The position numbers and the translations under genes were made by a program. Under the pieces are notes generated by a model, which was not told the DNA's origin, made no database searches, and saw only the letters and a program-made list of their open reading frames with translations. This document shows, one piece after another, positions 1 through 64,000 of a stretch of DNA of 64,000 bases (the first letter of the stretch is position 1; each line of letters starts with the position of its first letter). The stretch is from Candidatus Latescibacterota bacterium (GTDB taxonomy: Bacteria > Latescibacterota > UBA2968 > UBA8231), in assembly GCA_965219385.1 (NCBI GenBank), contig CBDCNM010000002.1, forward strand, positions 716,639-780,638. The letters run 5' to 3'.

Positions 1-2859
1 TTGCTGGTGCTGGGATCGCACGCCCTGTTCGGGGCTGCCCTCGAGGACGCCCTGTATCGTTGCGCCCACCCTCTGACGCCCTTCGTCCGCCAGGCCCGTA
101 CCCATATCGCCTTAGCGCCCGGCGACTTCGAAGTCGTCAAAGGCGAAGACGCCCTGGTCGAAATACGGTTTGAGGGCGTGCGCCCGCGCACGGCGCGGAT
201 TTTGCGGCGCGAAGCCGAGAGCGCGTCCTGGCAGCACGAGGAACTCGTCGTCGACCGCGTCGATTCACTGGTCTACACCTTCAAACAGGTCAAACGGCCC
301 TTCTCCTACCAGGTCAGCGCCAACGACGGCTACAGCCGGATCCACCACGTGTCCGTGGTGGATCCGCCTAGCGTTCGGCGTCTGCGTCTCCGCTACCACT
401 ACCCGGCCTACAGCGGCCTGGAGGTGCGCGTCGAGGAAGAAAGCGGCGACATCAGCGGCCTGACCGGCACTGTGGTGGATTTTGAAGTCAGCGCCAGCAA
501 GTCCCTGCGGCGAGCGGCTCTGGTCCTGAACGATTCCCTGGCGCATTCGGCCCGGGTGGAAGGTCACAGGGCCTACGTCAGACTGAAGATAGAGACCCCG
601 GGCCACTACCACTTCGAACTGGTGGATCAGAAAGGCATAGCCAACCGCGATCCGATCCGCTATGCCATCCAGGTGGTCGAAGATACCTCTCCGCAGGTTG
701 CCATCACCGACCCCGGCCGCGATATGGACCTGCCCGAAAACCTTCAGCTGGTCCTGGCAGCCGAAGCCGTGGACGATTTCGGCATCGAGCGCGCCTTCCT
801 GGTTTATCGCATCAACGACGGCCCTGAACAGGGCCTGGGCCTCCACCTTGAGCCGGGCCGCCAAGTGCATCTGACTCACCTGTGGGATCTGGCCAGCGCG
901 GATCTGCTCCCCGAGGACCGGGTGTACTACCATGTCGAAGCCTTTGACAACGACGAGGTCTCCGGTCCGAAGGGGGGAAAAAGCCAGGAATACACCCTGC
1001 GCTTCCCCTCGCTCTACGAACTCTACGAAGAGGTCGCCGCCGAGCAGGAAGCGCAGCTGGACGTCCTGGAAGAACTGGCCGAGGAAGGCCAGAAAAATCA
1101 GGAGTACCTGGATCAGCTCCGACGCGAACTGCTCAAGACCAACCAGCTGAGCTGGGAGGAAAAAAAAGAGCTGGAAGCTACCCTGACGCGCGAGGCGGAA
1201 CGGGCCAGGGCCGTGGAAGAGTTGGCCCAGCAGCTGGGAGAAACCCTGGAGGAACTCGACGAGAACCGGTTGGCTCCTCGCGAAATCCTCGACAAGCTGG
1301 AAGAGATCCGCGAACTCATGGCAGAGGTGACCTCCCCTGAATTGCGCCAGGCCCTCGAGGCCATGCAACAGGCCGCGGAGACCCTGGACTCGGCCCAGGT
1401 AGCCGAGGCCCTCAAGCAATTCAAAGAAGATCAGGAGGTCTTTCAGAAACGCCTGGACCGCACCCTTGAGTTGCTCCAGCAGGTACGGGCCGAGCAACGA
1501 CTCGAAGCAGCCGTACAGCAGGCCTTGGACCTCGAGCACCGGCAGATCCGGATTGACGCAGAGCTGGAACAGCAAGGCGGCAGCGAGCGCTTACAGGCAC
1601 AGGAGGGCAGCCTGCAGCGCGACGCGGACCGTTTGCGGGAGGATCTGAAGGAGCTGAGCCAGGACATGGAGCAATTCAGCGAGGAGACCTCCCAGAGTCT
1701 GGCGGCCCAGGCCGATCTCATGCAGGAGCAGAACCTGAGCGGCCGTATGGGCGAGATGATCAAACGCCTCCAGCAGCAGCAAAACCAGGAAGCCCGCCGC
1801 CTGGGCGCAAGCCTCGAGAAAGATCTGGGGGCGCTCAGCGCTTCCCTTGAGCGTCTGCAGGACGAGTACGCTGCCAAAGAGAAAAAGCAACTGGCTCAGG
1901 AGATGCAGCAGGCCATACGCGACCTTTTGCACCTCTCCTTGCAGCAGGAAGATCTGAAGACCCGGGTCCAGGACGCCCAGGGCTCGAAGGAGGCCGCATT
2001 GGCTCAGGATCAGTTTGCCCTGCTCCAGGGGGTCGGCCAGGTGACCGAACACATCGGCCAGGTGGCCCGCCGGACCATGAGTCTGGACTACGGCCTGGGC
2101 GTAACCCTGGGCTATGCCCTGCGCAATATGCAGGAAGCAGCCCATCACCTGGGCCAGAAGAACGCCCTTTCCTCGATGGCGCTTCAGGAGGACGCCATGG
2201 GCTACCTGAACGAGGCGGTTTTGCTGTTGCGGCAAAGCATGGACAACCTGGCCCAGTCCAAGATGCCCTCCAGCTTCGGCGAAACCATGCAGCAAATGCT
2301 CGGGCTCTCCGAACGGCAGGCCGACCTCAACCAGGCCACCCAGCAGGCCATGGGCAAGGGCCGCCAGCCAGGTCGACAGGGCCGCCCGGTTCACGACATG
2401 GCCGCGGAAATGGCCCGCCTGGCCGCCCAACAGCGCCAGATCTATCAGGCCCTCAGGGCCCTGGAACGCGACGCGCGCGGCCATCGCGGCGCCCAGAAAC
2501 GCATCCAGGCCATCGAAGAGGAAATGAAATCCGTGATCCAGGATCTCCAGCGCCGGCGCCCGAATCCAAGCATCCTCCGTTCCCAAAAACGCATCCTCCA
2601 GCGCATGCTGGACGCCAGTCGTTCGATCCACACCCAGGGCTTCGAGGAGGAGCGCCTTGCGGAAGGGGGCCGCGACCTGCCCTACAGCGGACAGGCCTGG
2701 CTGCCCGCCGATCTGGGCCAGTCCTACGACCACCTGCGCGAGGCCATGAAGCACGCCCTGGAAGGTCCCTATCCGGACGAGTATCGCCTGCTCATCCACC
2801 GTTATTACGAAGGGGTCTACCAGGATCTGATCGAGCGGGAGTCCAAAACCAGACCATGA
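1..2859 (+). CDS. DUF4175-like membrane-anchored Ig-domain plus long coiled-coil protein, 5' end outside the window
   Basis: Open from base 1. Ig-like repeats (YPAYSGL..EESGDI; AVDDFGI; EAFDNDEVSGPK) are followed by a Q/E-rich coiled coil and a C-terminal 'YRLLIHRYY' motif. It lies upstream of MoxR/DUF58 genes. Confidence 0.75.
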   Translation: MLVLGSHALFGAALEDALYRCAHPLTPFVRQARTHIALAPGDFEVVKGEDALVEIRFEGVRPRTARILRREAESASWQHEELVVDRVDSLVYTFKQVKRPFSYQVSANDGYSRIHHVSVVDPPSVRRLRLRYHYPAYSGLEVRVEEESGDISGLTGTVVDFEVSASKSLRRAALVLNDSLAHSARVEGHRAYVRLKIETPGHYHFELVDQKGIANRDPIRYAIQVVEDTSPQVAITDPGRDMDLPENLQLVLAAEAVDDFGIERAFLVYRINDGPEQGLGLHLEPGRQVHLTHLWDLASADLLPEDRVYYHVEAFDNDEVSGPKGGKSQEYTLRFPSLYELYEEVAAEQEAQLDVLEELAEEGQKNQEYLDQLRRELLKTNQLSWEEKKELEATLTREAERARAVEELAQQLGETLEELDENRLAPREILDKLEEIRELMAEVTSPELRQALEAMQQAAETLDSAQVAEALKQFKEDQEVFQKRLDRTLELLQQVRAEQRLEAAVQQALDLEHRQIRIDAELEQQGGSERLQAQEGSLQRDADRLREDLKELSQDMEQFSEETSQSLAAQADLMQEQNLSGRMGEMIKRLQQQQNQEARRLGASLEKDLGALSASLERLQDEYAAKEKKQLAQEMQQAIRDLLHLSLQQEDLKTRVQDAQGSKEAALAQDQFALLQGVGQVTEHIGQVARRTMSLDYGLGVTLGYALRNMQEAAHHLGQKNALSSMALQEDAMGYLNEAVLLLRQSMDNLAQSKMPSSFGETMQQMLGLSERQADLNQATQQAMGKGRQPGRQGRPVHDMAAEMARLAAQQRQIYQALRALERDARGHRGAQKRIQAIEEEMKSVIQDLQRRRPNPSILRSQKRILQRMLDASRSIHTQGFEEERLAEGGRDLPYSGQAWLPADLGQSYDHLREAMKHALEGPYPDEYRLLIHRYYEGVYQDLIERESKTRP

Positions 2860-4682
2860 AACCACGGCGTTGCTTTCCAAGAAGCCATCTTAAAATTCCC
2901 GCTGGCCGTCGCGCTTTGAGACGGCTTCTGGCATCGGCGTTTTTCTTACTCGCCATGGGTCCCTCGTTCCTGGAGGCGACCGCGGACGAAGAAAGTCTGC
3001 GGCAGCAGATCTTGCGTCTGGAAAAGGCCGGAAACTACAAGGCCGTCGTACCTCTGTACGAAGAATTGTGCCGGCGCGCCCCGCAGGATTCCAGCCTGTT
3101 CCAGGATCTGGCGCAGGCCTTGACCATCATCGACGACCACGGTCGCATCGTCGAGTTGCTCAAATCCTGGCTGCACGACCATCCCGATGACATCCAGGCC
3201 TACCTGCGATTGGGCCGCTCCTACCTGCACCTGAGCCGCAACGACGAAGCCTTGAAAACCTGGCGCCAGGCCCTCGTGCGCGCCCCGGAACGGCCCCAAC
3301 TCTATCGGCAGATCAGTCACTACCACCGCGAAGCCGGTCTTTACAAGGCGGCCATCCAGATCCTCATGGACGGCCGCAAGGCCCTGCGCCAGGACCAGCT
3401 CTTCGGCTGGGAACTGGCCGCACTCTACCTCCTCCAGGAGGACTACCGCCGCGCCATTGCCGTCTATCTGGACTACCTGCGGGAGGACCCCCAGCGCCTT
3501 GTGTCGGTCGAGTACCGGCTCGCCCCCCTGGCCCAGGACGCCTCCAGAGCCCCAAAGCTTTTACAGGCCCTCGAAAACGGCCGCAAAAACGCCGCGGACC
3601 CCTTGCCAGTCTCCCTGCTCCTGGCCACCTGTGCCCTGGAATCAGGGGACCCGCAAAAAGGCTACGATGTCCTGAGCGAAATCGCCGCTCTTCCGGACGT
3701 TGTGCCCTTGATCTTCAAGTTTGCCTCGCGCTGTCAGGATCACGGCTACGACGAGATCGCCATCCAGGCCTATGCCTTGGGCGCCGAGCACGGAGGGGAC
3801 TCCCCTTACCTCCGGGCCTTGCTGCAACAGGCAACCATTCACCTGCGCCTGGAAAACCACGACCTGGCAGCGGAACTCTACAGCCGTCTGGCGCGGCAAT
3901 TTCCCCGGCGTCCCGAGGCCCGCGAAGCCCTCTTCCAGCTGGGGCGTCTGCAGCTGGAGGTCCAGAACGATGTGCCCGGAGCCCAGACCTCGCTTCAGGC
4001 CGTGTTGCAATCGGCGTCCCAGGGACCATGGGCTGGCAAGGCCCTGGACCTGCTGGCCGAGTGTGCCCTGCGACAGGACGACTTCGGACGGGCCGAAGCC
4101 CGCCTCCACCAACTGGGCCGCCAGGATCCCGCAGCCGCGCAAGTGGTGCGCTACCGCCTGGCCGAGCTGGCTTATTTCCAGGGCGACAACGCCCGGGCCC
4201 TCGGGTTGCTGAAGGCATTGCTCGAAGAGGATCCCAGGCACCCACTGGCCAACGATGCCCTGGAGTTGATCCTGCTGCTCGAAGCCCCGCAGGCCCGGCC
4301 CCAAGTCCTGAGCGCCCTGGCCCGCGCCCAGCTGCGGGAACGTCAGAAGCGGCCCGAAGATGCGGCCGAGGAATGGGCCTGGCTGGCCGCCCACGCGCCC
4401 CCGCGCATGCGCCAATTGAGTTTGTTGTCCCGGGCGCGGATCCGCGAACAACAGCACGATCCGGCAGCGGCCCTGGCCCTGTACGAAAGAATGGTAGCAG
4501 ACCATCCGCGCGGGGCCTATGCCCTCCAGGCCCACATCGCCCGCGCCCGGCTGTACGAGCAGCAGGGACGGATCGACCACGCTCTCAAGATCTATGAGAC
4601 GGCCTTGCTGGGCTTCCCGGAAGACGTCCGCATCCCGGAAATACGGCTTCAGATCCAGCGTTTGCGACAACAGGGAGGATGA
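2856..4682 (+). CDS. Tetratricopeptide repeat protein, probably exported
   Basis: Repeated helical TPR patterns (AYLRLGRSY..EALKTWRQAL; ALFQLGRLQ), a hydrophobic N-terminal segment, and an ATGA overlap with the upstream gene. Confidence 0.8.
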   Translation: MKPRRCFPRSHLKIPAGRRALRRLLASAFFLLAMGPSFLEATADEESLRQQILRLEKAGNYKAVVPLYEELCRRAPQDSSLFQDLAQALTIIDDHGRIVELLKSWLHDHPDDIQAYLRLGRSYLHLSRNDEALKTWRQALVRAPERPQLYRQISHYHREAGLYKAAIQILMDGRKALRQDQLFGWELAALYLLQEDYRRAIAVYLDYLREDPQRLVSVEYRLAPLAQDASRAPKLLQALENGRKNAADPLPVSLLLATCALESGDPQKGYDVLSEIAALPDVVPLIFKFASRCQDHGYDEIAIQAYALGAEHGGDSPYLRALLQQATIHLRLENHDLAAELYSRLARQFPRRPEAREALFQLGRLQLEVQNDVPGAQTSLQAVLQSASQGPWAGKALDLLAECALRQDDFGRAEARLHQLGRQDPAAAQVVRYRLAELAYFQGDNARALGLLKALLEEDPRHPLANDALELILLLEAPQARPQVLSALARAQLRERQKRPEDAAEEWAWLAAHAPPRMRQLSLLSRARIREQQHDPAAALALYERMVADHPRGAYALQAHIARARLYEQQGRIDHALKIYETALLGFPEDVRIPEIRLQIQRLRQQGG

Positions 4683-4686
4683 GAAG

Positions 4687-5955
4687 ATGAACAAGATGTT
4701 CTGCTGGCTGGTCGGGCTGCTGTGCCTGAGCGCACTCGGGCGCGTCCAGGCCGAGGGTTTGCTGGTCCCCATGGATTTGAGCCAGCGCGACCACCTCAAA
4801 GCCTACGGCCTGGCCTTCTGGGCGCTCGAACGCGGGGTCGTGGTGCAATGGCTCCTCAATTACCGCAGCGGCTCTTTCCTGGTGGACGGCCACGACCTGA
4901 TTGCCGAGGAAGCGCAAATACGCGGGGTCTCCCTGGTCCGCATCTCCGAAGCTAAAGCCGCGACCATCCACGCCGAGATCGACGCGGCCAACATGGAGGT
5001 GGTACGGCTGGAAAAGGCGCCCCGGATAGCGGTCTACACCCCGCCCAACTCCCAGCCCTGGGACGACGCTGTCACCCTGGCCCTGGAATACGCCGAAATC
5101 GAATATGACAAGGTCTGGGACGAGGAGGTGCTGCAGGGCAAGCTCTCCGAATACGACTGGTTGCACCTGCACCACGAAGACTTCACCGGCCAGTACGGCA
5201 AATTTTACCGCGCCTACGGCCACGAACTCTGGTACCAGCAACAGCAGCGACTCTACGAGGCCCAGGCCCGGCGTCTGGGCTTCGACAAGGTCTCGGAAGA
5301 AAAAAAGGCCGTGGCCCGGGCCATCTACGACTACTTGCAAAAGGGCGGTTTTCTCTTTGCCATGTGCTCGGCCACGGATACCTTTGACATCGCCCTGGCC
5401 GCCTTTGGCGTGGACATTGCCCACCAGGTCTTCGACGGCGACCCGGCCGACCCGCAGGCGCAGGCCCGGCTCGACTTTGGCCGCACCGTGGCCTTCAAGG
5501 ACTTCTCCCTGGAGAGCAATCCCCTGGTCTACGAGTTTTCGGACATTGACACCACTCCCAGAGACGGCAGACAGGTGGGCAGCGCCGAGGCCGAGTACTT
5601 CACCCTGTTCGAATTCTCGGCCAAGTACGATCCGGTGCCCACCATGCTGACCCAGTGCCACACCAGCATCGTCAACGGTTTTATGGGGCAGACCACCGGC
5701 TACAAGCGCCGCCTGATCAAGGATTCGGTGGTGATTCTGGCCGAAGTGGAAAACACCGACCAGGTGAAGTACATCCACGGCCAGGTCGGCAAGGGGACCT
5801 TTACCTTCTACGGCGGTCACGACCCGGAGGACCACCGCCACTATGTCAACGATCCGTCCACCCAGTTGGTCCTGCACCCCAACTCTCCGGGCTACCGCCT
5901 GATCCTCAACAATATCCTGTTCCCGGCCGCCAAAAAAAAACGCCGCAAAACTTGA
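4687..5955 (+). CDS. Conserved exported protein with a class I glutamine amidotransferase-like fold (family often labelled 'asparagine synthetase B' in FCB genomes)
   Basis: ATG at 4687 follows a GGAGG RBS. Signal peptide present. Motifs HLKAYG, PWDDAV, WLHLHHEDFTGQYGKF, FAMCSATD, GGHDPED and NSPGYRLILNN. Confidence 0.7.
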   Translation: MNKMFCWLVGLLCLSALGRVQAEGLLVPMDLSQRDHLKAYGLAFWALERGVVVQWLLNYRSGSFLVDGHDLIAEEAQIRGVSLVRISEAKAATIHAEIDAANMEVVRLEKAPRIAVYTPPNSQPWDDAVTLALEYAEIEYDKVWDEEVLQGKLSEYDWLHLHHEDFTGQYGKFYRAYGHELWYQQQQRLYEAQARRLGFDKVSEEKKAVARAIYDYLQKGGFLFAMCSATDTFDIALAAFGVDIAHQVFDGDPADPQAQARLDFGRTVAFKDFSLESNPLVYEFSDIDTTPRDGRQVGSAEAEYFTLFEFSAKYDPVPTMLTQCHTSIVNGFMGQTTGYKRRLIKDSVVILAEVENTDQVKYIHGQVGKGTFTFYGGHDPEDHRHYVNDPSTQLVLHPNSPGYRLILNNILFPAAKKKRRKT

Positions 5956-6021
5956 TGTCTCCGGGCTATTGGTTGTATCCTTAAAAGCCCATACACCTGA
6001 TACCCGAGAAAGGATACTCCC

Positions 6022-7026
6022 ATGGGGGAACGCGATGCGGAGGCGGTAGCACGGCTCGAGAACACCAAGGAAGAGATCGGTGGAGAGATCGGCAAAGTCA
6101 TCGTCGGCCAGCGCGACATCGTCGAACAGCTGCTGGTGGCCCTCCTGTCCGGGGGGCACTGCCTTCTGGTCGGGGTTCCCGGCCTGGCCAAAACCACCCT
6201 GATCCAGACCCTGGCTCAAACCCTGGATTTGTCCTTCGGCCGCATCCAGTTCACCCCGGACCTGATGCCCTCGGACATCACCGGCACCGAGGTCCTGGAG
6301 GAGGACCTCGAAAGCGGGCGCAAGGCCTTCCGCTTTGTCCAGGGCCCGATCTTCGCCCACATCATCCTGGCCGACGAGATCAATCGCACCCCGCCCAAGA
6401 CCCAGGCCGCCCTGCTGCAGGCCATGCAGGAACACGCCGTGACCGCCGGCGGCCAGACCATGCGTTTGAGCGAGCCTTTCTTTGTCCTGGCCACCCAGAA
6501 TCCCATCGAGCAGGAAGGCACCTACCCCCTGCCCGAGGCCCAGCTGGACCGCTTCATCTTCGAGCTGTGGATCGACTACCCCGACCCGGCCGAGGAGGAG
6601 GAAATCGTGCGCACCACCACCAGCGCGCACAAAGGGCGGGCCGAAAAAATCCTGACTGGCGAGCAAATCGTCCGGCTGCAAGACCTGGTGCGCCAGGTGC
6701 CGGTGGCCAACCACGTCATTCAGTACGCCGTGCGCCTGGTGCGCAGCTCGCGGCCCGGCGACGATATGGCCCCGGACTACGTCAAGGACATGGTCAACTG
6801 GGGCGCTGGTCCCCGGGCCTCGCAGTACCTGATCCTGGCCGGCAAGGCCCGGGCCATTCTGGCCGGCCGCCACTCGGTCGCCATCGAGGACGTCCGGGCC
6901 CTGGCCCTGCCGGTGCTGCGCCACCGGATCGTCATCAACTTTCACGCCGAGGCCGAGAATATCACCTCCTCCACCCTGGTAGAGCGCCTGCTGGACGACG
7001 TCCCCGCAAACGGCGAGGTCGGATGA
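6022..7026 (+). CDS. moxR: MoxR-family AAA+ ATPase
   Basis: Walker A GVPGLAKT, RIQFTPDLMPSDITG, LADEINR, ATQNPIEQEGTYPLPEAQLDRF. Confidence 0.95.
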   Translation: MGERDAEAVARLENTKEEIGGEIGKVIVGQRDIVEQLLVALLSGGHCLLVGVPGLAKTTLIQTLAQTLDLSFGRIQFTPDLMPSDITGTEVLEEDLESGRKAFRFVQGPIFAHIILADEINRTPPKTQAALLQAMQEHAVTAGGQTMRLSEPFFVLATQNPIEQEGTYPLPEAQLDRFIFELWIDYPDPAEEEEIVRTTTSAHKGRAEKILTGEQIVRLQDLVRQVPVANHVIQYAVRLVRSSRPGDDMAPDYVKDMVNWGAGPRASQYLILAGKARAILAGRHSVAIEDVRALALPVLRHRIVINFHAEAENITSSTLVERLLDDVPANGEVG

Positions 7027-7931
7027 ACGCCCCCGATCTGGTCACCTCCTACCTCGATCCGGAAACCATCTCGCGGCTGAGCCGGCTGGACCTGGTGGCG
7101 CGCCTGGTGGTAGAAGGTTTTATCACCGGCTTGCACCGCAGTCCGTACCACGGATTCTCGGTCGAGTTCTCCGAGCACCGGCCCTACATGCCCGGCGACT
7201 CCCTGCGCGATGTGGACTGGAAGGCCTTTGGCAAGACCAACCGCCTCTACGTCAAACAGTATGAAGAAGAGACCAACCTCAAGTCCTACCTCCTCCTGGA
7301 TATAAGCGGCTCCATGGAGTTCCGGTCCGGTGGATCCCTCAGCAAGTTTCGCTATGCTTCCAGTCTGGCCGCGGCCCTGACCTACCTGATGCTGTGCCAG
7401 CGCGACGCCGTGGGGTTGATGCTCTTCCACGAGCGCATCGAATCCTACATTCCCCCGCGCTCGGTGCAGAGCCATCTGCAGGTGATACTCAGGGAGATCA
7501 GCCAGGTTCGGCCCGCCTCCGATACCCACATGGCCCCCGCCTTCCACGATCTGGCCGAACGCATTTCGCGCCGCGGTTTGATCGTGGTATTTTCGGATCT
7601 GCTGGACGATCCGGAAAGGGTCTTGACGGGCCTGAGACACTTCCGTCACCGCGGCCACGAGGTCATCGTTTTTCACCTGCTGGACCCGCGCGAGCAGGAT
7701 CTGGATTTCAGGAGTGAAACCCGGTTCTACGACCTCGAAGATCCGGATCAGAGCCTCACGACCCAGCCCCGGCACCTCCAGCGCGAGTACCGCGAAATGA
7801 TGGACGAATTCATCCGCACCTACCACTATCACTGCGCCGAGGCCCGGATCGACTACGTCCTGCTCGATACCACCACTCCCTTTGACGTGGCTTTATCGCG
7901 CTATCTGGTGCGGCGCAAAAAGCTGGGCTAG
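7023..7931 (+). CDS. DUF58 (VWA-like) MoxR partner protein
   Basis: ATG at 7023 overlaps the moxR stop. Motifs GLHRSPYHGFSVEFSEHRPY, DWK, VKQYEEETN, LLDISGSM and FSDL. Confidence 0.92.
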   Translation: MNAPDLVTSYLDPETISRLSRLDLVARLVVEGFITGLHRSPYHGFSVEFSEHRPYMPGDSLRDVDWKAFGKTNRLYVKQYEEETNLKSYLLLDISGSMEFRSGGSLSKFRYASSLAAALTYLMLCQRDAVGLMLFHERIESYIPPRSVQSHLQVILREISQVRPASDTHMAPAFHDLAERISRRGLIVVFSDLLDDPERVLTGLRHFRHRGHEVIVFHLLDPREQDLDFRSETRFYDLEDPDQSLTTQPRHLQREYREMMDEFIRTYHYHCAEARIDYVLLDTTTPFDVALSRYLVRRKKLG

Positions 7932-7961
7932 CTGGGCTAAAGGGATGGAGCTGTCGGCCGT

Positions 7962-7993
7962 AATCTTGACTTTTTTGTCCAGATTCGTAAACT
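7962..7993 (+). promoter_or_regulatory. suf promoter with an overlapping palindromic operator (candidate Rrf2/IscR-type site)
   Basis: AATCTTGAC-TTTTTT-GTCCAGATT (7962-7985; arms match 8/9) covers -35 TTGACT (7966-7971). -10-like TAAACT is at 7988-7993. Confidence 0.65.
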
Positions 7994-8071
7994 CTATAAA
8001 ATCAAGCGCGGATGGAGCCGGAGTTGCACGCCGGACTTTTGCCCTCGATTCAACCGGGAGATACACCACAG

Positions 8072-9535
<1,464 letters not shown>

Positions 9536-9554
9536 TGCCAGAAGCGAGGATAGC

Positions 9555-10322
9555 ATGCTCCAGATAAAGAACCTGCGCGCCCGCGTCGAAGACATTGAAA
9601 TTCTCAAAGGCATCAACCTGGAAGTAAACCCCGGGGAGATCCACGCCGTCATGGGGCCCAATGGCTCGGGCAAAAGCACCCTGGCCCAGGTCCTGGCCGG
9701 CCACCAGGAATTCGAGGTGACCGAAGGGGAGGTCCACTACCAGGGCAAAGACCTGCTCGAGATGGACCCGGAGGAACGGGCCCGCGAAGGCCTCTTCATG
9801 GCCTTTCAGTACCCCGTGGAAATCCCGGGGGTCAACTCGGCCTACTTCCTGCGCACCGGGCTCAACGAGATCCGCAAGCACCGCGGTGAGGAAGAATTGG
9901 ACGCCATGGACTTTTTGAGTCTGATCAAGGAAAAGCTGCAGCTGGTCGAAATGGACGAAAGTTTTCTGAAACGCTCGGTCAACGAAGGTTTTTCCGGCGG
10001 CGAGAAAAAGCGCCACGAGATCCTGCAGCTGGCCGTGCTCGAACCCAGGCTGGCCATCCTGGACGAAACCGACTCGGGCCTGGACATTGATGCTTTGAGA
10101 ATCGTCGCCCACGGGATAAATTCGCTCCACAACCCGGACAAAAGCGTCGTCGTCGTGACCCACTACCAGCGCCTGCTCAACCACATCGTCCCCGACTATG
10201 TCCACATCCTGTTGCAGGGACGCATCGTCAAATCAGGCGGCGGGGAACTGGCCCTGGAATTGGAAGAAAAGGGCTACGACTGGATCAGGAAGGAAGTTGC
10301 GGACACGGCAGTGGACGCCTAG
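9555..10322 (+). CDS. sufC: Fe-S cluster assembly ATPase SufC
   Basis: [51 protein letters not shown]. Confidence 0.97.
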
Positions 10323-10329
10323 GAGAGTC

Positions 10330-11670
10330 ATGGCAAAAACCAAGGATAAAAAGGACTGGTACCTTTCGAGCTTTGCCGGATTCGAGGAACGCCTCAACGG
10401 GGAATCCAACGCCCTGCTTCACGCCATCCGCCGGGCCGCCATCGATCGCTTTGCCAAGGCCGGGTTCCCCACCACCCGGGACGAGGGCTGGAAGCACACC
10501 AACCTGGCCCCTCTTTTCCGCATCCAGTTCAGTCCGGTCTTCGACGACGATCCGACCGCGCTGAGAGCCGCCGATCTCGAAGAGTTCGAATTCGCCGATC
10601 TCGAGTGCGCCCGGCTGGTGTTCCACAACGGTCTTTTTGTACCTCATCTATCCACCCAGGGGCCCCTGTCAGCCGGCGTCCGGGCCATGAGCCTGGCCGC
10701 GGCCCTGGAGGAGATTCCCGAACAGGTGGAACCTCACCTGGGTCGCTATGTCCCCTACCAGGAGCAGGGCTTTGCCGCGCTCAACACCGCCTTTTTAAAG
10801 GATGGGGCCTTTGTGTGCATCCCGCAGGACACCGTGCTCGAAGAGCCGATCCACCTGCTGTTCGTCTCGACTGCCGGAGATAAGCCCACTGTTTCTTTTC
10901 CCCGCAGCCTGATCGTAGCCGGGGCCAATGCGCGGGCGTGTCTTTTGGAAACCTATGTCGGACCGAAGGACCAGGTCTATCTGACCAACGCCGTGACCGA
11001 AGTCGTGGTCGGGGAAAACGCCGAACTCGAGCACTGCAAAATACAGCGCGAAAGCGCCGCGGCCTTCCACCTGGCCGTCCTGCACTTCAGCGAGGGCCGC
11101 GACTGCCGTCTCAAATCCCACAACATCACCCTGGGGGGCCGCCTGACCCGCAACGATATCACCACCTCTCTGAACAGCGAAGGCGTGGAATCCACTCTCA
11201 ACGGTCTCTACCTGATGGATGGCCGGCGGCACGTGGACAACCACACCCTGATCGAACATGCCCGGCCCCACTGCGCCAGTCACGAGCTTTACAAAGGCAT
11301 CCTGGCCCACCAGTCCAGCGGCGTCTTCAGAGGCAAAATTCACGTCCACCAGGATGCGCAGCAGACCGATGCCTATCAGTCCAATCAGAATCTGCTGCTC
11401 TCCGACGAGGCCGATGTCACCTCCAAACCGCAGCTGGAAATCTACGCCGACGACGTCAAGTGCAGCCACGGGAGCACCACGGGCCAACTCGACCAGGATG
11501 CCATTTTCTACCTCCGCTCCCGCGGCATCGGCGCTGCAGAGGCCATCAACGTCCTCACCCGCGCCTTTGCCGGCGAGATCCTTGAACGAATCGGGGTCGA
11601 AAGGGTCCGCGATCTCCTCGACCGCCTGGTGCAGACGAAACTCGAATCCACTCAAAGAGAAACACCATGA
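10330..11670 (+). CDS. sufD: Fe-S cluster assembly protein SufD
   Basis: FPTTRDEGWK, FAALNTAF, KPQLEIYADDVKCSHG, FYLRSRGI. AGGAG RBS precedes ATG 10330. Confidence 0.95.
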   Translation: MAKTKDKKDWYLSSFAGFEERLNGESNALLHAIRRAAIDRFAKAGFPTTRDEGWKHTNLAPLFRIQFSPVFDDDPTALRAADLEEFEFADLECARLVFHNGLFVPHLSTQGPLSAGVRAMSLAAALEEIPEQVEPHLGRYVPYQEQGFAALNTAFLKDGAFVCIPQDTVLEEPIHLLFVSTAGDKPTVSFPRSLIVAGANARACLLETYVGPKDQVYLTNAVTEVVVGENAELEHCKIQRESAAAFHLAVLHFSEGRDCRLKSHNITLGGRLTRNDITTSLNSEGVESTLNGLYLMDGRRHVDNHTLIEHARPHCASHELYKGILAHQSSGVFRGKIHVHQDAQQTDAYQSNQNLLLSDEADVTSKPQLEIYADDVKCSHGSTTGQLDQDAIFYLRSRGIGAAEAINVLTRAFAGEILERIGVERVRDLLDRLVQTKLESTQRETP

Positions 11671-12920
11671 GCGCAATCACCGAATCAGCGACTTCGCCAA
11701 TTCTCTTTGACGTGGAAAGCATCCGCAGCGACTTTCCCGCGCTGCAGCAGCGCATCCGCGACAAAGACCTGGTCTACCTCGATAGTGCGGCCACTACCCA
11801 GAAACCGCAGGTCGTGATCGATGCGCTGGCGCGCTATTATGCGAAGGAGAATTCCAATATCCACCGCGGCGTCCACTTCCTGAGCCAGCAGGCCACCTTT
11901 GCCTACGAGCGCGCCCGCGCCCGGGTGCGGCTTTTCCTCAACGCCGGTGAAAACGGCGAGATCGTCTTCGTGCGCGGGACCACCGAGGGCATCAACCTCG
12001 TGGCCCACAGCTATGGTCGGCCCCACGTCAAAGAAGGCGACGAGATCATCATCTCGCACATGGAGCACCACTCCAATATCGTGCCCTGGCAGATGCTGTG
12101 CCAGGAAAAGGGCGCCCATTTGCGGGTGGTGCCCATCAACGAGGAAGGCGAGTTCCTCGTGGACGAATACGAAAAACTGCTCAACCACCGCACTCGACTG
12201 GTGGCCGTGACCCACGCCTCCAATGCCCTGGGTAGCATCAATCCCCTCCGACAGATCATCGACCTGGCCCACGCTCAGGGCGCGTCCGTAGTGGTCGACG
12301 GCGCCCAGGGCGTGCCGCACCTGCCGGTGGATGTGTCCGCCCTGGATTGCGATTTTTACACCTTTTCCGCTCACAAACTCTTTGGTCCAACCGGCGTCGG
12401 AGTACTCTACGGCAAAAAGGCCCTGCTCGAAGCCATGCCCCCCTATGAGGGCGGTGGTTCCATGATTCAGTCCGTCCAATTCGAAAAGACCACCTATGCG
12501 GATCTGCCCGCCAAGTTCGAGGCCGGCACCCCCCACATCGCCGGTGGCATTGCCCTGGAAGCGGCCCTCAACTACGTCAACGCCATCGGTCGCGAGCAGA
12601 TCGCCGCCTACGAGACCGAACTCCTGAACTACGGCACCGAACTCCTCGCTCGCATCGAAGGGCTGCGCCTCATCGGCAACGCCCGGGAAAAGGTCGGGGT
12701 GTTCTCCTTTGTCATGGACGCGGCCCACCCACACGATATCGGCACCATCCTGGACACCGAGGGCATTGCCGTGCGCGCCGGCCACCACTGCGCCCAACCC
12801 ACCATGCAGCGCTACGGCGTAGCGGCCACGGTGCGGGCTTCCCTGGCCTTCTACAATACCCATCGGGAACTCGAGGCCCTGGCCGCGGCACTTCACAAAG
12901 TCATCGAGGTATTTGGCTGA
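11667..12920 (+). CDS. sufS: Cysteine desulfurase SufS
   Basis: YLDSAATTQKP, EHHSNIVPWQ, FSAHK (PLP lysine), FEAGTP, RAGHHCAQP. Confidence 0.96.
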   Translation: MSAITESATSPILFDVESIRSDFPALQQRIRDKDLVYLDSAATTQKPQVVIDALARYYAKENSNIHRGVHFLSQQATFAYERARARVRLFLNAGENGEIVFVRGTTEGINLVAHSYGRPHVKEGDEIIISHMEHHSNIVPWQMLCQEKGAHLRVVPINEEGEFLVDEYEKLLNHRTRLVAVTHASNALGSINPLRQIIDLAHAQGASVVVDGAQGVPHLPVDVSALDCDFYTFSAHKLFGPTGVGVLYGKKALLEAMPPYEGGGSMIQSVQFEKTTYADLPAKFEAGTPHIAGGIALEAALNYVNAIGREQIAAYETELLNYGTELLARIEGLRLIGNAREKVGVFSFVMDAAHPHDIGTILDTEGIAVRAGHHCAQPTMQRYGVAATVRASLAFYNTHRELEALAAALHKVIEVFG

Positions 12921-13375
12921 TGTCCGAACTCCGCGAACTCTACCAGCAAATCATCCTGGACCACAACAAAAACCCGCGCAATTTCGGCAAGCTAAAAAAT
13001 GCCAACCGCACTCAGGAAGGCTTTAACCCCCTGTGCGGCGACTACCTCAAGGTGTACCTGCACCTGAGCGTCGACGACGTCATTCAAGATATTCACTTCG
13101 AGGGATCGGGGTGCGCCATCTCCAAGGCCTCGGCTTCCTTGATGACCGCGCTCTTGAAAGGCAAGACCGCGACCGAGGCCACGGAAATTTTCGAACGCTT
13201 TCACGAACTGGTCACCTCGGAGGTGGATGCGCCAGTGGACGCGGAGAAGGTCGGCAAACTGGCGGTCTTTGCCGGGGTGCGCGAGTTTCCCATGCGCGTC
13301 AAATGCGCCACCCTGTCCTGGCACACCATGAAAGCAGCCCTGGAAGAAAGCGACGCATCGGTGTCGACCGAATAG
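12920..13375 (+). CDS. sufU: SUF-system NifU-like protein SufU
   Basis: LYQQIILDH, NPLCGD, GCAISKAS, RVKCATL. Confidence 0.95.
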   Translation: MSELRELYQQIILDHNKNPRNFGKLKNANRTQEGFNPLCGDYLKVYLHLSVDDVIQDIHFEGSGCAISKASASLMTALLKGKTATEATEIFERFHELVTSEVDAPVDAEKVGKLAVFAGVREFPMRVKCATLSWHTMKAALEESDASVSTE

Positions 13376-13390
13376 ACAAGGAGAGCATCC

Positions 13391-13720
13391 ATGCACGATC
13401 AGACCTTCCCTCCCGACAGTATTGAGGCCCAAGTCGTCGAAGTCTTGAAGACCTGTTACGACCCCGAGATTCCGGTCGACATCTTTGAACTCGGGCTGAT
13501 CTACACCGTCGAGTTCAACGACGACAACACCGTCGATGTCACCATGACCCTGACCTCGCCGGCCTGTCCGGTGGCGGGCACCCTTCCTCCCGAAGTCCAG
13601 CAAAAAATCAAAACCACGGTACCCGAGGTCGTGGACGCCAGGGTCGAAGTGGTCTGGGACCCTCCCTGGAATATGGACATGATGTCCGATGCGGCCAAAC
13701 TAGAGCTTGGCATGATGTAA
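13391..13720 (+). CDS. sufT: DUF59/SufT Fe-S assembly factor
   Basis: DPEIPVDIFELGLIY, MTLTSPACP, VWDPPW, AKLELG. Confidence 0.9.
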   Translation: MHDQTFPPDSIEAQVVEVLKTCYDPEIPVDIFELGLIYTVEFNDDNTVDVTMTLTSPACPVAGTLPPEVQQKIKTTVPEVVDARVEVVWDPPWNMDMMSDAAKLELGMM

Positions 13721-13736
13721 AAAAAAGGAGCCATAC

Positions 13737-14219
13737 ATGAAGCTCAGCGCACAGGAAGAATACGGACTTCGCTGTCTGCTTCAATTGGGACGGCAGGAAC
13801 CGGGCCGCAGTCTCACCATTCCGGAGATCGGCCAGGCCGAGGGCATCTCCACCCACAACGTCGCCAAGCTCCTGCGCATCCTGCGCCAGGGTGGATTCGT
13901 GGAGAGCGCCCGCGGCCAACACGGTGGTTATGCCTTGGCCCTTGCACCCGAGCGGATCATCGTCGGCGAAGTACTGCTGGTGCTGGGTGGTCGTCTCTAC
14001 GAGCCCGGTTTTTGCGAGACCTTCACCGGTGTTGCAGAAAGCTGCCTGCATTCCTCGACAGAATGTTCGGTGCGCTCGCTGTGGAACCGGGTGCAGCAAG
14101 CCGTGGACCAGGTATTGAGTCAGACCACGCTGCACGACCTGCTCAACCACGACCAGGAGATCTACCAGATGGCCTCCGAATGCTCCGGCGAATTGCTCGA
14201 CATATCGAGTACACAATAG
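13737..14219 (+). CDS. Rrf2-family transcriptional regulator (IscR/SufR-like, three-Cys)
   Basis: EYGLRCLL, VESARGQHGGYAL, and Cys cluster FC..SC..EC.VRSLW. Last gene of the suf operon. Confidence 0.92.
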   Translation: MKLSAQEEYGLRCLLQLGRQEPGRSLTIPEIGQAEGISTHNVAKLLRILRQGGFVESARGQHGGYALALAPERIIVGEVLLVLGGRLYEPGFCETFTGVAESCLHSSTECSVRSLWNRVQQAVDQVLSQTTLHDLLNHDQEIYQMASECSGELLDISSTQ

Positions 14220-14245
14220 AAAATCGAATTGAAAGAGTGTAACTG

Positions 14246-14284
14246 AGAAAGCCTGCTGTTGATTACAGCAGGCTTTTCTTTTTT
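14246..14284 (+). terminator. Intrinsic terminator of the suf operon
   Basis: AAAGCCTGCTGT-TGATT-ACAGCAGGCTTT hairpin followed by a T-rich tract. Confidence 0.85.
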
Positions 14285-14376
14285 GGTTCGATGAAGCAAA
14301 CTTGATTCGAGGAAATGTTTTAACTTGCTTTGCAGATAAAGATTGATTACTTTTGCCCAAGGCTATAATCCGCAAT

Positions 14377-14456
14377 AGTTCCACAATAGTATAGTAAGTT
14401 CCACAATAGTATAGTAAGTTCCACAATAGTATAGTAAGTTCCACAATAGTATAGTA
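14377..14456. repeat. Perfect tandem repeat, 4 x 20 bp (AGTTCCACAATAGTATAGTA)
   Basis: Copies start at 14377, 14397, 14417 and 14437 with no spacers. The array lies between TATAAT (14364-14369) and the GGGAGG RBS (14464-14469). Confidence 0.97.
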
Positions 14457-14474
14457 AAATCAAGGGAGGAAATC

Positions 14475-14882
14475 ATGGCAAAGGCTGCTCCTAAGAAGGC
14501 TGCTCCTAAGAAGGCTGCTCCTAAGAAGGCTGCTCCTAAGAAGGCTGCTCCTAAGAAGGCTGCTCCTAAGAAGGCTGCTCCTAAGAAGGCTGCTCCTAAG
14601 AAGGCTGCTCCTAAGAAGGCTGCTCCTAAGAAGGCTGCTCCTAAGAAGGCTGCTCCTAAGAAGGCTGCTCCTAAGAAGGCTGCTCCTAAGAAGGCTGCTC
14701 CTAAGAAGGCTGCTCCTAAGAAGGCTGCTCCTAAGAAGGCTGCTCCTAAGAAGGCTGCTCCTAAGAAGGCTGCTCCTAAGAAGGCTGCTCCTAAGAAGGC
14801 TGCTCCTAAGAAGGCTGCTCCTAAGAAGGCTGCTCCTAAGAAGGCTGCCCCCAAGAAAAAAGCCGCCGCTAAGAAAAAATAA
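14475..14882 (+). CDS. Histone H1-like basic repeat protein, MA-(KAAPK)25-KKAAAKKK
   Basis: Strong RBS, upstream TATAAT and downstream terminator. Lys/Ala/Pro composition resembles H1 tails and bacterial PAKK-repeat nucleoid proteins. Confidence 0.8.
   Translation: MAKAAPKKAAPKKAAPKKAAPKKAAPKKAAPKKAAPKKAAPKKAAPKKAAPKKAAPKKAAPKKAAPKKAAPKKAAPKKAAPKKAAPKKAAPKKAAPKKAAPKKAAPKKAAPKKAAPKKAAPKKAAPKKKAAAKKK
14481..14855. repeat. Coding VNTR: 24 identical 15-bp units (AAGGCTGCTCCTAAG) plus one synonymous variant
   Basis: Perfect periodicity over 14481-14840; variant AAGGCTGCCCCCAAG at 14841-14855. Confidence 0.97.
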
Positions 14883-14916
14883 AAGAACCACCTGTTTTAT
14901 ATTCTCTATTGCCTCT

Positions 14917-14962
14917 GCAAAAGACGCCGATTCCACTCAGGTACCGGCGTCTTTGCTTTTTT
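14917..14962 (+). terminator. Intrinsic terminator between the convergent H1-like gene and nadE
   Basis: GCAAAAGACGCCG ... CGGCGTCTTTGC stem followed by TTTTTT. Confidence 0.75.
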
Positions 14963-14978
14963 CCGCTCTTTTGTATCC

Positions 14979-16892
14979 CTAATTTTCTATAACCATACCC
15001 AGTACTCTTTCCCTCAGGATTGCATAGGAACGCGGCACATACGCCGGCAACTGGCTCTCGCGCAGGTCAAAACCAAAAGCGCGTTTGCTCAGCACGATGG
15101 TAGGAGGTGTTTGAATCCGCTTGAAGTAATTGATGCGCACCTGTCGTTCCATCCACTCCAGATCATTGATCCAGGTTTCGGCATCGGGGAAATAACCCGC
15201 GAACCTTTCCCTGTCACACCAGCCCAGACGCTCGAACAACACTCCGTCGATAAACCACTGCAGCAGGTCTGCCGGATGCCGGCGGTATTCGATCATCTGA
15301 CGCAACACCGCATCGTGATAACCGTACTTGATCGGGTCTCCCAATCCTTTGGTAACGTCCTGCGCTTCGGAGAGTTCGGCGCTGGGCACGGTCGCCCCGC
15401 TGATCAAGTTGAGCGGAATCACTTCGCGCCTGAAAATCCTTTCGTTGAGGTAGCTCGCCAGTTCGATGACCTGTACCTTGTAGAGGTCGGCGATAGGAGC
15501 TATGGCGCCATTGACATCGCCGTAGAGGGTGGCATAGCCCAGGGCGACTTCGGTTTTGTTGCCGTTGTTGGTGAAGAGCAATCCGTACTTGGCGGCCAGG
15601 CCGGATAGTATATCCGCGCCGCGGATGCGGGCCTGGATGTTTTCGTCTACCAGCCGGGTGTAGTCGCCCGGTTCCCGGGCGAAGTTCAATCCCTTTATCC
15701 GCTCGGATACCTGTTCGTAGAGATCTTGTATTGGACAACTGATATAATCCACTTCCAGAGCCTGGCAAACCTGCCGCGCATTTTCCTGTGTGATGGACGA
15801 GTTGAAACGCGTCGGCATGTTAACCGCAAAGACCCGCTCCGGCCCCAGGGCCTGCGCCAGCAGGCAGACCACCACGCTCGAATCAATGCCGCCGCTGACC
15901 GCGATGAGGAAGCGAGTTTCGCTATCGCGGATACAGTCGATATGGCAGAGCCCGGTGCGGATGGCGTCGTAGACCGCCTCGACCTCGTCCTGAACAGGGG
16001 CGACCGCGCCCTTCCTCGAAGTCAGGATCACCTGTTCTTTCCAGGAATCGGCGCGCTGTTCGATCCTTCCATCCGGCGCGTAGACCGTGGTGTCCCCGTC
16101 AAAGACGATTATGTTTTTGCCGTTGTTCTGGGCTCCGACTTGGTTGACGTAAAACAAAGGAAGTGGGGAACGGGCCACGATCTGTCGCACGACCCGGTTG
16201 CGCTTGTCGTTTTTCTGCCAGGTCCACGGCGACGACGAGAGGTTGAAAATAGCCTGGGCCCCGCGCCGGTGATAGACCCTCAGGGTGTCGAGGGTGTCCT
16301 GTTGCCAGGAATAGTCCTGGCACCAGATGTCTTCGCACAACTGGACCCCGAACTTGAAGGAGCGACCGTTGCGCAACTGGATCTCAAAAGGCACAATCCA
16401 GTCGTAGACCGAACATCCGCGGGATTGGGCCAATTTGCGCAGAGAGTAGAAGTGGCGATCGTCGTCAAAGAAGCGGTAATTCGGATGCAGGGTCTTGGGG
16501 TGTACACCAGGTTTTAAGCCCGGAGGCAAACCCTGGCGTTCCAGATAATGTCCGTGCGAGCACACCTGCACCGCGTTGTACTTGCGAATCCGGCCATCCT
16601 CTCCAATGCAGTCTTTGTCGATTGCGACATTGCCGAAAACCACGGTGATACCTTTGCTGGCCGCACAGATGGTACCGCTGTAGGCGGCAAAATCCTCGAC
16701 CAAGGCATCTACCTCCCACAAGTCGCCGAGAATGTACCCGGATATGCACAGCTCGGAAAAGACCACCACTTCGGCACCGGCCCGGCGTCCATCCTCTATA
16801 AACTCCTGCATGCGGACGCTGTTCAGGTCCGGTCTGCCGGGCCGCACTTCCATCTGCACCAGGGCGATGGAGGGAAGATCTTCAAAAGACAT
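14979..16892 (-). CDS. nadE: Glutamine-dependent NAD+ synthetase
   Basis: Nitrilase-type domain (FSEL, PKT.HPNY, CEDIW) plus synthetase domain (SGGIDS, ENIQARIRG, NKTE..LGYATLYGD, PSAEL). Confidence 0.95.
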   Translation of the reverse strand: MSFEDLPSIALVQMEVRPGRPDLNSVRMQEFIEDGRRAGAEVVVFSELCISGYILGDLWEVDALVEDFAAYSGTICAASKGITVVFGNVAIDKDCIGEDGRIRKYNAVQVCSHGHYLERQGLPPGLKPGVHPKTLHPNYRFFDDDRHFYSLRKLAQSRGCSVYDWIVPFEIQLRNGRSFKFGVQLCEDIWCQDYSWQQDTLDTLRVYHRRGAQAIFNLSSSPWTWQKNDKRNRVVRQIVARSPLPLFYVNQVGAQNNGKNIIVFDGDTTVYAPDGRIEQRADSWKEQVILTSRKGAVAPVQDEVEAVYDAIRTGLCHIDCIRDSETRFLIAVSGGIDSSVVVCLLAQALGPERVFAVNMPTRFNSSITQENARQVCQALEVDYISCPIQDLYEQVSERIKGLNFAREPGDYTRLVDENIQARIRGADILSGLAAKYGLLFTNNGNKTEVALGYATLYGDVNGAIAPIADLYKVQVIELASYLNERIFRREVIPLNLISGATVPSAELSEAQDVTKGLGDPIKYGYHDAVLRQMIEYRRHPADLLQWFIDGVLFERLGWCDRERFAGYFPDAETWINDLEWMERQVRINYFKRIQTPPTIVLSKRAFGFDLRESQLPAYVPRSYAILRERVLGMVIEN

Positions 16893-16919
16893 ACACTATC
16901 GCACACTACGGAGTACAGC

Positions 16920-18074
16920 TCAGGAAGCAGAGGCCATGGCCGGCACTACCTCGACCACTTCCTGGCGCGATGACCGGATGCACTCCACCATCCGCAGAAT
17001 GCCGTCGCGGATATCCTCCAGCGCGATAAAACCAAAGGCCAGGCGGAGAAAGGGCACATCTTCGCCGTGGATGTGAAAGGCGGATCCCGGGGCACAGAGG
17101 ATATTATTCTCGGCCAGCAGGGCACGGAGCTTTTCCCGGTCTACATCCTGGGGGAAGCCCACCCAGATGAACAAACCGCCGACCGGACGCGACCAGGTAC
17201 AGATATCGCCGCCGCCCTCTTCCAGGGCGACGAAAACCGCATCGCGCTTTTTCTTGAGGATGGCGTTCCGGGTCTCCACGTGATCCCACAGGGTATCTTT
17301 GAAGTAGGCCGCCAAAACGGATGCGGCCAGCAGGCTGTTGCCCCCGTCGTAGCGCCGGTCCAGGATGCGGTCCAGCATGGGGGGACGGGCGATAAAGTAC
17401 CCCAGGCGCACACCCGGCCCGAGGATCTTGGAAAGCGAGCAAATATAGACCTGGTCCGGACTGTCGTCCAGGGTGTAGAGAGCCGATTGCTTGTCGCCTT
17501 CGAAGTGCACGTCACCATAGCAGTTGTCTTCCACCACGATGGTGCCGTACCTGCGGGCCACCTCGATGAACTGGAGACGGCGCTGCCGCGGCATCACCGA
17601 ACCGGTGGGATTTTGATAGGTCGCCAGGGTGTAGATGAAGCGCGGCGGGGTGCCGCGCTGGTGCAGATCCGCCAGGGTCCGGTCCAGGGCGTCGATTTGC
17701 ATGCCGTCCTGGTCCACGGGTACGCCCACCAGCCGGGCCCCCAGGCGCTTGTAGGCCCCGATGGTTCCCGAGTAGGTCAGTTCCTCGATGACGATGGGAT
17801 CGCCGGGCTTTTCCAAAAGGGCTTCGGCTATCAGGGTGACCGCCTGCATGGATCCGTTCGTCAGACTGATATGGTCCGGCGAGACCGCCACGCCCTCGCG
17901 CTGCGACTCCCGCGCCGCCATGACTTGGCGCAGTCCCTGGTGCCCCAGGTCTCCGGGATAGTTGACAAAGTCTGCCCCTACCTCGGGAATGGCCTTCCGG
18001 GCTGCCTCGACCAGTTCGGCCGTGGGAAAAGAATCTGGATCCGTTCGTCCGCCACCAAAATCAAATATTCGCAT
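16920..18074 (-). CDS. PLP-dependent class I/II aminotransferase (2-aminoadipate/MocR-like catalytic fold, no HTH)
   Basis: TNGSMQA, YQNPTG, EDNCY, SLSKILGPGVRLG, GGLFIW, LRLAF. Confidence 0.9.
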   Translation of the reverse strand: MRIFDFGGGRTDPDSFPTAELVEAARKAIPEVGADFVNYPGDLGHQGLRQVMAARESQREGVAVSPDHISLTNGSMQAVTLIAEALLEKPGDPIVIEELTYSGTIGAYKRLGARLVGVPVDQDGMQIDALDRTLADLHQRGTPPRFIYTLATYQNPTGSVMPRQRRLQFIEVARRYGTIVVEDNCYGDVHFEGDKQSALYTLDDSPDQVYICSLSKILGPGVRLGYFIARPPMLDRILDRRYDGGNSLLAASVLAAYFKDTLWDHVETRNAILKKKRDAVFVALEEGGGDICTWSRPVGGLFIWVGFPQDVDREKLRALLAENNILCAPGSAFHIHGEDVPFLRLAFGFIALEDIRDGILRMVECIRSSRQEVVEVVPAMASAS

Positions 18075-18089
18075 AGCAGCATCCTGTGG

Positions 18090-19118
18090 TTAAGGCCCTG
18101 AAAAGGCCCAGTCCGGCCGCTGCAGCCGCGGATTTTCCACGATGCCTGGAATCCGGCCGCGCTTGGCCACGGGGTGATTGTCCACTTCCTTGATATCCGC
18201 CGTAAAATCTAGGGGCCGGGCCCCGCTGATGGCGCTGCCGACGCCGAAGCCATCCACGGGCGCCCCGGCAATGCGGAAAGACTGCAACCGCTCCGGGTCC
18301 AGCCCGCCCGAGACAAAAATCTTGACATGCCCGTACCCACCCTGGTCCAACCGCGCCCGCACCTCCTCGACCAGTTCGACGGTCACCCCTCCAAGTTCAC
18401 CGGGCGTGTCCAGTCTTACCCCCCACACTTTCTCCCCCATGGCCTCGGCTATCCGCACGCTCTCTGCGGCCTCGTCCCTGAAGGTATCCACCAGGAAGAT
18501 GCGCCGAATCTGAGGATCCATGTGGCGGTCGAAGGCCTCTGCCGCCGCAAGGGTGTCCCCCATGGCCAGGATCAAGGCATGGGGCAAGGTGCCGCTGGCT
18601 GCGATTCCGGCCCGTTCGGCGCCGGCCGGGGTAGCGCACCCGCTGCACCCGCCGACCACGGCCGCGTACTCCATGCGGACGCTCACAGCCGGGTGGACAT
18701 GGCGCGCCCCAAAGCAAATCACCGGCACATCCTCGGCCGCCGTCACACAGGCCGCCGCGGCCGTGGCCCAGCCGGTCTGGCTGCTCAACATCCCCAGCAA
18801 CGCGGTTTCGTACAGACCAAAGCTTTGATACGGTGCCCGGATCCGCAGGACCACTTCCTTTGGTTCGATCCAGGTCCCCTCTTTCAGGCTCCAGACCTCG
18901 GCCTTTGCGGGTAGAATCCGCCGCAGCAACCCGTGGACCTCCCTCATGCCGCACAGCAGCGACCGTTGCCGGGTGAAAAACTCCATGGCCACCACCGGGT
19001 CCAGGCCCTCGGCCTCGAGAATTTGCCGGCTGCGCTCAAAGTAAATATCGGCGTTATAGCCCGCCAGCGTGGCCTGGTCCGGAGCAAATGGATCGGTGTT
19101 GGCTCGTGCCTCTCCCAT
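18090..19118 (-). CDS. pncB: Nicotinate phosphoribosyltransferase (short type)
   Basis: DIYF, ETALLG, FGAR, GTLPHA, LVDTF, GVRLDTP, VSGG, FGVGS, KRG. Confidence 0.92.
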   Translation of the reverse strand: MGEARANTDPFAPDQATLAGYNADIYFERSRQILEAEGLDPVVAMEFFTRQRSLLCGMREVHGLLRRILPAKAEVWSLKEGTWIEPKEVVLRIRAPYQSFGLYETALLGMLSSQTGWATAAAACVTAAEDVPVICFGARHVHPAVSVRMEYAAVVGGCSGCATPAGAERAGIAASGTLPHALILAMGDTLAAAEAFDRHMDPQIRRIFLVDTFRDEAAESVRIAEAMGEKVWGVRLDTPGELGGVTVELVEEVRARLDQGGYGHVKIFVSGGLDPERLQSFRIAGAPVDGFGVGSAISGARPLDFTADIKEVDNHPVAKRGRIPGIVENPRLQRPDWAFSGP

Positions 19119-19120
19119 GA

Positions 19121-19648
19121 TTAGCGATTGGTTATTTGCGCGCCCAGGATCTTTTCCATGTGATCCAGGGCCCACTCGTGCTGCGCCGGATCGAAACTGG
19201 CGACGCAATCCGCCGGCACCTCCACTGCAAAGTCCCGGTTGCGCAGCCCCGATACCGTGTGCAACACGCAGATATCCGTGCAGTCTCCCATGACCACGAC
19301 CTCGTCCGGCTGGAACTCGGCCAGTTGTCCCTCCAGATCGGTATTGTAAAAAGCGCTGTAGCGCCGCTTCTTGACGATCCTGGCCGCCGCTGATAGGGAA
19401 GCCAGTTCGTCAATGATCTCCTCTTCCTCGGTGCCCTCGATGCAGTGGGGTGGAAACATCTCGAATTCTCTGTCGTCGGGCACATGGCTGTCCTGAGTGA
19501 AGAAGATGGCGGCACCTGCTCCCTTTTCGCGCTCCACCCGCTCTTTGATCCGCGGAATAATCGCCCGGGCCTCATCCCCGCAGTAGAGGGTGCCCTGGGG
19601 GGCCAGGAAGCCTTTCTGCATGTCCACCACGATGACGGCCTTTGCCAT
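19121..19648 (-). CDS. pncA: Nicotinamidase / isochorismatase-family cysteine hydrolase
   Basis: VVDMQ, DSH, PHC, KRRYSAF, CTDICV. Adjacent to pncB. Confidence 0.85.
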   Translation of the reverse strand: MAKAVIVVDMQKGFLAPQGTLYCGDEARAIIPRIKERVEREKGAGAAIFFTQDSHVPDDREFEMFPPHCIEGTEEEEIIDELASLSAAARIVKKRRYSAFYNTDLEGQLAEFQPDEVVVMGDCTDICVLHTVSGLRNRDFAVEVPADCVASFDPAQHEWALDHMEKILGAQITNR

Positions 19649-19732
19649 GTCTGGAATCTCCTGCGCTGTTGTTTGCTACTAATATACTGACTTCCGGCCC
19701 AGAATTTCAAATCCGGTACATGTCGTCTGGGG

Positions 19733-20173
19733 TCACGATAAGCTCTTTTCTACAAATTCCAGGCTTTCTCCCGCGAGCCGGCGGTAAAAGCAACCGGCTC
19801 GCGCCCTGCCCTCGGGTCCTCTGGTATGACAGGCGCCCTCGCCCCGGGGTTTTACCAGGTAGAGCAGAGAATTCTGCTCGCAGTTTACCCGCACTTCGAC
19901 CAGGTCCAGATAGTCGCCCGATGTAGCCCCTTTGACCCACAGCTCATTGCGCGAGGTACTCCAGAATGTGGCCACCTTGTGCTTCAGGGTATGGTCCAGG
20001 GCGGCCTGGTTGGCATAGGCGATGATCAGAATCTCCCGGCTCTGAGCATCCTGAACCGCCACCGGGACCAGAGGCTGCCCGCAATGGGCCACCTTGTCGA
20101 GCTTGGCGAAGTCCAGCAGGAATCGGCTCCCTTCCTCGATATCATGGCTGCTTGGGGACGATCTCTCTGTCAT
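19733..20173 (-). CDS. hisI: Phosphoribosyl-AMP cyclohydrolase
   Basis: LVPVAVQD, FWSTSRNELWVKGATSG, NCEQNSL, ACHT, CFYR. Confidence 0.92.
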   Translation of the reverse strand: MTERSSPSSHDIEEGSRFLLDFAKLDKVAHCGQPLVPVAVQDAQSREILIIAYANQAALDHTLKHKVATFWSTSRNELWVKGATSGDYLDLVEVRVNCEQNSLLYLVKPRGEGACHTRGPEGRARAGCFYRRLAGESLEFVEKSLS

Positions 20174-20199
20174 GTAGCCGTCCTTTCTTCCATTTCGCG

Positions 20200-21579
20200 C
20201 TATTCCTGCGCGGCCCAGGCCGCGTCCTTGATCACCTCCGACAAGGTGGGATGCGCGTGCACCGAGCGCGCCAGGTCTTCGGCGCTGGCGGCAAATTCCA
20301 TGGCCACGACCCCTTCGGCAATCAGGTGGGAGGCCTGGGGGCCCAGGATGTGCAGCCCCAGCAAGCGGTCGGTGCGGGCGTCGCTGAGGATTTTGACCAG
20401 CCCGTCAATGGCGTCCATGCTGTGAGCCCGGGCATTGGCCCTGAACGGGTACTTGCCAACCTTTAACTCGCGCCCCTGCTCTTTGGCCGCCTCTTCGCTC
20501 AGGCCTACCGAGGCCAGTTCCGGGTGGGTGTAGACCACATTGGGGATGGCATCGTAGTGTACGTGGCCGGCCACCCCGGCCATCCGCTCCACTACCGCCA
20601 CCCCCTCTTCCTCGGCCTTGTGCGCCAGCATCGGACCAGGCACCACATCGCCGATGGCGTAGATGCCCGGCAAACTGGTCTGGAAATCACCGTCCACCTT
20701 CACGTGCCCGCGCTCGTCCAGCTCCAGTCCCAGCTCCTCGCTGCCCAGACCCTCGGTGTAGGGCCGGCGCCCCACCGCCACCAGGACGCAATCGCACGAC
20801 TCGACCTGCTCCTGGTTTCCCGCGACGATCCGCAGCTGGACCTTGCCCCCTTCGATCTGGGCGGACCGGGCGCTGGCCCCCAATTCAAAACCGAGTCCCT
20901 GCCGCTTCAGCAAACGCTGTAGCTGCCCGGTCATCTCCTGGTCCATGCCAGGCAGGATGTGGTCCATGAACTCCACCACCAGCACCTGGGTCCCCAGCCG
21001 GCTCCACACCGATCCCATCTCCAGACCAATGGCACCGGCCCCGATGACCACCATGCGTTCCGGCACCGCGGACAACGCCAGCGCCTCGGTGGAACTCAGG
21101 ATGTAGCGGCCATCGAAGGGCAGACCCTTCAATTCGACCGGGGCACTGCCGGTGGCAAGGAGGATGCGCGCGGCCTTTAAGGTCCGGGTGGCGTCCCGGC
21201 CTTTCACTTCCACCGAGCCCGGAGCCGTGATGCGCGCGGCGCCGGTCACGTGCTCGACCTGGTGCATCCGGAAGAGGCTGCCGATGCCCTGGACCATGGT
21301 CTCGACGATCTTGTCCTTGCGCCCCATCATGACCCCCAGGTCGAGAGCGACCTTTCCGACCTGGATGCCGTGGTTTTCCAGGTCTCCCCCGGCCCGGTGG
21401 TAAAGCGCGCTCGATTCCAGCAGGGCCTTGCTGGGGATGCAACCCACGTTCAGGCAGGTGCCGCCCAGCTCGCTCTTGTCCACGCAGGCCACCCGCATCC
21501 CCAGTTGAGCCGCCCGGGCAGCGGCTTTGTATCCCCCCGGTCCGGCGCCGATGACAACCAGATCGAATGAATCGCCCAT
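20200..21579 (-). CDS. lpdA: Dihydrolipoamide dehydrogenase
   Basis: GAGPGG, GGTCLNVGCIPSK, LAHKAEEEG, HAHPTLSE. Confidence 0.96.
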   Translation of the reverse strand: MGDSFDLVVIGAGPGGYKAAARAAQLGMRVACVDKSELGGTCLNVGCIPSKALLESSALYHRAGGDLENHGIQVGKVALDLGVMMGRKDKIVETMVQGIGSLFRMHQVEHVTGAARITAPGSVEVKGRDATRTLKAARILLATGSAPVELKGLPFDGRYILSSTEALALSAVPERMVVIGAGAIGLEMGSVWSRLGTQVLVVEFMDHILPGMDQEMTGQLQRLLKRQGLGFELGASARSAQIEGGKVQLRIVAGNQEQVESCDCVLVAVGRRPYTEGLGSEELGLELDERGHVKVDGDFQTSLPGIYAIGDVVPGPMLAHKAEEEGVAVVERMAGVAGHVHYDAIPNVVYTHPELASVGLSEEAAKEQGRELKVGKYPFRANARAHSMDAIDGLVKILSDARTDRLLGLHILGPQASHLIAEGVVAMEFAASAEDLARSVHAHPTLSEVIKDAAWAAQE

Positions 21580-21597
21580 AGAAACTTCCTCCCCCAA

Positions 21598-22779
21598 TCA
21601 GATCTCCAGCATCAGCCGGGTTGGATCCTCGAGCACATCCTTGATCCGCACCAGGAAGGAGACCGACTGCTCGCCGTCCACCAGCCGGTGGTCGTAGGAC
21701 AGGGCCACGTACATCATCGGGCGGATCTCCACCTGGCCGTTCACCGCCACGGGCCGCTCCTTGATGGCGTGCATCCCCAGGATGCCGCTCTGCGGCGGAT
21801 TGAGGATCGGCGTGGACAGCAAAGAGCCGAAAACTCCGCCGTTGGTGATGGTAAAGGTGCCGCCGCTCAATTCGTCCAGCCCCAGCTTGTTGTCGCGCGC
21901 GGCTCTGGCCAGGCGTTTGATCTCGGACTCGAGCTGGGCCAGGCTCATATCTTGCGCGTTGCGCAATACCGGCACCACCAGGCCGCGTTCGGCGCTTACC
22001 GCAATGCCCAGGTTGACGTAATCGTGGTAGACAATGTCGGTGCCCTCGATGCTGGCGTTGACCGCCTCAAAAGCCCGCAGGGCCAGGGCTGTGGCCCGGG
22101 AGAAAAAGGACATCAAACCCAGCGATACCCCGTGGACCTCGGCGAAGCGCTCCTTGTGGCGGGCCCGCATCTCCATCACCCCGCTCAGATCGATCTCGTT
22201 GAAGGTGGTGAGCATGGCCGCGTTGTGCTGGGCGGCCACCAGGCGCTCGGCAATCCGCTGGCGGATCTTGGTCATGGGGACTCGCCGAATGCCCTCCCCG
22301 TCGGCCGCGGGGACCACCTTTGGCGCCGGCAGCGGTGGAGGTGCCTTCTCCAGATGGCCCAGTACGTCCTCCTTGATCAGACGACCTTCCCGACCCGTGC
22401 TCGGAATGGCGGCCGGATCCAGCTGGTGCTCTTCGACCAGGCGGCGCACCGCCGGGCTCAGGTCCTCGGCGGCAACTTCCGGGGCCGGCGCCTCGGCTTC
22501 TTCAGCTTCCTCCCGAGGGGCCGGCGCGGCCTCTTCCCTGGCTCCGTCCTCATTGATCTGCGCGATGCTGTCGCCGACCGCGAGGGTCTCGTCCACTTCT
22601 TTGAAGAGGTGGAGGATACCCGCGGCCGGCGCCGGCAAATCCACGTTGGCCTTGTCGGTTTCGAGCACGCAGATGGGCTCGTCGCACTCCACGTAGTCGC
22701 CGTCGGCTTTGAGCCACTCGAGTAAGACCACCTCGCTGACGGACTCGCCCATCTCTGGAATTTCAACCTTGATAGCCAT
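21598..22779 (-). CDS. sucB: 2-oxoglutarate dehydrogenase E2 (succinyltransferase)
   Basis: Lipoyl [46 protein letters not shown]. Confidence 0.96.
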
Positions 22780-22784
22780 CTACT

Positions 22785-25652
22785 CTACTCTCCGCTACCG
22801 ACCTGTTGCTCGCCGGAATTTTGCGTTTTACTTTCTTTCTTGATATCCAGTACCAGCCTGGCGCCCCGCACGTCCAGGGCCTGCTCCACGATCTCCTGTT
22901 GCTCTTCCTGGTGGGTCTGGCTCACGCCTACGGCTGGACTGGCCGCTTCATCGCGTCCGCTATAGGCCAGCTCGACATCGTCCTGGAGGATCTCGTCCAG
23001 CAGGGGCTGCACAAAGTACCACCCTCCCATATTGCGCGCCTCTTCCTGCACCCAGCACACCTCCGCGACCTGAGTATAGCGCCCGAGGACGGGGCGCAGT
23101 TTATCTTCCGGAAACGGGTAGAGCTGCTCCAGGCGCACCAGGGCCACCTCCTTCAAGCCCCGTTCCTGGCGGCCGGCGGCCAGTTCGTAGTACACCTTCC
23201 CGGTGCACAGCACCACGCGGCGGACCTGCTCGGGATCCTCGACGGACGCATCGTCTATGACGTCGTGAAATCCCCCTTCGGTAAAGTCGCCGATCGCGGA
23301 TGCGCAGAGTTTGTGGCGCAGCAGGCTCTTGGGGGTCATCAGGATCAGCGGCTTGCGGAAGGTGCGCAGCATCTGCCGTCTGAGCACGTGGAAGATCTGC
23401 GCTGGTGTGGTCGGGCAACAGACCTGTATGTTGTTCTTGGCGCACAATTGCAGGAAACGCTCGAGGCGGGCGCTGGAGTGTTCCGGCCCCATGCCTTCGT
23501 AGCCGTGGGGCAGGAGCAGGACGATCCCGCTCATGCGATGCCACTTGGCTTCGGCGCTGCTGATGTACTGGTCCAGGATCAGTTGGGCGCCGTTGACAAA
23601 ATCGCCGAACTGGGCTTCCCACAGGATCAGGCGGCGCGGATCGGCCGAACTGATGCCGTATTCGAATCCCAGGACCGCCAGTTCCGACAGCATGGTATTG
23701 AACACCTCGAACTGACCCTGGAGATCGGCCAGATGGGCCAGGGGGGTATGGGTCCGTCCGTTTTTCACATCGTGCCACACTGCGTGGCGGTGGGCAAAGG
23801 TGCCGCGCTGGCTGTCCTGGCCGGCCAGGCGCACCGGAATCCTTTCGAGCAGCAGACTGCCGAAAGCCAGCATCTCGCCGCAGCCCCAGTCCACCGGCCG
23901 TTTGCCTTCGACCATTTCAAGGCGTGCGGCCATGATGCGCTGCACCGTGCGGTGGATTGAAAACCCGGCGGGCACCTCGGCGGCTTTCCGGGCTATCTTT
24001 TGCAGGATCCTGGAGTCGACGCCGGTTTCCATATCCCAGTCTTCACCCGCCCAGGTCAAGCCCTGCCAGACCCCGCCGAAGGTGTTGGGGCGCGGTTTGA
24101 CCCGCAGCCGGTGGGCCTTGTCCTGGCACCTTTCCAGGGTGGCGCGCACCTCGCTGCGCATCTCGTCCGCCTCCTCCTGGGAGGCCTTGCCCTGCATTGT
24201 CAGCTCCCGGGTGTAAAGCTCGCAGACCGTGGGGTGTTTGGCGATCTCCTGGTACATCAGCGGCTGGGTGAGGGTGGGATCGTCGGCTTCGTTGTGCCCG
24301 TGGCGGCGATAACACCACAGATCGATCAGTACATCGCGCTTGAATTCCTGGCGGAATGCAATGGCCAGGCGCGCGGCGTGCACCACGGCTTCGGGGTCGT
24401 CGGCATTGACGTGAAACACCGGCGCCTGAATCTGCCGGGCCACATCCGTGGGGTAGGTGGTAAAGCGGGTCTCTTCAGGCGTTGCCGTATACCCCAGTTG
24501 ATTGTTGATGATGAGGTGAATAGTGCCGCCGTTTTTGTAGCCTTCAAGCTGGGATAAATTGAGGGTCTCGGCCACGATGCCCTGGCCGGTAAAGGCGGCT
24601 TCGCCGTGGACCTGCACCGGCACCACGCGGCTCCGTTCGGTGTCGTGGAGGTGGTCCTGCTTGGCCTGGGTCATGCCTTCGATGACCGGATTCACCAGCT
24701 CGAGATGGCTGGGGTTGGGGCTGAGCGAGAGGTGGATCTTGTGGCCTTTTTTGGTGACGTGATCGTAGGAGTACCCCTGGTGGTACTTTACATCGCCCTC
24801 GTCTTCGGCCCCCTCGCTCTGCGCGGCCCCCTCGAACTCGCCGAGGATGATCTCGTAGGGCTTGTGGAGGAGATGGGCCAGGACGTTGAGGCGGCCCCGG
24901 TGGGCCATGCCGATGACCATCTCGTCGACTCCCAGCACGCCCCCTGCCTCGACCAAGGTATCCAGCAGCGGCAGCAGGGCTTCACCCCCTTCTATGGAAA
25001 AGCGCTTCTGGCCGATGTAGCGGGTGTGGAGAAACCGCTCGAACTCCTCTGTCTCTATCAATTGCCACAGGATCCTCCGGCTTTGCTCCCGGGTAAACTC
25101 GGACCGGTTGTAGGTTGGTTCGATCTTCTCCTCCAGCCAGGTGCGCTGGTCCCTATCGGAAATGGCCATGAAGTCGACCCCCAGGGTGCGGCAGTAGGTG
25201 GCGCGCAGTTGGTCGAGCAGATCGACCAGGGAGCCGTCGGCCTTGCCGTGGAAGCCACCGAAACCGACCCCCTTTTCCAGGTCCTCTTCCGACAGAGCGA
25301 ACTCGGAGAGTTCCAGCAGCGGATGGCTCGCGCGGTTGTGGCCCAGCGGATCCAGCCTGGCGATGAAGTGGCCCTCCTGGCGGTAGGCCTGGACCAGGGC
25401 ATGGACCCCTTTGTCGGTGCGCTCGCGGGTGCGCCGCTCGCGGGGTCTGGGGGGTTCCGGCTGGGCAGGGGGACCGGAGGTTGTGGAGGGCGCTGCACCC
25501 TCGGACTCCCGATCGGCTTTGCAGTAGCCGAACTCGAATCCTTTGAAAAAGGCGACCCACTCTGCATCGAGCGAGCCGGGATCCTTCTGGTAGCACTCGT
25601 AGAGGTGCTCGACGTACTCCGCGTTGGCGCTGGACGGATTAAATGGCTGCAT
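22785..25652 (-). CDS. sucA: 2-oxoglutarate dehydrogenase E1
   Basis: KRFSIEG, GMAHRGRLNVL, GDVKYH, NPSHLE, WEAQFGDF, LPHGYEGMGPEHSSAR. Confidence 0.96.
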   Translation of the reverse strand: MQPFNPSSANAEYVEHLYECYQKDPGSLDAEWVAFFKGFEFGYCKADRESEGAAPSTTSGPPAQPEPPRPRERRTRERTDKGVHALVQAYRQEGHFIARLDPLGHNRASHPLLELSEFALSEEDLEKGVGFGGFHGKADGSLVDLLDQLRATYCRTLGVDFMAISDRDQRTWLEEKIEPTYNRSEFTREQSRRILWQLIETEEFERFLHTRYIGQKRFSIEGGEALLPLLDTLVEAGGVLGVDEMVIGMAHRGRLNVLAHLLHKPYEIILGEFEGAAQSEGAEDEGDVKYHQGYSYDHVTKKGHKIHLSLSPNPSHLELVNPVIEGMTQAKQDHLHDTERSRVVPVQVHGEAAFTGQGIVAETLNLSQLEGYKNGGTIHLIINNQLGYTATPEETRFTTYPTDVARQIQAPVFHVNADDPEAVVHAARLAIAFRQEFKRDVLIDLWCYRRHGHNEADDPTLTQPLMYQEIAKHPTVCELYTRELTMQGKASQEEADEMRSEVRATLERCQDKAHRLRVKPRPNTFGGVWQGLTWAGEDWDMETGVDSRILQKIARKAAEVPAGFSIHRTVQRIMAARLEMVEGKRPVDWGCGEMLAFGSLLLERIPVRLAGQDSQRGTFAHRHAVWHDVKNGRTHTPLAHLADLQGQFEVFNTMLSELAVLGFEYGISSADPRRLILWEAQFGDFVNGAQLILDQYISSAEAKWHRMSGIVLLLPHGYEGMGPEHSSARLERFLQLCAKNNIQVCCPTTPAQIFHVLRRQMLRTFRKPLILMTPKSLLRHKLCASAIGDFTEGGFHDVIDDASVEDPEQVRRVVLCTGKVYYELAAGRQERGLKEVALVRLEQLYPFPEDKLRPVLGRYTQVAEVCWVQEEARNMGGWYFVQPLLDEILQDDVELAYSGRDEAASPAVGVSQTHQEEQQEIVEQALDVRGARLVLDIKKESKTQNSGEQQVGSGE

Positions 25653-25682
25653 GGCAGGACCTGTTTTCTGCGTCAAAGTATC

Positions 25683-25718
25683 AATTATTGCTTGCACATA
25701 AATTATTGCTTGCACATA
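25683..25718. repeat. Tandem duplication, 2 x 18 bp (AATTATTGCTTGCACATA), in the sucA/purL divergent promoter region
   Basis: Copies at 25683-25700 and 25701-25718. Confidence 0.92.
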
Positions 25719-25909
25719 AGATACAAATCAACGACCATCAGGCAAAGAAATTCATCTCCGAACCCCACCCGCGCACCATTTTCTGGACTGATTCTCAGCA
25801 TTGATATTTTTAATCGTGGAATACTTGAGTACAAAAATACCATCGCCTAAATTCTCCGGACTTGAAGAGTCCATCCGACAACCTCCCTGCACGCCGGGAC
25901 CCCTTGCCC

Positions 25910-28900
25910 ATGCTGCTCAAATTCAAAGGTCCTTCCGCCCTCTCCGAATTGCGCCGCGTCCCTCTGCTCGAAGCCTGCCGGACCGCAATACCCCAACTCG
26001 AGGATATCGCGGCAACCTACCTCTACATGGTCCGGCTGCGCGGCGCCCTGGATTCCGGCGCCCTCGAACGGCTGGAAAAGATCCTCGCCACCTGCGAGCA
26101 GGCCGGCCCGCGGCAGGAGGCCGAAGTGTTGATTTGCCCGCGCCCTGGTACCATCTCTCCCTGGTCCAGCAAGGCCACGGACATCCTGCACAACTGCGGC
26201 CTGGAGGCCGTGGAGCGCATCGAACGCGGCCTGGTGTACCGCTTTACTGCCGCGGGTAGCCTGGATGCGGAAGGCCTGCGACCCGTCCTGCCCCTGCTCT
26301 ACGACCGCATGACCGAAGCCGTGGTCGCGGACGTCGAAGTCCTGTTTCACAAGGTGGAGCCCCGCCCCCTCGCGCGCATCCCCCTCCGCCAGCGCGGACG
26401 TCCTGCCCTGGAAAAGGCCAACGCGGAGATGGGGCTGGCCCTCTCCCCGCAGGAAATGGACTATTTCCTGCGCGCCTTCGAGGCAATGCAGCGCGACCCG
26501 ACCGATGTCGAGCTGATGATGTTTGCGGTGGTCAACTCCGAGCACTGCCGCCACAAGATCTTCAATGCCTCCTGGATCATCGACGGCCAGGCGCGAAAAT
26601 TCTCTCTCTTCGACATGATTCGCCACACCCACGCCCGGCACCCCGAGGGCTGCGTCGTGGCTTACTCCGACAATGCCGGCATCATCCAGGGCTTTGAAAC
26701 GCCCCTCTTCCGGCCCCTGGAAAAAGAGGCGTATCGCTACTGCTACCAGGAAAAACAGGCCCACATCCTCATCAAGGTCGAAACCCACAACCACCCCACC
26801 GCCATCTCGCCCTATCCGGGCGCTTCCACCGGGGTGGGCGGCGAGATCCGCGACGAGGGGGCCGCCGGCACCGGAGGCCAGTCCCAGGCCGGTCTGTGCG
26901 CCTTTTTCACCTCCCATCTGCGGATTCCCGACTGGGCCCAGCCCTGGGAGCAGCCCCACGCCGAATTTCCCTCCCGGCTGGCCACGCCCCTGGAGATCAT
27001 GACCGAGGGACCCATCGGCGGCGCCGCCTTTGGCAACGAGTTCGGCCGTCCCAATATCGCGGGAGTCTTCCGCACCTACGAAGATGAAGTCAACGGCCGC
27101 TACCGCGGCTACCACAAGCCCATCATGGTGGCCGGTGGCGTGGGCCTGATAGACGGGGACCAAGTGGACAAGAAAACGCCGGTAAAAGGCGACTACGTGA
27201 TCCAGATAGGCGGTCCGGCCATGCTGATCGGCCTGGGAGGTGGGGCCGCTTCCAGCATGGACACCGGCAGCAACCTGGAGGATCTGGACTTTGCCTCGGT
27301 GCAGCGCGACAACCCCGAAATGCAGCGCCGCTGCCAGGAGCTGATCAGCCGCTGTATCGCCCTGGGCGCGGACAACCCCATCCTCAGCATTCACGACGTG
27401 GGCGCCGGCGGGCTCTCCAACGCCCTGCCCGAACTGGTCGAGGAAACCGGGGCCCGCTTCGACCTGCGAGCCATCGAAAACGACGATCCGGGCATGAGCC
27501 CCATGCAGATCTGGAGCAACGAATCCCAGGAGCGCTACGTCCTGGTCATCGCGCGGGACGACCTGGAGGTCTTTGCGGCCCTGGCCGCGCGCGAACGCTG
27601 CCTCTTTGCCGTGGTCGGCGAGATCACCGGGGACGGCAGGCTGAGCCTGGACGATACCCTCTTCGACGACCCGCCGATCGACCAGCTGGACCTGGAAGTC
27701 ATCCTCGGCAAACCGCCCCGGATGGTGCGCCAGGTCGAGCACCTCGAAGAGAGCCATTCCGGACTCGACCTGGCGGGGATTGCGCTCGACGATGCGGTGG
27801 AACGCGTCCTGCGCTTTCCGGCGGTGGCCAGCAAGACCTTCCTGATCACCATCGCCGACCGCACGGTCACGGGCCAGATCGCCCGCGACCAGATGGTCGG
27901 CCCCTACCAGGTGCCGCTGGCCGACGTGGCCCTGACCACCCACTCCTTCAAGGGCTACACCGGTTCGGCCCTGGCCATGGGCGAGCGCACCCCCGTGGCT
28001 CTGATCGACGCGCCGGCTTCCGGCCGGCTGGCCATTGCCGAGGCCATCACCAATATCGCCGCGGCCCGGATCGGCCCCATCGGCCGCATCAAGCTTTCGG
28101 GCAACTGGATGTGCGCCTGCGGCGAGGAGGGCGAAGACGCGCGGCTCTTCGACGCCGTGGAGGCGGTGGGTCTGGAGTTTTGCCCGGCCCTGGGGGTAGC
28201 CATCCCCGTGGGCAAGGATAGCCTGTCCATGCGCGCCGTCTGGGAGGACGGCCAGGGTCAGAGCCACGAGATCGTGGCCCCGCTCAGCCTGGTCATCTCC
28301 GCCTTTGCGCCGGTGGAGGATGTCCGTTGCAGCGCTACCCCGGAGCTGAAGAAAAAATCCGCTACCCGCCTCCTGCTGCTGGATCTGGGAGGGGGACAAA
28401 ATCGCCTGGGCGGCTCGGTCCTGGCCCAGGTCTACAACCAGCTGGGCGACCAGTGCCCGGACGTGGCGCCGCAGGATCTGCGGCTGTTCTACGACGCGGT
28501 CCAGGAATTGCTGGCCCAGGACCTCATCCTGGCCTACCACGACCGCTCCGACGGGGGCCTCTTCACCACCGTAGCGGAAATGGCCTTTGGAGGCCGCACG
28601 GGGGTGGAGGTAGACATCACCGCCCTGGGACCCGATCCCCTGACCGCGCTCTTCGCCGAGGAGATCGGCGCCGCGATCCAGTACAGCACCGAACGCGAAA
28701 AAGACGTCCAGCGGATCCTGGAGCGCCACGGCCTCCAGGATCGGGCCCACGACCTGGGAGGCCCCACGGACACAGGCCGGATTGCCATCCTTCACAGCGG
28801 AGAACCCCTCTTCAGCCAGTCCACCACCGCGCTGCAGCAGACCTGGTCCGCACTGACCTTGCAGATGCAGAGCCGACGCGACAACCCCGAGTGCGCCCGG

Positions 28901-29773
28901 GAGGAGTACCAGGCCATCGCCGATGCCCGGGATCCGGGCATGAACTTCGCGCTCACCTATGCGCTCGAGCCGGCCCGCCTGGCCACGGCGCGTCCCCGGG
29001 TCGCCATCCTGCGCGAGCAGGGCATCAACGGCCAGGTGGAAATGGCCGCGGCTTTCGACGCGGCCGGCTTCGACGCCGTAGACGTGACCATGACCGACCT
29101 GCTGGAGGACCGGACCCACCTCCGGGCATTCCACGGGCTGGTGGCCTGCGGGGGGTTCAGCTACGGCGATGTCCTGGGCGCCGGGGCCGGCTGGGCCCGC
29201 TCCATTCTCTTCAATCCGCGTCTGCGCGAGATGTTCGCGGGCTTCTTTGCGCGGTCCGATACCTTCGGCCTGGGGGTATGCAACGGCTGCCAGATGTTTT
29301 CCCACCTCGCCGAGCTGATCCCGGGCGCCGAAGTGTGGCCGCGGTTCCTGCGCAACCGCTCCGAACAATTCGAGGCCCGCTACGCGACCGTGGAGATCCT
29401 GGAGAGTCGCTCGATCCTGCTGTCCGACATGGCCGGTTCGCGTCTGGGGATCGCCTGCGCCCACGGCGAGGGGCGCGCCTTCTTCGCCGATTCGAGGGCC
29501 GAGGCAAGGGCGCTGGACAACCGGCAAATCTGTCTGCGCTACGTGGACAATTATGGTCGGGCAACCGAGCGTTATCCCTTCAATCCGAACGGCTCGCCCC
29601 AGGGCATCACGTCTCTGACCACCGCCGATGGTCGGGTCACCATCATGATGCCTCATCCGGAGCGGGTTTTTCGCATGGTTCAGCTTTCCTACAGACCGGA
29701 GGACTGGAGCGGGGAAGGGGGGCCCTGGCTCAGGCTTTTCCAGAATGCGCATGCTTTTGCGACGCAGAGTTAA
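25910..29773 (+). CDS. purL: Phosphoribosylformylglycinamidine synthase, large single-chain type
   Basis: NSEHCRHKIFNA, KVETHNHPT, GGEIRDEG, PVGKDSLSM, GGFSYGD, GVCNGCQ, MPHPER. Confidence 0.97.
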   Translation: MLLKFKGPSALSELRRVPLLEACRTAIPQLEDIAATYLYMVRLRGALDSGALERLEKILATCEQAGPRQEAEVLICPRPGTISPWSSKATDILHNCGLEAVERIERGLVYRFTAAGSLDAEGLRPVLPLLYDRMTEAVVADVEVLFHKVEPRPLARIPLRQRGRPALEKANAEMGLALSPQEMDYFLRAFEAMQRDPTDVELMMFAVVNSEHCRHKIFNASWIIDGQARKFSLFDMIRHTHARHPEGCVVAYSDNAGIIQGFETPLFRPLEKEAYRYCYQEKQAHILIKVETHNHPTAISPYPGASTGVGGEIRDEGAAGTGGQSQAGLCAFFTSHLRIPDWAQPWEQPHAEFPSRLATPLEIMTEGPIGGAAFGNEFGRPNIAGVFRTYEDEVNGRYRGYHKPIMVAGGVGLIDGDQVDKKTPVKGDYVIQIGGPAMLIGLGGGAASSMDTGSNLEDLDFASVQRDNPEMQRRCQELISRCIALGADNPILSIHDVGAGGLSNALPELVEETGARFDLRAIENDDPGMSPMQIWSNESQERYVLVIARDDLEVFAALAARERCLFAVVGEITGDGRLSLDDTLFDDPPIDQLDLEVILGKPPRMVRQVEHLEESHSGLDLAGIALDDAVERVLRFPAVASKTFLITIADRTVTGQIARDQMVGPYQVPLADVALTTHSFKGYTGSALAMGERTPVALIDAPASGRLAIAEAITNIAAARIGPIGRIKLSGNWMCACGEEGEDARLFDAVEAVGLEFCPALGVAIPVGKDSLSMRAVWEDGQGQSHEIVAPLSLVISAFAPVEDVRCSATPELKKKSATRLLLLDLGGGQNRLGGSVLAQVYNQLGDQCPDVAPQDLRLFYDAVQELLAQDLILAYHDRSDGGLFTTVAEMAFGGRTGVEVDITALGPDPLTALFAEEIGAAIQYSTEREKDVQRILERHGLQDRAHDLGGPTDTGRIAILHSGEPLFSQSTTALQQTWSALTLQMQSRRDNPECAREEYQAIADARDPGMNFALTYALEPARLATARPRVAILREQGINGQVEMAAAFDAAGFDAVDVTMTDLLEDRTHLRAFHGLVACGGFSYGDVLGAGAGWARSILFNPRLREMFAGFFARSDTFGLGVCNGCQMFSHLAELIPGAEVWPRFLRNRSEQFEARYATVEILESRSILLSDMAGSRLGIACAHGEGRAFFADSRAEARALDNRQICLRYVDNYGRATERYPFNPNGSPQGITSLTTADGRVTIMMPHPERVFRMVQLSYRPEDWSGEGGPWLRLFQNAHAFATQS

Positions 29774-30656
29774 TTTCTGGCGGTTCTTTCTTTTCGTCCT
29801 GGTGCTTTTAGCCGGAGTGGGTTATGCCCTGCTGGCGAGGTTGTCCAGGCCTGTTGAGCCACATCCTTTTTTTACCTCCGATGAGATCCTGGTTATGGCG
29901 CATCGGGGAGGAGCCGGTCTGGGGCCGGAGCACACCATTCCCATCTTCAAACTCGCGCTGGCGCTGGGTGTGAATGTGCTGGAGATGGACGTCCGGCAGA
30001 CCAGGGACGGGGTCCTGGTCTGCCTGCACGACCCCACGGTGGACAGGACCACCAACGGCAACGGGCGGGTGAGCGATCTGCGCCTGGCCGAGCTCAAACA
30101 GCTGGATGCCGGGTACCGCTGGACGGCGCCAGGCGATACCACCTACCCGTTCCGCGGACAAGGTTTCACCGTACCGACCCTGAAAGAGGTCTTCGAGACC
30201 TTTCCAGAGCAACGCATGGTCATCGAAATCAAACAGCAAAGTCCGCCCCTGGCCCCGGCCCTGTGCAACACCCTGCGCGATTTCGACAAAACAGACCAGG
30301 TGCTGGTGGCCTCGTTTCGCGCCGACGCCATGGAGGAATTTCGCACGGCCTGCCCGCAGGTAGCCACAGCGGCCTCGGCCCCGGAGGTGCTGTGGTTCTA
30401 TACTTTGCAAAAACTCTATCTGGGAGCGGCCTACCAGCCCTCGGCCCAGGCCCTGCAGGTGCCGGAATATTGGGGGCCCTTGCGCCTGGTAGACCCGCGC
30501 TTTGTCCAGGAGGCCGGGAACCACAACATGGCCGTCCACGTCTGGACTGTGGACGAAACCGCCGATATGCGCCGCCTGTTGGAGTGGGGAGTGAATGGCC
30601 TCATCACCAACCACCCCGAGCGTTTGTTGTATCTTCTGTACGCCGACAAAAGATGA
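29745..30656 (+). CDS. Glycerophosphodiester phosphodiesterase family protein
   Basis: AHRGG, PEHT, EMDV, HD..DRTT, IEIK, WTVD, GLITN. N-terminal TM or signal segment. Confidence 0.9.
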   Translation: MRMLLRRRVNFWRFFLFVLVLLAGVGYALLARLSRPVEPHPFFTSDEILVMAHRGGAGLGPEHTIPIFKLALALGVNVLEMDVRQTRDGVLVCLHDPTVDRTTNGNGRVSDLRLAELKQLDAGYRWTAPGDTTYPFRGQGFTVPTLKEVFETFPEQRMVIEIKQQSPPLAPALCNTLRDFDKTDQVLVASFRADAMEEFRTACPQVATAASAPEVLWFYTLQKLYLGAAYQPSAQALQVPEYWGPLRLVDPRFVQEAGNHNMAVHVWTVDETADMRRLLEWGVNGLITNHPERLLYLLYADKR

Positions 30657-31360
30657 ATATGAGCAATCCCATTCTATCCGTGCACAACCTGACCAAAACC
30701 TACCAGAGCGGAGGCCACCCCCTCACCGTCCTGCACGACGTATCCTTCGCGGTCGAGAGCGGCACCACCTGCGCCGTGGTCGGGGCTTCGGGGAGCGGCA
30801 AGACCACCCTCCTGGGCTTGTGCGCCGGCCTCGATGAACCCACCTCCGGCACAGTCGTGCTCAACGGCATCGGCATGAACTACCTGAACGAGGACCAGAG
30901 AGCCCGGTTCCGCAACGAACAAGTCGGTTTCGTCTTTCAAAACTTCCAACTCATTCCCACCCTGAGCGCCCTGGAAAACGTCATGGTGCCCCTGGAGTTG
31001 CGCCTGGCCCGCCAGGTGCAACTCCAGGCCGGCGAGTGGTTGGAACGCGTGGGCCTGGGCGACCGGCTGCACCACTACCCGGTCCAGCTCTCGGGCGGCG
31101 AGCAACAGCGGGTCGCCCTGGCCCGGGCCTTTGTCAACCATCCCCGGATCCTCTTTGCCGACGAACCCACCGGCAACCTCGACGCCGAAACCAGTCGGAC
31201 CGTCGAGGATCTGCTCTTCGAGTTGAACCGGGAGGCCGGCACCACCCTGGTCCTGGTCTCTCACGACCTCGAACTGGCCGGCCGCACCCAGCGCACCATC
31301 CGTCTCCAAGGCGGAGAAATCACCGCGGACACGGCCGTGGAGACCAGCGAGCGGCCATGA
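30653..31360 (+). CDS. ABC transporter ATP-binding protein (YbbA/LolD-like)
   Basis: [31 protein letters not shown]. Confidence 0.92.
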
Positions 31361-33942
31361 ATCCCGACCTGTCCACCTACCTGAAAACACCTTCCCTGGC
31401 CCACCGTCTGAATCCCTGGTGGCTGGCGAAGATGGCCTGGCGCGACAGCCGCCGCCACCGCCGCCGCCTGCTGCTGTTCGCATCCTCCGTCACCACCGGC
31501 ATAGCGGCCCTGGTGGCCATGGGCACCTTGAGCTCCACCATGGAGCACAACGTGAACGCCCAGGCCAATGCCCTGCTGGGGGCCGACCTGGTCGTCAGCA
31601 ACAACCAGTCTTTCAGCAAAGAGATGGAAACCCTCTTCGCCGCAATGGGCGGGGAACAATCCCGCCAGATCCGCTTCTCCTCCATGGTTTATTTTCCCAA
31701 AGCTGCGGGGACTCGCCTGGTACAGGTCCGCGCCCTGGAAGGGGGTTTCCCCTACTACGGCGAGTTCAAAACCGCTCCCGCCGCCGCGGCCCGCGGCTTT
31801 ACAAAAGGCCGCAATGCCCTGGTCGACGACACCCTGATGCTCCAGTTCAACGCCGGGGTGGGCGACTCCATCAAGGTCGGCGCCCTGATGTTCCGCATTG
31901 CCGGACGGTTGCGCAAGATACCCGGCGAGACCCCGATGATGAGCAACCTGGAACCGCGAGTCTGTATCCCGGCCGCCTTTCTGGAGGAGACCAGACTGGT
32001 CCGGCAGGGGAGCCGGGTTTCCTACCACATCTTTTTCAAGTTCGCAGAGCAAGGAGATGTCGATGAGATGATGGAGCGGGTGCAGCCGCGTTTCGAGGAA
32101 TGGCACCTGAGCTACGAAACCGTCTCCAGCCGCAAGCGGAACATCGGCCGTCCCCTGCGCAACCTCTACCGCTTTCTCAACCTGGGTAGTTTTATCGCCC
32201 TCTTGCTGGGCAGCGTGGGGGTGGCCAGTTCGATCCACACCTACGTAAAACAAAAACTGAACACCATTGCCATCCTGCGCAGCCTGGGAGCCAACCCCTC
32301 ACAGACCCTCGGCGTCTACCTGCTCCAGGCCGCGGCCATGGGTCTGATCGGTTCGGCCGCCGGGGTCCTGGTCGGCATGGCAGTCGTGGCCCTGCTCCCG
32401 GCCGTGCTGGGCGACTTGCTGCCCCTGGATATCCAGTTCGATATGGCCACGGTATCTATTACAACCCTGCTCAAGGGGTTGTCCTTGGGCCTGGGCATGG
32501 CCGTGGTTTTCGCCCTGCTGCCCCTTTTACAGATCCGCAGGGCATCGCCCTGGCTGGCCCTGCGGGTTTCCTTCGAGGAAAACCAGGCCCTGAAAAAAGA
32601 CCCCTGGCGCTGGTTCTTGTACCTGTTGATCGCCCTGGGCATCGGCGGTTTCGCCCTGAGCCAGACCCGGATCTGGGAACATGGCTTGGGCTTTGCCGTG
32701 GCCCTGGGTCTGGCTTTTGGCCTCCTGGCCCTGGTGGCCCGGGCCATCATTTTTGCCGCTCGCCGCTTTTTTCCTCTTTCCTGGAACTATATCTGGCGTC
32801 AGGGCCTGGCCAATCTCTACCGGCCCAACAACCAGACCGCCATGCTGGTCCTGGCCCTGGGTCTGGGCACCTTTTTGATCGCCACCCTCTATCTGCTGCA
32901 AACCGCCCTGCTCAATGATATCACCTCGGTCAGCGACCAGGAGCAACCCAACATGGTGTTCATCGATATCCAGACCGACCAGGTGGAATCCGTGGCCGCA
33001 CTGGTGGAGGATTTCGATGTCACCCTCCTGCAGCAGGTACCCGTGGTGCCCATGCGCCTGACCCACGTGAAGGGAAAAAGCGTCCACGACCTGCGCAACG
33101 ACCCGAATTCCAGGGTGTCCCGCTGGGCTTTAGACCGGGATTACCGCTCCACCTACCGGGACCACTTTACCGATACCGAGACCCTGACAGCCGGCCAGTG
33201 GCGCGAGCGCGCGCACGGCGACGCGGTCTTCATCTCCCTCGATCAGAATCTGGCGCGCCATTTGAAGGTGGAACTGGGGGATGAAATCGTCTTTGACGTA
33301 CAGGGGGTGCCCATCGCCGCCTTGGTCGGCAGTCTGCGCTCGGTCAACTGGCGCCGGGTGCGGCCCAACTTCATGGTCCTGTTTCCCGCCGAGGTCCTGG
33401 AAGAGGCGCCGCAATTCCACGTGTTCGTGTTGCGCAGCCATTCCAGCGCGGCGAGCGCCGCCCTACAACGGGCCCTGGCCGCCCGCTTCCCCAATGTTTC
33501 CACCATCGACCTGGAACTCATCCTGAGTACCATAAACGCCATTCTGGACAAGGCCTCCGTGGTGATTCGCTTCATGGCCCTGTTCAGTGTGAGCACAGGG
33601 CTGCTGGTGCTGCTGGGGGTGATCACCAGCAGCCGCTATCAGCGCATGCTCGAAAGCGTGCTCCTGCGGACCCTGGGGGCCACCCGCCGGCAGGTCGTCA
33701 GGATCGTGATTCTGGAATACTTTTTCCTGGGTAGTCTGGCCGCCCTGAACGGACTGATCCTGGCCCTGGCCAGCACCTGGGCCCTGACTTACTTTATTTT
33801 TGATATTTCCTTTGCGCCGTCCTGGTCGCCCCTGATCCTGGTTCTGAGCCTGGTCGTCGGGCTGACGGTCGTGGTGGGTTTGCTCTGCAGCAGGGGGCTG
33901 CACGACAGGCCGCCGCTGGAGGTGCTGCGCGCCGCGGGGTAA
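31357..33942 (+). CDS. ABC transporter permease, YbbP/FtsX-like
   Basis: Two FtsX-like halves (LLGADL, FPYYG, IAILRSLGA, FIDIQ, VLLRTLGA). ATGA overlap with the ATPase gene. Confidence 0.9.
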   Translation: MNPDLSTYLKTPSLAHRLNPWWLAKMAWRDSRRHRRRLLLFASSVTTGIAALVAMGTLSSTMEHNVNAQANALLGADLVVSNNQSFSKEMETLFAAMGGEQSRQIRFSSMVYFPKAAGTRLVQVRALEGGFPYYGEFKTAPAAAARGFTKGRNALVDDTLMLQFNAGVGDSIKVGALMFRIAGRLRKIPGETPMMSNLEPRVCIPAAFLEETRLVRQGSRVSYHIFFKFAEQGDVDEMMERVQPRFEEWHLSYETVSSRKRNIGRPLRNLYRFLNLGSFIALLLGSVGVASSIHTYVKQKLNTIAILRSLGANPSQTLGVYLLQAAAMGLIGSAAGVLVGMAVVALLPAVLGDLLPLDIQFDMATVSITTLLKGLSLGLGMAVVFALLPLLQIRRASPWLALRVSFEENQALKKDPWRWFLYLLIALGIGGFALSQTRIWEHGLGFAVALGLAFGLLALVARAIIFAARRFFPLSWNYIWRQGLANLYRPNNQTAMLVLALGLGTFLIATLYLLQTALLNDITSVSDQEQPNMVFIDIQTDQVESVAALVEDFDVTLLQQVPVVPMRLTHVKGKSVHDLRNDPNSRVSRWALDRDYRSTYRDHFTDTETLTAGQWRERAHGDAVFISLDQNLARHLKVELGDEIVFDVQGVPIAALVGSLRSVNWRRVRPNFMVLFPAEVLEEAPQFHVFVLRSHSSAASAALQRALAARFPNVSTIDLELILSTINAILDKASVVIRFMALFSVSTGLLVLLGVITSSRYQRMLESVLLRTLGATRRQVVRIVILEYFFLGSLAALNGLILALASTWALTYFIFDISFAPSWSPLILVLSLVVGLTVVVGLLCSRGLHDRPPLEVLRAAG

Positions 33943-33947
33943 TTAAA

Positions 33948-33996
33948 CCCTTGCGAATTCTACGGAGCCAAAAATCCATCTCCATTCGCAAAAGGG
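33948..33996. terminator. Inverted repeat just after the last core gene; possible terminator at the island boundary
   Basis: CCCTTGCGAAT ... ATTCGCAAAAGGG with an inner GGAG/CTCC pair; no clear poly-T. Confidence 0.4.
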
Positions 33997-34197
33997 CCGA
34001 ACCATTGTTGACCTACGTCGGGAATACGGTAGTTAAGCGCCAGTGCGTGATCGAAACTCTTGAGAGGCACTTGCTACGTGCAGGAATTGATAAAAAATTT
34101 GGGCGATAAATTTCCTTTTCAAGTCGAGACAACAAGACCATCAACGGCAGAGCGTGAAGGACGAAAGTGGCCCATTCGATTACGTCGCAACAATTCA

Positions 34198-34395
34198 ATG
34201 GAACCAGGCCGGACGTGGATTTTCACGGATGGAGGTGGAGGGGGCAGGTTTGCAGCCGCGATTGTCCGTCCTTGCATTGAGGAGTACCGTACGGGCCGGC
34301 GAGAAATCAACTCCAACAGCGTCGTCGCCGAACTCGACGGAGTCATTCTAGGTCTGGAAAACACCGTCTTGGGGGAAAGGGTCACAAGCGCTTAA
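34198..34395 (+). pseudogene. Truncated RNase H-like N-terminal fragment in cassette 1
   Basis: WIFTDG...NSVVAELDGVILGL matches the first two RNase HI acidic motifs. The ORF stops (TAA inside the attC R'' box) before the expected DS motif. Confidence 0.55.
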
Positions 34396-34474
34396 CACCG
34401 TGACCCCGGCTCCGGGCCTTTTCGGCCCTCCGCCCAACCGCTGCGCGGGTTCGTGGGTGCCGAGAGCGTTATGA
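34390..34474 (+). other. attC-like site 1
   Basis: GCTTAAC-ACCGTGACCCCGG...CTCCGCCCAACC..GCGGGTTCGTGGGTGCCGAGAGC-GTTATGA. GCGCTTAAC (34388-34396) is the exact reverse complement of GTTAAGCGC (34032-34040). Confidence 0.75.
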
Positions 34475-34549
34475 GAAATGCCAAAACCTTGTTCTACAGC
34501 GTCGCTCTGAGATTCTTACGCCGAGACAAAAGGTCAGAAAGACAACACT

Positions 34550-37156
34550 ATGGCTTTTCTACTTCTGTCAATTCTCCTATTGCTGTGGTCATGTTTTGCG
34601 AGCGCTGCAACAAACTTCGTTTGTGCCGGGCTCAGCACTGAGAGTATTGATCTGAGGCTCCCTGACGAGGCGGCCAAGGTGGCGCCGTTTGAGTCCTTGG
34701 AAACAAGGCACGCCCTTCTCGTTTTCACGGGCTTCCCAGGCGACACGGCCACGCTACCCAGCTGGGCCTCCGACGTATTCGACCCCGGGAGGGAGGGAAG
34801 CCTGACTCACTTCTATGATGAGATGTCCTTTGGAGGCCTGAAGGTCAGTGGCAGTGTGGCCCCCCAAAGGTATATTTCAAGTAGAGATGCCATCTCTTAC
34901 GCCTCTGAAGATCATACCGGGCTTGGCCGATTCGGGGAGTTCGTGGCGGAGATCGTCGCGATGGCCGATGACGATATCGATTTCGCTCAGTTCGATAGTG
35001 ACGGACCGGATGGGCTCCCGAACTCTGGTGATGACGACGGAGTCGTCGACATGCTGTTCGTCGTCACGCCCGCAGTCCCTCGCAACTTTCTGTTAGGTTC
35101 GGCCACAGGGATTGCCAGCCTTGGACTCACCAGGGATTTGGAGACCGATGATCAGACGATCGATGGTGCGCCGGTTCGCATCTCATCTCGCAACGGAACG
35201 GTCCAGGTAGGCAGATCCTTCAGCAAGACCGTCGGCGTCCTGGCGCACGAAGTCGGCCACCTCCTGGGACTTCCAGATCTTTTCAACACGAATTGGATTC
35301 GGAGTACGGAGCCGCTCGGTCCTATGCTGGATTCAGCCGGCATCGGCGCCTGGGAGCTGATGGGATGGGGCGCCTCGGGCTGGAACGGCAATGATGGCCC
35401 CAACAGCTTCAGCGCCTGGAGCCGGGTGCAGTTGGGGTGGACGCAGGTAATGGACCTGGACCAGCTGCGGCAGGAGATTGAGCTGGAAGACATTGGCCGC
35501 GGAGGGCGCGTGTACCGAATTCCCCTCGGCGCGACCGAGTCCTACTTGCTGGAATATCGCCGGCGCGACGGGAGCTACTATGATCGCAATATCCCTGAAG
35601 AGGGTCTGCTGATCTGGCATCAGGTGCTCGAGTTGGGGCAGATCCTCGACCTGGAATGCGCCGACGGACGCTGGCGCGACGCAGGATTTCCCTTGGGCTC
35701 CGTGCCCGCTCCCGAGACCGGGCAAGACAACCTCGACTTCTGGGCTCACGATCAGGATTACGCCCACGCCCACAGCGGCAACCTGGGGGATGCAACCGAT
35801 ATATTCGACGGCCTGCGCTTCACTTCGTTCACGCCAGAGGGGAATCCCTCCTCCAGGACCAAGAGGGGACTGACACCCCGGATAGAGGGCATCCGGCAGG
35901 AGGGGAGCCGCCTCCGAGCCTTGGTGTCGTTGAATCCGGCCAGGCTGTCTGTCGTCCAGTTTGCACTGCTGGACAGCACCGACGACGGGGTAGTCGAGCC
36001 GGGTGAGTCTGCGCAATTGCGATTTGGACTTGTAAATAGGGGAGGAATCGTCGCACGGGACGTCCGGGTTGTGTTCGACACGGGCGAGGCTCTACGAGTC
36101 GAACCCGAGGTCTTGCAATATCTCGACGTTGACGTAACAGGATATCAGGGGGCTCCGACGCGGCCGAGCCTGACGCTTACCGGCCCTTTGGTGGGGGCGA
36201 GGACCATTCCGCTGACGATGCGTATGCTCACCGACGGCGAGGAAGTGGGTCGTGATACGTTCCGCATTGAGGTGGCAACGCCGCGTCAGAGAGTGGTGGG
36301 CGTGACGGTGATCGACTCGGCCGGCAACGGGGACGGCGTCGCGCAGAAGGGGGAGATTGTGCAGGTGTCGGCCCGGCTCGAAGTATCGAGCGCAGCGGCG
36401 ATGAGGGCCCTCCGGTTCTCAATGGCCAAACTGGACAGCGATGTGGTCTGTTTGAGCACGGATCGCGTGACCTTCGTTCAGGAGAGTGATTCAACGGTCA
36501 TCGCTGCAGTAATGCCGGAATTTCTACTTCCGTCCGACCTGCCGTCCGGGAGACGGCTGGAATTCGAGCTGCAAGCGACGGGCACATTTGAAAGCTGGCT
36601 GGACACGCTGACGGTCGAGGTAGGAGAGGGGCTGGACGAGACGGCACCGAGAGTGACATCGCTGCGCGTGCAAACGACAGGTGACGGACTACTGATCCGC
36701 GTGGAGGGTCGTTGGATCCTGGAGAGTAGCGACGTCCATGAAGTCTGGGCGATCATAAGATCGCTAGATGGCTCAGCAGACCTGGCCGTGCTACCACTGG
36801 CTCGCGAGGACACCTGGTACGAGGGCGTATGGACGGGCGAACCGGGTGCGTACCAGGTGCGGGTTGAAGCGGTGGATGCCAGCGGCAATACTGGACGTAG
36901 CCCGGCCCGGAGTGCGACCCTGTTACAGGGGTCTTCCCTCGGAGCCGGAACGTTCACCGTCGGTGGCGAGTGGCGGGAAGTAGATCTCCCACTCGATGAG
37001 CGAGACGGAACGGTGACGGACGTGGCGATCGCGCCGACCGATCCAAACGTTTGGTACGCAACCACCCTATCGGGGTTGCATCGAAGCGAAGACGGGGGGC
37101 GGACCTGGATAAGGACGGGACTGATGTTTAACGGGGTTTCAATATCGGAAGAGTGA
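34550..37156 (+). CDS. Secreted M6-family (immune inhibitor A-like) zinc metalloprotease, N-terminal part; probably frameshifted into the next ORF
   Basis: Signal peptide; SLTHFYDEMSFG, DFAQFD..DG, AHEVGHLLGLPDL, WELMGWG, SAWSRVQLGW, GLLIWH. Ends within a BNR repeat. Confidence 0.85.
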   Translation: MAFLLLSILLLLWSCFASAATNFVCAGLSTESIDLRLPDEAAKVAPFESLETRHALLVFTGFPGDTATLPSWASDVFDPGREGSLTHFYDEMSFGGLKVSGSVAPQRYISSRDAISYASEDHTGLGRFGEFVAEIVAMADDDIDFAQFDSDGPDGLPNSGDDDGVVDMLFVVTPAVPRNFLLGSATGIASLGLTRDLETDDQTIDGAPVRISSRNGTVQVGRSFSKTVGVLAHEVGHLLGLPDLFNTNWIRSTEPLGPMLDSAGIGAWELMGWGASGWNGNDGPNSFSAWSRVQLGWTQVMDLDQLRQEIELEDIGRGGRVYRIPLGATESYLLEYRRRDGSYYDRNIPEEGLLIWHQVLELGQILDLECADGRWRDAGFPLGSVPAPETGQDNLDFWAHDQDYAHAHSGNLGDATDIFDGLRFTSFTPEGNPSSRTKRGLTPRIEGIRQEGSRLRALVSLNPARLSVVQFALLDSTDDGVVEPGESAQLRFGLVNRGGIVARDVRVVFDTGEALRVEPEVLQYLDVDVTGYQGAPTRPSLTLTGPLVGARTIPLTMRMLTDGEEVGRDTFRIEVATPRQRVVGVTVIDSAGNGDGVAQKGEIVQVSARLEVSSAAAMRALRFSMAKLDSDVVCLSTDRVTFVQESDSTVIAAVMPEFLLPSDLPSGRRLEFELQATGTFESWLDTLTVEVGEGLDETAPRVTSLRVQTTGDGLLIRVEGRWILESSDVHEVWAIIRSLDGSADLAVLPLAREDTWYEGVWTGEPGAYQVRVEAVDASGNTGRSPARSATLLQGSSLGAGTFTVGGEWREVDLPLDERDGTVTDVAIAPTDPNVWYATTLSGLHRSEDGGRTWIRTGLMFNGVSISEE

Positions 37157-39186
37157 CCGTCGACCCACTGAACCCTGCAACCGTGTATGTCACGGAATAT
37201 GGCCAGTTGCTCCTGAGTCGCGACGGAGGGGCTACCTGGAACCGAATTGGGCTGCCCGTTGAGGAAGGGGACAGACTGGAGGTGGCGGTAGACGCCGTCC
37301 TGCCCGGGCGAATCTACGCCACCGGTGTCCGCGGGTTGCTCATTTCCGATGACGACGGGGCCACGTGGCGTCTCGCCGGTGCAAAGCCGACGGTGGAACG
37401 CGGTGTATTCGCTCACCCCAGAAGGAGGTCCGACGTGTTCGGACTGCAAGTTAGCACGGATTCAGATGGTAACCCCAGTAGCAGCGTGATCTGGCGCAGC
37501 TCCGATGGGGGCCGAACGTGGCGAACCATTGAACCGGGGCTACTACTGAGCCGTCTGCGACCCGACCCCAGATCGCCGGAGGCGCTCTACGGGCTCTCGG
37601 AAAATGGCGTATTCCACAGTATGGACGGCGGCGAGACCTGGAGAAACCTGGAGGCAGGTATTTCCGGGCAATGGGGCGACCTTGCCACGGACCCGCAAGT
37701 GCCTGGCCTCCTTGTTGTGGGATCCTCCATTGGGCACGATGGGAAGATAGTTGCTTCAGATGATGGTGGAGAGACCTGGGCCGAGCCGGTTGTCGCAACC
37801 GCATCACACGTGGTTTTGCGGGGTGACAGAGTAGCCGTACTCAGTGGCGGCCGATTGTTCAGGATCATCGGTGGACCGCTGGACGGGGCGAGCGAGGAAG
37901 CGATGGTTCGAGTCGTGAACCCGCCGACGGGGGGCATCGTTTTCAACGCTGCGGGGCACGGGGTGGCCGGTGGGTTGCTAACGGTGGAGGGCCGCCAGCG
38001 TCAGGGAGTGTTCTCCTCCGTAGACGGTGGCGAATCGTGGGTATGGCGTGGCTCGACGAAGCGGATCGGCGGGGGCTCCTACGGCATGTTCGGCATGGTA
38101 TTCATGGATCCGTTTCTACCTGAAGTCCTCTTTGCACACATCAGCACAGGACTCAACTTCTACGCACGGTCAGAAGATGCGGGCCTGAGTTGGGATGGGA
38201 TCGACGTCGCCCAGAGTGGTCGCTCTATCGGCCAAATGCTCGTGCGCCCTCCCATCGTCGCCCATCCCGAAGAAGATGGGGTGTATTATCTGGGTGACCT
38301 GCAGGTGTACCGCTCGGAGGACTTTGGGTCCACCTGGAGCGCTCGGGGACCACTGGAGAGGTCAGTTCGTAGCGGAGACATAGACACTATAGGTGGCCTG
38401 GCCCTGGATCCCAGAGCTCCAACGAGGATCCTGGCTTCGCTCGGTGACTCCCTGTGGTTCAGCCAGAACGAGGGGGCTACCTGGGAGGTACTGGGCCGTA
38501 TTCAGCGGCGGGAGCGTATCTTCAGCCTCGCGTACCATCCCATCGACGCGAACCAGCTCTATAGTGCAACGGTGGGAGGTGTGTACCGGTCGGTGGACGG
38601 GGGGCTCATGTGGGAACGATCGCTGACGCCCGAATCGAAGCGTTGGATCAGTGCCCACATTCGGCAGCACCCGATACAGGCGGATCGAGTGTACGTGGTG
38701 ACTAGCCGCGAGTTATATGAGAGTCGTGACGGCGGTCGCACCTGGCAACCACTACATCAGAAGTTCGGTGGTCTGCCCTGGTTCAACGACGTGGCGGTAA
38801 GCCCGACCAACCCCGAAGTCCTGTTCGTAGCAACGACGTGGGGGCTTTTCAAGCTGGAGAGCGGCAGCAAGACCTCCCTAGTAGAGGAAGCGGCCTATGT
38901 CGCGCCAGAGAGCTTTGGACTGGACCAGAATTTTCCGAATCCGTTCAATCCCTCCACGACCATCCGCTACCAGCTATCCAACGGAGCAAACGTCGAATTG
39001 GGTGTGTACACCATGCTGGGACAGAAAATCCGGCATCTTGTGGAAACCCATCAACCTACAGGACATTATACCGTGCGCTGGGATGGCCGCGATGACCGAG
39101 GAGCTGAGTTGGCTACCGGGGTCTATGTGTATCGCCTAAAAGTCGGCACCCAAACGCAGGCACGTAAACTTTTACTGCTGCGATAA
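37153..39186 (+). CDS. BNR/Asp-box beta-propeller with C-terminal FlgD-Ig (T9SS-like) sorting domain; probable 3' part of the protease gene
   Basis: Many S.DGG.TW repeats. C-terminus LDQNFPNPFNPSTTI...WDGRDD...GVYVYRL...KLLLLR. No signal peptide of its own. Confidence 0.85.
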   Translation: MTVDPLNPATVYVTEYGQLLLSRDGGATWNRIGLPVEEGDRLEVAVDAVLPGRIYATGVRGLLISDDDGATWRLAGAKPTVERGVFAHPRRRSDVFGLQVSTDSDGNPSSSVIWRSSDGGRTWRTIEPGLLLSRLRPDPRSPEALYGLSENGVFHSMDGGETWRNLEAGISGQWGDLATDPQVPGLLVVGSSIGHDGKIVASDDGGETWAEPVVATASHVVLRGDRVAVLSGGRLFRIIGGPLDGASEEAMVRVVNPPTGGIVFNAAGHGVAGGLLTVEGRQRQGVFSSVDGGESWVWRGSTKRIGGGSYGMFGMVFMDPFLPEVLFAHISTGLNFYARSEDAGLSWDGIDVAQSGRSIGQMLVRPPIVAHPEEDGVYYLGDLQVYRSEDFGSTWSARGPLERSVRSGDIDTIGGLALDPRAPTRILASLGDSLWFSQNEGATWEVLGRIQRRERIFSLAYHPIDANQLYSATVGGVYRSVDGGLMWERSLTPESKRWISAHIRQHPIQADRVYVVTSRELYESRDGGRTWQPLHQKFGGLPWFNDVAVSPTNPEVLFVATTWGLFKLESGSKTSLVEEAAYVAPESFGLDQNFPNPFNPSTTIRYQLSNGANVELGVYTMLGQKIRHLVETHQPTGHYTVRWDGRDDRGAELATGVYVYRLKVGTQTQARKLLLLR

Positions 39187-39250
39187 GCGGCTTCTAAATG
39201 ACACAGACACGTGGCGGTGGAGAGAAATGACATTCCGATGGAGGATCTGA

Positions 39251-39835
39251 ATGACTAGCTGGCTCGAATTGACATTCCCGGGTGACACTAGAAAGGGATC
39301 CGTGCTTGTTATCGATGACGAACGAGTCAATGTGCTCACGGATCCTCTACGGTGGCGCATCCTGGAAACTCTTGGGGAGGGGAAATCCGTGGCAGAGATT
39401 TCGTCGATATTGGGCGTTACCGATACCCGGGTGCTCCGCCACTTGGAACGACTCGCGGAATCAGCTGTCGTACATCTTCAAGAAACTGGTAGTGACCCGA
39501 GGGCTTGGCGTTGCCTCCCAGCGGCAGGCAAGATTCGACTCCGGGACCCACTTGATGAGACGGCCCAAACCTCCGAGCCAGTACCTTCGGAGACTGTTTG
39601 CCAGTTTAATCAAGCGTTTCGCGAAAGTGCGGACGGCATATTCGGTCCAAATTTTCAAAGCTCTGTCAACCATAACCGCGCTCGACTCTCGGAAGATCAG
39701 GCGGCCGAATTCAACCGTCGGCTCCTGAACCTCATAGAGGAGTACTTTCCACCTGGTAGGGGAGATCCTTCCGGAATCAAGTATGGCTTTTTCGGGGTGC
39801 TAACCCCGATTGATCTTCCTCCTATTGAGTCGTGA
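39251..39835 (+). CDS. ArsR-like winged helix-turn-helix protein
   Basis: LTDPLRWRILETL..KSVAEISSILG..VLRHLERL; C-terminal RLSEDQAAEF; GGAGG RBS. Confidence 0.75.
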   Translation: MTSWLELTFPGDTRKGSVLVIDDERVNVLTDPLRWRILETLGEGKSVAEISSILGVTDTRVLRHLERLAESAVVHLQETGSDPRAWRCLPAAGKIRLRDPLDETAQTSEPVPSETVCQFNQAFRESADGIFGPNFQSSVNHNRARLSEDQAAEFNRRLLNLIEEYFPPGRGDPSGIKYGFFGVLTPIDLPPIES

Positions 39836-39968
39836 TAGTGTGGATTATGCACCCTATGCGTTGACAAGGAATTTCTACCGAAAATGTGGGTTCAGCGTGT
39901 ACAAGCGATCACGAACTGACAATCCTGGCTGTCCAGAGGAGATTTGGCTTTCAAAGAAAGTAGAATGA
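39834..39968 (+). pseudogene. C-terminal fragment of a GNAT acetyltransferase
   Basis: Manual translation DSVDYAPYALTRNFYRKCGFSVYKRSRTDNPGCPEEIWLSKKVE* contains the GNAT motif FY.K.GF. No N-terminal part is present. Confidence 0.55.
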
Positions 39969-40162
39969 GAAATGACAAATGAAGCCCAGTCCTGAGCGGT
40001 CGGGTACATCATTGACAAAATAGTCCGGGGACATGGTTTACACTTCCTTCAGGCGTCATCGGCCTCACCCAGAGTACGTCTAATTGGTCCACTAGTCCGA
40101 GATGACGGCAAGTCTTTAAAGCCCATGAAGATACAAGAGGACATGTGGCCAAAGTAAAAACC

Positions 40163-40191
40163 TTGCGTGCTATACGTCATTGGCGTATATT
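40163..40191 (+). promoter_or_regulatory. TA promoter with palindromic operator
   Basis: -35 TTGCGT (40163-40168), 17-bp spacer, -10 TATATT (40186-40191). Palindrome TATACGTCA-T-TGGCGTATA at 40171-40189. Confidence 0.75.
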
Positions 40192-40197
40192 AGGCGT

Positions 40198-40515
40198 ATG
40201 ATCTTCGTCGAAACGCCAATCTTCACAAAGGAGATTTTGACACTATTATCCGATGAGGACTACCGGGCAATACAGCTGGCCCTTCTATTCCGCCCAGAAT
40301 CAGGAGAGATAATTCAGCGTACGGGTGGATTGCGAAAACTTAGATGGAAATTTCCTCGCGCTGGCAAGCGGGGCGGTCTTCGTGTTGTCTACTATTGGGA
40401 CAAGCCGGACGATGTCCTTTACATGCTCTAGGTGTATCTCAAGAGCCGGCAGGAAGATCTCACCCCTCGCCAGTGCAAGCTGCTTAGTAAGCTCGTAAAG
40501 GAGTATCTCGCATGA
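40198..40515 (+). pseudogene. RelE/HigB-family toxin interrupted by an in-frame TAG
   Basis: MIFVETPIF..GEIIQRTGGLRKLRW..GKRGGLRVVYY..YML, then TAG at 40429-40431. The frame continues VYLKSRQEDLT..EYLA to a TGA that overlaps the antitoxin ATG. Confidence 0.85.
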
Positions 40516-40802
40516 ACGAGCGCGACTTTGACCAACTTGTAGCCAGCGTCAAGCAAGCCGGAGCGATCAAGCGCGGCAAGTTGAAGCCAGGGCGGATGAC
40601 CCAGATGGATCCCGAAGATATCAGGATGATCCGGAGGAGACTGAATAAATCGCAATCAGAATTTGCCCTGATGATTGGCGTCAGCGTCTCTACTTTGCAA
40701 AATTGGGAGCAGGGACGGCGGCGTCCCGAGGGTCCTGCTCGGGCCCTGCTCAAGATTGCTTCGGAAAACCCCGAAACCGTGGCGCGGTCGTTAAGCGCTT
40801 GA
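40512..40802 (+). CDS. HigA/NadS-like Xre HTH antitoxin
   Basis: IRRRLNKSQSEFA..GVSVSTLQNWEQGRRRPEGPARALL; toxin-first gene order. Confidence 0.9.
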   Translation: MNERDFDQLVASVKQAGAIKRGKLKPGRMTQMDPEDIRMIRRRLNKSQSEFALMIGVSVSTLQNWEQGRRRPEGPARALLKIASENPETVARSLSA

Positions 40803-40835
40803 GCAACCACTCAACCCTACCCCTGGCCACACATC

Positions 40836-40917
40836 CTCTAACACCGTGCCCCCGGCTACGGCGCCTTGGCACCTTCGCCCAACCACTACGCGGTTCGGGG
40901 GCACTGAAACGTTAAGT
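40836..40917 (+). other. attC-like site 2
   Basis: CTCTAAC-ACC-GTGCCCCCG...CTTCGCCCAACC..GCGGTT-CGGGGGCAC-TGAAAC-GTTAAGT, with a perfect 9-bp inner stem. Confidence 0.8.
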
Positions 40918-40974
40918 GCAATGCCGCAGGAATAGAGGCAACCGATTCGACCAGGAGGTGTCAGAAATCAGGAG

Positions 40975-41138
40975 ATGTCAGAAATTCTGTTCATTGGTGT
41001 TGCAATCCTTTTAAGGGTGGATCATAGATTTCTTTTCGAACTCCAGAAGCAGGCGAAATGGAAGCGTCAGCGAGATGGAGTCTTGAGGATTGGTATGGGC
41101 TGTATCGGTGGCACTGTGGAGGAAGGCGAGACCATCAT
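40975..41138 (+). pseudogene. N-terminal fragment of a NUDIX-like protein
   Basis: GVAILL..RFLF...CIGGTVEEGETII is the start of a Nudix box (GG.VE.GET) that breaks off before REL.EE. Confidence 0.5.
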
Positions 41139-41483
41139 TTCAGGGACGGAAGAAGGGTCTCATTCCTGCTTGAGCGGCGTATAGCATACGAGGTGCTAAA
41201 TGGTTCACTGCCACCGAGTGAGGGCGCTGGCTATGATGTTCTTGACTCTGAGGACCAGAAATGGGAAGTTCGAAGTGTCTCGCTCGCCGGAATCTACTTC
41301 TGCCCAAGCTACATGGTTGGTTCAGGAAGAAAATTCGAAGAGCTGGGCTTCCTGACAAAGATGGATGAAATTGCGGGTTACGTTGTCTCAGATATTCAGC
41401 GATTTCCTGCTGTTCCTTATTGGATCATTCCTGTTGATATAGTACGGGAGTGGTGGCAACAGAGAAAAGATTTCAAGAGATAG
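41139..41483 (+). pseudogene. 5'-truncated putative restriction endonuclease fragment
   Basis: FRDGRRVSFLLERRI..GYDVLD..KWEVRS resembles an E..D..E.K/R nuclease core. It lies directly upstream of a DNA methyltransferase. Confidence 0.45.
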
Positions 41484-41511
41484 GGCTCTTGAACTAATCC
41501 GGAAAATGTGA

Positions 41512-42783
41512 GTGACAGCAAATCAATTACAGCTCTTTAACCAGCCTGACACTTCAATAGCACCACTTTCATACAAAGACTTCCAGTATGCTATCGAGAG
41601 CTTCAGCGATTTCCGCAAGGAAACAGCAATTCTGGAATTCCCTGATCCAAACTTCGATATTCCTGTCTACGTAAATGAGTTCTGGACATCACAACAAAGA
41701 GCGGCCCACTCACTTCACGAGGTTTCGTATCGTGCTTGCTTTAAGCCCCAATTGCCGAAGTTCTTCATTCAGCGGCTTACTTATCCAGGCGACGCCGTCT
41801 ACGATCCCTTTATGGGGCGTGGCACGACTGTCATCGAGGCTGCGTTGCTAGGACGCTCACCCGTTGGAACGGACATCAATCCTCTAAGCAAAATACTGGT
41901 GGCTCCGCGACTCAATCCTCCCTCAATAGCAGCTATTTCAGAACGCCTGAGGGCACTACCTCTGGAAAGCGAGTGCAACACGTGGGAGGAGTTACTCGTC
42001 TTCTATCATCCGAATACACTGCTCCAGATAACCAACTTGCGGAACTACTTTCTTCGAAAACAAGAAGAGGGCAGCCTTGATGCGATCGATGAGTGGATAA
42101 GGATGGTGGCAACAAACCGCCTAACGGGTCATTCATCTGGTTTCTTTTCGGTCTATACATTGCCCCCAAATCAGGCTGTCACTGTTGAGCGACAGCGGAG
42201 CATCAACCAGAACCGAAAGCAGATGCCTCCCAAGAGGGATGTCAGAGAATCGATTCTGAGGAAATCTAGATCGCTCCTTAGTAAAATGGACTCGAGCGAC
42301 GCCGAGATGCTGCAAGATTCTTCTGCGAAGACATTACTTATAACCGGATCTTCAGACAACACTCCCGCTATCGAATGCGATTCTATTAGCCTTGTTGTAA
42401 CTTCGCCCCCGTTTCTGGATGTGGTAGACTACCAAACAGACAACTGGTTGCGGTGTTGGTTCAACGACATAGATGCACAAACGGTCGATATTTGGCATCT
42501 CAAAAAGCCAGAGGCGTGGCAAGCGGCCATGACGCGAGTATTTGCCGAGCTCAAGAGAGTTCTCAAACCAAAGGGTTATGTCGCTTTTGAGGTCGGGGAA
42601 GTTCGCAATGGGAAAATCCTCCTGGAATCGCTTGTTGTTCCGGCCGCGGCCGAAGCGGGTCTGGAACCCCTCCTCGTTTTGGTGAATGACCAAGTTTTCA
42701 CCAAAACGTCAAACTGCTGGGGCGTGGACAACCTCAAGAAGGGAACCAATACCAACAGGATCGTTCTGATAAGGAAGCCCTGA
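41512..42783 (+). CDS. Site-specific amino-DNA methyltransferase (motif I before motif IV; probably N4-C)
   Basis: YRACFKPQLP, DPFMGRGTT, DINP, VTSPPF, RVLKPKG. Confidence 0.88.
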   Translation: MTANQLQLFNQPDTSIAPLSYKDFQYAIESFSDFRKETAILEFPDPNFDIPVYVNEFWTSQQRAAHSLHEVSYRACFKPQLPKFFIQRLTYPGDAVYDPFMGRGTTVIEAALLGRSPVGTDINPLSKILVAPRLNPPSIAAISERLRALPLESECNTWEELLVFYHPNTLLQITNLRNYFLRKQEEGSLDAIDEWIRMVATNRLTGHSSGFFSVYTLPPNQAVTVERQRSINQNRKQMPPKRDVRESILRKSRSLLSKMDSSDAEMLQDSSAKTLLITGSSDNTPAIECDSISLVVTSPPFLDVVDYQTDNWLRCWFNDIDAQTVDIWHLKKPEAWQAAMTRVFAELKRVLKPKGYVAFEVGEVRNGKILLESLVVPAAAEAGLEPLLVLVNDQVFTKTSNCWGVDNLKKGTNTNRIVLIRKP

Positions 42784-42832
42784 GTACCCCTCGTAGGTTA
42801 CCTTGCTCCCCGCTTGTGCAGGCTGGCACTTC

Positions 42833-42889
42833 CCACAACACCGTGCCCCCGGCTTCGCGGTTCGGGCGCAGCCCTCTGCCTCATTATAG
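42833..42889 (+). other. attC-like site 3 (short, ATT core)
   Basis: CCACAAC-ACCGTGCCCCCGGCT (same start as site 2)..GCGGTTCGGGCGCA..GCCTC-ATTATAG. Confidence 0.65.
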
Positions 42890-42907
42890 GCAATGGGAAA
42901 AAACAGG

Positions 42908-43576
42908 ATGTTAATCAGATTTGAAGATTATAACGGTGCAGAAGGACAATTCATCGCAAACTATCCAGTACTATGGGAGGAACTGTCTCAGGTTTTAGAA
43001 GCGATGCCTCCTCACATTAAGGCGTCTGATCAGGCAGGAATTCAAGGAAAGCCGATCTTTGATCCCGTAGGTACAAACGAATTCATCAAGAGTAAGCTTT
43101 CGTCCAAAGGATGGCGAGCAAATATACCGATACCAAAACAATTTGATTTTCTCGGCACCGATATTGACTTTGGGAAATCTGGCGTTCTAGTTGAGGCACA
43201 GTTTTCAAATTACCCATTTTTGCTCAATAATACTCTTCGATCAGAATTGTTTTATAAAGCGGAGATTCCTTTGGGTGGAGAACCAACAGAAGTTGTGGTT
43301 ATAATTACGAAAGCCCATATGTTTCCAGCATCGAACAGCACTCTTTACTTTGAACAGGCTCACAATCAACTAACAGAGCTATTTCGTTACAATGTGTTCG
43401 ACGTGCCAATCAGGCTTGTAGGTTTGTTTGAAAGATTAGGTGAAAAAGTAGATTCTGTATTTACTGAATATAAAAATCCTCGCTATTCCCGTACAGTTGT
43501 AGAGAGAAATGAAGTCCCATGTACCATACATCGCGGAAGATCATCAAGGAGCAGATGCAATATCGTGTTAGGGTAA
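42908..43576 (+). CDS. Type II restriction endonuclease, BglII-like
   Basis: HIKASDQA..IFDPVGTN, IPIPKQFDFLGTDIDFGK, VEAQFSNYPFLLNN, MFPASNS and RYSRT match BglII as recalled. Alternative start at 42893. Confidence 0.9.
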   Translation: MLIRFEDYNGAEGQFIANYPVLWEELSQVLEAMPPHIKASDQAGIQGKPIFDPVGTNEFIKSKLSSKGWRANIPIPKQFDFLGTDIDFGKSGVLVEAQFSNYPFLLNNTLRSELFYKAEIPLGGEPTEVVVIITKAHMFPASNSTLYFEQAHNQLTELFRYNVFDVPIRLVGLFERLGEKVDSVFTEYKNPRYSRTVVERNEVPCTIHRGRSSRSRCNIVLG

Positions 43577-43584
43577 ATTAAAGT

Positions 43585-44685
43585 TCACTCAAATAAAAGC
43601 CCTTGCTGGTGGGAAATGGTATCAGATTTGCTCTTTCTTTCTTGAGGAACACCACCATTTAGCTTGGTATCAATAGGACGTTCTTCACCTCGTAAATCTG
43701 CCCCAAAAGCCATTTCTTCGTATTCTAATCGTCCTTCAAGTTCTTGTAGATGATATTCTTCAGGATATATTTTAGCTTTACTTCTCTTAGTAGGCGTACT
43801 ACCGACTTGAACATCAAATCGGAATTTTTCAATTGGCTCCCCAGTTTTGTCCACATAATCTCTTAGTGTTTTAAGATTAGGGAATATACCATTTTCGTTT
43901 GGTTCTCCCTTAAGACGTCTTGTAGCTATATTATGATATTTCTCATCAAGTTCTGCACCGATAAAATGACGACCATAATCTCGAGCTACCACAGCGACTG
44001 TTCCAGCTCCCATATAGGGATCCATTACTATCCCTTCGGGTTCTGTACTGCTCAATACTATACGGGCAATTAAGTCCTCAGGGAATTGGCATGGATGAAT
44101 TGTCTGTTCTTCATGGTTATGTTTTACGTTTCGAAAAGCCCAAATATCTCCTGGATTTTTGCCGTCAGGATTGCAAGAAAATTCGCCGCGTTTTTCTCCT
44201 TTATAATGCTTTTTATTTTGCCATTTCTGTGGCACTCTAATAGAGTCAAGATTAAAAAAATAATTATCAGAAGCTGTAAACCATAAGATAGTCTCATGGC
44301 GACAAGAGAATTTTCTCCTACCATGTAGACCGTGTTGACGAACCCACATAATCCGGTTACGAGGAATTAAACCAATTGACTCAAAGATAGGAAAAAAACG
44401 AATATCTAAAGGAATCAACATGCCTTTGTCAGAAAAAGCACCGACTTGCCAAAAAATGGATCCTGTAGACTTTAAAACACGTGCACACTCCTGGAGAACA
44501 ACTGTCTGCTCTTCAAGGTAGTGTTCCAAAGCCATTCTGGCTTCATATTCCTTACCCAGATTATAAGGAGGCGAGGACACAACCAAGTCGATACAATCAT
44601 CGGGGAGACTTTGTAAAAGAGTGAGACAGTTTCCCTGGTATATCTGATCAAGAGGCAAATTATCTTTGGATGTTTGCTTTGCCAT
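43585..44685 (-). CDS. Cognate beta-class N4-cytosine DNA methyltransferase (M.BglII-like)
   Basis: SSPPYN precedes HPCQFP and DPYMGAGT. Convergent with the endonuclease; AT-rich. Confidence 0.9.
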   Translation of the reverse strand: MAKQTSKDNLPLDQIYQGNCLTLLQSLPDDCIDLVVSSPPYNLGKEYEARMALEHYLEEQTVVLQECARVLKSTGSIFWQVGAFSDKGMLIPLDIRFFPIFESIGLIPRNRIMWVRQHGLHGRRKFSCRHETILWFTASDNYFFNLDSIRVPQKWQNKKHYKGEKRGEFSCNPDGKNPGDIWAFRNVKHNHEEQTIHPCQFPEDLIARIVLSSTEPEGIVMDPYMGAGTVAVVARDYGRHFIGAELDEKYHNIATRRLKGEPNENGIFPNLKTLRDYVDKTGEPIEKFRFDVQVGSTPTKRSKAKIYPEEYHLQELEGRLEYEEMAFGADLRGEERPIDTKLNGGVPQERKSKSDTISHQQGLLFE

Positions 44686-44832
44686 TGGTTATTTACCTTC
44701 CTAAGTTTTAATTCAACTTTATAAATATAAAGCTATACATTTGTTCAGTCAAGAATTTTGACAAAATTTCCAATAAATTACTGTTATTAATAAATTTTGT
44801 ATTTGGGTAATTTTCGGCTAATTGCCCACTGC

Positions 44833-44931
44833 CTATAACATCGCGGTTTACGCGGCGCGGCATTCGCCGCTTGGGGCTTCGCCCAACCCTCCGCTTCGCT
44901 CTGGGTTCGTAAACCCGCCGCCTCATTACAC
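44833..44931 (+). other. attC-like site 4 (ATT core)
   Basis: CTATAAC-ATCGC-GGTTTACG...CTTCGCCCAACC...CGTAAACC-CGCCGCCTC-ATTACAC, with a perfect 8-bp inner stem. Confidence 0.75.
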
Positions 44932-44963
44932 GACATTGACTGGCTTAGAATCTCGGAATTGAT

Positions 44964-45759
44964 ATGAACCGCATACACGAAGCCAACCGTCAGCTGTGGA
45001 ATGATCAGGTCGCTACCTGGGAGGAACGGAGCAACCGAGAAGGTCGGTGGCACCGATGCCACAAAGATCCTGATCTGGCGTTCGAAGGTGGAGCTCTTCA
45101 ACTGATTCAGACGGTTTGTGGCAGGTTAAGCAACAAGAAAGCATGCGTAATCGGCAGTGGTGACAATATGGCAGCGTTCGCCCTTGCAGGCCTGGGTGCG
45201 CAAGTTACGTCGACGGATATCTCGGAAGAGCAATTAGCGACGGGGTCACGTAGAGCTGAGCAACTCAGTTTATCAATCTCATTCGTTCGATCGGATGCCG
45301 CTTGCCAGGAATCGTTGGCCGATTCGAGCTTTGACCTCGTATGCTCGACCAACGGCTTTTTTGTGTGGATCGCCGATCTCGAAGCGGTTTTCGGGGAGGT
45401 CGTTCGAATTCTAAAGCCCGGTGGCTCTTATGTCTATTTCGATGTCCACCCATTTCAGCGACCCTGGAAGGACCAGGCGATCGCAGTTGAAATGGAAAAG
45501 CCTTATTGGTCCACAGGCCCATTTCAGCCGCGAGATAGTGACTCTTGTGAATTCAACTGGACTGACTGACCTTTTGAACCCAATGGCTGCGGCGGGGCTT
45601 ATGTTGGTCAAGCTCTTGGAGAGTCCAGCGCGCGACACGCGGTATTGGAAGGGGTCCTCTCATTGCGATCTTGAGGACGAAACATTATTGGATTGGAGTG
45701 AGAATCCCCGAGCTGGACTCCCGGTATGGCTGGCGGTTGCGGCCTGCAAGCCAGTTTAG
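44964..45759 (+). pseudogene. Class I SAM-dependent methyltransferase, frameshifted near 45560
   Basis: VIGSG, TDISEEQL, SFDLV, RILKPGG, HPF. The frame breaks at TGG-ACTGACTGAC and the C-terminus (DLLNPMAAAGL..P..L.V.A.K) continues in the +1 frame. Confidence 0.8.
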
Positions 45760-45776
45760 CGAAGTTGGGAAACGTC

Positions 45777-45869
45777 GTGTAACACATCGGTGTTGCGCTG
45801 CGGCGGCTCTGCCGCCTTGGCCTTTCGGGCAACCCGTTGCGCGGGTTCGCAAACCGTGAAACGTTGGGC
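45777..45869 (+). other. attC-like site 5
   Basis: GTGTAAC-ACATC-GGT(G)TTGCG...CGCAAACC-GTGAAAC-GTTGGGC; the stem has one extrahelical base, as in canonical attC. Confidence 0.8.
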
Positions 45870-45910
45870 CGCCATGAAGCCGCCGCCTCATTACACGACA
45901 GCTTACTATA

Positions 45911-46843
45911 AGAAGCCGTCTGAAAACTCTAATTTTCATTTGATTCGTTTAAGTAGCAAGTGGATCATGGCAATCTGGATCAAGGCTTCACTATGGCGGG
46001 TCAAGACCTCATAATCTCGGGCATGTCGGCGAAAATTCATCAACCACGCAAACGTGCGCTCGACGACCCACCGGCGTTTAACTACGGTAAATCCGGAGCC
46101 TTGTTTGGCGACGACTTCCAAGTCTATTTTGTGCGTCTTTTTTTGGTTGGCCACCCACGTTCGGATGGCCTCGCCTTGGTAGCCGCCATCAACCCACAGC
46201 TTGCGTAACCGAGCCACGCCGGCGGCCTTCAAGCGGGTCAACACCTGCTTCAAACCCTCTCGATCCTCGACATCGGCGGCGGTGACCACCACCTGTCGAA
46301 GCAAACCCGACGGGTCCACCAACAGATGCCGTTTGCGGCCTTTGATCTTTTTGCCGGCGTCATAACCGGTTGTTTTACCATGCGTTGCGGTCTTAATCGT
46401 CTGACTATCGACTACGCCAGCCGACGGCATCGCAGCCCGGCCGCTCTGGCGGCGCTCCCTCTTGGTCAGCCGATCCAACACCAGCGGCCAGACCCCTTGC
46501 AGGCTCCAGCGACGAAAGTAATCATACACCGTTTTCCACGGCCCAAAACAAGCAGGCAACAACGCCCAAGGACACCCCGTCTTGTTCAAATACAAAAGGC
46601 CGTTGACAAGCTGGCGTCGATCCCGCGGCGGCCGACCCGGACCGTGAAGCCGCCAGCGCGGCGCGGGCAGCAACGGTTCGATCCGCTGCCATTGTGCATC
46701 GGTTAGATCGGTGGCATATTGCATACGCGGTGTACTCATCATACAAGCCTTTCTGTTCAGAGTTTTGTGGTGAAACCTGAATATGGCTCGATGAGTACGC
46801 CCGTTCAAATGCGGCTACATCAGAGGGTTTTCAGACGGCTTCT
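45911..46843 (-). mobile_element. IS5-family insertion sequence, apparently complete
   Basis: 17-bp perfect terminal IRs AGAAGCCGTCTGAAAAC / GTTTTCAGACGGCTTCT, with TA on both sides. Confidence 0.9.
45936..46742 (-). CDS. IS5-family transposase
   Basis: YATDLTDAQW, TGCPWALLP, VDSQT, GYDAGKKIKGRKRH, VDGGY, RWVVERTFAW. Confidence 0.95.
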   Translation of the reverse strand: MMSTPRMQYATDLTDAQWQRIEPLLPAPRWRLHGPGRPPRDRRQLVNGLLYLNKTGCPWALLPACFGPWKTVYDYFRRWSLQGVWPLVLDRLTKRERRQSGRAAMPSAGVVDSQTIKTATHGKTTGYDAGKKIKGRKRHLLVDPSGLLRQVVVTAADVEDREGLKQVLTRLKAAGVARLRKLWVDGGYQGEAIRTWVANQKKTHKIDLEVVAKQGSGFTVVKRRWVVERTFAWLMNFRRHARDYEVLTRHSEALIQIAMIHLLLKRIK

Positions 46844-46844
46844 T

Positions 46845-47222
46845 ATGGCTGGTAGCGTTGAACCCGGCGGCGACGGCCTCGGTCAACCTGTCATTTTCTA
46901 TTATTTTGGGTTGCCTGGATATACGGTCGGAGCTGCCTTTGGCGTGAGCCAAGTCGATCCACATGATCGCTTCGTAGCCTCGATGATGGGCAGTTTGCTA
47001 GGGCTTGGAGCAGGTGGTGGATTGGTGGCTATGACTGGAAATCCCTATTTCGTTCTTGCCTGCCCTATTGCCTCAGTCGCCTTGGCAGTATGGCTGTCTG
47101 AAGATTCTCGCAACCGTTTGGGTGAACCTACGTCCAATCCCTCTGAAGTCCCCGGTTTTTCCATCGGCTTGGAGCCAAGTCCTAGAGGGTGCTTGTCCGC
47201 GGTCGCCACGTTACGATTCTGA
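46845..47222 (+). pseudogene. Gly-rich hydrophobic membrane-protein fragment, probably 5'-truncated by the IS
   Basis: Begins at the IS end; hydrophobic helices; ends in a beta-strand-like LSAVATLRF. Confidence 0.4.
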
Positions 47223-47318
47223 ACGGATGCGTTGGGGAAACACCCAATCCAGTAATCTAGTAGCGGAGGCGGCTGGAGCACCAATGGATAATCCACTACT
47301 CGATAATGGAGCACATCG

Positions 47319-50300
47319 ATGATGAAGGGTAGGATAATTGCAATTACGTTGTTCGCCTTACTCATGGTTGAGGATGGGTATGCGGACAGGAATTTGGAGT
47401 TGGCACGCAAGTTTTCGCCCATACTGGTACTTACGGAAGAGACCGGCGGCCAATGGGGTGACATTCGCGTAACCAAACCTGAACCGGTTGAAATTGTCAA
47501 TGCCCAATCAGCCGATTCTATACGGTTTAAAATATACAATATTCTGGGTCAACAATTGGGAGGAGTTCTAGATTGGAGATCCCTCAATCTCAACAATTGG
47601 AATCCTCCAATAGCAACGATTGATTTTTCACAAAATCGCTTTGCTTTTCTTTCTCGTAAGTATACCGGGAGACCCTTCCTGGAAGGAGAACAGTACGCGT
47701 ATGCGTATGCGCAGTATATTATTGAATCCTACTTTGATTACCCCGGTAAAGAGCCGAGAGTATGGAACGATACTTACTTTGGCAGCGGACCTAGGGCCGG
47801 CAGTCACCCTGATAATGCTAATACAGCATACGTGCATATATACAAGACGACCCACGAGGTTTATGCTGACTCAATCACCGTAATTCAGTATTTTTATTTC
47901 TACCCCTACAATCACTGGTGGAACAACCATGAGGGCGACTGGCAGCGAATCCATGTAGTGGTCAGTTCAAGAGATCCCGCTACCGCAGAAGTCATAGGCG
48001 TGGAGTATTTGTTCCATGGTGCTCATGTGTCATACTACAAAGAGTACCCTTATAAGTACAATGAATTGGGTCAAACTGTGGACAATACTGGTCTGTTTTA
48101 CCCTGGTCTAACCACCAGTTTTGTATTCAACCCGAGAAAAAGCTTAAAACTGAGCCAAGGTACACATCCTATAGTCTACCTCGGTGCCGGATCACATGCG
48201 GCATATCCTACAGGAGGAAACTATCTTGTTTACCAGTTTGATCCATTGGGAGTCCCACTTTATGACACTCCAGAGCGTATGACCCATACTGGGTTGGTAC
48301 TGAACACCCAAGCCAATAATTCTAATTCTACTTTACAGGAAAGTTATGACTTGGTGCTGCTGCCAGAACCGAACCCGGATAACACCAACAACATGGGACT
48401 TACTGCCAGCCAGAGTTGGCTGGGAGCGGATGTTTTGTGGGGAACTCCCTTTGTCGATGGGAGAGGGGATAATAGGAGTCCGCGGGGCCCGTATCACAAA
48501 GGTTGGGAGAGACTGGGATTCTTCCAAGCATCCACCACTGGACCTAGCGTACCTGTCGTTGAGGATAGAATCTTTCATTCTGTTATACCCTATACGAGCT
48601 ATCACCATTGGCCCATCATCGGCAATGAGACTTGGAGTGACACAATATCTCTAAGCGGCGACCTTGTCGTCTTCCCGGGCGCGACGCTCACTATAAATGC
48701 GGGCACCGTTATCGAGTTCGAGCCCAGTCAGGATATTCACCAATTTGCGGCGGAGGGGAGTAGAAATGATCTCGCCGAGCTTTTCGTCTATGGCACGCTG
48801 ACGGCGAATGGGGAGTCCGGCAAGCCCATCGTGTTTCAGCGGGAGGGTCGCACTTCTGACAGCGCGACGACGGTGGCCTGGGGTGGCATACGGGTGATGG
48901 ATGGCAGTACGGTGGCCTTGAACAGCTATACGACAATCCACGATGAGCCGCCGCTCGCGGTGGCCTACGACGCGGCGAGCTACGAAGTGGACTTCCCTGG
49001 TAGCCAGTTCTCGCTGGAGACGGAGCCGGAGCTGTCGGGGACGGTGACCGTGGAACTGGCACGGAAGGCGTATCGGGAGTGGGCGATTCCGATCACCGTG
49101 ACGGGCGACGCTGAGGAGGGCGACTACACGGTGAGCGGCCTCGACGACTCCCCGGAGAGCACTGTTTTGGGCACCTTGCCGTTCGCCGTGGGCGAGCGGG
49201 TGAAGAGTTTCACGATCACGGCCCATCCCGACGTTGATGTCGATTACGAGCACCTGACGCTCGGTTTTGGCACGTTACCCGCGGGGGTGGTCGCCGGCGA
49301 ACCCGCGACGGCGACCGTGACGATCCATGACGCGGGTGGGGTGCCGCCGCAACCGACCGACGGGCTGTCCGCCACGCCGGGTGCAGGGCAGATCACGGTC
49401 CATTGGGATGGGGTGGAGGCGGAGCCGGCGGTGAGCGGGTACGCGCTTGAGTATCAGAGTAAGCCGGTGGGAGGGTCGCCGGCGCTTGCTGTGTGGTCGT
49501 CCTGGCAGAACCTCGCCACGCCCAATGCCGAGGCTACCAGCTACCTGCACAGCAACCTGGGCTACCTGCAGCCCAACCTGGACCTGAGGTCCATGCGCTA
49601 CCGCTACCAGGTGCGGGCGACGAACGATCGGGGCGACAGCGACTGGTCGGTTAGCTTCCCGACGGCTGGCGTGGTTCCCTTACTGGGTTTGGCGACCGGC
49701 GTGCGGATAGGATCGGTTGGTAACGGTTTAAGTGTGCTCTTGGACTGCCCGTTGGACGACCCGCAGTGCGACTCGTCGCCTGGCGGGTCGTTCCCGTCGT
49801 TCATCGTGGAGAGAAAGAGCGGGACCGGGATCGGGTGGCAGGTCGTGTACACGAGTTTGAGCACGGGCGCACCGGCCAGAGGCGCAAGGGGGCCGGCCGG
49901 GGCCTCGGGCGGGTCGCTTGCCCCGTCGTATACGGTGCCGGTGGCGGACTTGGACAGCACGGTGGCGTACCAGTTCCGGGTGCGGCTGGTCAACGCAGAC
50001 GGGCAGGCGGGGGCCGCGTCGGAGGCGGTGGCGGTGGTGCCCTTGGAGGTGCAAGGGGCGGATGGGCAGGCGAGGTTGAGTTGGGTCGGAGGCGGTGGCG
50101 GTGGTGCCCTTGGAGGTGCTGCAAGGGGCGGATGGGCAGGCGAGGTTGAGTTGGACGCATCCGGGCTACCCCCTCATCACGCAGTGGCAGTATCGCACCA
50201 GGGCGGGGACCGCCCTGTGGGAAGAGTGGGAGAATATATCCTCCGGGGGGGGAGCCACGACGAGGGAGACGGTGCCGAATCTGACCAACGGGGTGGACTA

Positions 50301-50408
50301 CCAGTTCCAGGTGCGGGCGCTCAACGTGATAGGGACGGAGGCGATCACGGCCTCGTTCATCGTGGCGGCCACGCCGGCGGGGGCCGCCGGACCCGCCGGG
50401 GAACCTGA
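47319..50408 (+). CDS. 5' part of a giant secreted modular protein (signal peptide, Vps62-like HEGDW domain, beta-helix-like segment, Calx-beta-like, FN3); out of frame after 50084
   Basis: LARKFSPIL, IQYFYFYPYN..NNHEGDW, GSHAAY; GDLVVFPGATLTINAGT; YRYQVRATN. Confidence 0.8.
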   Translation: MMKGRIIAITLFALLMVEDGYADRNLELARKFSPILVLTEETGGQWGDIRVTKPEPVEIVNAQSADSIRFKIYNILGQQLGGVLDWRSLNLNNWNPPIATIDFSQNRFAFLSRKYTGRPFLEGEQYAYAYAQYIIESYFDYPGKEPRVWNDTYFGSGPRAGSHPDNANTAYVHIYKTTHEVYADSITVIQYFYFYPYNHWWNNHEGDWQRIHVVVSSRDPATAEVIGVEYLFHGAHVSYYKEYPYKYNELGQTVDNTGLFYPGLTTSFVFNPRKSLKLSQGTHPIVYLGAGSHAAYPTGGNYLVYQFDPLGVPLYDTPERMTHTGLVLNTQANNSNSTLQESYDLVLLPEPNPDNTNNMGLTASQSWLGADVLWGTPFVDGRGDNRSPRGPYHKGWERLGFFQASTTGPSVPVVEDRIFHSVIPYTSYHHWPIIGNETWSDTISLSGDLVVFPGATLTINAGTVIEFEPSQDIHQFAAEGSRNDLAELFVYGTLTANGESGKPIVFQREGRTSDSATTVAWGGIRVMDGSTVALNSYTTIHDEPPLAVAYDAASYEVDFPGSQFSLETEPELSGTVTVELARKAYREWAIPITVTGDAEEGDYTVSGLDDSPESTVLGTLPFAVGERVKSFTITAHPDVDVDYEHLTLGFGTLPAGVVAGEPATATVTIHDAGGVPPQPTDGLSATPGAGQITVHWDGVEAEPAVSGYALEYQSKPVGGSPALAVWSSWQNLATPNAEATSYLHSNLGYLQPNLDLRSMRYRYQVRATNDRGDSDWSVSFPTAGVVPLLGLATGVRIGSVGNGLSVLLDCPLDDPQCDSSPGGSFPSFIVERKSGTGIGWQVVYTSLSTGAPARGARGPAGASGGSLAPSYTVPVADLDSTVAYQFRVRLVNADGQAGAASEAVAVVPLEVQGADGQARLSWVGGGGGGALGGAARGGWAGEVELDASGLPPHHAVAVSHQGGDRPVGRVGEYILRGGSHDEGDGAESDQRGGLPVPGAGAQRDRDGGDHGLVHRGGHAGGGRRTRRGT
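50018..50154. repeat. Frameshifting tandem duplication (67 bp + 70 bp copies)
   Basis: GTCGGAGGCGGTGGCG...GTTGAGTTGG at 50018-50084 and 50085-50154; the second copy has 3 extra bases. Confidence 0.9.
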
Positions 50409-50487
50409 CGGCAGAGGTCGGGGATGGACAGGTGGCGCTGACCTGGGAGACGCCGGCGGACAACGGCTCGGCGCTGACGGGGTATGA
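50095..50487 (+). pseudogene. Middle FN3 module of the giant gene, stranded between two frameshifts
   Basis: GQARLSWT..ITQWQYR..LTNGVDYQFQVRALN. The frame is lost at the G5 run 50379-50383. Confidence 0.75.
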
Positions 50488-53400
50488 GTATCGCCACAGC
50501 AGCGACGGGGCCCGCACCTGGGCGCCGGACTGGGGGACGATCCGGGACAGCGATGCGGAGACGACGAGCCACCGGCTGGAAAGGCTGACCAACGGCACGG
50601 CGTACACCTTTGAGGTACGGACGGTCAACGGGGTGGGCGCGGGGGACTCGGCGCGGGTGGCGGCCACGCCGGGGCGGACGCCGGACCCGGTTCGCAACCT
50701 GCGGCGCGCGGCGGCGGGGAATGGGCAGGTGACGCTTTCCTGGGTGGCACCGTTGTCGGATGGGGGCCTGGCGCTGACGGGGTATGAGTATCGTCAAAGC
50801 GCCAACTCAGGGCGCACCTGGCCGCCGGACTGGACGGCGGTGGCGCCGCCGCTGGCGACGAGCCTGACGCGGACGGGCTTGGAGAGTTGCACGTTCTCCA
50901 CCTTCGAGGTGCGGGCGCGCAACCCGGCCGGTCCGGGCGACGCGCGGCGCGTTTCGGTGCCGCGGCCGTATTGGTCCGGTTCGCTGGCGGCGGATACGAC
51001 GTGGAGCGGCCGGGTCTGTGTGGACGGGGACGTGACCATCCCGGCGGGGGTGACGTTGACCCTGGCGGCGGAAACGGAGATGGCGTTCCATCCGGGGGGG
51101 GATGCCACGGGCGGGGGGGACGACCCCGCCCGCCCGGAGCTGATCGTGGCCGGGACGCTGAGCGCCGGCACCGGGGTCACCTTCCGGTCCGTTGATATCT
51201 ACTTCCCGTCCACCTCCGATTGGTCCGGCATCCGGGTGGACAGCGGGGGTAGCGCCGATCTGAGCGGGGCCACCATCCGGGACGGGGCGGGCTGTGTGCA
51301 GGCCCATGAGTCGGGTACGGTAACGCTGACCAACACCACCTTGAGCCCCTGCGGCCAGACGGTGTCGTTGAGCACGGCAAGGCCGCAGGTGGGGATGGGG
51401 CTGACGGCTTCGCTGGCCGGGGTGAGCGCTGGGCAGTGGCAGTGGCAGGGGCGCAATGACCGCGATAGTGCGCCGGCCTGGGCGGATCTGTCGGGCTTGT
51501 CGCCGTCGGCCGGCTACACGCCGGTGGCCGCGGATCTGGGTAGACAGTTGCGGGCGATGGTGCGGTACGGGCCCGGTTCGGGCCGCTATTACCATTTTGT
51601 TCAGAGTGCGCCGACCCGGGCGGTGATGTTGCCGTCGCCGACGGGTTTTGCGGTGTGGCCGGACCATGAGGCGGTGTTGCTGCTCTGGGACGCTTCCGCC
51701 GATGCCAGTATTACCCATTGGCGCTACGGGACAAGGGAGGGCACGGCCCCGATCGAATGGACGGAGGTGGCCGACGGTGAGGTGGCCCGCCTTGCGTATG
51801 GCGGTCGTATGCGCCGGTATATCCGGGTCGCCGGCCTGACCAACGGGGTGGCGTATCGGTTCAAGGTGCGGGCGAAAGCCGGTACGGCGGAGGGGGTGCC
51901 TACGGATCTTGTGGGGGTGACGCCGTCGAAGCCGCAGGTGGCCTATGGGGCCTCGAGCTACGAGGCGCAGGAAGGAGGTGCGGCGGTGTCGGTGGGGGTG
52001 GCCTTGTCGGCCCAGGCGACCCAGGCGGTGCCGTTGCCGCTGACGGTGACGGCGGATTCGGGCACGGAGGCGGGCGATTACACGGTGGAGGGGCTGAGTG
52101 CGGGGGCGGCAGGCGCTTACACGGTGTCGTTCGCCCTGGGCGACTCGACCCAGTCGTTTACGCTCAGGGCCAATGAGGACGACGACGGGGACGACGAGAC
52201 GGTGTCGCTGGGCTTCGGTTCCCTGTCGGGGCTGGGGATAGGAGCGGGCACGCCGGCGAGCGCTCAGGTGACGTTGGTAGAATCGATGACCGCCCCCCCG
52301 CCCCCCCCGTCGGGCCCGACGTCGGTGTCGTATGCGGAGAACCGTACCGACTCGGTGGCCACCTATACGCTGACTTCGGGTCTGACGTTGCAGTTGGGGG
52401 GCGCGGATGCGGACACGTTCCGGGTTTCGGGGGACACGCTGTATTTCCGGCGCCCGCCCGACTACGAGCAGCCGGCCGACACCGGCGGTAGCCGAAGCGG
52501 CGACAACATCTATGTCGTGCGCCTGCAGACCCACGACGGGTCGTTGTCGTCGGACCCGGTCGAGGTCCGTGTGACGGTGACCGACGTGGAGGAGCCCGGC
52601 ACAGTGACGCTGTCGTCGAGCCAGCCGCAGGTGGGCACGGCGGTGACGGCGAGGCTGGAAGACCCGGACGGGAGCGTGGCCGACACCCTGTGGCAGTGGC
52701 AGCATCGGGCCGATGCGACGGCAGGGTGGACGAACCTGGCGGGCTCGTCGGCGCAGTTGTCCGGCTATACGCCGGGGGCGGCGGATGGGGGGCAGCAGTT
52801 GCGGGCGACGGTGGACTATAGCGACGGGCACGGCCCGGACAAAAGCGCCCAGAGCGGGGCCACCGACCCGGTGCGGGCTCGGCCGGGGGGGACCGTCTCT
52901 TCCAGCGCCGCGTCGTACGTGGCGCTGGAAGACGGCGACACCGCCACGGTGCGGGTGAACCTGTCGCCGGCGCCGACCGAGGCGGTGGCCGTGAAGGTGA
53001 CGGTGCGACCGGGCCCGAACACCGAGGCCGGCGACTTCGCCGCTGTCGACCTGGCGTCGGACAGCACCGTGTCGTTCACGGCCACCGCCGCCTCGGACTC
53101 GTTCAAGATCGTGGCCCGCTCCGATGCGGACAGCGAGGACGAGACGGTGCTGCTGGGGTTCAAGGAGCTGCCGGCCGGCATCGGCCCCGGCGCGCCGGCC
53201 ACGGCCACGGTGAACCTCTTGGACGCGACCCTGAAGGTGGTCGGGCCCGCCCGGGTCTCCGTCGAGGAGGAGGGCAGCAGGTCGGTGGCCCCGTACCGGG
53301 CTACCGACCCGTGGGACGGTCCGGTGGCGCCGGTCCGCTGGTCGCTGACCGGCGCCGATTCTACCTGGTTTCAGATGCATGGCAACACCCTCGAATTCGA

Positions 53401-56400
53401 AAGCGAGCCCGACTACGAGCAGCCCCTGGACAAGGGCAGCAACCACGTCTACGACGTGAATCTGCAGGCCGTCTACGGGGGGGCGTACCACTCGGCCCCG
53501 TTCCCCGTGGCCGTGACCGTGACCAACAAGGACGAGCCGGGCAGGGTGAGCGTGTCGCCGTCGAGCGCGCAGGTGGGCCGGGAGTTGCAGGCGACGCTGA
53601 CCGACCCGGACGGCAGCGTGTCTGACACGCTGTGGCAGTGGCAGTACCGGGCCGAGGCCACATCGGCGTGGGATGACCTTACGAGCCCGGAAGCGCGGTT
53701 TTCCGCGTATAGGCCGGTGGCGGCCGATGCCGGGCAGTACCTGCGGGCAACGGTGGGCTACACCGACGGGCACGGGCCGGACAAGAGCGCGCAGAGCGGG
53801 GCCACCGATGCGGTGCAGGAGGCGTCAACCGTGACGATCGTGGGGCCGGACAGTGTTTGGTTTGCCGAGAACGGCACGGACTCAGTGGCCACCTATCGGG
53901 CCACGGATGGGCAAGGGGCCCGGCTGGCGTGGCGGTTGGGGGGGCCGGATGTGGGGGCTTTCACGGTGGAAGGGGATACCCTTTCCTTTACGAGGGCGCC
54001 CGATTTTGAGGGGCCGACCGATGCGGGGGGCGACAAGGTGTACAACGTCACGGTGACGGCTGGCGAGGGGGCGGGGTCTAGGTCGGAGGCGGTGGTGGTG
54101 ACGGTGACCAATGTGGATGAGCCGCCGCCGCCCGTGGGGGTGAGCGATACCACCTTTGCCGAGAACGGCACGGGGGGGGTGGCCACCTACACGGCCACCG
54201 ACCCGGAGGGGGCCGCGATTGACTGGTCGTTGGGGGGGGCGGATGCCGACACCTTGCAGATTGATGCGCAGGGCCGGCTGTCGTTCCGGGCGGCGCCCAA
54301 CTATGAGGCGCCGGCCGATGCCAACCGGGACCGTGTCTACCAGGTGGCGGTGGTGGCCAGTGACGGGGCGTTGTCAGCGTCGCTGGCGGTGTCGGTGCGG
54401 GTGACCAATGTGGAGGAGCCCGGCACGGTGACGCTGTCGTCGACCCAGCCGCGGGTGGACGTGCCCCTGCGGGCGGACCTGAGCGATCCGGATGGGGGGG
54501 TGACCAATGTGCGGTGGGCTTGGTTGTATTCTAGCGCTCAGGGGGCAAGGGGGGTTTGGGAGGAACCGGGGGGGACCGACCGGCTGTGGTCGACCTTCAC
54601 GCCGTACTCGTTGCTGGTGGGGCAGCAGGTGTGGGCGCGGGCGGTGTATGATGACGGCCACGGCGCCGACAAGCAGGCGCAGAGTGCGCCGACGGAGCCG
54701 GTGCAGGAGGCGGTCTCAACCGTGACGATCGTGGGGCCGGACAGTGTTTGGTTTGCCGAGAACGGCACGGACACAGTGGCCACCTATCGGGCCACGGATG
54801 GGCAAGGAGCCCGGCTGGCGTGGCGGTTGGGGGGGCCGGATGTGGGGGCTTTCACGGTGGAAGGGGATACCCTTTCCTTTACGAGGGCGCCCGATTTTGA
54901 GGGCCCGGCCGATGCGGGGGGCGACAACGAGTACCACGTCACGGTGACGGCTGGCGAGGGGGCGGGGTCTAGGTCGGAGGCGGTGGTGGTGACGGTGACC
55001 AATGTGGATGAACCCGGCACAGTGACGCTGTCGTCGACCCAGCCGCAGGTGGGGATGCTCCTGACGGCGGAGCTGGAAGACCCGGATGGGAACGAGCCGG
55101 GGGCGCGCTGGCAATGGCAGCGTCGGGCCGATGCGACGGCAGAGTGGGAGTCGGTCTCCTCGTCGGCGCGCTCGGGGCGAACGCCGAGCTATCCGGTGTC
55201 GTCCGGCTATAGGCCGGTGGCGGCGGCGGTGGGGCAGCAGTTGCGGGCGACGGTGGTGGACTATAGCGACGGCCACGGGGACAACAAGCAGGCGCAGAGT
55301 GATCCGACGGAGCCGGTGGTGGATGTGCCATCAGTGCCGGTGCTGACGGTGGATGCCGGGGATAGGCAGGTGACGCTCAATTGGGAGGCGGCCTCGGATA
55401 ATGGCTCCCCCATCGAGTGGTATGAATACCGTCAAGCCAGCGGGTCGGTTTGGACAACGGTGTTGGGGGGCGGCGAGGCGCGGACCAAGACGGTAACGGG
55501 GTTGACCAACGGCACGGTGTATACCTTTGAGGTGCGGGCCAAAAATGGGGTGGGCTACGGCCCAGCCGCAAGTCGGTCGGCCACCCCGGCCGGGATGCCG
55601 GGCATGCCGGTGTTGCCCAATCGTGCGCCGCAACTCGTGGGGCCCAGCGCGCCGTCGTTTGCCGAGAACGGCAGGGTGGTGGCCTCCTACACGGCCACCG
55701 ACCCGGAGGGCGACGCGCTTAGGTGGCCAGGGTTGAGCGGGGCCGATGGGCAGGCCTTCCAACTGGCCGGCTCGGGGCTGACGCGGGTGCTTCAATTCAA
55801 GACGGCGCCCAACTTTGAGGCGCCGACGGACCAGGACGGGGACAAGGTCTACCGGGTGGGGGTGGGCGTGAGCGACGCCCGGGACGAGGCGGGTGCCCCC
55901 GACCTTTCGGTGGACACCACCATCACGGTGTCGGTGACGGTGACCAATGTGGATGAGGCCGGCACGGTGACGCTGTCGTCGACCCAGCCGCAGGTGGGCA
56001 CGGAGCTGACGGCGGAGCTGCACGACCCGGATGGGATCGAGCCGGGGGCGCGCTGGCAATGGCAGCGTCGGGCCGATGCAACGGCAGCGTGGGAGTCGGT
56101 CTCCTCGTCGGCGCGCTCGGGGCGAACGCCGAGCTATCCGGTGGCGTCCGGCTATAGGCCGGGGGCGGCGGATGTGGGGCAGCAGTTGCGGGCGACGGTG
56201 GTGGACTATAGCGACGGCCACGGGGACAACAAGCAGGCGCAGAGTGCGCCGACAGAGCCGGTGGTGGATGTGCCGACGCTGGTGCTGACGGTGGATGCCG
56301 GGGATGGGCAGGTGACGCTCAATTGGGAGGTGATCTCGGCCAACGGCTCCCCCATCCAGTGGTATGAATACCGCCAGCATAGCGCATCCGATAGTTGGTC

Positions 56401-59400
56401 GGATTGGTCCACGGTGTCAGAGGGGGGCTCGGCACGGACCAAGACCGTGACCGGGTTGACCAACGGCACGGTGTATACCTTTGAGGTGCGGGCCAAAAAC
56501 GGGGTGGGCTACGGCCCAGCCGCGAGTGAGTCGGCCACCCCAGCCGGGGAGCCCGGCCCGCCGGGGAGCCTGTCGGCGGTGCGGGGCGATGAGCAGGTGC
56601 ATTTGAGTTGGACGGCCGCCTCGGACAGTGGCTCGTTGATCCAGTGGTATGAATACCGCCAGCATAGCGCATCCGATAGTTGGTCGGATTGGTCCACGGT
56701 GTCAGAGGGGGGCTCGGCGCGGACCAAGACGGTAACGGGGTTGACCAACGGCACGGTGTATACCTTTGAGGTGCGGGCCAAAAACGGGGTGGGCTACGGC
56801 CCAGCCGCGAGTGAGTCGGCCACCCCGGTGGCGCCCAATCGTGCGCCGGGGCTGACGGGGCCGAGCGCGCCGTCGTTTGCCGAGAACGGCACCGGGGGGG
56901 TGGCCTCCTACACGGCCACCGACCCGGAGGGCGACGCGATTGCGTGGGCGGCGTTGAGCGGGGCCGATGGGCGTGCCTTCCGGCTGACCGGCTCGGGGCT
57001 GACGCGGGTGCTTCAATTCAAGACGGCGCCCAACTTTGAGGCGCCGACGGACCAGGACGGGGACAAGGTCTACCGGGTGGGGGTGGGCGTGAGCGACGGC
57101 CGGGGCGGTGACGGCCAGGCCGACGCGGCGGTGGACACCACCATCACGGTGTCGGTGACGGTGACCAATGTGGACGAGGCCGGCACGGTGACGCTGTCGT
57201 CAACCCAGCCGCAGGTGGGGGTGCCCCTGCGGGCGGACCTGAGCGATCCGGATGGGGGGGTGACCAATGTGCGGTGGAGTTGGTCGTATTCTAGCGCTCG
57301 GGGGGCAAGGGGGGTTTGGGAGGAGCCGGGGGGAACCGACCGGCTGTGGTCGACCTTCACGCCGTACTCGTTGCTGGTGGGGCAGCAGGTGCGGGCGCGG
57401 GCGGTGTATGATGACGGCCAGGGCGCCGACAAGCAGGCGCAGAGCGGGGCCACCGATGCGGTGGTGGATGTGCCGGAACCGCCGGTGCTGACGGTGGATG
57501 TCGGGGATGGGCAGGTGACGCTCAATTGGGAGGCCGCCTCGGCCAACGGTTCGACCATCTCCTGGTATGAATACCGAAAGCGCAGCGGGTCCGGCAGTTG
57601 GTCGGGTTGGTCCACGGTGGCCGGCTACTCCTCGGCGCGGACCAAGACCGTGACCGGGTTGACCAACGGCACGGTGTATACCTTTGAGGTGCGGGCCAAA
57701 AACGGGGTAGGCTACGGTGCGGCGGCAAGTAAGTCGGCCACCCCGGCCGGGGTGCCGGGTACGCCGGGGAGCCTGTCGGCGGTGCGGGGCGATGAGCAGG
57801 TGAGTTTGAGTTGGACGGCCGCCTCGGACAATGGCTCGTCGATCCAGCGGTATGAATACCGAAAGCGCAGCGGGTCCGGCAGTTGGTCGGGTTGGTCCAC
57901 GGTGGCCGGCTACTCCTCGGCGCGGACCAAGACCGTGACCGGGTTGACCAACGGCACGGTGTATACCTTTGAGGTGCGGGCCAAAAACGGGGTGGGCTAC
58001 GGTGCGGCGGCAAGCAAGTCGGCCACCCCGGCCGGGGTGCCGGGTACGCCGGGGAGCCTGTCGGCGGTGCGGGGCGATGAGCAGGTGAGCTTGAGTTGGA
58101 CGGCCGCCTCGGCCAACGGTTCGACCATCTCCTGGTATGAATACCGAAAGCGCAGCGGGTCGGGTAGTTGGTCGGGTTGGTCCACGGTGGCCGGCTACTC
58201 CTCGGCGCGGACCAGGACCGTGACCGGGTTGACCAACGGCACGGTGTATACCTTTGAGGTGCGGGCCAAAAATGGGATGGGCTACGGCCCAGCCGCGAGC
58301 GACACGGCCATCCCGGCCGGGGTGCCGGGTACGCCGGGGAGCCTGTCGGCGGTGCGGGGCGATGAGCAGGTGAGCTTGAGTTGGACGGCCGCCTCGGCTA
58401 ATGGCTCGTCGATCCAGCGGTATGAATACCGAAAGCGCAGCGGGTCGGGTAGTTGGTCGGGTTGGTCCACGGTGACCGGCTACTCCTCGGCGCGGACCAA
58501 GACCGTGACCGGGTTGACCAACGGCACGGTGTATACCTTTGAGGTGCGGGCCAAAAACGGGGTGGGCTACGGCCCAGCCGCGAGCAAGTCGGCCACCCCG
58601 GCCGGGGTGGCCGGCACCCCGGGGAGCCTGTCGGCTTCCGCCGGCGATGGGCAGGTGCGTTTGAGTTGGACGGCCGCCTCGACCAACGGTTCGTCGATCT
58701 ACTGGTATGAATGCCGGCGGCGCCGCGGGTCCGGTAGCTGGTCAAGTTGGTCCACGGTGGCCGGCTACAGCTCAGCGCGGACCAAGACCGTGACCGGGTT
58801 GACCAACGGCTGGTCGTATACCTTTGAGGTGCGGGCCAAAAATGGGGTGGGCTACGGCCCAGCCGCGAGCGACACGGCCATCCCCCAAGCCACCCCCCCC
58901 ACCGGCGGCTACCGCGCCGCCGCCCAGCGGTCGGCCAGCTCCCCAGCCCCCCCACCCGATCCCGTGACCGGCTTGACCGCCCAGGCCGGCCCCCACCAGG
59001 CCGTGCTCCACTGGACCGATCCGGGCGACTCGACCATCACCTATTGGCAGTACCGCACCCAAGCGGACGCCGCTGAATGGGACGCGTGGCAGACCATTCC
59101 CCACAGCGAGGCGACCACCACCCGCCATCGGGTCGCCCCTCTGGCCCACGGCGTGGCCTACCACATCCAGGTGCGGGCGGTCAACCCGACCGGGACCGGC
59201 GCCCAAGCGGTAGCCGTGGCCGTGACCCCGCTTCGCTTGGCAATCCAGGCCGTGCCCAATCCGTTTAATCCGAGCACGACCCTGCGCTTCGACCTGCCGA
59301 CCCGGGCGACGGTCTCGTTGGTGCTTTACAATGTGTCGGGGCAGCGGGTCAAGACGCTCTTGCCGGCCGAGTCGTTGCCGGCCGGGGCTCATACCTGGGT

Positions 59401-59509
59401 CTGGGACGGCCGGGACGATGCGGGCGCGGCGGTAGCCTCGGGGGTGTATGTGTATCGCCTGCGCGCCGGCGAGCAGGCCGTAGTGGGCAAAATCACCTTG
59501 CTCCGCTGA
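50432..59509 (+). CDS. 3' part of the giant surface protein: FN3, cadherin-like, Calx-beta-like and Ig repeats with a C-terminal FlgD-Ig sorting domain
   Basis: LTNGT.YTFEVRA.NGVG (FN3); AEN..Y.ATDPEG..PDFE.P.D (cadherin-like); PNPFNPSTT..WDGRDD..SGVYVYRL..KITLLR. Confidence 0.88.
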   Translation: MALTWETPADNGSALTGYEYRHSSDGARTWAPDWGTIRDSDAETTSHRLERLTNGTAYTFEVRTVNGVGAGDSARVAATPGRTPDPVRNLRRAAAGNGQVTLSWVAPLSDGGLALTGYEYRQSANSGRTWPPDWTAVAPPLATSLTRTGLESCTFSTFEVRARNPAGPGDARRVSVPRPYWSGSLAADTTWSGRVCVDGDVTIPAGVTLTLAAETEMAFHPGGDATGGGDDPARPELIVAGTLSAGTGVTFRSVDIYFPSTSDWSGIRVDSGGSADLSGATIRDGAGCVQAHESGTVTLTNTTLSPCGQTVSLSTARPQVGMGLTASLAGVSAGQWQWQGRNDRDSAPAWADLSGLSPSAGYTPVAADLGRQLRAMVRYGPGSGRYYHFVQSAPTRAVMLPSPTGFAVWPDHEAVLLLWDASADASITHWRYGTREGTAPIEWTEVADGEVARLAYGGRMRRYIRVAGLTNGVAYRFKVRAKAGTAEGVPTDLVGVTPSKPQVAYGASSYEAQEGGAAVSVGVALSAQATQAVPLPLTVTADSGTEAGDYTVEGLSAGAAGAYTVSFALGDSTQSFTLRANEDDDGDDETVSLGFGSLSGLGIGAGTPASAQVTLVESMTAPPPPPSGPTSVSYAENRTDSVATYTLTSGLTLQLGGADADTFRVSGDTLYFRRPPDYEQPADTGGSRSGDNIYVVRLQTHDGSLSSDPVEVRVTVTDVEEPGTVTLSSSQPQVGTAVTARLEDPDGSVADTLWQWQHRADATAGWTNLAGSSAQLSGYTPGAADGGQQLRATVDYSDGHGPDKSAQSGATDPVRARPGGTVSSSAASYVALEDGDTATVRVNLSPAPTEAVAVKVTVRPGPNTEAGDFAAVDLASDSTVSFTATAASDSFKIVARSDADSEDETVLLGFKELPAGIGPGAPATATVNLLDATLKVVGPARVSVEEEGSRSVAPYRATDPWDGPVAPVRWSLTGADSTWFQMHGNTLEFESEPDYEQPLDKGSNHVYDVNLQAVYGGAYHSAPFPVAVTVTNKDEPGRVSVSPSSAQVGRELQATLTDPDGSVSDTLWQWQYRAEATSAWDDLTSPEARFSAYRPVAADAGQYLRATVGYTDGHGPDKSAQSGATDAVQEASTVTIVGPDSVWFAENGTDSVATYRATDGQGARLAWRLGGPDVGAFTVEGDTLSFTRAPDFEGPTDAGGDKVYNVTVTAGEGAGSRSEAVVVTVTNVDEPPPPVGVSDTTFAENGTGGVATYTATDPEGAAIDWSLGGADADTLQIDAQGRLSFRAAPNYEAPADANRDRVYQVAVVASDGALSASLAVSVRVTNVEEPGTVTLSSTQPRVDVPLRADLSDPDGGVTNVRWAWLYSSAQGARGVWEEPGGTDRLWSTFTPYSLLVGQQVWARAVYDDGHGADKQAQSAPTEPVQEAVSTVTIVGPDSVWFAENGTDTVATYRATDGQGARLAWRLGGPDVGAFTVEGDTLSFTRAPDFEGPADAGGDNEYHVTVTAGEGAGSRSEAVVVTVTNVDEPGTVTLSSTQPQVGMLLTAELEDPDGNEPGARWQWQRRADATAEWESVSSSARSGRTPSYPVSSGYRPVAAAVGQQLRATVVDYSDGHGDNKQAQSDPTEPVVDVPSVPVLTVDAGDRQVTLNWEAASDNGSPIEWYEYRQASGSVWTTVLGGGEARTKTVTGLTNGTVYTFEVRAKNGVGYGPAASRSATPAGMPGMPVLPNRAPQLVGPSAPSFAENGRVVASYTATDPEGDALRWPGLSGADGQAFQLAGSGLTRVLQFKTAPNFEAPTDQDGDKVYRVGVGVSDARDEAGAPDLSVDTTITVSVTVTNVDEAGTVTLSSTQPQVGTELTAELHDPDGIEPGARWQWQRRADATAAWESVSSSARSGRTPSYPVASGYRPGAADVGQQLRATVVDYSDGHGDNKQAQSAPTEPVVDVPTLVLTVDAGDGQVTLNWEVISANGSPIQWYEYRQHSASDSWSDWSTVSEGGSARTKTVTGLTNGTVYTFEVRAKNGVGYGPAASESATPAGEPGPPGSLSAVRGDEQVHLSWTAASDSGSLIQWYEYRQHSASDSWSDWSTVSEGGSARTKTVTGLTNGTVYTFEVRAKNGVGYGPAASESATPVAPNRAPGLTGPSAPSFAENGTGGVASYTATDPEGDAIAWAALSGADGRAFRLTGSGLTRVLQFKTAPNFEAPTDQDGDKVYRVGVGVSDGRGGDGQADAAVDTTITVSVTVTNVDEAGTVTLSSTQPQVGVPLRADLSDPDGGVTNVRWSWSYSSARGARGVWEEPGGTDRLWSTFTPYSLLVGQQVRARAVYDDGQGADKQAQSGATDAVVDVPEPPVLTVDVGDGQVTLNWEAASANGSTISWYEYRKRSGSGSWSGWSTVAGYSSARTKTVTGLTNGTVYTFEVRAKNGVGYGAAASKSATPAGVPGTPGSLSAVRGDEQVSLSWTAASDNGSSIQRYEYRKRSGSGSWSGWSTVAGYSSARTKTVTGLTNGTVYTFEVRAKNGVGYGAAASKSATPAGVPGTPGSLSAVRGDEQVSLSWTAASANGSTISWYEYRKRSGSGSWSGWSTVAGYSSARTRTVTGLTNGTVYTFEVRAKNGMGYGPAASDTAIPAGVPGTPGSLSAVRGDEQVSLSWTAASANGSSIQRYEYRKRSGSGSWSGWSTVTGYSSARTKTVTGLTNGTVYTFEVRAKNGVGYGPAASKSATPAGVAGTPGSLSASAGDGQVRLSWTAASTNGSSIYWYECRRRRGSGSWSSWSTVAGYSSARTKTVTGLTNGWSYTFEVRAKNGVGYGPAASDTAIPQATPPTGGYRAAAQRSASSPAPPPDPVTGLTAQAGPHQAVLHWTDPGDSTITYWQYRTQADAAEWDAWQTIPHSEATTTRHRVAPLAHGVAYHIQVRAVNPTGTGAQAVAVAVTPLRLAIQAVPNPFNPSTTLRFDLPTRATVSLVLYNVSGQRVKTLLPAESLPAGAHTWVWDGRDDAGAAVASGVYVYRLRAGEQAVVGKITLLR
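57480..58890. repeat. Five tandem 285-bp FN3-encoding units (array edges approximate)
   Basis: The TATGAAT anchor recurs at 57566, 57851, 58136, 58421 and 58706. Confidence 0.9.
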
Positions 59510-59514
59510 GCAAG

Positions 59515-59900
59515 TACCGATAGCTTGCAGCCGAGCCTCAAGGGCGCAACGGCCCGGACACGGACGAAAAAACCAAACCGACCGACTCGGGCGCCTTGAT
59601 CGGCGGCGGTGCCCCACACGCCGATGCGTAAACCCATCGTATCCACCAACAGGGGCCACTTGCGCCCCTGGATCTGCTTGCTCCCCTCATACCCGGTGAT
59701 TTTTCCTTGGGTGGCCGTCTGACGGTCTGGCTATCCACACAGCCGGCAGAGGGCCGCTCCTTGCGTTGGTGCCCTGTCGCTCTTGGCTGAGTGCGTTGGT
59801 CGTGGACCTGCGCCCAGACACCTTGTTGGCACCAGCGATTGAAATCGCCATATTGAAATCGCCATATACGGTTTGCCATCCGCCGAAGGTGGGCGGCAGC
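59515..59900 (-). pseudogene. Degenerate IS5-family transposase remnant
   Basis: Across several frames: FGGWQTVYGDF, RWCQQGVW, PSAGCVDSQTV, GYEGSKQIQGRK..LLVDTMGL. Contains a 14-bp tandem duplication at 59838-59865. Confidence 0.75.
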
Positions 59901-59940
59901 ATACGCCACTGACAACCGGTCTTGGTGAGGTCGAGAATCC

Positions 59941-60189
59941 AATCCCTTCAACGCCAGCACCCAGATCCCCTACCGCCTGGCCAGCCCCGGTCCGGTGCGG
60001 CTGGCGATCTACAATGTGCTGGGTCAGCCGGTGCGCATTCTGGTGGATGAGTTGCAGGCCGCCGGCTTCTACCAGGTCCACTGGGACGCCCGCGACCAGG
60101 GGGGTGCTGCGTTGGCAGCGGGGGTCTATCTGGCGCGCCTGCGCTACCCTGGCGGGGTGCAGACCCGGCGGTTGCTCTTGCTCAAGTAG
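59941..60189 (+). pseudogene. Orphan FlgD-Ig C-terminal sorting-domain fragment
   Basis: NPFNASTQIPYRL..LAIYNVLGQPVR..WDARD..AAGVYLARL..LLLLK*. An in-frame stop lies at 59926, so there is no passenger domain. Confidence 0.75.
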
Positions 60190-60241
60190 CCCGCCGGGCG
60201 CCTCGGCGCCAGAATTCCACCCGTTATCACCGTGACGCGAT

Positions 60242-61726
60242 CTAGTACATGCTTTCCTTGTCCGTGATCGGGCACCAGCGCAAGGTGGTGAGGAAATCCA
60301 GCAGGACCTGCTCGGCCTCGGGGGTGCCGATCCGTTGCAGGGCGGACACGCTGTGGCCGCTGACATAGCGGTTTTCGTCGGTCAGGGCCTGTGCCAGAAC
60401 CGGCACCGCGGCGGCGGCAGCCTCTCCATAGCGCGCCAGGGCATAGGGGGTATTGAAGCGCACCTGCTCGTCTTCGTCCTCGAGCAAGGTGATGAGCGCC
60501 GGCACCACCACCTCGGCATGGCGCTCGACCGTGCCCAGGGCCTCGGCCACATTGCGCCGCACCCACTCCGACGGATCGCGCACCATCCCGGCCAGGGCCT
60601 CGACGGCCTGGTCGCCGGCTGCCGCGCCGATCTCGCCCAGGGCATAGGCGGCGTACCCCCGGACGTGCTCGTGCCCGTGGTCCAGGGCCTCGACCAGGGC
60701 GGGCACCGCGGCGGCGCCCGCCGCCCCCAGGCCATAGGTCGCCCCCAAGCGCGGACCTTCCTCCACATCGTCCAGGATCTCGCCCAGAACGGGCACCGCG
60801 GCCTCACCTATGGTCCCCAGGGCATAGGCGGCATTGAGCTGTAGCGGCTCGGCCGCATCCTGCAATGTCCGCGCCAGCACCGGCACCGCCGCTTCGGCGG
60901 CCGGCCCCAGGGCGCCCAGTTGATTGACCGCCCCCAGACGCTCGGTTTCCTCTGCGGACTCCAGGATCTTCGTCAGTTCGGCTACCGAATGCCCGTTGGA
61001 GGCGCCGGCGCTTCTCCCTGCCCTGCCGCAGTGCCAGTCCCACACCTGCGACCACAGCACCTGGTGCTTATCCGCTCCGTTTGCGGGCCACTCCAGGCGG
61101 CGGGCGTTCCAGCTGGGCCGGGTGGGCTCTTGCATGCGGGTGAACTGGAACTTCATCATGTAGCGGTTCCGGTCCGTGCTGTTGGGCATGGCCCGGTGCC
61201 ACAGATCAAAGTGGACCAGGGCCGCGGTGCCGGCCTCGCCCAGGACCGGCTGGTGGACCTCGGAGGTCTCATCCTCTACCCGCGCGTTGTAGTACTGGGT
61301 CCCGGCCATGACCGCGGTCGGCCCTTGCTCCAGAGGGACGTCCTGTGGGTAGTAAAAAATCATGGCCCAGCGGGTGCGGTGGTAGCGCACCTTGTTGTAG
61401 CCCCAGTAACTGTCCTTGTGCCAGCCGCCGCCATCGCTTTGGGTCGGGTTGATGTGGGGATGCCGATGCGAGTGCATGGCGTAGTTCGGTCCCAGCACGC
61501 TCTTCAGGGCGCCGACGATGACCGGATCTTCAAAAACATGCTGTATCGCCGGGATTCTGGGCAGGAGGTTGTTCCCCGGGTTGCCCTCCTTTTCGAAGAC
61601 CTCCTCGGTCTTCTGGTAGATGGCCTGGTGCACCCTGGCCGGCAAGGTAGTCTTGAGGATTACATACCCATGGGCAATGTAGTGCCTCATCTCTTCGTCG
61701 CTGAGCAGGTACTGGGCATCGGACAT
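60242..61726 (-). CDS. PhyH-like Fe(II)/2-oxoglutarate dioxygenase fused to HEAT/PBS-lyase repeats
   Basis: HGYVIL, WHKD, GPT..AGT, LWHRA, R.M.KFQF, followed by repeated AVP.L..AL.D..VR..AAYALG units. AGGAG RBS. Confidence 0.85.
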   Translation of the reverse strand: MSDAQYLLSDEEMRHYIAHGYVILKTTLPARVHQAIYQKTEEVFEKEGNPGNNLLPRIPAIQHVFEDPVIVGALKSVLGPNYAMHSHRHPHINPTQSDGGGWHKDSYWGYNKVRYHRTRWAMIFYYPQDVPLEQGPTAVMAGTQYYNARVEDETSEVHQPVLGEAGTAALVHFDLWHRAMPNSTDRNRYMMKFQFTRMQEPTRPSWNARRLEWPANGADKHQVLWSQVWDWHCGRAGRSAGASNGHSVAELTKILESAEETERLGAVNQLGALGPAAEAAVPVLARTLQDAAEPLQLNAAYALGTIGEAAVPVLGEILDDVEEGPRLGATYGLGAAGAAAVPALVEALDHGHEHVRGYAAYALGEIGAAAGDQAVEALAGMVRDPSEWVRRNVAEALGTVERHAEVVVPALITLLEDEDEQVRFNTPYALARYGEAAAAAVPVLAQALTDENRYVSGHSVSALQRIGTPEAEQVLLDFLTTLRWCPITDKESMY

Positions 61727-61867
61727 ATCCGCCAACTCCTCGTTTTGTCCCGTGAACCGTCAACCAAGTAAAACTACCACTCCACCTGGAGCGAATCAAG
61801 TTTTTCAAAGCACTTATTTTGCGTTATCTTTTCTTGCGCATGCAGCCACCTCCTAATAAAACCCGCT

Positions 61868-62473
61868 TTATCTCCCGGCGGGCGCGCCCGGATCGGAGGC
61901 ACCCAGACGGGGCAGGGCCTCCATCATCAGGCGCACCGCCTCGTCGGTATCCCGGTGCTCCATGTCGATCGTCATGTGGGCGCTCTCGCAACCCATCTGG
62001 CACGCGGCGAAAAGCGGGCGCAACTGTTCGCTGCTGTCCAGGGGATGGGGCAGGAAAGGGTGCGCCAGCAGGCCGCGCTCCCGCAGCTGGCGCCGCAACG
62101 TCCAGTAGGCCATCGCCAGCGAGAGCTTGAAGTAGACCACCACGGCCGCTTCCACGACCTGCTCCAGGCGGGCCGGCTCGGTCAGGGCGGTGCCGTCGCC
62201 CACTACGACGATGCCGCAGGGCCTGGAGTTGAGTGCCTTGTCCAGCAGGCGGGCGCGAGCCTGGTGCAACAGGTCCTCTCCCCGACTTTGCACCAGGGCC
62301 CACAGGGACTGGCCGGCCTGGTGTTCCACCCACTGGTCCACATCGATGAAGGGCAGACCGGTCAGGGCGGCCAGGTCGCGCCCCACCTGGCGGTACTCGA
62401 TGCCGGGAAAACCGATCAGCACCAGTGGCTTGCTCAGCATCACCGTGGGGTGGTGATCGTAATAGTCAGACAC
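61868..62473 (-). CDS. Shikimate kinase-like protein with a degenerate P-loop
   Basis: LVLIGFPG..VGRDLA..GLPFIDVD..VE..AG, GE, VVGDG, VVYF. Confidence 0.65.
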   Translation of the reverse strand: MSDYYDHHPTVMLSKPLVLIGFPGIEYRQVGRDLAALTGLPFIDVDQWVEHQAGQSLWALVQSRGEDLLHQARARLLDKALNSRPCGIVVVGDGTALTEPARLEQVVEAAVVVYFKLSLAMAYWTLRRQLRERGLLAHPFLPHPLDSSEQLRPLFAACQMGCESAHMTIDMEHRDTDEAVRLMMEALPRLGASDPGAPAGR

Positions 62474-62678
62474 CTCGATCCTCTTCCTCGACCTGCATGT
62501 GGTAACTCCCGCGTCTCGAGATCCAGGACCCGGATCCAGTGGTTATCAGCTTGCCCATGCAGGAGTCGAACAAATCGTAGACCGCCTCACCCGAGCGCAT
62601 CCCCACCAGCTTGCCGGCTGGATCGATCCGGGCAAAACCGGGCCAGTCGTGCACCCGGTAGGACTTCCAGAAATCCGC
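62466..62678 (-). pseudogene. Possible C-terminal remnant of a thioredoxin-like domain
   Basis: FWKSYRVHDWPGFARIDPAGKLVGMRSGE resembles W..Y.V..WPT..LIDP.G. In-frame stops lie upstream. Confidence 0.3.
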
Positions 62679-62892
62679 TCACTTCACCAACACCAGTCGA
62701 TCAGCACCTCGGCCGGCGAGTCCTTCCGGCGCCGGCGTAGATAGCGGGAAGGAGAGTTGGTTGGTATATTTTTATTACGGATTGGTTCCATTCATGTTAC
62801 ATTTATTCCAGATCCATGTAATTTGTGTCAATCGCCATTCGCGCACCTACCCTGGGTCGCGGGTAATTCGATTTTCCGGGCAAATCCTGCCA

Positions 62893-64000
62893 ATGGACAA
62901 CACAGCTTTGCCACCACCGCCCCTGGAATGGCTCAGGGGCGACCTGCACAACCACTGCGAAAAACACGAGTTGATACCCGAGCACCTCGACGGCGTGGCC
63001 CGGCGGCTGGACTTCATGGCCCTGACCAACCACGCCCAGAAACCCATTTTTTTTGAGCAGCACCGGATGATCGCACGGGCGCGCGAGTTGCTGCCCGGCT
63101 TCCCCCTCTTCTTCGGCCTGGAGTGGAACGCGGCCGGAGGCCGCCACGCCTGCGTGATATTCCCGCCCGGCCCCCGCGAGGCCGAACACGCCTATGCCTT
63201 TTCAAGAGCCTACACCCGCCACGTGGAAGGCAGCAAGCCTTCCATTGACGCGGTCTTGACCCGCCTGAACGCCCTGCCCGAGGAGGAGCGCCCCATCCTG
63301 TTCTTCAACCACCCGGTCCCCGGCCACTGGTCCACAGCCACCATCGACCGCTACCTGAAGGCGGACAGGACCCGGGTCGTGGTCGGCATCGAAGCCGTGC
63401 ACGGCCACCAGGCCCATGCCAAGGCCGCGGCCATGGACCCTTTCACTTACCCGGGAGGGGGGCTCAATGGCCTGGCCGATCACGTGTACCAGAAGGGCAG
63501 GCCCTTCGCGCTCCTGGCCCACTCCGACTTCCACGTCCACAAACAACCCATACGCTACGATTACCCTCTGGGCGTCTTCAACCACACCCTGGTGGGCGTC
63601 GAGCCCGGAGTCCGCGACCCGGCGGCTGCCATCTTTGCCGCCCTGCGCGCGGGCCGCACCTGCGCCGCCCAGGGCCCCTGGCTGGACCTGATCGACTGCT
63701 GCATCGGCCCGAGCCGGTCGGGGGATACCTGGAGAGGGAATGGGGGCAACGCGGGCAAGTTGGTCGTGGCCTTCGAGGCTGGCGAAGACCTGGACGATGT
63801 GGAGTTGATAGGCCGCTTCTCAGGGGATGAAGTCCCGGCCTTGTTGCATTCCTTTGGCCCGCAGCCGGCCGGGCGCACTGAACTTGCCTTCGAGATCCCG
63901 CCCCGGGCGCGTGGCTATGTCCGCCTCCGGGCTGTCTCCGCCAGCCAGGAACGCCCTGCCCCCGGGCCCGTGGGTCCCAAGGTCTTCCAGACTTCGGCCA
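62893..64000 (+). CDS. PHP-domain (CehA/McbA-like) metallohydrolase, runs off the window end
   Basis: Manual translation: WLRGDLHNH, DFMALTNH, GLEW..H, FNHP, GIEAVHG, AHSDFH, ALRAGR. Confidence 0.85.
   Translation, partial: MDNTALPPPPLEWLRGDLHNHCEKHELIPEHLDGVARRLDFMALTNHAQKPIFFEQHRMIARARELLPGFPLFFGLEWNAAGGRHACVIFPPGPREAEHAYAFSRAYTRHVEGSKPSIDAVLTRLNALPEEERPILFFNHPVPGHWSTATIDRYLKADRTRVVVGIEAVHGHQAHAKAAAMDPFTYPGGGLNGLADHVYQKGRPFALLAHSDFHVHKQPIRYDYPLGVFNHTLVGVEPGVRDPAAAIFAALRAGRTCAAQGPWLDLIDCCIGPSRSGDTWRGNGGNAGKLVVAFEAGEDLDDVELIGRFSGDEVPALLHSFGPQPAGRTELAFEIPPRARGYVRLRAVSASQERPAPGPVGPKVFQTSA

Follow-up and report, generated by a model that had tools for sequence, protein, structure and literature searches.

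The window, a stretch of 64,000 nucleotides from the genome of a Candidatus Latescibacterota bacterium, appears from its sequence to hold the head of a decaying gene cassette array with an attI-like site, probably built by a tyrosine recombinase that is encoded elsewhere in the genome and lacks the insertion found in IntI. The array is not merely a cluster of attC sites because the attI-like site is retained. Given that both of the genome's recombinase copies look damaged, it is now probably either frozen or served weakly in trans. The features of the locus, in positions of the window, are as follows.

31357..33942, +: ABC permease (MacB/FtsX, from Pfam), the core gene upstream of the array
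33944..34020, +: platform leader, with 92% identity to the DNA following the C1 insertion-less recombinase
34015..34038, +: attI-like core (left arm, 5-nt spacer, G|TT), assigned from sequence, one of five genome copies
34033..34468, +: cassette 1, an RNase H-like ORF (motif by eye, without a Pfam match)
34390..34474, +: site 1, attC-like, left and right halves like different subtypes, likely chimeric
34469..40132, +: unit 2, a cassette-type 5' arm followed by ORFs for an M6 peptidase (34550-37156), a BNR-repeat/FlgD protein (37153-39186) and an ArsR-like HTH protein (39251-39835)
40134..40911, +: HigBA-like toxin-antitoxin cassette (HigB-2 and antitoxin matches)
40836..40917, +: site 2, attC-like, intact, with a 9-bp L stem without a bulge
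40912..42883, +: type II restriction-modification cassette 1 (PADLOC; REase 41058-41483, MTase 41512-42783)
42833..42883, +: site 3, a truncated relic whose 3' end is the 3' end of a 27-bp insert
42884..44925, +: type II restriction-modification cassette 2 (BglII-like REase 42893-43576 on +, convergent N6/N4 MTase 43585-44685 on -)
44833..44925, +: site 4, R' lost in an apparent deletion extending into the 27-bp insert
44926..45863, +: SAM methyltransferase cassette with a frameshift near 45562
45777..45869, +: site 5, attC-like, intact, with a predicted three-hairpin terminal structure
45864..45890, +: the 27-bp insert 'U', exactly at the G|TT crossover, producing an A|TT junction
45891..45908, +: 5' end of a final cassette that IS5 has cut; the 3' arm matching it best is at C2:3384306
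45909..46843, -: IS5-family element closing the array (DDE transposase 45936-46808)

A first-pass annotation of this DNA had described an integrase-less array of five palindromic sites abutting a core ABC permease gene. The permease is indeed present in 65 of 76 family genomes, this one included, and none of the genome's 10 PF00589 matches falls inside the window. The R'' boxes of the five palindromes begin where they had been placed (34390, 40836, 42833, 44833 and 45777, all on the + strand, with the quoted strings in position), although as sites they are not equivalent: site 3 is a relic of ~50 nt, site 4 is without its own R' and site 1 is apparently chimeric. Missing from that annotation were the attI-like head, the IS5 element and a relic of a cassette start at 40133. 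An assembly artefact as the origin of the array was ruled out, long stretches being matched by contigs from three studies with 0-11 differences, and the adjacency of unit 2 is bridged by contigs in three runs. Sponge-labelled metagenome runs contained small shares of the genome only. Homologues with a named source make a Latescibacterota (FCB) host likely. Searches revealed no Rfam family in 33500-47500 and no sigma-70 match, as a candidate Pc, on the + strand of 33800-34700.

The sites belong to a family that extends well beyond the window. An HMM grown from four window sites detected 48 sites in 14 clusters genome-wide at E<0.01, against a best E of 0.66 in the reversed genome; the window's share is four matches plus the site 3 relic, which the HMM misses. 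The word ACCGTG.CCCCGGCT occurs eight times in the genome, three of them within the window, and CTTCGCCCAACC nine times, with two in the window. Such dispersal would suit REP/MITE-like palindromes whose genes were brought by IS activity, as would the position of 6 of the 14 loci at most 3 kb from an IS5-family copy; the 5' half of the 27-bp insert also recurs as a hairpin on its own, in front of five paralogous genes. The first-pass annotation had itself named genome-wide repeats in both orientations, without complementary cassette ends, as the pattern that would speak against an array. The repeats are genome-wide, but 13 of the 14 clusters are confined to one strand, the end complementarity lies beyond all permutations, cassettes move at the G|TT base and attI cores head the arrays, so that dispersed palindromes are extremely improbable as an explanation.

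Complementarity of cassette ends reached 120/165 in this genome against an expected 86±4.9, a value never attained in 20,000 permutations, and 71/99 against 33±4.9 for 33 cassettes of relatives. The three matches reported earlier for the window (9/9, 13/15 and 11/13) are correct, and both mismatches in the latter two are systematic, at position 1 and position 11. An A/C mismatch at +11 occurs in 28/33 cassettes here and 25/33 in relatives, and a G at +8 in 27/33 and 30/33 respectively. Cassettes that recur begin at G|TT next to differing neighbours. Folding of bottom strands had been proposed with the first-pass annotation; of 24 rebuilt junctions, 21 are predicted to fold more stably as the bottom strand (site 5: -33.1 kcal/mol, z -6.2), and the predicted folds follow the attC plan of R box, unpaired spacer, L box and variable terminal structure. 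In the terminal hairpins, 7 of 8 consensus pairs showed covariation. The R and L stems were not recovered by RNAalifold from the same alignment. The arms, at 13-14 bp, are longer than canonical and carry a conserved bottom-strand G·T wobble. By the canonical definition bottom-strand attC has a conserved extrahelical G in L'' (PMC2727003). A simple best-stem search, which is crude, gave this G as the best bulge in none of 44 unique sites; by the same crude call, and with many of the sites chimeric, 28 had no bulge and 16 had other bulges.

An insertion-less recombinase might build the arrays yet act in the manner of Xer or Cre on double-stranded sites, the hairpins being secondary. Arms of 13-14 bp with conserved positions such as the +8 G would suit this, as would an attI core made of two arms about a spacer that varies by 1-2 nt and a catalytic-domain segment shorter even than that of Xer. 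However, within one attC the arms are separated by 70-100 nt and are brought together only by folding, arm positions 5-7 vary among cassettes yet pair inside each, and the conserved mismatches form wobbles in the bottom strand alone, the strand that folds better; action on double-stranded sites is accordingly considered quite improbable.

The leader at the head of the window array is also found downstream of the tyrosine recombinase at C1:888121-889077, and partial copies lie at C2:3691491 and C2:1622014. No folding is predicted for the attI-like core, which occurs five times in the genome and whose crossover would fall between 34032 and 34033; similar cores stand at array heads in relatives. 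With its core and leader common to the recombinase locus and to the array heads of relatives, the array appears to be headed by an attI-like site. A DNA search for the window leader in 40 relatives gave no match; it was seen in locus L020 only. No extra recombinase relics were detected by tblastn near the other attI copies of this genome.

A search for intI elsewhere in the genome, which is 94% complete, yielded no canonical gene, none of 13 TIGR02249 matches being above cut-off, while it did reveal two IntI-like recombinases without the ~40-residue IntI insertion, each at the head of an array. The array is integrase-less within the window, as had been claimed, with its probable builder elsewhere. 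The two proteins scored 198.8 and 180.8 against TIGR02249 (cut-off 265), and the top NCBIfam match of the C1 protein was NF040815 (199.4, cut-off 220). The spacing from the catalytic Lys to His-x-x-Arg is 73 residues in both, compared with 113-114 in seven canonical IntI and 79-83 in five Xer proteins. Their best PDB match is IntI4 (2a3v), with an alignment gap of ~40 residues around patch III, and phylogenetic analysis placed them with IntI, separate from Xer, with support of 100/100. The C2 gene has a frameshift in the assembled sequence. Arrays have the insertion-less gene at their attI end, in either orientation. The C1 recombinase, which shares its leader with the window, is co-oriented with its cassettes and the second platform is divergent.

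The distribution of the sites among relatives follows the insertion-less recombinase. At least 10 sites were found in 8 of the 11 relatives with the enzyme and in none of the 29 without it, a comparison that must be read with the caveats that the threshold was picked after inspection of the data, that kin are non-independent and that the site model was trained on this genome. Sites lie near 7 of 9 insertion-less genes, compared with 0 of 7 canonical intI genes, and arrays in these relatives have up to 87 sites. Exceptions run in both directions: G023 and G010 carry all or part of the enzyme and no sites, and G037 has nine sites and neither recombinase. It could still be argued that this is an ordinary CALIN, built by a canonical IntI since lost or unassembled, with the insertion-less recombinases as bystanders. 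Of the 41 genomes searched, 8 have canonical intI above the cut-off, this genome is incomplete, G024 has eight sites and, as its sole integrase, a broken canonical intI, CALINs arising by loss of intI or IS rearrangement are well described (PMC4889954), and IntI can still recombine attC with attI when extrahelical bases are missing, with lower strand specificity (PMC2727003). Weighing against this, the five relatives with canonical intI only have no sites of the window's attC family, three of the seven canonical loci have short attC candidates of a different build, and it is the insertion-less gene that occupies the attI end of arrays; the apparent exception, G021, has a fragment of this gene next to its array. 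A canonical builder is therefore regarded as unlikely.

The array appears to have been disrupted since it was built. In 10 of 11 loci of relatives the permease is followed by a convergent tesA-like GDSL gene, which in this genome lies 2.6 Mb from the permease and is abutted by cassettes. It is likely that IS elements split the array and that this is its apparent other half, although the pattern does not fit a single clean inversion; there are 27 related IS5-family copies >600 bp in the genome. The cassette starts at ATT that had been reported are present as strings, although the 'A' of both comes from the 27-bp insert and not from attC, and the insert thus explains the A|TT junctions. It is peculiar to this genome, with no exact match in metagenome contigs and, in 75 family genomes, only 1-3 one-mismatch matches in 13 genomes, at about the control level. 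Derivation from an IS5-type terminal repeat was considered and rejected, the likeness being partial only. No excised cassette circles were seen in contigs. Two joints, weak hints at most, were 40924-44942 (one contig, depth 3.8) and 34020-34393 (side 26).

A copy of cassette 1 at C2:3384401 has 97.7% identity and the same starting base, the window cassette being shorter by ~266 bp; what seemed three other copies represents one independent locus, as all three lie in one near-identical duplicated segment. Whether unit 2 is a cassette is uncertain from its sequence, since it has no attC of its own, and the proposal that it ends at site 3 with nested cassettes was not established (a 10/13 match, equalled by 3 of 49 arms). 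The HigBA cassette has a relic 5' arm that has lost G|TT and a toxin ORF that ends early at a stop codon; a homologue is the first cassette at the attI of G013. A relative of the start of restriction-modification cassette 1 is found at C1:891529. The REase of cassette 2 matches PDB 1d2i at E 1e-74, and the ends of this cassette are each other's best match among 49 arms. BglII sites have an observed/expected ratio of 0.70 in the genome, outside the ten most avoided palindromes. Around the SAM methyltransferase frameshift other contigs, of four runs, differ by two letters.

In the mechanism proposed, the enzyme would bind the attI core as double-stranded DNA and attC as a folded bottom strand, and like IntI it would exchange a single strand at G|TT. 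Binding and the choice of strand would come from the 13-14-bp arms, a lopsided spacer and two G·T wobbles in the bottom strand rather than from the extrahelical G, which in the canonical system would be held by the insertion absent here. A platform copy would have inserted between the ABC permease and tesA, gathered defence and other cassettes and then lost its recombinase gene, after which IS elements would have split the array, with further cassettes at C2:3.378-3.385 Mb. On balance the sequences lean towards a second kind of integron, in which a sister or ancestor of IntI without the insertion reads folded single-stranded attC by long wobble arms and several attI-headed platforms share one chromosome. 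The window would then be one such platform, which took up restriction-modification and toxin-antitoxin cassettes before IS elements split it. Literature searches found no description of an insertion-less kind. The IntI insertion is the basis on which integron integrases are defined and detected, so if insertion-less recombinases build arrays then some CALINs would have a builder that the standard pipeline discards, and if the second kind is real current definitions report such platforms only as CALINs. The transition between Xer-like recombination of double strands and single-strand recombination of attC would also become testable, with the conserved +11 wobble as a specific, mutable candidate for strand choice. 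The window locus is a decayed piece and serves mainly as a worked example.

In comparison with known systems, the array resembles, yet stands apart from, sedentary chromosomal integrons such as that of V. cholerae (IntIA/IntI4, PDB 2a3v). Shared with these are co-oriented cassettes, AAC/GTT ends, G|TT junctions, the bottom-strand folding bias, an unfolded attI-like core and a cargo of HigBA and defence genes (10.1101/2024.07.02.601686), whereas the recombinase here is without ~40 residues around patch III and below the TIGR02249 cut-off, attC is without the conserved extrahelical G and has the conserved +11 wobble, and one genome has five copies of one attI core. At the window locus itself no intI stands beside attI, there being no PF00589 match. 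The array resembles a CALIN, as defined by Cury 2016 (PMC4889954), in having two or more attC-like sites away from any intI, and IS-driven splitting is one of the origins of CALINs listed there; it differs in keeping an attI-like head and in having a likely builder other than canonical IntI. The likeness to Treponema-type integrons (PMC3607928), in which intI reads toward attI, is one of orientation, the C1 recombinase being likewise co-oriented with its cassettes, but this genome also has a divergent insertion-less platform. The 'Integron-like' subgroup of tyrosine recombinases reportedly has some members with an incompletely conserved insertion (Smyshlyaev 2021, PMC8138268), and the C1 protein has NF040815 as its top NCBIfam match, below the cut-off; as far as its account of the subgroup goes, that survey calls the insertion essential and assigns no cassette arrays to members without it. 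Finally, attG insertions and SALINs (10.1101/2022.09.11.507474) similarly account for cassettes scattered off the platform, but the attG consensus given there is GWT, in contrast to A|TT behind a fixed 27-bp insert, and here whole attI heads are scattered.

The repeats that the first-pass annotation had read as attC-like sites were recovered with R'' boxes at 34390, 40836, 42833, 44833 and 45777; every string it quoted was present in the window, and the three matches between cassette ends were as it described. The window corresponds to C2:716639-780638 of the source genome (G000). An HMM converged from a seed of four window sites detected 48 sites genome-wide at E<0.01 in G000, with no match below E 0.66 in the reversed genome used as a control; site 3, a 50-nt relic, was not recovered by the HMM. 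Contigs from four runs in three studies reproduced long stretches of the window (33300-34128 with 0 differences, 34358-39331 with 0-11) and an assembly artefact was therefore ruled out for the locus. The cargo of the window array includes:

Two type II restriction-modification units (one, RM2, in the cassette 42884-44925)
HigBA, with a shortened toxin ORF
A methyltransferase (cassette 44926-45863)
An RNase H-like ORF, its motif read by eye

A 4.6-kb M6/BNR gene is an uncertain candidate cassette; its M6 peptidase and BNR/FlgD ORFs share 4 nt at 37153-37156 and may be one frameshifted gene.

The sites fall in 14 clusters, 13 of which have all their sites on one strand. End complementarity was assessed over the 33 intervals of <8 kb between adjacent G000 sites, where arm positions 4-8 matched in 120/165 cases against 86±4.9 expected (20,000 permutations, maximum 107); in six relatives, 33 cassettes gave 71/99 matches at positions 5-7 against 33±4.9. 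The RM2 and methyltransferase cassettes each found their own 3' arm to be the best of 49. The repeats are cassette ends, and the annotation's counter-hypothesis of REP/MITE-like elements without complementary ends, contradicted by both the orientation and the complementarity, is extremely improbable. Cassettes meet different neighbours at the crossover base. For cassette 1, a copy behind an attC shows 97.7% identity over 355 bp and has the identical start base (three matches collapse to one duplicated segment), the HigBA cassette homologue is the first at the attI of the relative G013 and aligns with the relic start at 40133, and one run X7 contig places the C1 attI cassette after an attC right end instead. 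The stretch 39977-40146 is a mosaic, with two short segments recurring at C2:2164124 and within the main array at C2:1330835.

The folding proposed by the annotation favoured the bottom strand, predicted to be the more stable in 21/24 rebuilt circular junctions (mean -27.0 vs -23.7 kcal/mol) and in 4/4 of those from the window. Arms are 13-14 bp long, with a G-C pair at +8 in 27/33 (G000) and 30/33 (relatives) and an A/C mismatch at +11 in 28/33 and 25/33, respectively, which is a G·T wobble solely on the bottom strand. A second wobble comes from the first spacer base in 39/44 unique sites; canonical attC, too, usually have a G at this place, according to the accessible part of PMC2727003. A crude best-stem search found L stems without a bulge in 28/44 and with other bulges in 16/44, the canonical bottom-strand extrahelical G being present in 0/44. 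Two or three small hairpins make up the terminal part, and 7/8 consensus pairs show compensatory changes.

None of the genome's 10 PF00589 matches falls inside the window, bearing out the annotation's view that it holds no tyrosine recombinase, and the suggested search for intI elsewhere gave no TIGR02249 match at or above cut-off in G000. The two recombinases nearest to that cut-off are:

C1:888121-889077, co-oriented with two cassettes and having the window's leader in common
C2:1340259, divergent from a 16-site array

In the PDB the C1 protein matched IntI4 (2a3v) best, the alignment showing a ~40-residue gap. The catalytic Lys and His-x-x-Arg motifs are separated by 73 residues in both proteins; seven canonical IntI have 113-114 residues there, and five Xer have 79-83. 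A 32-row tree placed the G000 recombinases and IntI together and Xer apart (100/100); since IntI, on a long branch, was nested within the insertion-less group with support of just 90/92, no order of events is claimed. The alternative of Xer-like action on double strands we regard as improbable. Both G000 recombinases look damaged. The C1 gene retains R-K-H-R-H-Y, with an IS5-type end where its closest relatives (379-391 aa, weak HARP match) have an N-terminal extension of ~100 residues, and this C1 form is also present in run X5; the assembled C2 gene has a frame shift ahead of its final His and Tyr. A 67% identical recombinase piece, close to an attC of the window's family, is present in records under the titles Halieaceae and Planctomycetota (L018, L019).

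The head of the window array is attI-like: 33944-34020 is 92% identical to DNA downstream of the C1 recombinase, and the core preceding G|TT at 34032, for which no folding was predicted (-2.1 kcal/mol), occurs at five genome places, always at the head of cassettes, as well as in a Latescibacteria record. Related cores head arrays adjoining the recombinase in relatives. The left limits of the five copies differ, which suggests erosion of platform copies from the recombinase side. The full leader (C1:889210-889345; also L020) has one or two small hairpins (arm-TAAC, 16 nt, GTTA-arm), possibly accessory binding sites, which are absent from the window copy; the C2 recombinase has a reversed copy behind it. 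The divergent-type attI (C2:1340038-1340065; L045-L048) has a conserved palindrome, CGAAC-N5-GTTCG, reminiscent of a Gram-positive LexA box but with spacing off by one.

A search of 40 relatives found the insertion-less gene at E<=1e-40 in nine, and fragments in G021 and G010 brought the count to 11 genomes, leaving out an 87-residue piece in G004. Of the 48 G000 sites, 37 went into a covariance model used to search for sites in the relatives, with 99 candidates scored per genome. At least 10 sites were found in 8/11 relatives with the gene or a fragment and in 0/29 others, the threshold being post hoc and the kin non-independent; exceptions were G023 and G010 (0 matches) and G012 (9), while G037, with neither recombinase type, had 9 and G024 had 8. 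Sites were contained in 7/9 insertion-less loci. Canonical intI is present in 8/41 genomes, so its former presence in G000 and later loss might be envisaged. This is unlikely: the five relatives with canonical intI alone had 0 matches, and none of seven canonical intI loci had window-type sites, three having short attC candidates of different build.

The anatomy, end complementarity, common attI core, missing insertion and co-occurrence are best explained, and probably correctly, by an array built or recombined by the insertion-less enzyme. This enzyme would itself carry out recombination on folded bottom strands, with the wobbles and spacer asymmetry picking the strand, a plausible role because removing extrahelical bases is reported to leave the spacer able to impose strand choice (PMC2727003, accessible part).

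A 27-bp insert (45864-45890) lies exactly between G and TT, and sites 3 and 4 end in its remnants. It was found at 0/16 main-array sites vs 12/32 others (p=0.004; 9/29, p=0.017, with duplicates removed) and at two attI copies, and was not found in relatives' genomes or metagenome contigs. According to the accessible part of PMC2811028 IntI1 needs the first base of GTT matched between partners, hence the resulting A|TT is expected to recombine poorly. The 5' half is cassette-arm-like and the 3' half partially resembles IS5-type ends; our best guess is a remnant of a nearly empty cassette riding ahead of others. The 5' half also occurs as a hairpin upstream of paralogous genes (family of ~20; C2:212001, 1451080, 4116387, 4175522, 4203964).

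A tesA-like gene is convergent after the permease in 10/11 relatives' loci. That of G000 (C2:3377289-3378005) is 2.6 Mb from the window and directly adjoined by a cassette, attC and insert, all oriented toward it. IS5 interrupts the last window cassette 18 bp in. The closest match (11/13) to this cassette's 5' arm is the R'' at C2:3384306 with its two duplicates, a place at which an IS is followed by a 354-aa ORF. We infer that a single array was inserted between permease and tesA and then split through several IS events. An IS5-family copy lies within 3 kb of 6/14 clusters (three being the duplicated segment) vs ~0.055 expected per locus. An IS-rich 5-8 kb segment with two or three cassettes occurs in three copies at 99.97-100% identity (C1 end, C2 end, C2:3379-3387 kb) and may, with two copies at contig ends, be assembly overlap. 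Short elements bounded by IS5-type terminal repeats are also numerous in G000 (77 end matches; e.g. C1:888082, C2:1814904, C2:2953664), as is a second IS, often adjoining IS5. Elsewhere in the window are a long 15-bp tandem repeat with many identical copies (14391-14945) and very long ORFs of fibronectin III/cadherin-like repeats carrying a FlgD-type tail (47319-59509), where a break at ~50408-50432 may split one gene.

Recombinases lacking the IntI insertion were dismissed by Cury 2016 (PMC4889954), and Smyshlyaev 2021 (PMC8138268) found the insertion not fully conserved yet termed it essential, in the accessible parts of both. Insertion-less integrons are not described in the accessible parts of 10.1101/2022.02.06.479319 (Archaea), PMC9024848, PMC3607928 or the attG preprint (10.1101/2022.09.11.507474), nor was a published description found in the main texts of literature largely outside subscription journals. 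By sequence and predicted folds the window array would work like a sedentary integron. The cassette-array and CALIN architecture proposed by the annotation holds in that the array fits the operational definition of a CALIN, but the system departs from canonical integrons in the IntI insertion and the extrahelical G.
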